This document shows positions 1-18,925 of a DNA stretch of 18,925 bases, one piece after another (the first letter of the stretch is position 1; each line of letters opens with the position of its first letter). Under the pieces are notes generated by a model that saw nothing but the letters and a program-made list of their open reading frames with translations, had not been told where the DNA came from and searched no databases. The stretch lies in the NCBI GenBank assembly GCA_007133745.1, contig SLMC01000317.1, positions 1-18,925 of the forward strand, read 5' to 3'. The DNA is from Kiritimatiellia bacterium (lineage in GTDB: Bacteria > Verrucomicrobiota > Kiritimatiellia > UBA8416 > SLMC01). The translations under genes were made by a program, and so were the position numbers.

Positions 1-37
1 CGTAATCCGGACGAGAAAGAGGGGATAAGAGATAGGG

Positions 38-61
38 GTGTACGAGTATGTGTACGAGTAC
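38..61. repeat. Tandem 12-mer direct repeat (GTGTACGAGTAY x2) flanked by GATAAGA copies
   Basis: Sequence shows gtgtacgagtat/gtgtacgagtac in tandem at 38-61. GATAAGA occurs on both sides, at ~25-31 and ~63-69. Confidence 0.5.
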
Positions 62-122
62 GGATAAGAAAACCTGCGGCATGGCAACGGTCTGTTTGGG
101 AACACCTTTTCGGATGGGGTCG

Positions 123-220
123 AGCTAGGGGCTAGGAGCTAGGGACTACGGACCAGGGACTAAGGACTAAAGACTAAGGACTAAGGACTAAGGACTAAGG
201 ACTAAGGACTACGAAGAACG
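123..220. repeat. Heptanucleotide tandem array, ~14 units with a core of seven near-perfect GACTAAG copies at 158-206
   Basis: Direct read gives agctagg ggctagg agctagg gactacg gaccagg gactaag gactaaa gactaag x5 gactacg aagaacg. The array ends ~25 bp before the ATG at 245. Confidence 0.9.
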
Positions 221-244
221 AAGGGTAGAGAAGGGAGGCTGGGC

Positions 245-1027
245 ATGAGACATGCAGTGGCGGGCGGAATGGTTGTTCTGGGTTTGTGGGCGGGCGGAGC
301 GATGCTTGCGTTGGGGCAGGAGGTGACTGGCAAGCAGATTGCCGAGCGCATTTACAATCGCGACGATGGCGCCGACAGCGTCTTCACGGTCAAGATGACG
401 CTGGTGGATCGGCGCGGACGCGAGCGCGAGCGGACGATGGTGACTTATTCCAAGGATGCGGAAGACGGTCTGGTCAATACGTTTATGCAGTTCGAGAGTC
501 CGGCGGACATCAAGGGGACGCGTTTTCTGACGCTGGAGCAACGGGGCGAGGATGATACGCAATATCTGTATATGCCCGCGCTCGGCCGTTCCCGTCGTAT
601 CGTAGGCGGGCAGCGCCAGCAAAGTTTCGTGAATACCGACTTCACGTTCGAGGATATGGAACGGCGCCATCCGGACGACGACCTTCACACGCTGAAGCGC
701 GAGGAAAAATTCAAGGAATGGGACTGCTATGTGATCGAGACCGTACCGGGCGAAGGCCGCGATTCCCAGTATTCCAAGTCTGTGGTTTGGATGGACAAGG
801 CCAGCGATGTGGTCGTCAAGGTGGATTTCTACGACCAGCGCGAGCGCCACGTCAAGCAGTTGCGGGTCAACAGGCTCGAGAAGAAGGACGGCATCTGGAC
901 CGCGATGGACACCGAAATGGAGAATTTGACGCGGGGGACCCGAACGCGTCTGGTGACGCTGGACGTGAAATACAACCAGGGGCTCGACGACAGCATGTTC
1001 ACGCTACGCCATCTCGAGGAAAAATGA
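245..1027 (+). CDS. LolA-like outer-membrane lipoprotein-sorting family protein (secreted)
   Basis: 260-aa ORF with an N-terminal signal peptide (MRHAVAGGMVVLGLWAGGAMLALG). A GGGAGG RBS lies 7 nt upstream. The YMPALGRSRRIV...NTDFTFEDM motif resembles the LolA-like (PF17131-type) family. The next gene encodes an OM beta-barrel, as in known pairs. Confidence 0.6.
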   Translation: MRHAVAGGMVVLGLWAGGAMLALGQEVTGKQIAERIYNRDDGADSVFTVKMTLVDRRGRERERTMVTYSKDAEDGLVNTFMQFESPADIKGTRFLTLEQRGEDDTQYLYMPALGRSRRIVGGQRQQSFVNTDFTFEDMERRHPDDDLHTLKREEKFKEWDCYVIETVPGEGRDSQYSKSVVWMDKASDVVVKVDFYDQRERHVKQLRVNRLEKKDGIWTAMDTEMENLTRGTRTRLVTLDVKYNQGLDDSMFTLRHLEEK

Positions 1028-1082
1028 GGCGTTGTGCGGCAGCGCCGATGCGGATCGCGCCTTAGCGTGTGTCTTTTTAAGA

Positions 1083-1140
1083 GAGAAACTGCGAAACACG
1101 GGCATGCTCGAAAGTTCTTTCTCCGCAGAACAATTTTTTT
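1083..1140 (+). terminator. Possible intrinsic terminator: nested hairpins followed by a T7 tract
   Basis: CTGCG...CGCAG encloses the perfect palindrome GAAAGttCTTTC (1111-1122), then caaTTTTTTT (1134-1140). The outer stem is weak. Confidence 0.3.
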
Positions 1141-1197
1141 CGCGCTTTTCGCGTGTTTCGTAGTTAAAAAAAAACACCAGTATCATCCCATAGCGTC

Positions 1198-1374
1198 TGG
1201 AATCATGGAATAGTGGAAGATTGGAGTGTTGGAAACTCTTGAAAGCCAATGGTCGGCCATTTGTCTTGCCTCGGACTTTCGCACAGTGCGTTGCATAATT
1301 TCCGAGAGAGGCAATCACGGTTTTCCGCTTGCTATCATTGTTCCAACATTCCCCCATTCCATTATTCCAATGGG
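1198..1374. repeat. Composite GGAAT-repeat inverted-repeat element, copy 1: left arm 1198-1236, right arm 1335-1374, central palindrome CGCACAGTGCG 1280-1290
   Basis: Left arm is TGGAATcaTGGAATagTGGAAgaTTGGAgtgTTGGAAAC. The right arm reverse complement is TTGGAATaaTGGAATgggGGAATgTTGGAAC. The arms are ~75% identical as inverted repeats. The palindrome sits exactly at the element centre. Confidence 0.75.
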
Positions 1375-2817
1375 ATGACGGTGAAGAAAAGAGGGGGGGG
1401 TCGCAAGGTGACGCAAAGGAGAAAAAACAGACGCGGTTTTCATGCGCCAACCCGGTCGTGGCGGTTGAGCGTTCTTCTTTTGGCATGGGCTTTGCCGGGT
1501 GCGGGGTGGGCATTCGATGTCAACGACATGGATTGGAGTCTCAAGGGAGATGCGTTCGTCAAGGCGACGCGCGATCTCAAGCGGGACAGCGATCTTGAGG
1601 CGCGTCAGGCGCTGGACAGTCGGGCCCGGCTCGAGAATACGCTGCGTTTCGGCGATAGCGGCGTTATGGCGGCGCTGCACGGAGAGGCGCGTTACGAAGC
1701 GTTCGACATGCGGGAAGGGGGGAACTGGGATTTTCTGCTTCGGGAAGCCTATGCCGAATTCCGGCGCGAGACCTTCAATATCGGCTTGGGCCGCCAGATC
1801 GTCACATGGGGAAAGCTGGACGATATGATGATTCTGGACCAGCTTTCGCCGCAGGATTTCCGCTGGTTCGCCTTTTACACCAAGCAGGAACGCAAAATCC
1901 CCGTGTTCATGCTCAAAACCGGGTATTACGGCCCGCGCTATTCGATCGAGGGGGTCTTGATTCCGGTTTTCACGCCGTCGGAGATCGACTATTTCGGGAC
2001 CGACTGGGCGCTGTTCGGGCGCATGAAGGAAACCGTGGCCGGCGGGCCCTGGCCGGAGCCGGTCAAACAGATGGTCGGGTCGATCGACATTGACGACCGT
2101 ACGGCGGCCAATACGGCGGAGGGCGGAGTTCGGCTGCGGGCGACGGAAGGCCGTACCGACTACGCGTTGTATTACCTGTCTTATTACAACCGCTTGCCGG
2201 CCTTGCGCGAATACACGCCCGCTGGGCGCTTGACCAAGCAGTTTCTTTTTATGCCCGGCCCGGATACGTTGAGCGCGCTGGCGGCGGCGAATCCGACGGC
2301 TCGGGACTTGACCCTGGATGCCGGATACGAACGCGTACACGCGGTGGGCGTGGATTTCGAAACCGTGATGGGGTCGTACGGGGTGCGTGGCGAATGCGGA
2401 TTCTTTTCCGATTTGCCGTTCACCCGCGCGAGCGATTTGGCCTATGTTCGCAAAAAGACCTTGGCGGCCGGAATCGGCGTCGATTACACGACCTTCAACA
2501 ACCTGTACTGGAACGTGCAGGTGGTGGCCAACAAGATTTTGAACACCGAGGATTTGGTCGAGACCGAGTCGTTTTCGCAGGAAATCGTTTTGAATGTCAA
2601 CAGGGACTTCATGATGGGCGATTTGACTTTGGACTTCAGCGGAATCTATCAGATCACGGAGGGCGGCTGGATGGCACGCCCGGAAATGGCTTACACGATG
2701 CGGGCGGGACTGGATCTGATTTGCGGCCTGCTCTTGCTCGGCGGCGACGAGACATCCATGTTCGGCCGTTACAAGCACAAGGACCTGATTTACACCCAGC
2801 TTCGGTACCGGTTCTGA
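1375..2817 (+). CDS. Outer-membrane beta-barrel protein, possibly DUF1302-like; partner of the upstream LolA-like protein
   Basis: Long ORF with a Sec signal (RSWRLSVLLLAWALPGAGWA). The C-terminal ...QLRYRF ends in Phe, typical of OM beta-barrels. The start is ambiguous: ATG 1375, or GTG 1408 with a strong GAGGGGGG RBS. Confidence 0.55.
   Translation: MTVKKRGGGRKVTQRRKNRRGFHAPTRSWRLSVLLLAWALPGAGWAFDVNDMDWSLKGDAFVKATRDLKRDSDLEARQALDSRARLENTLRFGDSGVMAALHGEARYEAFDMREGGNWDFLLREAYAEFRRETFNIGLGRQIVTWGKLDDMMILDQLSPQDFRWFAFYTKQERKIPVFMLKTGYYGPRYSIEGVLIPVFTPSEIDYFGTDWALFGRMKETVAGGPWPEPVKQMVGSIDIDDRTAANTAEGGVRLRATEGRTDYALYYLSYYNRLPALREYTPAGRLTKQFLFMPGPDTLSALAAANPTARDLTLDAGYERVHAVGVDFETVMGSYGVRGECGFFSDLPFTRASDLAYVRKKTLAAGIGVDYTTFNNLYWNVQVVANKILNTEDLVETESFSQEIVLNVNRDFMMGDLTLDFSGIYQITEGGWMARPEMAYTMRAGLDLICGLLLLGGDETSMFGRYKHKDLIYTQLRYRF
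1393..1400. repeat. Homopolymeric G8 tract at the start of the beta-barrel gene
   Basis: The sequence gaGGGGGGGGtc lies inside the ORF if ATG 1375 is the start. It is the RBS for the alternative GTG at 1408. Confidence 0.85.
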
Positions 2818-2886
2818 CTCCAAATTTGCCGCTTGCATTCCGGCTCGGATTTTGGAAAAGTTCGCGTATTGAAGGATTGGTGCGGT

Positions 2887-2916
2887 TTGGTCGGGCTTGG
2901 TCCGCCTGCATATAAT
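2887..2916 (+). promoter_or_regulatory. Putative sigma70-type promoter for the NfeD-flotillin operon, with phased TTGGT repeats upstream
   Basis: -35-like TTGGTC (2887-2892), 18-nt spacer, perfect TATAAT (2911-2916), ~55 bp before the start. TTGGT recurs three times at ~10-bp spacing between 2877 and 2901. Confidence 0.35.
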
Positions 2917-2966
2917 CTGATCCCGTAGGTTCTATTAGTTTGCGGCCTTAGGCCGCCCCTGGGAGG

Positions 2967-3593
2967 ATGCCCGTGAGCGCGTGGTGGGAGAGTTTGGACG
3001 GCTTGACCAGGGCCTTGTACGGGGTGGCGCTGTTTTTCAGCGTCTTGTTCGTTTGGCAACTGGCGGCTACGCTGTTGGGGCTGGGCGGCGATGCGGCGGA
3101 CGATGCTGACGCGACGGACGGCGATTTTTCGGATGCGGGCGACGACGCCGTTGAAACCATGACGGCTTTCAGGCTCTTGAGCATCCGTTCGATCATCACG
3201 TTTCTTACGCTTTTTTCCTGGGGTGGCGCTTTGTATTTGAGCGACGGTCGCAGTGCGCGCTACGCGATCGGAGTGTCCAGTTTGTGGGGGCTGTTCGGCA
3301 TGCTGTGCGTCGCCGGCCTTCTGTACGTGCTGCCGCGGCTGGCCCATACGGGCACCAAGAACATGGCGTCGGCGGTTGGCGCAAGCGGGCAAGTCTATTT
3401 GGATATTCCGGAAAACGGGGACGGGGAAGTGCGTGTGAATGTCAGCGGCATCGTGTCCTATGTCAAGGCGCGCGCGAAAGACGGACAGGCGCTCAAGGCT
3501 GGAACGCCGGTGGTGGTCGCGCGTCGGCTGAGTTCGACCCTGCTGGAAGTCGAGCGGATCAACGAAAGCAAAACACAGGGAGGTTCTTCATGA
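2967..3593 (+). CDS. NfeD-like membrane protein (YqiJ/YuaF family), flotillin partner
   Basis: Hydrophobic N-terminal segments, an acidic loop and a C-terminal beta-rich OB-like region (VRVNVSGIVSYVKARAKDGQ...GTPVVVARR). The stop overlaps the flotillin start (ATGA). GTG at 2973 has the better GGAGG spacing than ATG 2967. Confidence 0.6.
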   Translation: MPVSAWWESLDGLTRALYGVALFFSVLFVWQLAATLLGLGGDAADDADATDGDFSDAGDDAVETMTAFRLLSIRSIITFLTLFSWGGALYLSDGRSARYAIGVSSLWGLFGMLCVAGLLYVLPRLAHTGTKNMASAVGASGQVYLDIPENGDGEVRVNVSGIVSYVKARAKDGQALKAGTPVVVARRLSSTLLEVERINESKTQGGSS

Positions 3594-5113
3594 GCATGAC
3601 AGCGTTGCATTCGGCCATGACGGCGCTTGCGCAAGCCGGGGGCGGGCGGAGGGGCGGGGCGCCGGTGGGTCTTATTTTGGCCTTGATTCTCGGGGCGACG
3701 GCTATCGTGCTGATTATGAGTTTCGCCAAGCGCTATATGCGCTGTCCGTCGAACAAGATTCTTGTGATTTACGGCAAGACGGGGAGCGGGGTCGCCCGGT
3801 GCATTCACGGCGGCGCCGCCTTCGTGTGGCCTTTGTTTCAATCGTGCGCCTACCTTGATCTCGAGCCGTTCGTGGTGCCGATCGACTTGAAAAGCGCGCT
3901 GTCTTCCGAAAACATTCGCGTCACGGTTCCCACGACCGTGACCGCCGCCATTTCGACCGATCGGGGCGTCATGGAAAACGCGGCCATTCGTTTGCTCGGT
4001 CTCTCGGATCAGCAGATTCGCGATCAGGCGCAGGACATCATTCTCGGTCAGATGCGCGCGGTGATCGCCACGATGAAGATCGAGGAGATCAACCAGGACC
4101 GTCAGGCGTTTCTCTCTAAGGTCAACGAGGCGGTCTCGGGCGAGCTGGAAAAAATCGGGTTGCAATTGATCAACGTCAATATTCGCGATATCGAAGACGA
4201 TTCCGGTTACATTGTCGCCCTGGGTCGCCGTGCCGCCGCCGAGGCGATCAACCAGGCCAATGTCGATGTGGCCGAACAGGAGAAGATGGGGGAGACCGGC
4301 GTGGCCGCGCGACAGCGCGACCAGCGCACAGCGGTTGCGGCCTCCATGGCCGAAGCGGAGATTGGCGAAGCCGAGGCCGACCGCAATCGCCGTTCGCGCG
4401 CGTCGCAACTGAACGCCGAGGCGGTTCAGGCGGAAACGGAAGCCGACTCCCGCAAGGCGGAGTATCAGGCCAACCAGCGCGTGGCCGAGGAAGCGGCGCG
4501 CAATCGCGCGGAATCGGCCGCTCGCGACGCCGACGGCGCGATTCGCGTGGCTCAGGAAGTAGCCGAGGAAAAGGCCGAGGAGGCGCGTGCGGAACGCGAA
4601 AAGGCGCGCCTGAACGCCGAGGTCATCGTGCCGGCCAATATTGATCGGGATCGCGTGATTATTGCCGCCGACGCGGCTCGCGAGCAGGCGGTTCGGGTGG
4701 CCAAGGGCGAAGCCGAAGCGGCTCTGGCGAAGATGCGGGCGGAAGGCGAAGGCGTAAAGGCCATTCTTGCCGGCAAGGCGGCCGGCTATCAGGCGCTGGT
4801 GCAATCCTGCGCCACGGCGCAACAGGCGGCGTCCTTGCTGCTTATCGAAAAGCTGCAGGACATCGCCGAAATTCAGGCGCAAGCCATTCAGGATCTGCCT
4901 ATCGAAAAAATCGTCGTTTGGGACGGCGGCGGCCAGAATGGCGGCATTGCCGGTCTGGGCCAGCGACTCATGGGCGCTTTGCCGCCCATGCATGAACTGG
5001 CGCGTCAAATCGGATTGGAGCTGCCGGATTATCTCGGGAAGACCGCCGGAGTCGGCGTTGCCACCGCGCCGCCCGAGGCCAAGTCCGATGCGGCCGGGCA
5101 GGACTCGGCCTGA
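3590..5113 (+). CDS. Flotillin (SPFH/band-7 family, YqiK/FloT-like)
   Basis: TM helix, SPFH-like region (RVTVPTTVTAAISTD...IIL GQMRAVIATMKIEEINQDRQAF) and a long Ala/Glu-rich coiled coil. A GGAGG RBS precedes it, with ATGA overlap onto NfeD. This is the canonical nfeD-flotillin pairing. Confidence 0.8.
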   Translation: MSMTALHSAMTALAQAGGGRRGGAPVGLILALILGATAIVLIMSFAKRYMRCPSNKILVIYGKTGSGVARCIHGGAAFVWPLFQSCAYLDLEPFVVPIDLKSALSSENIRVTVPTTVTAAISTDRGVMENAAIRLLGLSDQQIRDQAQDIILGQMRAVIATMKIEEINQDRQAFLSKVNEAVSGELEKIGLQLINVNIRDIEDDSGYIVALGRRAAAEAINQANVDVAEQEKMGETGVAARQRDQRTAVAASMAEAEIGEAEADRNRRSRASQLNAEAVQAETEADSRKAEYQANQRVAEEAARNRAESAARDADGAIRVAQEVAEEKAEEARAEREKARLNAEVIVPANIDRDRVIIAADAAREQAVRVAKGEAEAALAKMRAEGEGVKAILAGKAAGYQALVQSCATAQQAASLLLIEKLQDIAEIQAQAIQDLPIEKIVVWDGGGQNGGIAGLGQRLMGALPPMHELARQIGLELPDYLGKTAGVGVATAPPEAKSDAAGQDSA

Positions 5114-5147
5114 TTATTGACGTCGCCCACTGAACAACGGATGAATC

Positions 5148-6278
5148 ATGGATTCTTTGGCTAAAGCGGAGCGGGTGGCCTATCTGGCCAATGTGCTTGC
5201 GATCGCCGCGCACGCAGGCGAAATAGGCCCTGAAGAAGCGCGCGTGATTGAACATGTCGCCGCCCGCGTGGCGGCGACCGATGCGGACATGGAGGCGGCT
5301 CGTCATTTGCAGGAAAGCGGGCATTACAAAATGGCGCTGATGCGCGATCAGCGCATCCGCATGGCGAACTTGGAAGACATGGTGCTGGTCGCGCTGGCCG
5401 ACGGAACGATTCGGGAAGCCGAATCGGCTCCAATCGAAAAATTGGCCGGAGCCATGCGCTACTCTCAGGTCGATATCGAAATGGCGGTTCGGCGAGCGAA
5501 GCAGCGTTTGCGAAAACTCGCAAACCAGCCGTCGCGGCCGACGGCGGCCCCGAAGACCGTTGCGACTCGGCGACGCCCGGCCCGAACCGTGTCGCGACCG
5601 GATCCGAAAAGCGGGCCGCCGCCTCCGTTGCCCGTGCCGCCCAATGCCGAGGAAGCGATCGATCAGCCGGAATCCGAATCCGAAGCCGAACCGGATGCGA
5701 AGATGGCAGAGAAACAGCATGCTCGGGAATCGTTGCCCGCCGAACCCGAAGCCGATTCGGTTTCGCAAGATGAAGAGGCGTTGATTCTGGCCGCGTGTAT
5801 CGAGGCGCGCAACGCCGCCGCGAATCCGGATGCCCATTGTTTCGGCGTGGGCGATGCCTCGCTCAATATTTGGGGTTGTTGCATGGCTCGCATGCCATGG
5901 GCCGCAGGCCAGAATTGGCTTTCTCTCGGAACGTTCCGCAGCGACAACGTTTTCGAGTTCGATCGCGACGCCATCCGCCGCGAGGTTGTTCAGGCCTTAC
6001 GGCCGGTCGCGAGTTGCCCCTGCCTGCAGGCCGAGACCGTCGGGAAGGCGATCGATTGCATGCCGTCCCGCGCCCGTGTCGGGCCGCGCTGGGTTCGTCG
6101 CCCCGCGAAGCCGGACGGCACAGGGGTTGTGCTGAACGTCCGCGAACGCGTTCACGGGTGCGAGGTATGCAGTCGGCGCAGGGTGGAGGGGCTGGACCCT
6201 GTCGGCGTTGGGGAGGCGCGCCGTATCGTCCGCGACGTCTGTCGCGCAGTCAATCGTCCGCCGCTCGCTTTTCCCTGA
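5148..6278 (+). CDS. TerB-like domain protein with a Pro-rich linker and a Cys-rich C-terminal domain
   Basis: The N-terminal ~125 aa resembles the TerB/DjlA-N fold (VLAIAAHAGEIGPEEARVIE...VLVALADGTIREAE). The acidic/Pro linker and the C-terminal Cys cluster (CC, C-P-C, H-G-C-E-V-C) are not recognised. Confidence 0.5.
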   Translation: MDSLAKAERVAYLANVLAIAAHAGEIGPEEARVIEHVAARVAATDADMEAARHLQESGHYKMALMRDQRIRMANLEDMVLVALADGTIREAESAPIEKLAGAMRYSQVDIEMAVRRAKQRLRKLANQPSRPTAAPKTVATRRRPARTVSRPDPKSGPPPPLPVPPNAEEAIDQPESESEAEPDAKMAEKQHARESLPAEPEADSVSQDEEALILAACIEARNAAANPDAHCFGVGDASLNIWGCCMARMPWAAGQNWLSLGTFRSDNVFEFDRDAIRREVVQALRPVASCPCLQAETVGKAIDCMPSRARVGPRWVRRPAKPDGTGVVLNVRERVHGCEVCSRRRVEGLDPVGVGEARRIVRDVCRAVNRPPLAFP

Positions 6279-6346
6279 GAAGCTCGCGCGGTCAGGGGGA
6301 CTGCCGGGAATGGCGCTTAGATTAGTTTCTGTTGCGGAAAGGCTGC

Positions 6347-6366
6347 GGACGACACGGAGGTCGTCC
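6347..6366. other. Perfect hairpin GGACGAC-acggag-GTCGTCC
   Basis: 7-bp perfect stem with a 6-nt loop in the TerB/phosphoesterase intergenic region. No T-tract follows. Confidence 0.6.
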
Positions 6367-6466
6367 CTCCATTGCAAAAACAAAGCGATTTCAAGGGGTT
6401 TGGAGGGTCGGGCTCCGTACCGACCGCTTCCCGCAACCGCAACAACGTAAGGGAACGAACACTTTT

Positions 6467-8188
6467 ATGCGATACGCGATCGTTTCAGACATTCATGCCA
6501 ACCGTCAGGCGTGGGAGGAAACGCTCAACGACATCCTGAAATGGAACGTGGACGCCACCATTTGCCTGGGAGACATTGTCGGCTACGGGCCCATGCCGGA
6601 ACCGGTTCTGGAAAGCGTCTGCGAATACGTGGACGATATCGTGATCGGGAATCACGATGCCGTCATAGGCGGTCGTTCTTCGCCGGAGCTTTTCGGCGCG
6701 CACGCCCTGAAGTCTCTGGAATGGACCCGGTCCCGACTGGACGACGCCTCCATACGGTTTCTGGGCGATTTGCCGTCCCTGATCGAGGGCGACGGATTCG
6801 CCTTGGCTCATGCCGAGGTGTTGGACCCCGAAATGTTCGGATATATCGAGAATCCGACCGACGCCCGCTTGAACTTCGAAAGCAACGCCTATCCGCTTAT
6901 CTTCGTAGGGCATACCCATTACCCGGAAATTTACGCGCTGGATACCGTCAGCAATGCCGTGCAGCGGATTCCGCCACAGGATTTCGCCATGGCGGACGAA
7001 CACCGCTATCTGGTCAATGTGGGGTCGGTGGGCGATCCGCGCGACGGAACGCGCGAAGCCAGTTACTGCATTTTCGACGATGAATCCCGTTCGATCGTCT
7101 TTCGCAAGCTGCTGTTCGATTTGGACGGCTACAGAGCCGACATGGCGGATCGCAAGGTCGATTACAAACCCTATTTCATCATGGCCGCCGCGCATCCCGG
7201 CGCGCGACCGCCTCCGAAAGACTGGGCCATGGAGATGCCGCCCCGGTCGCTCGATGAAGACAAAAAACCGGTCAAGATCATTCATGTTTCGCAATCGTCG
7301 GGCGGGATGAACGCGCGGCAGGAAGCCCAGGCCGAAGCGGAACGTTACAAGCGTCGGCAGGTGTCGGAAGCCCTGAAGCAGGCCAGAGAAACGGACGAGA
7401 CGCGGCGCCTGGCGCAGGCCGAGGCCGCGCGCGAAGCCTTGCGCAAGCGTCAATTGGCGATGGAAGCGGCCCGGCAAAAGAAGGAGGAAGAGCGGCGCAT
7501 AAGCGAAGAAGAGGCTCGCCGCAGAAACAGGGAACTCCTGCTGATTTCCAGGGAACGGGATGAAGAACGGCAGAGAATACAGGAAGCGCATGCCGAACGT
7601 CTGAGACAGGCTCTCGAAGAAAGAGCGGAGGCCGCTCGCAAGAGAGCGGAAGTTCTGCGCTGGAAGGCGGAACAGGAACGCCAGGAACGCGACAAACGCT
7701 TGCATCGGCGCAAGCTGGAACTGGCCCGCGCCGCCGAAGAACGGCGCAGGCTGCGCGAGGCCGAACGTGAAGCCGAAGCCGCCGAAATTCGCGAAAAACT
7801 GCGAAACAAAAAGAAGTTGGCCACCCAAATCGCGCCGGAAAGACGGACGAAAATGCCGGAGCCGTCAGCCGTTTCGGCGCCGCCGTCGGCTCGGCCTGTC
7901 GCGGCGCCTCCTTCGTTGCACGAGACGCGTGAAATTGTTTTCAAACCCGGAACATCGCCGCAAAAAACGGAGGCGCCGCAGCCCGGGGCGCCGGTCGACG
8001 ATTCGCCTCGTCCGCACGATGCGATCGACGCGATGCGAACGCTTAAGGATGCCGATCCCGAAGAGCGGCGCGCGGCCATTGCCCGGCTTGCCGCCGAAAA
8101 ACAGCGTCAGCGCCGCGAAGAAGACGCGGCTCGCAAGCAAAAGGCCCGCGAGGCCATCCGAAAAAAGCAGGCCGCCGCCCGCAAATAA
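6467..8188 (+). CDS. Calcineurin-like metallophosphoesterase fused to an ER/K-rich charged helical region and a Pro-rich tail
   Basis: Metallophosphoesterase motifs are present (DIHAN, GDIVGYGP, GNHD, GHTHY). About 190 aa of E/R/K/A-rich sequence follows, typical of a single alpha helix or coiled coil, then a P/A/S-rich tail. The start is taken at ATG 6467 (MRYAIVSDIHAN). Confidence 0.7.
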   Translation: MRYAIVSDIHANRQAWEETLNDILKWNVDATICLGDIVGYGPMPEPVLESVCEYVDDIVIGNHDAVIGGRSSPELFGAHALKSLEWTRSRLDDASIRFLGDLPSLIEGDGFALAHAEVLDPEMFGYIENPTDARLNFESNAYPLIFVGHTHYPEIYALDTVSNAVQRIPPQDFAMADEHRYLVNVGSVGDPRDGTREASYCIFDDESRSIVFRKLLFDLDGYRADMADRKVDYKPYFIMAAAHPGARPPPKDWAMEMPPRSLDEDKKPVKIIHVSQSSGGMNARQEAQAEAERYKRRQVSEALKQARETDETRRLAQAEAAREALRKRQLAMEAARQKKEEERRISEEEARRRNRELLLISRERDEERQRIQEAHAERLRQALEERAEAARKRAEVLRWKAEQERQERDKRLHRRKLELARAAEERRRLREAEREAEAAEIREKLRNKKKLATQIAPERRTKMPEPSAVSAPPSARPVAAPPSLHETREIVFKPGTSPQKTEAPQPGAPVDDSPRPHDAIDAMRTLKDADPEERRAAIARLAAEKQRQRREEDAARKQKAREAIRKKQAAARK

Positions 8189-8238
8189 TGAAAGAAGAGC
8201 TTGTGTTTCGAGAAAAACAGGCTAGCATGTCGGTTTTG

Positions 8239-8398
8239 CATGGAATGATGGAACGTTGGAATAATGACGGAACGGGAAATGGCCTCTCTCGGAAATCCAG
8301 CATCGCACGGTGCGAAAGGCAGGCGGAAGACAAAGAACCGACCACTGGCTGTCGAGGGCGTGCAACATTCCAATCCTTCGCTATTCCCAAATTCCATA
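8239..8398. repeat. Composite GGAAT-repeat inverted-repeat element, copy 2: left arm 8239-8282, right arm 8363-8398, near-central palindrome CGCACGGTGCG 8304-8314
   Basis: Left arm is ATGGAATgaTGGAACgTTGGAATaaTGAcGGAACgGGAAAtGG. The right arm reverse complement is TATGGAATtTGGGAATagcGAAGGATTGGAATG. It lies between the phosphoesterase stop and the 8439 gene start. Confidence 0.75.
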
Positions 8399-8438
8399 CG
8401 TCATTGGATGGCTGTGACGGCATAAAAGGGAGAGACCT

Positions 8439-10058
8439 ATGAACGACAAAGATGATTCGAACGATTTCATGAAAGTCCTTTCGGCGTTCCGGGATATCGA
8501 GGCGATGCTTCATGGAGAAGAAGAAACCGTTGCGCTTCCCGTTCGCGACCTGATCGACCTTTTCCCGGAAGACTATATTTCCATGGACGATCCTTCGGCT
8601 GTTCCCGAAGGCAAGGCGACGATTAAGATCGACAATCTGTTTTTCCAGTTGTCCAAGGGCAAGGTGGAGGTCCCTGTTTCCGCGCTGGCTATCGCCTTGC
8701 CGGCGCAATTCATCCGCCCTCAGGCGCTTGAAGACGAACACACCATGATTCGGCTTCCGTTGCAGGCGGTGGTCAAGGCCATTGATCCCGATGTGCTGAA
8801 AGGGAAAATGGCGCCCAAAACCACTCGGCACCAGGCCATGAACATTCCCGACCCTTTTGGTCCGAAATCCGAGCCGAAGCCGGAATCCGCTCCGGCCGTT
8901 CCCGTTCCCCCGGCAGAAGAGATCGCGCCATCGCCGCCGCCCGAGCCGCCTGTCGAAGAGGCGGAACCCGCGCAACCCGAGCGGGAACCGGAATCTGTTT
9001 CCGAACCGTCCCTCGCGCCTGAAGCGACATCGCTTCCCGAGCCGCCAGCGGAGCCGGAACCCGTCGAGGAGGCGGTTGCCGAGTCCGAACCTGTCGCTGC
9101 TGCCGAGCCGCCGCCCGAGCCGTCCGCGGAAGCCGTGACGCCTTCTCCGCTACAGCCGGAGGAGCCGCAGGAAGACGCCTTGGTTTCCGAGTCGGCGATT
9201 TCCGAACCTGCGGAATCCGATCGGGAACCTGAGTCTGCGGCCGAGCCGCCTTTCGAATCGAAACCGGCCGCGCCACCCGCCACGGTTTACGATTCCATTC
9301 GGTCTGTTTTTGCCAGGCCGAAAACCGCTGCGGAAGCGCTGCAAGAGTCCCCGTCCGAGCCGGAAACGCCCGAAGAAGCGTCGCCGGAAGCGCCGGAGCC
9401 CGAGCCGCTCGCATGCGACGAGCCAGACGACTTTGGCGGTGTCAATCTAAACACGGCAACCGTCGAACAATTGATGACTTTGGACGGGGTTACGGATCTT
9501 GTCGCGGAGACCGTTTTGCAATATCGGCGAGAGAATGGCGAATTCAAAAGCATCTTTGAACTGGGCAAGATTCCCCGTGTCGGCCGCAAGACGTTCAGGA
9601 AAATGACGGGCATGCCTTACAGCATGTCGCATCGTCATCGTCGTCTCAAACTGGCCGGCTTGCTGAACATGCCGCCCGAATCGATCGGGCGTTTGTCGGC
9701 CATTGCGCAGCGGTTGGCATCGCGTCCGGGCTTTTCGGGTTGCGTCGTATCCAATGCCGAGGGCTTGGTTCTGGCGGAACATGGCGCATCCGAATATGCG
9801 GAGAAACTTGGCGCGGTCATGCCTCGTCTTGCACGGCAAATCGGGGAGAACGTCGGGCTGCTTGAGATGGGCGCGGTCGAATCCGTGTCTATCTGTTTAA
9901 AGAACCGCATGTTCACGGTTGCCGTGTCGGGGGACATCTGCCTGACGGTAATGCACAAGCGCAACACCTTGACGCGCAGCCAGCTTGTGCTGGTTCGGAA
10001 AACGGCCGAAGAACTGGCCTGGCTGCTGAGTCATCGCGCCTATGTCGGGCGCGGATAG
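8439..10058 (+). CDS. Multidomain protein: unknown N-domain, long acidic Pro/Glu-rich disordered linker, ComEA-type helix-hairpin-helix, C-terminal Roadblock/LC7 (MglB-like) domain
   Basis: The HhH region is GVNLNTATVEQLMTLDGVTDLVAETVLQYRRENGEFKSIFELGKIPRVGRKTF. The C-terminal ~110 aa fit the Roadblock/LC7 pattern (GFSGCVVSNAEGLVLAEHG...MFTVAVSGDICLTVMHKRN). The RBS is AAGGGAGAG. Confidence 0.6.
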   Translation: MNDKDDSNDFMKVLSAFRDIEAMLHGEEETVALPVRDLIDLFPEDYISMDDPSAVPEGKATIKIDNLFFQLSKGKVEVPVSALAIALPAQFIRPQALEDEHTMIRLPLQAVVKAIDPDVLKGKMAPKTTRHQAMNIPDPFGPKSEPKPESAPAVPVPPAEEIAPSPPPEPPVEEAEPAQPEREPESVSEPSLAPEATSLPEPPAEPEPVEEAVAESEPVAAAEPPPEPSAEAVTPSPLQPEEPQEDALVSESAISEPAESDREPESAAEPPFESKPAAPPATVYDSIRSVFARPKTAAEALQESPSEPETPEEASPEAPEPEPLACDEPDDFGGVNLNTATVEQLMTLDGVTDLVAETVLQYRRENGEFKSIFELGKIPRVGRKTFRKMTGMPYSMSHRHRRLKLAGLLNMPPESIGRLSAIAQRLASRPGFSGCVVSNAEGLVLAEHGASEYAEKLGAVMPRLARQIGENVGLLEMGAVESVSICLKNRMFTVAVSGDICLTVMHKRNTLTRSQLVLVRKTAEELAWLLSHRAYVGRG

Positions 10059-10068
10059 GAGGCGATTC

Positions 10069-12021
10069 ATGCTCGATTTGGCCAAGTTCAAGCAGCATCT
10101 GGTGGGTTCCGGAGCTGTTGAAAAAGAACAGCTTGAACGGGCGCAGAAGCACGCGTTCGATCACGGCCTATCGTTGAGCGAGGCGTTGTTGGCTCTGAAC
10201 ATTGTCGGCAGCCGAAAGCTGGGCAAGTGTCTGTCCGAGATATACGGGCTGCCCTACGTCAGCCTTCAGAACCGTCCGCTGTCGCCCGAGGCCCAAACCA
10301 TGCTGTCGGCTCCGTGCGTTGTCCAATGGAAGGCGTTTCCCGTTCATTGCGAGCGCAAGGAGAACATTTTCACGTTGGCGGTTCACGATCCCGATCAGAT
10401 GGTTAAAATCGAGAAGGCGTTCCGGTTTCTTTTGCAACCGGTCGCGCTGGGGTTCGTGATCGTGTCGCGGCCGGAGCTGGACGAGGCGCTGGAAAAGCAT
10501 TACGGGACCGCCGTGGAGCGAATGAGGGCTGCCGACGGCAAGCCGCCGGTCGTCGCCCCGTCCGCCGGCAAAAAGAAGCTCAAGCTGAGCGGTTTGCATC
10601 GGGACGCTCCGTCATCCGCCGCCGTTCCTTCGGACGCCGCGTCTCTTTCCAAGACGGCGGACGCGTCCAAGCCCGATGCGAAGGCGTCGGCTTCGTCCGC
10701 AGCCGCCGCGCCGCGCCCGCTTTCCCGCTATCATCCCGCTGCCGCGCCCGCCCGAAGCGCTGCCGAGCCGCGCCCGTTGTCGTCGGCCGGCGCTGCGCCG
10801 CAGACCGATACGGCGGCGGACAAGCCGGCCGCGACACGCGATGTCGATGTTACGGATATGAGCCGGTCGCTGCTCAATTCCGTTGCCTTGCTGGCGCAAA
10901 CCCGGCTGGGCGGCGATTCCGTCAAAATCCTTCAAGCCAAAACCCGTGTCCGTTATTGCCGACTGCTGGCCGTGCGCTCGAACCTTGCGCCCGACTCCTG
11001 CGATGCCATTGCCATGGCCGCCTGGCTGTCCGTTCTGGACGCTCCCGGCGAGGTGGTTAAACAGCTCGTGACCCCCTATAATCTGGACGCTATTCTGCAA
11101 GCGGACGGCGATGCGCATGCCGCGTTGTTGCCGGAATCCAAAATTCTCGGTCTAGTTCGACGCTACCAGGATTTCAAGGCGAGCGATCCGGATGCGGCAC
11201 GCGACATCAACCGGGTTCGCGACCATTTGCGCGCGCACGAGGCGCCCGATCCCGAGCAGGACGCGTTCATGGAGACGTTTTTGCAGATCCTGATGGACGA
11301 AGAGTTTCTTTCCGAAATGGGCAAGGCCAGCGGGCGCATTCTGATCGTCGATCCTGTCGAGGCCGCTGGCGCGTCGCTGGCGCCGCCTCTGGCCGACGAC
11401 GGCTACGAGGTGGATGTGGTTCCCGACAGCGCTTCAGCCGAAGAACGCGTTTGGACCGAACAGCCCGATGCCGTTTTGGTGTCCATGGATTTGCCGCGAC
11501 AGAGCGGCCTGCGGTTCTGTCAAAAAATGAAACGGGACGAGGCGACGTCGGCAATGCCTCTGATCGCGCTTATTCCGAAGCCGGACGATCAGCTTGCCAC
11601 CGAATGCTTTCGCGCCGGGGTCGAGGACTGTTTCCCGAAACCGGTGGATTTGGAACGGCTTTTTATCAGACTGCATCGAATGATCAAGCCGCCAGCCGTC
11701 CCGGTTGCCGAAGCGGGCGTCAAAGGATCGCTGGCCGACATGAGTTTCACGGACATGATTCAGATTCTTTGCGCCGGCGGCAAAAGCATGGAGATTCTTC
11801 TGGTCAGGGAAGGCGTCAAGGGCTGCGTGCACGTTTCCGAGGGCAATGTCGTTCACGCCGAGGCGGGCGACAAAAAGGGCGAAGCGGCCTTTTACGACAT
11901 CATGCAATGGAAGGATGGCGACTTCACGACCCGGCCCCGAACGGAATTCCCGGAGCGGACCGTTCAAGGGTCGCTGATGGGCCTGCTTATGGAAGGCGCC
12001 CGGCTTTCCGACGAGTCGTAA
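10069..12021 (+). CDS. Signalling protein: GspE/PilB N-terminal (T2SSE_N, MshEN-like) domain, Ala/Pro/Ser linker, helical middle region, response-regulator receiver (REC) and C-terminal PATAN/DUF4388 domain
   Basis: The N-terminus matches T2SSE_N (LSLSEALLALNIVGSRKLGKCLSEIYGLPYVSL...TLAVHDPDQMV). REC is recognised at ILIVDPVE...DAVLVSMDLPRQSG...PLIALIPKPD with a phosphoacceptor-type Asp. DUF4388/PATAN is recognised at DMSFTDMIQILCAGGKSMEILLV...GEAAFYDIMQWKDGDF. A strong RBS TAGGAGG lies 7 nt before ATG 10069. Confidence 0.6.
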   Translation: MLDLAKFKQHLVGSGAVEKEQLERAQKHAFDHGLSLSEALLALNIVGSRKLGKCLSEIYGLPYVSLQNRPLSPEAQTMLSAPCVVQWKAFPVHCERKENIFTLAVHDPDQMVKIEKAFRFLLQPVALGFVIVSRPELDEALEKHYGTAVERMRAADGKPPVVAPSAGKKKLKLSGLHRDAPSSAAVPSDAASLSKTADASKPDAKASASSAAAAPRPLSRYHPAAAPARSAAEPRPLSSAGAAPQTDTAADKPAATRDVDVTDMSRSLLNSVALLAQTRLGGDSVKILQAKTRVRYCRLLAVRSNLAPDSCDAIAMAAWLSVLDAPGEVVKQLVTPYNLDAILQADGDAHAALLPESKILGLVRRYQDFKASDPDAARDINRVRDHLRAHEAPDPEQDAFMETFLQILMDEEFLSEMGKASGRILIVDPVEAAGASLAPPLADDGYEVDVVPDSASAEERVWTEQPDAVLVSMDLPRQSGLRFCQKMKRDEATSAMPLIALIPKPDDQLATECFRAGVEDCFPKPVDLERLFIRLHRMIKPPAVPVAEAGVKGSLADMSFTDMIQILCAGGKSMEILLVREGVKGCVHVSEGNVVHAEAGDKKGEAAFYDIMQWKDGDFTTRPRTEFPERTVQGSLMGLLMEGARLSDES

Positions 12022-12036
12022 GGCAAGCCCCGTGAA

Positions 12037-12062
12037 CGCCGATGTCCGCGTCGGCCTTTCTT
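12037..12062. terminator. Putative bidirectional intrinsic terminator between convergent genes
   Basis: GCCGA-tgtccgcg-TCGGC stem-loop followed by CTTTCTT. It lies between the stop at 12021 (+) and the stop at 12110 (-). Confidence 0.35.
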
Positions 12063-12109
12063 GCGGGGACTGCGATTCGGTGCGGCGAGGGTGACTTTCC
12101 CGTCCGGCG

Positions 12110-12565
12110 CTATGATTCCTGCCGTAATGCGCGCACTTGACGCAGGCACTCCGCATCGGCCTGATGGCGTGCGTCAGGGATCTGTTCCTTCACGGCGAGC
12201 AAACTCTCCAGGTCAATCCAGTTGGTTTCGACGCTTCCGTACCGACCGATATCCCGTTTGTTCCACGCCGTCTCGAAATCGAGGTGGCCAACAGATTGCA
12301 GGATGTCAATGCGGTTTGGCGGAAGGCCAATTTGCAGTATTTGTTCGGTCTTGCCCGGATCAAGAAGATAGGGGCATCCGAATTCTGCAAGCGCGTTGTT
12401 CGCTCGTGCGATGTTGTCGGCGGCGGGATCGATCCAGATGTCCATGTCTTTGGTGAAACGCGGCTTGGCATGGTAAACGAAGGCCATGCCGCCCACAATC
12501 AGGTAGCGGGCATTCTGGCGATGCAAGGCCGAAAGCATATCCTGGAAATCCGCGATACTGTCCAT
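12110..12565 (-). CDS. Nucleotidyltransferase-fold protein (MNT/AbiEii-like), the downstream member of a TA-like pair
   Basis: 151 aa with a GG...DxD-type signature: YLIVGGMAFVYHAKPRFTKDMDIWID. Its start ATG overlaps the upstream stop by 1 nt (TGATGG). A GGGAGGA RBS sits inside the end of the upstream gene. Confidence 0.5.
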   Translation of the reverse strand: MDSIADFQDMLSALHRQNARYLIVGGMAFVYHAKPRFTKDMDIWIDPAADNIARANNALAEFGCPYLLDPGKTEQILQIGLPPNRIDILQSVGHLDFETAWNKRDIGRYGSVETNWIDLESLLAVKEQIPDARHQADAECLRQVRALRQES

Positions 12566-12828
12566 CAGTCGTCCTCCCAATCGAAATCCGTCTTGCCGGC
12601 GTGAATCGCCTTGAGATCGTTGCGCAAGGCCGTCAGGGCGGAGAGCCGTTCCTGCGGCGTTCGGCTTTGCCAAAAACGCAAATCCCAATCGGTGGCTTCC
12701 TGATGGCTGTTCGCGACATGGGCAACCATTCGCCTGCGCCGTTCAAGGGCTTGAGGGGAAAGAGGGACCGTCTCGCTTGGCGCTGTCATCATGGCCTTTC
12801 GTTCGCGTGCGGATCGAGGATCGTCCAA
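12565..12828 (-). CDS. Small basic/acidic protein (75-87 aa), the upstream partner of the nucleotidyltransferase gene
   Basis: ORF translationally coupled to the downstream gene. Possible starts are 12828 or the internal MM at 12792/12789, the latter with a GAAAGG RBS. No recognisable domain, though a short R-x-H patch is present. Confidence 0.4.
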   Translation of the reverse strand: MDDPRSARERKAMMTAPSETVPLSPQALERRRRMVAHVANSHQEATDWDLRFWQSRTPQERLSALTALRNDLKAIHAGKTDFDWEDD

Positions 12829-13264
12829 CGCGTGGGTCCTTTGTCACGGCTGCCTTTACCTCACGCGGGCTGCGCTCGCATTCCAAATTTTAGATTTCAA
12901 ACTTCAAATCCAAATGATGCGACGCAGAAGCGCCGCATTACATGACGAAACAATCTAAGTAAAAGATACAACGGCGCAGAATACGCGTCAATGGAAAAGC
13001 CGTTCCATTTTGACCGCTCACGGTCAGCAGACGACAGGGAGGTTGTCCCTCCAGCATTGGGATGGACTGTTTTTGGGTTGCGGCTTTGCCGCGCGGCGGT
13101 CTTCATGGTCAGTTTTGTTTCTTTCATTTCCGGTTTGACTTTCTCTGCGGCCTGCGCTAGGGTGGCCGCTCTTTTTTCAGGAATCCGTCCCTGCCGCTGT
13201 CTGTTGCCGCGTGCGGGGCGGTCCAAAACATCACGAAGCCATACAACCAAACAAGGAGTTCCTT

Positions 13265-14215
13265 ATGATCGTATCGACCGATGCCCTGTTCAAGCATGCC
13301 TATAAAAATTACGCCGTCGGCGCCTACAACATCAACAATGCCGAGCAGATCATGGGTCTGTTCCGCGGGAATATGGACAGCAAGGCGCCGTTTATCGTTC
13401 AATTGTCCAAGGGCGCGCGGTCCTATACGGACAAGCGGCTGCTGGAAGCCATGATTCGGGCTGCCGACGAGATTTTCCCCGACGCCGTTTTCGCCGTGCA
13501 TCTGGATCACGGCGACGAGGCCGCCTGCATGGATTGCATCGAAAGCGGCTTCTATAGCTCGGTCATGATCGATGCCAGCGGCGAGGAGTTCGACGAGAAC
13601 ATCGCCATTACCAAGCGCGTTGTGGATGCCGCCCACAAGAAGAACGTTTCCGTCGAAGCCGAGCTGGGCAAATTGGGCGGGGTCGAGGAGCATGTGTCGG
13701 TGGACGAGGCCGACGCCAAGCTGACGGACCCGAAACAGGTGCAGGAATTCGTCGAGCGCAGCGGTTGCGATAGTCTGGCTTGCGCGATCGGCACGAGCCA
13801 TGGCGCCTACAAGTTCACGGGATCGCAAGGCCTGCATTTCAATGTGATCGAAGAGATTGTCAAGCTGCTGCCGGGCTTCCCGCTGGTCATGCACGGGTCC
13901 AGCTCGGTGCCGCAGGACGAAGTGGAGCGCATCAACGCGGCCGGCGGCGACCTGAAGGGGGCCAAGGGCGTGGACGAGGACCAGATCAGCAAGGCATCCA
14001 AGATGGGCGTGACCAAGGTCAACATCGACACCGACGGCCGTTTGGTTTGGTGCCGGGTCCACCGCGAGCTTTTCCTCGCGAAACCCGATGTCTTCGATCT
14101 GCGTCCGGCCGGCAAGATATTCATGGACGAGTACGCGAAGTACATCATGCACAAGAACGAGGTGCTCGGCAGCTCCGGGAAGCTGGACGACGTGCGCCAA
14201 GCCGTGCAAGGGTGA
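13265..14215 (+). CDS. fba: Fructose-bisphosphate aldolase, class II
   Basis: 316 aa containing HLDHG, GTSHGAYK and MHGSS motifs typical of class II FBA/tagatose-bisphosphate aldolases. An AAGGAG RBS precedes the ATG. Confidence 0.85.
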   Translation: MIVSTDALFKHAYKNYAVGAYNINNAEQIMGLFRGNMDSKAPFIVQLSKGARSYTDKRLLEAMIRAADEIFPDAVFAVHLDHGDEAACMDCIESGFYSSVMIDASGEEFDENIAITKRVVDAAHKKNVSVEAELGKLGGVEEHVSVDEADAKLTDPKQVQEFVERSGCDSLACAIGTSHGAYKFTGSQGLHFNVIEEIVKLLPGFPLVMHGSSSVPQDEVERINAAGGDLKGAKGVDEDQISKASKMGVTKVNIDTDGRLVWCRVHRELFLAKPDVFDLRPAGKIFMDEYAKYIMHKNEVLGSSGKLDDVRQAVQG

Positions 14216-14249
14216 TTTTTCCGAATCAATACAACAGGAGTGCACTATT

Positions 14250-17200
14250 ATGGCAACGAAGAACATGGTTACGGTGGACGGCAATACGGCGGCGGCGACA
14301 GTGGCGCACGCCATGAGCGAGGTGTGCGCGATCTATCCGATTACGCCGTCCTCGGGGATGGGCGAGTCGGCGGATGAATTCAGCGCCGCCGGCATGAAGA
14401 ACATTTGGGGCACGGTGCCCGATATCGTGGAGTTGCAGTCGGAAGGCGGCGCGGCCGGCGCGGTGCACGGGGCCTTGACCTCGGGCGCGCTGAGTTCGAC
14501 GTTTACCGCCTCGCAAGGGCTGCTGCTCATGATCCCGAACATGCACAAGATCGCGGGCGAGCTTACTTCGGTGGTGTTTCATGTGTCCGCCCGGTCCCTG
14601 GCCTGCCAGGGCCTGTCCATTTTCGGCGATCATTCCGATGTCATGTCGGTGCGCAACACGGGTTTCGCGTTGCTGGCCTCGGCGTCCATCCAGGAAATCG
14701 GCGATATGGCGCTGATCGCCCATGCCGCCACGCTGGAAACGCGCCTTCCGTTCGTGCATTTCTTCGACGGCTTCCGCAGCTCGCACGAAGTGCAGAAGGT
14801 GGATATGGTCACGCCGGAGATCATGCGGGCCATGATCGACGACGAGCGGGCGTTGCAGCATCGGCTGCGCGGCCTGTGTCCGGATCGGCCCAAAATTCGC
14901 GGAACCGCTCAGAACCCCGACGTCTATTTCCAGGGCCGCGAGACGGTCAACAAATACTATCTGGCCGCGCCGGGCATCATTCAGGGGGTTATGGACAAGT
15001 TTGCCAAGCTGACCGGTCGGGCCTACAAGCTGTTCGACTATGTCGGCGCTTCCGATGCCGAGAAGGTGGTCGTGCTGATGGGATCGGGCGCGGAAACCGC
15101 GCACGAGACGGTGGAATATCTGTGCAGTCAGGGCGAGAAGGTCGGCGTGCTCAAGGTTCGGCTCTATCGTCCGTTCGACGCCAAGGCTTTTGTCGAAGCG
15201 TTGCCCGCCTCGGTTCAGTCCATCGCCGTGCTCGATCGCACCAAGGAACCGGGCGCGATTGGCGAGCCTTTGTACGCAGACGTGCGCACCGCGATCGGCG
15301 AAGCCATGGAAAACAAGTGGTTTGCCGGCTCGCATTATCCCAAAATCGTCGGCGGCCGCTACGGACTCGGCTCCAAGGATTTTACGCCGGCCATGGTCAA
15401 GGCAGTGTTCGACAACCTGTCCGTCGCCCCCCCCAAGAACCACTTTACCGTGGGCATTCAGGACGACGTCACACAGACCAGTCTACCCGTGGACGCGTCC
15501 TGGCACGTGGACAATCCCGGCTGCATCGAGTGCATGTTCTACGGACTCGGCGCCGACGGCACGGTGGGCGCGAACAAGAACTCCATCAAGATCATTGGCG
15601 ACGACACGGACAACTATGCGCAAGGCTATTTCGTGTACGACTCCAAGAAGGCCGGCGCCATGACGGTCTCGCATCTGCGTTTCGGGCCCAAGCAGATACG
15701 CAGTCCGTACCTGTGCTCGAAGGTCGACTTCGTGGCCTGTCACAACTTCTCGTTCCTCGAGAAGTACGACATGCTCGCGCACGCCAAGGAGGGGGCGGTT
15801 TTTCTGCTGGCCTCGCCGTTCGGCAAGGACGAAATCTGGGATCGGCTGCCGCAGGCTGTGCAGAAGCAGATTCTGGCCAAGAAGATCAAGTTCTACGTGA
15901 TCGACGCCATCGCGCTGGCCGAAAAGCTGGGGCTGGGCGCGCGCATCAACACGATCATGCAGACCTGCTTCTTCTCCATCTCGGGCGTATTGCCCAAGGA
16001 CAAAGCCATCGACGCGCTCAAGAACGCCATCAAGAAGACCTACGGCAAGAAAGGCGATGACGTGGTCCAGATGAACTTCAAGGCCGTGGACGAATCGCTT
16101 GCCGCGCTGTACGAAGTGACCGTGCCGGCCGAGGCGACGTCCGCTATCGCCATGCCGCCGACCGTACCGGCCGACGCGCCGGATTTCGTCAAGAATGTCA
16201 CGGCAGTCATGATGCGGCAGGAAGGCGACTCGCTGCCGGTCAGCGCCATGCCGGACGACGGCACCTGGCCGACAGGCACGACCCGCTACGAGAAGCGCAA
16301 CATCGCCGTGCACATTCCCGAATGGAACTCGGACCTGTGCATTCAGTGCGGTCAGTGCTCGCTGGTTTGCCCGCATGCCGCCATTCGGGTCAAGGCCTAC
16401 GACCCGAAGGTTCTGGAAGGCGCACCGGAGACGTTCAAGGCTACGGACGCCAAGGGCAAGGATTTCGCCGGACTGAAGTTCACGGTGCAAGTCGCGCCGG
16501 AAGACTGCACGGGGTGCGGCGCGTGCGTTCAGAACTGTCCGGGCCGCGAGAAGGACAAGGAGACCAAGCAGGAAACCGGCAAGCGCGCCATTATGATGGC
16601 GCCGCAGATTCCGTTGCGCGAACAGGAGGCGGCCAACTTCGCCTTCTTCCTGGCCCTTCCCGATTTGCCGTCGGACAAGGTCAACAAGAACAGCATAAAG
16701 GGCAGTCAGTTCTCGCCGCCGCTGTTCGAGTTTTCGGGCGCGTGCGCCGGGTGCGGCGAAACGGCGTACGTGAAGCTGCTTTCCCAGCTTTTCGGCGACC
16801 GAGCCATGATCGCCAACGCCACGGGCTGCTCGTCGATCTACGGCGGCAATCTGCCGACCACGCCCTATTGCACACGGGGCGACGGACGCGGCCCGGTCTG
16901 GTCCAACTCTCTGTTCGAGGACAATGCGGAGTTCGGGTTCGGCATGCGGCTGGCGGTGGACAAGTTCAATGCCTACGGTCGCGAGCTGCTGAACCGCATG
17001 ATCGCGGGCGATACGGACTGCAAGGATCTGCCCAAGGATCTGATGCAGGCCGTGCTCGATGCCGATCAGTCCTCGCAGCACGCCATCGAGGAACAGCGCG
17101 GACGCGTGGCCGAGTTGAAGGCGCGACTCGAAAAATGCGACTGTGCCGACTGCCGGCAATTGGTGTCGGTGTCCGATTATCTGGTCAAGAAATCGGTCTG

Positions 17201-17831
17201 GGCGCTGGGCGGCGACGGCTGGGCCTACGATATCGGGTACGGCGGGCTCGACCACGTGCTGGCGTCCGGTCGCAACATCAACGTTTTGGTGATGGATACG
17301 GAAGTGTATTCCAACACGGGCGGGCAGGCGTCCAAATCCACGCCGATGGGGGCTGTGGCCAAGTTTGCCGCCGGCGGCAAGCCGACCATGAAGAAGGAGA
17401 TGGGGCTGATGGCCATGACCTACGGCACCGTCTATGTGGCGACCGTGTCCATGGGCGCCAATCCGAACCAGGTGGTCAAAGCCTTCGTCGAGGCCGAAGC
17501 CTACGACGGGCCGTCCCTGATCATTGCCTACTCGCATTGCATCGCGCACGGCATCGACATGACCAACGGACTGGTGAACCAGAAGGAAGCGGTGCTTTCG
17601 GGCCATTTCCCGCTGTATCGCTTCAATCCGGCGCTGGCCGAGCAGGGCAAGAATCCGCTGACGCTCGACAGCAAGACGCCGACCATGTCCTTCAGCGAGC
17701 ATGCGTTGAAAGAAAACCGGTTCAAGATGCTGCTCAAGTCGGACCCTGAAACGGCCAAGCGTCTGATGGAACACGCCGACAAGACGGTCAAGTCCCGTTT
17801 CGAGCGGCTGGAAAAGATGGCGGGCGCGTAG
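14250..17831 (+). CDS. por: Pyruvate:ferredoxin (flavodoxin) oxidoreductase, single-polypeptide PFOR
   Basis: 1193 aa. The N-terminus MATKNMVTVDGNTAAATVAHAMSEVCAIYPITPSS is PFOR-typical. Two 4Fe-4S ferredoxin Cys motifs are present (CIQCGQCSLVCP, CTGCGACVQNCP), as is the TPP-binding GDGW region. Confidence 0.9.
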   Translation: MATKNMVTVDGNTAAATVAHAMSEVCAIYPITPSSGMGESADEFSAAGMKNIWGTVPDIVELQSEGGAAGAVHGALTSGALSSTFTASQGLLLMIPNMHKIAGELTSVVFHVSARSLACQGLSIFGDHSDVMSVRNTGFALLASASIQEIGDMALIAHAATLETRLPFVHFFDGFRSSHEVQKVDMVTPEIMRAMIDDERALQHRLRGLCPDRPKIRGTAQNPDVYFQGRETVNKYYLAAPGIIQGVMDKFAKLTGRAYKLFDYVGASDAEKVVVLMGSGAETAHETVEYLCSQGEKVGVLKVRLYRPFDAKAFVEALPASVQSIAVLDRTKEPGAIGEPLYADVRTAIGEAMENKWFAGSHYPKIVGGRYGLGSKDFTPAMVKAVFDNLSVAPPKNHFTVGIQDDVTQTSLPVDASWHVDNPGCIECMFYGLGADGTVGANKNSIKIIGDDTDNYAQGYFVYDSKKAGAMTVSHLRFGPKQIRSPYLCSKVDFVACHNFSFLEKYDMLAHAKEGAVFLLASPFGKDEIWDRLPQAVQKQILAKKIKFYVIDAIALAEKLGLGARINTIMQTCFFSISGVLPKDKAIDALKNAIKKTYGKKGDDVVQMNFKAVDESLAALYEVTVPAEATSAIAMPPTVPADAPDFVKNVTAVMMRQEGDSLPVSAMPDDGTWPTGTTRYEKRNIAVHIPEWNSDLCIQCGQCSLVCPHAAIRVKAYDPKVLEGAPETFKATDAKGKDFAGLKFTVQVAPEDCTGCGACVQNCPGREKDKETKQETGKRAIMMAPQIPLREQEAANFAFFLALPDLPSDKVNKNSIKGSQFSPPLFEFSGACAGCGETAYVKLLSQLFGDRAMIANATGCSSIYGGNLPTTPYCTRGDGRGPVWSNSLFEDNAEFGFGMRLAVDKFNAYGRELLNRMIAGDTDCKDLPKDLMQAVLDADQSSQHAIEEQRGRVAELKARLEKCDCADCRQLVSVSDYLVKKSVWALGGDGWAYDIGYGGLDHVLASGRNINVLVMDTEVYSNTGGQASKSTPMGAVAKFAAGGKPTMKKEMGLMAMTYGTVYVATVSMGANPNQVVKAFVEAEAYDGPSLIIAYSHCIAHGIDMTNGLVNQKEAVLSGHFPLYRFNPALAEQGKNPLTLDSKTPTMSFSEHALKENRFKMLLKSDPETAKRLMEHADKTVKSRFERLEKMAGA

Positions 17832-17845
17832 CCCGGCAGGAGAAT

Positions 17846-18012
17846 ACGGAATCTTGGAATACTGGATTGTTGGAATGATGGATGCCATGGCAAATCAGAC
17901 TGTTGCCTATTGAGCGTTAGGCTTTGCGCCAATCTTGCGCCGCATCTTTTCCCGGTGCGAGACGTGTGTTTTGGCCTTCTATCATTATTCCAATCTTCCA
18001 TCATTCCATTGT
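17846..18012. repeat. Composite GGAAT-repeat inverted-repeat element, copy 3: left arm 17846-17890, right arm 17981-18012, central near-palindrome GCGCCAAtcTTGCGC ~17926-17940
   Basis: Left arm is CGGAATcTTGGAATacTGGATTgTTGGAATgaTGGATgccATGG. The right arm reverse complement is AATGGAATgaTGGAAgaTTGGAATaaTGAT, a 26/29 match to the copy-2 left arm. It starts 15 bp after the por stop and ends ~40 bp before the next start. Confidence 0.75.
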
Positions 18013-18054
18013 TCTGTTGGACGACCGTAAACACAAACCGCGAAAGGGCCGGTT

Positions 18055-18681
18055 ATGGCTGAAGAACTGCAAGGTTTGATCGATCGCATTCAGAAGGATG
18101 GCGTGGACAAGGCCGAGGAGCAGGCCAAGGGCATTGTCAAGGCTGCCGAGGTGAAGGCGGCCGCCATTGTGAAGAAGGCCGAGGAAGCCGCCGAGGCCAA
18201 GCGCAAGCAAGCCGAGCAGGATGCGGAATCGTTCCGCGAGCGAGGCGAGCAGGCTTTGCGGCAGGCGGCGCGCGATCTGCTGCTGTCCGTGGGTCAGGCG
18301 CTGGACGGGTTGATGACCGCCGCCGTGCGGAGCGACGTGACGGATGCGTTGTCGGGCGACGGGCTCAAGCCGGTGCTGATCGAGGCGGTGAACGGTTACT
18401 TCAAAAGCGCCGAAGGCTCCGTCGATCTGGCCGTGCTGGTGGGCGAAGACCGCGTCAAGGATGTCGAAGCCTGGTTTGCCGAAAAATTCGCCGGCAAGCT
18501 CAAGCAGGGCATGGAGGTCAAGCCCGACGCATCGGTCGTGTCGGGCTTCCGTCTGTCCGTCAAGGACTCCAAGGTGCAGCACGACTTCACGCGCGACGCC
18601 ATTGCCGAGACGCTCGCCAGGCTGCTGCGTCCGCGTCTCGCCGCTCTGGTCAAGGAAGCCGCTGGGAATATGACGGAATAG
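18055..18681 (+). CDS. V/A-type ATPase subunit E-like protein (FliH/YscL superfamily fold)
   Basis: 208 aa. An N-terminal Ala/Glu/Lys-rich coiled coil is followed by a C-terminal region ending VVSGFRLSVKDSKVQHDFTRDAIAETLARLLRPRLAALV. This matches the V-type E subunit C-terminal pattern. No other ATPase subunits are in the window. Confidence 0.45.
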   Translation: MAEELQGLIDRIQKDGVDKAEEQAKGIVKAAEVKAAAIVKKAEEAAEAKRKQAEQDAESFRERGEQALRQAARDLLLSVGQALDGLMTAAVRSDVTDALSGDGLKPVLIEAVNGYFKSAEGSVDLAVLVGEDRVKDVEAWFAEKFAGKLKQGMEVKPDASVVSGFRLSVKDSKVQHDFTRDAIAETLARLLRPRLAALVKEAAGNMTE

Positions 18682-18720
18682 GCGCTGGCCGCGACAGCGT
18701 ACAAACTATGGAGAATGAAT

Positions 18721-18925
18721 ATGCCGGAAGATACTTCGAAAGGTTCGGAACAGGATGCGAGCAAGGCCTTGTTTGCGGGCCTGATCATGATGCTGGGCTC
18801 GTCGGCTATGCAGCAGCTCGGCAAGCTGGTTGATCCGAGTTCGGGAAAATCGGCTGTTAGCCTGGAAGGCGCGCAATCGACCATCGATTTGCTGGACATG
18901 CTCCGTGCCAAGACGCAGGGCAACC
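18721..18925 (+). CDS. DUF1844-like small protein (5' partial; continues beyond the window)
   Basis: The N-terminus KALFAGLIMMLGSSAMQQLGKL...LEGAQSTIDLLDMLRAKTQGN resembles DUF1844. A GGAGAA RBS precedes it. Confidence 0.4.
   Translation, partial: MPEDTSKGSEQDASKALFAGLIMMLGSSAMQQLGKLVDPSSGKSAVSLEGAQSTIDLLDMLRAKTQGN

What the first reader, a model, noticed from the sequence alone, without database searches (positions are those of the whole stretch)
123..220. Heptanucleotide (GACTAAG)n tandem array immediately upstream of the LolA-like gene: candidate phase-variation or regulatory tract
About 14 tandem 7-bp units, seven near-perfect, end 25 bp before the start codon of a secreted LolA-like protein. 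Repeats of 7 bp are prone to slipped-strand mispairing. Unit gain or loss would shift promoter-to-start geometry by non-integral helical turns, or change 5'UTR length. Each unit also carries an AAGGA motif. As RNA, that is a tandem array of GGA motifs, SD-like and CsrA/RsmA-like sites. The adjacent beta-barrel gene carries a separate G8 tract, so this cell-envelope locus may have two independent switches.
Basis: partly seen in the sequence, partly recalled or inferred. Interest (0 to 1): 0.65.

Follow-up and report, generated by a model that had tools for sequence, protein, structure and literature searches.

The report
Length-variable 7-bp repeat before LolA-like gene
A real 7-base tandem repeat sits just upstream of a cell-envelope gene in an uncultured bacterium and differs in copy number (13, 12 or 8 units) between near-identical strains, but it is an ordinary slippage-prone microsatellite of a known kind, and nothing yet shows that it switches the gene.

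Summary
Window 122-212 holds 13 in-register heptamers: five degenerate units, then a core of six GGACTAA plus one AGACTAA, then GGACTAC. The array ends 32 nt before the ATG (245) of a LolA_like gene that has a signal peptide. The array cannot be coding, because it has stops in all six frames.

Three independent assemblies of near-identical strains carry 13, 12 and 8 units. The only other indel between two of these strains lies at the G8 tract. That tract sits in the ribosome-binding region of the DUF1302 barrel gene, not in its coding sequence.

The array is specific to this lineage:
- It is absent from six related loci, where MMPL and LolA_like genes overlap, abut or have repeat-free spacers.
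- It is rare among 75 metagenomic homologues.
- Copy number does not change the predicted accessibility of the Shine-Dalgarno/AUG region.
- No promoter or Rfam family was found.
- (GGACTAA)n arrays occur in at least 120 loci across many phyla, in all orientations. In viral contigs they are no commoner than permuted units.

My verdict is that this is a young, hypervariable heptanucleotide simple-sequence repeat in a leader or spacer. It is a new member of a known kind (LSSR; positioned like the H. influenzae hmw repeats). A regulatory role is possible but undemonstrated, and an ON/OFF switch is unlikely.

The parts
122..156 (+). Degenerate 5' units of the array: GAGCTAG GGGCTAG GAGCTAG GGACTAC GGACCAG
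   Evidence: Read in register. TRF finds period 7 and 14 over 122-204. These units are identical in all three alleles.
157..205 (+). Homogeneous core, GGACTAA x2, AGACTAA, GGACTAA x4. This is the part that varies in copy number.
   Evidence: L125 lacks one GGACTAA from the pure run after the AGACTAA interruption. L001 keeps only one GGACTAA.
206..212 (+). Terminal unit GGACTAC. It is duplicated in allele L001.
213..244 (+). Purine-rich leader in weak period-7 register (GAAGAAC GAAGGGT AGAGAAG GGAGGCT GGGC). It contains the Shine-Dalgarno GGGAGG at 233-238, 6 nt before the ATG.
   Evidence: It is invariant in the three alleles. It is weakly alignable with the last ~45 nt of the spacer in the 76%-identical relative L122.
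245..1027 (+). LolA_like (PF17131, TP_0789-like) gene, 260 aa. The N-terminus MRHAVAGGMVVLGLWAGGAMLALGQE looks like a signal peptide.
   Evidence: Pfam E=3.7e-61. Homologues of the same length share the same start. The signal peptide is read by eye and is an inference.
99..123 (+). GGAAC-N16-TCGA, an ECF-sigma-like -35/-10 candidate abutting the array. This is a lead only.
   Evidence: It is the only occurrence of this composite in the window. The motif was defined post hoc and is unvalidated. If it is real, the transcription start would fall in the first units and the whole array would be 5' UTR.
1393..1401 (+). G8 tract plus T in the ribosome-binding region of the DUF1302 gene. It is G7 in strain L125, a 2-nt indel.
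   Evidence: In L125 the DUF1302 frame has a TGA just 5' of the tract, so the start is the GTG that corresponds to window 1408.
1408..2817 (+). DUF1302 outer-membrane beta-barrel gene (probable GTG start).
   Evidence: Pfam PF06980 E=1.2e-15. The start is inferred from L125 and from the relative L122.

Best explanation
Window 122-212 is a young heptanucleotide simple-sequence repeat (a 'long SSR' in the sense of Mrazek 2007). It arose and is kept homogeneous by slipped-strand mispairing in the non-coding stretch upstream of a LolA_like gene. That gene belongs to an MMPL / LolA_like / DUF1302 envelope-transport cluster in an uncultured PVC-group bacterium, probably Kiritimatiellota-like.

Shown:
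- The array is real, and it is non-coding because it has stops in all six frames.
- It gains and loses whole units. Three near-identical haplotypes carry 13, 12 and 8 units, and the single-unit change falls in the longest pure run.
- It is absent from all relatives examined.

Inferred:
- It lies in the transcribed leader or intercistronic spacer. In relatives the MMPL gene directly precedes, and often overlaps, the LolA_like start.
- Unit changes alter leader length and the number of SD-like AAGGA sites, but leave the real Shine-Dalgarno, the ATG and their predicted accessibility untouched.
- Any effect on expression is therefore graded and probably small. I regard the tract as a hypervariable, largely neutral microsatellite rather than a dedicated switch.
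For: Reality of the repeat: TRF score 112 and the shuffle test.

Alleles:
- Window has 13 units.
- L125 (ENA k141 assembly) has 12 units, with 7 SNPs in 1614 nt against the window.
- L001 (Logan SRR7083934) has 8 units with a novel GGACTAC-GGACTAC junction, and 0 mismatches over window 112-1040 outside the array.
- Indels are confined to the two SSR tracts. The window-L125 comparison has 2 gaps, both at the tracts, and the 14.6-kb window-L143 comparison has none.

Lineage specificity:
- L122 (76% identical) has a 216-nt spacer with no array.
- In L126, L127 and L144 the MMPL stop overlaps or abuts the LolA_like start.
- L145 and L146 have a 213-nt spacer with no array.
- Only 2 of 75 metagenomic homologues have a period-7 array (TRF score >=40) within 400 nt upstream.

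No structural switch: P(unpaired) of SD..AUG+15 is 0.49-0.52 for 0-20 units.

Generic nature of the class:
- (GGACTAA)>=3 occurs in at least 120 genome loci across many phyla, in all gene contexts.
- Period 7 dominates the tandem repeats in those loci, with many different units.
- The same organism has other heptamer arrays with other units (L143).
- In viral contigs the unit (5 loci) is no commoner than permuted controls (4 and 6 loci).

Literature: heptanucleotide LSSRs are reported as the most abundant class in most genomes (Mrazek 2007, as summarised in PMC4679880).
Against: - Both indels that separate close strains hit exactly the two tracts placed before envelope genes. This is what contingency loci look like.
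- Across the (GGACTAA)n class there is a modest bias for the sense orientation upstream of ORF starts: 35 against 16, p=0.011 at >=100 aa, fading to 22 against 15 at >=200 aa. Sense starts also cluster within 8 nt of the array end, 16 of 42 against 5 of 23. Some such arrays therefore do sit in translation-initiation regions.
- Neutrality is argued from absence of conservation and from predictions, not from expression data.
- The promoter and the extent of the transcript are unknown.
Confidence: 0.6

Rival explanations
1. Contingency locus acting on transcription or transcript level. The array would lie between a promoter and the start codon, as the 7-bp repeats lie upstream of H. influenzae hmw1A/hmw2A or the AGAT repeats lie in the M. 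catarrhalis uspA2 5' UTR. Stochastic unit gain or loss would then give heritable, reversible, graded or phase-variable expression of the LolA_like (and possibly DUF1302) envelope proteins. Together with the G tract at the barrel gene's ribosome-binding site, this would make two independent switches.
For: - Whole-unit length polymorphism among near-identical strains.
- The G tract varies too.
- Indels are confined to these tracts.
- The target genes are envelope genes.
- Position and copy number resemble the hmw repeats, which are 13-38 copies lying 69-106 bp upstream (PMC2651432).
- An ECF-like GGAAC-N16-TCGA motif abuts the array (post hoc).
Against: - No sigma-70-like promoter was found in 1-1500.
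- The array is absent from all relatives, and SSRs are rare upstream of homologues.
- Variation is seen only between assemblies, not shown within a clone.
- SSR length variation is expected whether or not it has a function.
- The same organism carries heptamer arrays in a convergent intergenic region, where no such switch is possible.
Confidence: 0.2
2. RNA-level leader element. Transcribed as (GGACUAA)n, the array would be a weakly structured, purine-rich run of SD-like AAGGA / GGA sites. It would act as a ribosome standby or enhancer platform, as an anti-SD decoy, or as a multivalent site for an RNA-binding protein such as CsrA, S1 or a Csp. Copy number would tune translation. This is analogous to the role proposed for TAACTGA repeats in Beggiatoaceae.
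For: - Six AAGGA and 11 GGA motifs are present, in sense orientation to the gene.
- The array is about half unpaired in predictions.
- In the wider class, 16 of 42 sense-oriented arrays end within 8 nt of an ATG of a >=100-aa ORF, so the last AAGGA sits at Shine-Dalgarno distance.
- MacGregor 2015 reports the same placement for TAACTGA repeats (PMC4679880).
Against: - Here the array ends 32 nt before the ATG, and the gene has its own GGGAGG Shine-Dalgarno.
- The orientation bias in the class is modest and loses significance with stricter ORF calls.
- The unit is not enriched over permuted controls in viral contigs.
- No csrA gene can be looked for on this contig.
- There is no Rfam match.
Confidence: 0.12
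3. Assembly artefact. The copy-number differences would come from collapse or mis-joining of a tandem repeat by short-read assemblers, not from biology.
For: - Logan contigs are built with short k-mers. The pure run of about 41 nt exceeds k=31, so a cycle could be collapsed.
- Contigs break near the region: L001 starts 10 nt before the array, and the window starts 121 nt before it.
Against: - Allele L001 contains junctions (GGACCAG-GGACTAA-GGACTAC-GGACTAC-GAAG) that do not exist in the 13-unit allele, so collapse cannot produce it.
- L125 carries a k141_ contig name, which I read as a MEGAHIT k=141 assembly. A 141-mer spans the whole 84-91-nt array.
- The differences are exact multiples of 7.
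- The haplotypes also differ by SNPs elsewhere.
Confidence: 0.03

Closest known systems
Long simple sequence repeats (LSSR) with 5-11 nt units in prokaryotic genomes (Mrazek, Guo and Shah 2007, as summarised in PMC4679880)
   Same: Head-to-tail heptanucleotide units, longer than chance, in non-coding DNA, slippage-prone and sporadically distributed. Heptamers are reported as the most abundant class. In my 120 class loci, period 7 also dominates.
   Different: Nothing essential differs. The unit GGACTAA has not been described in the searched literature (0 papers), and the host is an uncultured PVC bacterium.
7-bp repeats upstream of hmw1A/hmw2A adhesin genes of non-typeable Haemophilus influenzae (Dawid et al. 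1999, as described in PMC2651432)
   Same: A 7-bp unit with 13-38 copies, tens of bp upstream of a gene for a secreted or surface protein. Copy number differs between strains.
   Different: For hmw, copy number has been shown to modulate expression. Here no expression data exist, and the promoter is unknown. The array here lies 32 nt from the ATG, against 69-106 bp for hmw. The host is an environmental, non-pathogenic lineage.
TAACTGA heptamer direct repeats of marine Beggiatoaceae, Cyanobacteria and Bacteroidetes (MacGregor 2015, PMC4679880), and heptamer repeats near start codons in Nostoc PCC 7120 (bioRxiv 10.1101/2022.06.06.494920). Cyanobacterial STRR repeats are cited from my own knowledge.
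   Same: Intergenic heptamer arrays, often in forward orientation just upstream of start codons. Indels between close strains come in 7-nt steps. Arrays are absent from close relatives that have the same gene neighbourhood.
   Different: - Those are dispersed families with tens to hundreds of sets of one unit per genome. Here only one GGACTAA array is visible in about 22 kb, plus two arrays of other units.
- The window array does not overlap the ribosome-binding site.
- The unit is SD-like (AAGGA), unlike TAACTGA.
AGAT repeats in the uspA2 5' UTR and the poly-G tract upstream of uspA1 in Moraxella catarrhalis (cited in PMC4679880)
   Same: Tandem repeats or a G tract between promoter and start codon of surface-protein genes. 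The pairing of a multi-nucleotide repeat with a G tract resembles this locus.
   Different: In Moraxella these are experimentally proven to set expression level. Here both tracts are only shown to vary.

Membership tests
Simple sequence repeat / LSSR (heptanucleotide class) | Head-to-tail copies of a 1-11 nt unit, longer than expected by chance | tested here: met
   TRF period 7, 11 copies, score 112. The exact period-7 run is 33 nt against a shuffle maximum of 14.
Simple sequence repeat / LSSR (heptanucleotide class) | Copy number changes in whole units between closely related genomes | tested here: met
   13, 12 and 8 units in the window, L125 and L001. The flanks are identical.
Simple sequence repeat / LSSR (heptanucleotide class) | Non-coding location for a unit whose length is not a multiple of 3 | tested here: met
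   The unit gives TAA in all three + frames and TAG in all three - frames. The array lies upstream of the CDS that starts at 245.
Phase-variation / contingency locus (SSR-controlled expression) | Hypermutable SSR placed in the promoter, 5' UTR or CDS of the controlled gene | tested here: inconclusive
   The array lies 32 nt upstream of the ATG, but no promoter was located, and it is unknown whether the tract is transcribed.
Phase-variation / contingency locus (SSR-controlled expression) | High-frequency, reversible length change within a clonal population | not testable with these tools
   Only between-assembly differences are visible.
Phase-variation / contingency locus (SSR-controlled expression) | Length change alters expression of the gene | not testable with these tools
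   This needs reporter or transcript data. The only proxy, predicted SD/AUG accessibility, does not change with copy number.
Phase-variation / contingency locus (SSR-controlled expression) | Associated gene encodes a surface or envelope function | tested here: met
   LolA_like E=3.7e-61, followed by a DUF1302 barrel. MMPL transporter genes lie upstream in relatives.
Dispersed heptamer direct-repeat families (TAACTGA type, MacGregor 2015; cyanobacterial STRR) | Many sets of the same heptamer dispersed through the genome | tested here: inconclusive
   Only about 22 kb of this organism is available. It holds one GGACTAA array and two short arrays of other units in L143. The genome-wide count is unknown.
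Dispersed heptamer direct-repeat families (TAACTGA type, MacGregor 2015; cyanobacterial STRR) | Forward orientation within a few nt of the start codon, overlapping the ribosome-binding site | tested here: not met
   The orientation is forward, but the array ends 32 nt before the ATG, and a separate GGGAGG Shine-Dalgarno follows it.
CsrA/RsmA-bound leader | GGA motifs presented in hairpin loops, one overlapping the Shine-Dalgarno, and a csrA/rsmA gene in the genome | tested here: inconclusive
   Eleven GGA motifs are present, but predictions show only weak, non-specific pairing and no loop presentation. Whether csrA is present cannot be checked on this contig.
Any curated RNA family (Rfam 15) | Covariance-model match | tested here: not met
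   No match at gathering score in the whole window. No match at E<=1 in 1-1450.

The most novel reading that the evidence does not exclude
The heptamer array before the LolA_like gene and the G tract in the ribosome-binding region of the adjacent DUF1302 barrel gene would be two true contingency loci. Together they would give a free-living, uncultured PVC bacterium stochastic, heritable variation in an outer-membrane lipid or lipoprotein transport system, for example to escape phages or predators that use the barrel. This would extend SSR-based phase variation from host-adapted pathogens to environmental communities. A wider version is that SD-like (GGACUAA)n arrays are copy-number-tunable translational leaders used across many phyla.
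Probability: 0.15. Interest if true: 0.6.

Novelty: new member of a known kind. Interest (0 to 1): 0.3.

Why it matters
If the tract does tune expression, it would be a rare documented case of SSR-driven variation of an envelope transport operon in an environmental PVC bacterium, with natural alleles (8, 12 and 13 units) already in hand for testing. As it stands, the value is mostly practical. The array is a strain-resolving marker. It also shows that, in this population, indels concentrate at two simple tracts placed before envelope genes. Finally, it adds one more unit (GGACTAA) and one more phylum to the still unexplained abundance of period-7 repeats in bacterial intergenic DNA.

Tried and rejected
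- Known RNA family: Rfam gave nothing at gathering score for the whole window, and nothing at E<=1 for 1-1450.
- Sigma-70 promoter flanking or inside the array: none in 1-1500. An ECF-like GGAAC-N16-TCGA at 99-123 is a post hoc lead only.
- Copy-number-dependent RNA switch: SD/AUG accessibility stays flat from 0 to 20 units.
- Conserved element of the operon: absent in L122, L126, L127, L144, L145 and L146, and rare in 75 metagenomic homologues.
- GGACTAA as a special, horizontally shared unit: permuted units are equally frequent in viral contigs, 5 against 4 and 6 loci. Many other heptamers accompany it in the class loci.
- More alleles from JGI metagenomes: a 24-nt 3'-flank pattern gave 0 hits.
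- Literature on the unit: 0 papers contain two tandem units. Two earlier literature searches were uninformative because the terms were too short.
- Coding or leader-peptide reading: excluded by stops in all six frames.
- Fold-back assembly artefact for the long palindrome upstream (L125 1-212): rejected, because the arms differ at 8 positions.
- Strand-specific RNA selection on that palindrome: not seen, with 4 against 3 G-U pairs on the two strands.

Full report
**1. Observation**

The window is a whole 18,925-nt contig with 60% G+C. TRF finds one strong tandem array at 134-211: period 7, 11 copies, 87% matches, score 112.

Read in register from 122, the array has 13 units:
- GAGCTAG GGGCTAG GAGCTAG GGACTAC GGACCAG
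- GGACTAA GGACTAA AGACTAA GGACTAA GGACTAA GGACTAA GGACTAA
- GGACTAC

A purine-rich tail in weak period-7 register follows (GAAGAAC GAAGGGT AGAGAAG GGAGGCT). It contains a GGGAGG Shine-Dalgarno at 233-238, and the ATG is at 245.

The longest exact period-7 run is 33 nt, against at most 14 in 200 dinucleotide-preserving shuffles. The unit carries TAA on the + strand and TAG on the - strand, so three units close all six frames and the array cannot be coding.

The downstream ORF (245-1027, 260 aa) matches PF17131 LolA_like at E=3.7e-61 and has a signal-peptide-like N-terminus. The next gene matches DUF1302.

AAGGA occurs six times, only at core junctions, not in every unit. The G8 tract is not inside the barrel coding sequence (section 2).

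**2. The array varies between near-identical strains**

An exact-protein look-up and the 90% identity cluster of the LolA_like protein gave two more assemblies of the same species.
- L001 is a Logan contig from SRR7083934. It is identical to window 112-1040 apart from the array. It reads ...GGACCAG GGACTAA GGACTAC GGACTAC GAAGAAC, which is 8 units.
- L125 is ENA ERZ27301262, contig k141_1409154. It differs from the window by 7 substitutions in 1614 nt and carries 12 units. One GGACTAA is missing from the pure run after the AGACTAA interruption.

The L001 allele contains junctions that do not exist in the 13-unit allele, so repeat collapse cannot explain it. L125 carries a k141_ contig name, which I read as a MEGAHIT k=141 assembly whose k-mers span the whole array.

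Between the window and L125 there are only two indels in 1.6 kb:
- the 7-nt unit in the array;
- a 2-nt indel at the G tract, G8+T at 1393-1401 against G7.

A third assembly, L143, covers window 4250-18895. It has 15 SNPs and no indel.

In L125 the DUF1302 reading frame has a TGA immediately 5' of the G tract. The start must therefore be the GTG that corresponds to window 1408. This places the G run 6-7 nt upstream, in the ribosome-binding region.

**3. Context**

The best named hits of the window's pyruvate:ferredoxin oxidoreductase, at about 76% identity, are Kiritimatiellae, Lentisphaerae and Verrucomicrobiota MAGs. The organism is therefore an uncultured member of the PVC group.

Relatives of the LolA_like protein lie in a TetR / MMPL (RND-like) / LolA_like / DUF1302 cluster.
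- In L126, L127 and L144 (58-64% identity) the MMPL stop overlaps or abuts the LolA_like start.
- In L145 and L146 (57%) and in L122 (76%) there is a spacer of about 215 nt without any heptamer array.
- Only the last ~45 nt before the ATG align weakly between L122 and the window.

In the window's species the upstream non-coding stretch is at least 435 nt. L125 extends 198 nt beyond window position 1 and shows an imperfect palindrome with a 100-bp stem.

The LolA_like/DUF1302 spacer has also grown, from 4-14 nt in relatives to 380 nt here. It contains a copy of a dispersed palindromic element.

The array is thus one of several recent repeat insertions or expansions in the spacers of this cluster. 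It is not a conserved control element.

Among 80 metagenomic homologous loci, 75 have at least 150 nt of upstream sequence. Only two of these (L190, L192) have a period-7 array with TRF score >=40 within 400 nt upstream, and five have a G or C run of >=7 near the gene ends.

**4. The wider class**

The hits span Cyanobacteria, Acidobacteriota, Chloroflexota (Thermomicrobiales), Planctomycetota, Verrucomicrobiota, Bacteroidota, Proteobacteria and others. Some genomes carry 5-8 or more arrays.

Orientation and placement relative to genes:
- Arrays occur in every gene context. My crude calls give 32 sense co-directional, 20 antisense, 16 convergent and 9 divergent.
- After removing orthologous duplicates, a sense-strand ORF start within 60 nt downstream is commoner than an antisense one: 35 against 16, p=0.011. 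The bias fades with stricter ORF length, to 22 against 15 at >=200 aa.
- 16 of 42 sense starts lie within 8 nt of the array end, against 5 of 23 antisense starts. In those cases the last AAGGA sits at Shine-Dalgarno distance.

This placement matches what MacGregor (2015, PMC4679880) described for TAACTGA repeats.

The unit itself does not look special:
- In viral contigs (GGACTAA)3 is found in 5 loci, against 4 and 6 for two permuted units.
- In the 120 loci, period 7 dominates all tandem repeats, and 143 of the 252 period-7 rows have other units.
- The window's own organism has two further short heptamer arrays of other units. They form a terminator-like hairpin between convergent genes (L143 15930-16045).

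All of this fits the reported predominance of heptanucleotide LSSRs and a general period-7 slippage propensity (Mrazek 2007, as summarised).

**5. Mechanism**

Shown:
- The tract is real, non-coding, variable in whole units and lineage-specific.

Inferred:
- It is transcribed as leader or intercistronic RNA, given the operon structure in relatives and its sense orientation 20 nt upstream of the Shine-Dalgarno.

Tested by prediction:
- From 0 to 20 units, the unpaired probability of SD..AUG+15 stays at 0.49-0.52, and that of the Shine-Dalgarno at 0.77-0.81. No copy-number-dependent structure switch is expected.
- No sigma-70-like promoter and no Rfam family was found.
- A GGAAC-N16-TCGA motif abutting the array (99-123) is the only such composite in the window. 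It was defined post hoc.

I therefore commit to a hypervariable microsatellite that is largely neutral or at most weakly tuning (confidence 0.6). The rivals are:
- an hmw-like contingency locus (0.2);
- an RNA-level SD-like, standby or CsrA platform (0.12);
- an assembly artefact (0.03).

**6. Comparison and novelty**

The feature meets every defining criterion of an SSR/LSSR. It resembles the H. influenzae hmw 7-bp repeats in unit length, copy number and position (PMC2651432). It resembles the TAACTGA and Nostoc heptamer repeats in class behaviour.

The criteria that define phase variation could not be tested here. These are within-clone switching and an effect on expression. The TAACTGA-type criterion of overlapping the ribosome-binding site is not met.

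No paper in the searched library contains two tandem GGACTAA units. A new unit in a new host is still a new member of a known kind.

I score interest at 0.3. The confirmation of natural alleles is a useful positive result, and the locus is directly testable. A specialist would not be surprised, and no function is shown.

Noticed in passing
window 1393-1401 (and L125 1584-1590): The G8+T tract is G7 in a near-identical strain, a 2-nt indel. It lies 6-7 nt upstream of the probable GTG start (1408) of the DUF1302 barrel gene, so it is in the ribosome-binding region and not in the CDS. In the window the ORF only appears to extend upstream to ATG 1249 because of this indel.
   Followed up: yes
window 1184-1352, 8242-8410, about 17840-18015: A dispersed palindromic element of about 170-190 nt has three copies in 18.9 kb, all in intergenic spacers. 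Its termini are GGAAT-rich inverted repeats (TGGAATCATGGAATAGTGGAAGATTGGA... / ...TTCCAACATTCCATCATTCCAT). It folds into a long hairpin (-73 kcal/mol, z=-4.6). There is no Rfam match. It could be MITE-like or an unknown structured RNA.
   Followed up: partly
L125 1-212 (its right arm ends at window 1-14): An imperfect palindrome with a 100-bp stem (8 differences between the arms, RNA MFE about -177 kcal/mol on either strand) lies about 107 nt upstream of the array. The MAG contig (the window) starts inside its right arm. The element carries the motif GTGTACGAGTA(G/T), which recurs as the 12-nt tandem at window 38-60.
   Followed up: partly
window 1028-1407 and window 1-244: Both spacers of the MMPL / LolA_like / DUF1302 cluster are greatly expanded in this species (at least 435 nt and 380 nt). 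In relatives the genes overlap or lie 2-14 nt apart, or have spacers of about 215 nt. A weak terminator-like hairpin follows the LolA_like stop (1056-1069), so the cluster may no longer be a single operon here.
   Followed up: partly
L001 895-983 (window 1041-1127): The strain with the 8-unit allele is identical to the window through the whole LolA_like CDS. It then diverges abruptly after the stop codon, with 10 mismatches and 3 indels in about 87 nt. This suggests recombination or a different spacer variant.
   Followed up: no
L143 15930-16045 (same organism, about 1.3 kb beyond the window's 3' end): Two short heptamer arrays (AGTGACC AGTCATC AGTAATC AGTGACC ... and its inverted counterpart ACTGATT ACTGATC ACCGATC ACTGGCC) form a hairpin followed by T7 between convergent genes. 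This looks like an intrinsic-terminator-like structure built from heptamer repeats.
   Followed up: partly
L002-L121 (genome-contig hits): (GGACTAA)n arrays occur in at least 120 loci across very distant phyla. In about 30 cases a flanking ORF ends inside the array, so the array supplies the stop codon. In Thermomicrobiales and some others a GGACTAA array is followed by an inverted TTAGTCC array (L021, L049, L074, L089). In one Thermoanaerobaculia MAG (SMAG_U14434, at least 8 arrays) several arrays are preceded by CCTCCTAA.
   Followed up: partly
L192 2817-2980: A low-GC homologous locus (44% identical LolA_like) independently carries two mutually inverted heptamer arrays (TAAGCTG x4.6 and AAAGCTT x5.9) upstream of its LolA_like gene. 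The second array ends 21 nt before the ATG.
   Followed up: partly
window 99-123: GGAAC-N16-TCGA, an ECF-sigma-like -35/-10 pair, directly abuts the array. It is the only such composite in the window. The motif was chosen post hoc and is unvalidated.
   Followed up: partly

Follow-up and report, generated by a model that had tools for sequence, protein, structure and literature searches.

Results

The window analyzed here is one complete NCBI contig of 18,925 nt, and the two genes and the features mapped in and around them lie on its plus strand. Gene 1 (g1; positions 8439–10058) encodes a cytoplasmic protein of 539 aa with an N-terminal domain, an acidic Pro/Glu linker, a helix-hairpin-helix (HhH), and a Roadblock domain. 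Gene 2 (g2; 10069–12021) encodes a cytoplasmic protein of 650 aa, in which an MshEN-like domain, an Ala/Ser/Pro linker, an HD-GYP-like domain, a pseudo-receiver, and a PATAN domain follow one another. The g2 reading frame opens at 10042, and its ribosome-binding site AGGAGG (10057–10062) overlaps the stop codon of g1. Because this AGGAGG stands 6 nt 5′ of the ATG at 10069, as seen in TAGGAGGCGATTCATG, we chose that start codon, which gives a product of 650 aa and a gap of exactly 10 bp from the g1 stop, the spacing reported in an earlier note on this DNA. The operon-like pairing proposed there is likewise supported.

Upstream of g1 lies an intergenic region of 250 bp (8189–8438), in which a GGGAGA ribosome-binding site precedes the ATG at 8439; its counterpart in relatives is the divergent mglA/g1 promoter region. 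An 84-aa open reading frame at 8188–8442 has no Pfam match and is probably not a gene. A terminator-like hairpin, GCCGATGTCCGCGTCGGC (12038–12065), is followed by a T-rich tail and stands 17 bp past the g2 stop; its position alone is suggestive, the terminator scan as a whole being not above chance. The upstream NfeD-like, SPFH, TerB-like, and metallophosphoesterase genes were considered as parts of the module and set aside, as none recurs in other loci.

All five domain calls of the earlier note (HhH, Roadblock, MshEN/GspE_N, REC, and PATAN) are upheld by Pfam. Absent from that note is a conserved N-terminal domain in g1 (8511–8864, residues ~25–142), which comprises four beta-alpha units with a conserved PDPF at the end and is a new domain without a Pfam family. 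Its structure model was built from two sequences only. A word-indexed search returned a single match, and the wider family, about 300 cluster representatives, comes from a full HMMER search. Among the 149 best representatives of the g1 family, 130 have the arrangement (N-domain)n-(HhH)-Roadblock, and all named members are from PVC organisms. The disordered linker that follows (8865–9428, residues 143–330) is rich in Pro (25%), Glu (23%), Ala (16%), and Ser (11%) and carries a net charge of −40, with sequence and length that differ between orthologs. Its acidic Pro/Glu character had been recognized correctly, whereas its length had been put at ~170 aa and is 188 aa as measured here.

The HHH_3 domain of g1, a ComEA-type double helix-hairpin-helix (9435–9611, residues 333–391; Pfam PF12836, E 8.6e-17), matches EEPD1 (9yi2), ComEA (8dfk, E 1.7e-10), and Tex in the PDB. 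Both hairpins of the window protein deviate from GhG, with one Gly replaced in each, and DNA binding by this domain is assumed from family membership. The Roadblock/LC7 domain with its conserved flanks occupies 9639–10049 (residues 401–537). Its Pfam call is weak (Robl_LC7, PF03259; residues 424–504, 28.9 bits versus a cutoff of 23) and is backed by the family profile, which matches solved Roadblock/LC7 proteins (7f8f, E 1.6e-9; also dynein LC7 and LAMTOR2). No MglB structure is among the PDB matches of this profile at E ≤ 10; judged by its sequence, g1 is an additional Roadblock protein and not MglB. The HhH and Roadblock domains together have a net charge of +9. The maximum Kyte-Doolittle value over a 19-aa window is 1.26, and g1 is thus devoid of a membrane segment or signal peptide.

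The N-terminal domain of g2 (10069–10518, residues 1–150) belongs to the PilB/MshE type and lacks the c-di-GMP motif. It scores 38.8 bits over the full-length protein and 41.1 bits as an isolated domain against Pfam PF05157 (cutoff 23.1), and its best PDB matches are PilF (6f8l, E 1.5e-11), PilB (3jc8), MshE (5htl), and XpsE. The middle domain (10855–11334, residues ~263–422), also absent from the earlier note, was recognized as an HD-GYP fold by fold comparison only; Pfam and PDB sequence searches were without a match, with no Pfam HD at E ≤ 10. This domain is catalytically dead: the metal ligands H...HD...H...HH...D and the GYP motif are absent, and of the 43 columns that are invariant in the family alignment, none is a His.

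The receiver fold of g2 (11338–11670; Response_reg PF00072, 56.8 bits) aligns without gaps with PleD D1 by HMMER (E 7e-20), and the FrzS pseudo-receiver is among its top PDB matches. Ser472 occupies the phospho-acceptor position (PleD D53), Pro429 the second acidic position (D10), and Ile the T87 position; Asp428 and the Lys of the KP motif are kept. Across the g2 family, the acceptor column holds S, A, E, or D. The C-terminal PATAN domain (DUF4388/PatA_N, PF14332; 11722–12015; 66.8 bits versus a cutoff of 25) is the best-conserved region in the family and includes long segments without variation, MSFTDMIQIL and LLMEGAR among them. A minimal g2 of 245 aa, from locus L020, consists of MshEN_C and PATAN only.

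The pair is conserved as neighbors in related genomes. In nine other loci (L003, L008, L009, L010, L011, L012, L017, L020, and L021), as in the window, g2 follows g1 at a distance of 0–90 bp, and g1 and g2 of L007 are arranged convergently. A PATAN protein adjoins g1 in 15 of 18 loci; at distant g1 loci the partner varies (PATAN-FHA; X-PATAN proteins of 296–649 aa) and PATAN is retained. Given this conservation, the objection that the two genes might not be neighbors in relatives falls away. A metagenome scan with a two-sequence query gave four further useful loci.

At 13 of the 16 loci with visible flanks, a true mglA-mglB pair lies directly alongside. In 12 of these (L003, L008, L010, L011, L012, L016, L019, L020, L027, L028, L029, and L030), mglA and then mglB read divergently away from g1, and in L014 the order is g1, mglA, mglB in one direction. 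The GTPase, which matches MglA of Thermus thermophilus (3t12) at E 2e-61, carries the TVPGQ signature, retains the Arg and Gln, and is a true MglA; the gene beside it is MglB-like (NF052242 plus Robl_LC7) and separate from g1. The link among PATAN, Roadblock, and MglA that the earlier note had expected is supported in relatives, where orthologous pairs directly adjoin true mglA-mglB. The three exceptions are the window, another kiritimatiellial locus (L009), and one from Victivallales (L007). The window was said to hold no MglA-like GTPase, and tblastn found neither an MglA nor an MglB homolog in it, whether in the 8.4 kb that precede the pair or in the 6.9 kb that follow it. A conserved fifth small gene (g5) was not found in the window by HMM search. 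Weak tblastn matches to g5 at 2934–3065 fall in the reading frame of an NfeD-like membrane protein and reflect a hydrophobic YGVALFF stretch.

Discussion

Judging by the domains observed, the ligand and phospho-acceptor residues that have been lost, and the genes nearby, we consider it slightly more probable than its converse that g1 and g2, as a two-gene operon, encode a cytoplasmic scaffold/adaptor pair of a PVC-specific MglA/MglB polarity module. The proteins look like scaffold partners of MglA/MglB because their genes usually lie beside mglA/mglB in relatives from Verrucomicrobia, Lentisphaerae, and Kiritimatiellia. Several observations count against a polarity module: mglA/mglB are missing from the window and from the vicinity of the pair in L009 and L007, the nearest g2 homolog (64% identity, L001/L006) stands alone beside tamB and tuf, the sequence of the g1 Roadblock is not specifically that of an MglB, and pilus or secretion genes show no consistent linkage, with a single N_methyl gene in L014. 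If present, mglA-mglB of the window organism must lie elsewhere in its genome.

In such a module, the Roadblock domain of g1 could dock onto MglB or MglA, as the Roadblock platforms MglB and MglC do. Localization or multivalency might come from the repeated N-domains together with the acidic Pro/Glu linker, in a manner conceptually like RomR. The HhH-Roadblock unit is basic and may make contact with DNA, perhaps with the acidic linker acting as a gate. The g2 protein would be the output adaptor, its PATAN domain and detached PilB-type N-domain binding the motor or platform of a type IV pilus or of a type II secretion-like machine, for which PATAN with PilB1/PilC in Synechocystis offers a precedent. 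Its HD-GYP-like and receiver-like domains would then be interaction surfaces and not sensors. More speculatively, and with a probability well short of even, g1, g2, and often the fifth small gene could be the PVC counterpart of RomR/RomX/MglC, that is, an unrecognized set of MglA regulators and effectors in which the new repeat domain and the HhH-Roadblock unit couple the GTPase cycle with the nucleoid or pole, and the "fossil" second-messenger and phosphorelay domains of g2, with PATAN, mimic the PilB N-domain and in this way hand the polarity signal on to motors of the pilus or secretion type.

The earlier note had suggested a different role, with g2 as a sensor of c-di-GMP by its MshEN domain and of phosphorylation by its REC domain that relays these signals either to secretion ATPases or, by way of the HhH of g1, to DNA or nucleoid. 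The domain families are truly present by Pfam, HD-GYP is a c-di-GMP-related fold, and the nearest structural relatives of the g2 N-domain, Thermus PilF and Vibrio cholerae MshE, bind c-di-GMP through their own N-domains (PMC5013675). The sequence KFKQHLVGSG, already described as only a partial match to the MshEN motif, is at g2 residues 6–15. When the relaxed 24-residue motif pattern (PMC5013675) was applied to 11 g2 family members, neither motif fit in any of them (0/11). In the window protein, motif I has K-F-K for R-L-G and A for Q, and motif II has S-L-S with N and I at key positions; across the family, the contact positions for Arg, Gly, and Gln lack conservation, the motif spacing is broken in relatives by a 1-aa indel, and the helical N-terminal half of MshEN is wholly absent from g2 of L011 and L020. 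The HD-GYP-like domain has no conserved His. A phosphorelay fares no better, with Ser at the acceptor (A, E, or S in orthologs) and Pro at the second acidic position. No histidine kinase, GGDEF, or EAL gene is conserved in the neighborhood of the compared loci. Because all signaling domains of g2 are degenerate, c-di-GMP or phosphorelay input appears unlikely, and we regard the full relay as highly improbable.

It is also conceivable, although unlikely, that in Kiritimatiellia, including the window organism, the pair is uncoupled from MglA/MglB and acts independently, for example in nucleoid-associated positioning or scaffolding, with MglA perhaps absent from the genome. The missing mglA/mglB in the window, L009, and L007, the solitary g2 of L006, and the missing fifth gene would all fit. 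However, the window proteins retain every block conserved in orthologs beside mglAB and share 40–50% identity with them in the Roadblock, HhH, and PATAN domains; moreover, dispersed genes do not imply a lost partnership, and the Kiritimatiellia genomes are represented by short contigs only. Least probable, in our estimation, is an accessory role in DNA uptake or pilus biogenesis, independent of small GTPases, for a pair of ComEA-like HhH and PilB-N-domain proteins. HHH_3 is the DNA-binding fold of ComEA, a weak T2SSK match is returned by Pfam, the g2 N-domain is closest to those of pilus ATPases, and cyanobacterial PATAN binds pilus motor parts (10.1101/2021.06.11.447907). But g1 has neither signal peptide nor membrane anchor and so cannot be periplasmic like ComEA, the comEA model TIGR01259 gives 43 bits against a cutoff of 152, and it is mglA/mglB, not com or pil genes, that are conserved beside the pair.

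For the scaffold/adaptor reading, part of the context is already published. A gene neighborhood of PATAN with MglA/MglB was described before in broad terms (PMC4316618), in Synechocystis PATAN serves as the output domain and binds PilB1 and PilC (10.1101/2021.06.11.447907), and PATAN proteins co-occur with SgmX in Myxococcus xanthus (PMC11580455). The g1/g2 architecture is unpublished: our literature search found no paper joining Roadblock, helix-hairpin-helix, and MglB, and nothing on MglA in PVC beyond the 2014 survey.

Among bacterial polarity switches built on a small GTPase, MglA/MglB is understood best, and to our knowledge its regulators and effectors RomR/RomX, MglC, RomY, and SgmX are known almost only from Myxococcus. 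The PVC organisms considered here are little studied, and we know of no work on their motility or polarity control. A distinct set of partners, conserved across Verrucomicrobia, Lentisphaerae, and Kiritimatiellia, would reveal how another superphylum wires the same switch and would place PATAN in a defined GTPase context. The analysis also defines the new N-domain of g1 as a family of its own and provides, in g2, a clear example of a protein assembled from several inactivated signaling domains.

Overall, the pair shares features with several known systems. One is the MglA/MglB/RomR-RomX/MglC module of M. xanthus, together with MglA/MglB of Thermus and Bdellovibrio: orthologous g1/g2 pairs have genes for a true MglA and for an MglB-like Roadblock protein next to them, g1 supplies a second Roadblock domain as MglC does, its long Pro/Glu-rich disordered region is reminiscent of RomR, and the non-phosphorylatable receiver of g2 resembles FrzS. 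In contrast, no RomR, RomX, RomY, or MglC ortholog was identified, g1 combines its Roadblock with HhH and with a repeat domain that is new, its partner carries PATAN, and mglA/mglB are missing from the window itself. The cyanobacterial PATAN-REC proteins PatA, PixE, and PixG also combine PATAN with a CheY-like domain, but their PATAN is N-terminal to the receiver, whereas that of g2 is C-terminal to a receiver without the acceptor Asp, behind two extra degenerate domains (MshEN-like and HD-GYP-like), and with no chemosensory genes nearby. The g2 N-domain is of the same fold family, by sequence, as MshEN/GspE-N1 of PilB, PilF, MshE, and XpsE, and it resembles non-binding XpsE in missing the c-di-GMP motif; it differs in not being fused to a secretion ATPase and in having a helical half that is dispensable in two family members. 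Compared with HD-GYP phosphodiesterases (RpfG type, PmGH, and PA4781) and the degenerate Bd1817, g2 has lost all metal-binding His/Asp and GYP residues, its domain is missed by Pfam, and its order, HD-GYP-like and then REC, is the reverse of that in RpfG. Finally, g1 shares the double helix-hairpin-helix of Bacillus subtilis ComEA (8dfk; about 45% identity over ~55 residues) but is cytoplasmic, without a membrane anchor or OB/SLBB part, has a Gly replaced per hairpin in the window protein, and carries this fold joined to a Roadblock domain.

Architecture of the gene pair

Gene 1 (8439–10058, plus strand), which encodes the 539-aa helix-hairpin-helix (HhH)–Roadblock protein, has GGGAGA ahead of its start. 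Gene 2 (plus strand, 650 aa) begins with the ATG at 10069; an AGGAGG six bases before it overlaps the stop codon of gene 1. The gap between the two is exactly 10 bp, as claimed in the earlier note. An intergenic stretch of 250 bp lies upstream of gene 1, and gene 2 is followed by a terminator-like hairpin with a T-rich tail (12038–12055 plus tail), which is suggestive by position only. Given the tight linkage, the upstream gap, and the hairpin, the pair looks like a self-contained operon. Neither protein has a hydrophobic segment (maximum Kyte-Doolittle values of 1.26 and 1.45), and both are therefore predicted to be cytoplasmic. An 84-aa open reading frame within the upstream intergenic region (8188–8442, plus strand) overlaps the start of gene 1 by 4 bp; because it has no family match and is intergenic, it is probably not a gene.

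All of the domains that had been named from the sequence were recovered with Pfam (HHH_3, Robl_LC7, MshEN, Response_reg, and DUF4388/PATAN). In gene 1, HHH_3 is matched with an E value of 8.6e-17, whereas the Robl_LC7 call is marginal, at 28.9 bits versus a cutoff of 23. A Roadblock profile built from ten family regions matches 7f8f (Roadblock/LC7, E 1.6e-9), dynein LC7, and LAMTOR2, and the marginal call holds at the profile level. The linker (residues 143–330; 25% Pro, 23% Glu) carries a net charge of −40, and the HhH-Roadblock part one of +9.

Gene 1 also has an N-terminal domain (residues ∼25–142) that had been overlooked. It is kept in all orthologues, ends in PDPF, and has no match in Pfam, even at E ≤ 10; a model built by AF2 from an alignment of two sequences (core pLDDT 75–90) has four β-α units. 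HMMER, run in full against 1.84 billion representatives, returned 302 proteins at E ≤ 1e-3, and among the best 149 of these, 115 have the architecture (N-domain)1–4-HhH-Roadblock and 15 have (N-domain)n-Roadblock. The gene 1 relatives are one coherent family, with the N-domain essentially private to it. Those that are named come from Kiritimatiellia, Lentisphaerae, and Methylacidiphilales, and their sole annotation is "helix-hairpin-helix domain-containing protein." The N-domain also occurs in tandem, with two copies in locus L009 (2821–3750, plus strand) and up to four in others, such as representatives P0105, P0117, and P0124.

Degeneracy of the gene 2 domains

Gene 2 scores 38.8 bits for MshEN, 56.8 bits for Response_reg, and 66.8 bits for DUF4388/PATAN. 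Among solved structures, its MshEN-like domain is closest to the N-domains of two pilus ATPases, PilF and PilB, with MshE and XpsE next. Two 24-residue c-di-GMP motifs of MshEN, with a relaxed regular expression, were defined by Wang et al. (PMC5013675). Neither motif was found in the MshEN-like domain of gene 2, and the relaxed expression matches 0 of 11 family members. The contact positions Arg, Gly, and Gln vary freely across the family, relatives have a 1-aa indel within motif I, and the helical half of MshEN is wholly missing from gene 2 of L011 and L020.

The middle domain (residues ∼263–422), likewise overlooked before, is HD-GYP-like in its predicted fold (model pLDDT 84.4) and has no match in Pfam or in a PDB sequence search. 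No His is invariant in this domain across the family, so a metal site would be impossible. In an ungapped HMMER alignment of the receiver with PleD, the acceptor Asp53 is aligned with Ser472 and Asp10 with Pro429, and Asp474 comes two residues too late for the acceptor position. Ile occupies the Thr position; of the active site, the first Asp and the Lys alone are kept. The acceptor column of the family reads S, A, E, or D, and the FrzS pseudo-receiver ranks among the best PDB matches. PATAN is the only strongly conserved domain of gene 2. A minimal 245-aa version, consisting only of the C-terminal half of MshEN and PATAN, adjoins gene 1 and mglA in L020 (2518–3255, plus strand).

Gene neighborhoods

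Relatives of gene 2 occur in metagenome-assembled genomes of Kiritimatiellia, Victivallales, Lentisphaerales, and Verrucomicrobia, and their neighborhoods were mapped by tblastn with a panel of domain pieces. Gene 1 precedes gene 2 in ten distinct loci, and the two are convergent in one more (L007). Gene 1 is adjoined by mglA in 13 of the 16 loci with a visible flank, and by a PATAN protein in 15 of 18. Divergent mglB and mglA, in the order MglB←MglA, lie directly upstream of gene 1 in L003, L008, L010, L011, L012, L016, L019, L020, and L027–L030, and L014 has the order gene 1→MglA→MglB. The neighboring GTPase matches Thermus MglA (3t12) with an E value of 2e-61, keeps TVPGQ, Arg, and Gln, and is by sequence a genuine MglA; the gene after it is MglB-like.

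In distant clusters, the PATAN partner differs in its N-terminal parts and is a PATAN-FHA protein or a protein of 296–649 aa with a C-terminal PATAN. FHA proteins, some fused to PATAN and others to an adenylate/guanylate-cyclase-like domain, flank the mglAB–gene 1 core there (all minus strand: L014 6852–7889; L027 3058–4209; L028 1517–2674 and 8966–10102; L030 942–1955 and 7976–9130). A conserved fifth gene, encoding a helical protein of 150–175 aa with the motif LxYGVALFFEGI and no family in Pfam, is always convergent and immediately downstream of gene 2 (seven loci: L003, L008, L009, L010, L011, L012, and L017). In L003 it lies at 12017–12544 (minus strand) and is adjoined by a GYF_2 and TPR protein (12599–13729, plus strand); a GYF domain also belongs to GltJ, a switch that MglA controls in M. 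xanthus (PMC11135422). Sigma-54 activator genes adjoin the module in L007 (REC-AAA, 11822–13159, minus strand) and L011 (FHA-AAA-HTH_8, 12197–13618, plus strand).

The window departs from this pattern: it is the whole contig, and no mglA, mglB, or fifth gene was found in its complete 18,925 nt, which bears out the earlier remark that an MglA-like GTPase is absent. None of its other genes (LolA-like, DUF1302, NfeD-like, SPFH, TerB-like, metallophosphoesterase, a possible toxin–antitoxin pair, aldolase, and PFOR) recurs elsewhere in the locus set. Four of them form a run (2967–8188, plus strand) that lies beside genes 1 and 2 in no other locus: an NfeD-like membrane protein (NfeD match sub-threshold), a flotillin-like SPFH/Band_7 protein (its true start lies near 3590), a TerB-like protein, and a metallophosphoesterase carrying an Arg/Glu/Lys-rich coiled-coil tail of ∼330 aa. 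The place of the fifth gene is occupied by two small overlapping genes of 151 and 74 aa (12110–12789, minus strand). The 151-aa protein resembles DUF6036/AbiEii nucleotidyltransferases only below threshold, so the two may be a toxin–antitoxin pair.

Proposed role and alternatives

The constant core across loci of the PVC superphylum is MglA, MglB, gene 1, and a PATAN protein with variable N-terminal parts, and genes 1 and 2 would therefore be MglA/MglB accessories. That they act as scaffold or adaptor proteins of a PVC-type polarity module is the reading we favor, with somewhat better than even confidence; for the window pair, we infer the link to MglA from its orthologues. A stand-alone function, uncoupled in Kiritimatiellia, is unlikely but carries some weight: mglAB is missing near the pair in L009 and L007 as well, and the closest homologue of gene 2 (64% identity, L001/L006) is solitary, between tamB and tuf. 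The earlier note had proposed phosphorelay and c-di-GMP inputs through gene 2. The receiver and MshEN folds that suggested them are there, but with the signaling domains degenerate both inputs are unlikely, and we give that model as a whole very little probability. Least probable is an accessory role in competence or pilus function, which the kinship to PilF and PilB would suit.

Directly observed are the domain make-up of the two proteins, the missing catalytic and ligand residues, and the linkage of the genes; the activities proposed next draw on established knowledge of Roadblock platforms and of PATAN. Roadblock platforms are exemplified by MglB and MglC, and the Roadblock domain of gene 1 could likewise dock onto MglB or MglA. 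Its N-domain repeats and acidic linker might provide localization or multivalency in a RomR-like manner, and its basic HhH-Roadblock unit may contact DNA. The degenerate domains of gene 2 most plausibly survive as interaction surfaces, and its PATAN and PilB-like N-domain could lead to a pilus- or secretion-type motor. In Synechocystis, PATAN binds PilB1 and PilC (10.1101/2021.06.11.447907), and in M. xanthus, SgmX co-occurs with PATAN proteins (PMC11580455).

Comparison with known systems

The proximity of some PATAN genes to mglA/mglB is already published, by Wuichet and Søgaard-Andersen 2014 (PMC4316618), who also assign Verrucomicrobia to MglA group 5, and by Makarova et al. 2006, which that survey cites. 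We found no published work joining Roadblock, helix-hairpin-helix, and MglB, nor any literature on MglA in PVC bacteria beyond that 2014 survey. The HhH-Roadblock fusion, the N-domain of gene 1, the MshEN-like/HD-GYP-like/pseudo-receiver/PATAN architecture, and the conserved cluster of four to five genes are new features, undescribed so far, and are relevant to research on bacterial polarity and small GTPases.
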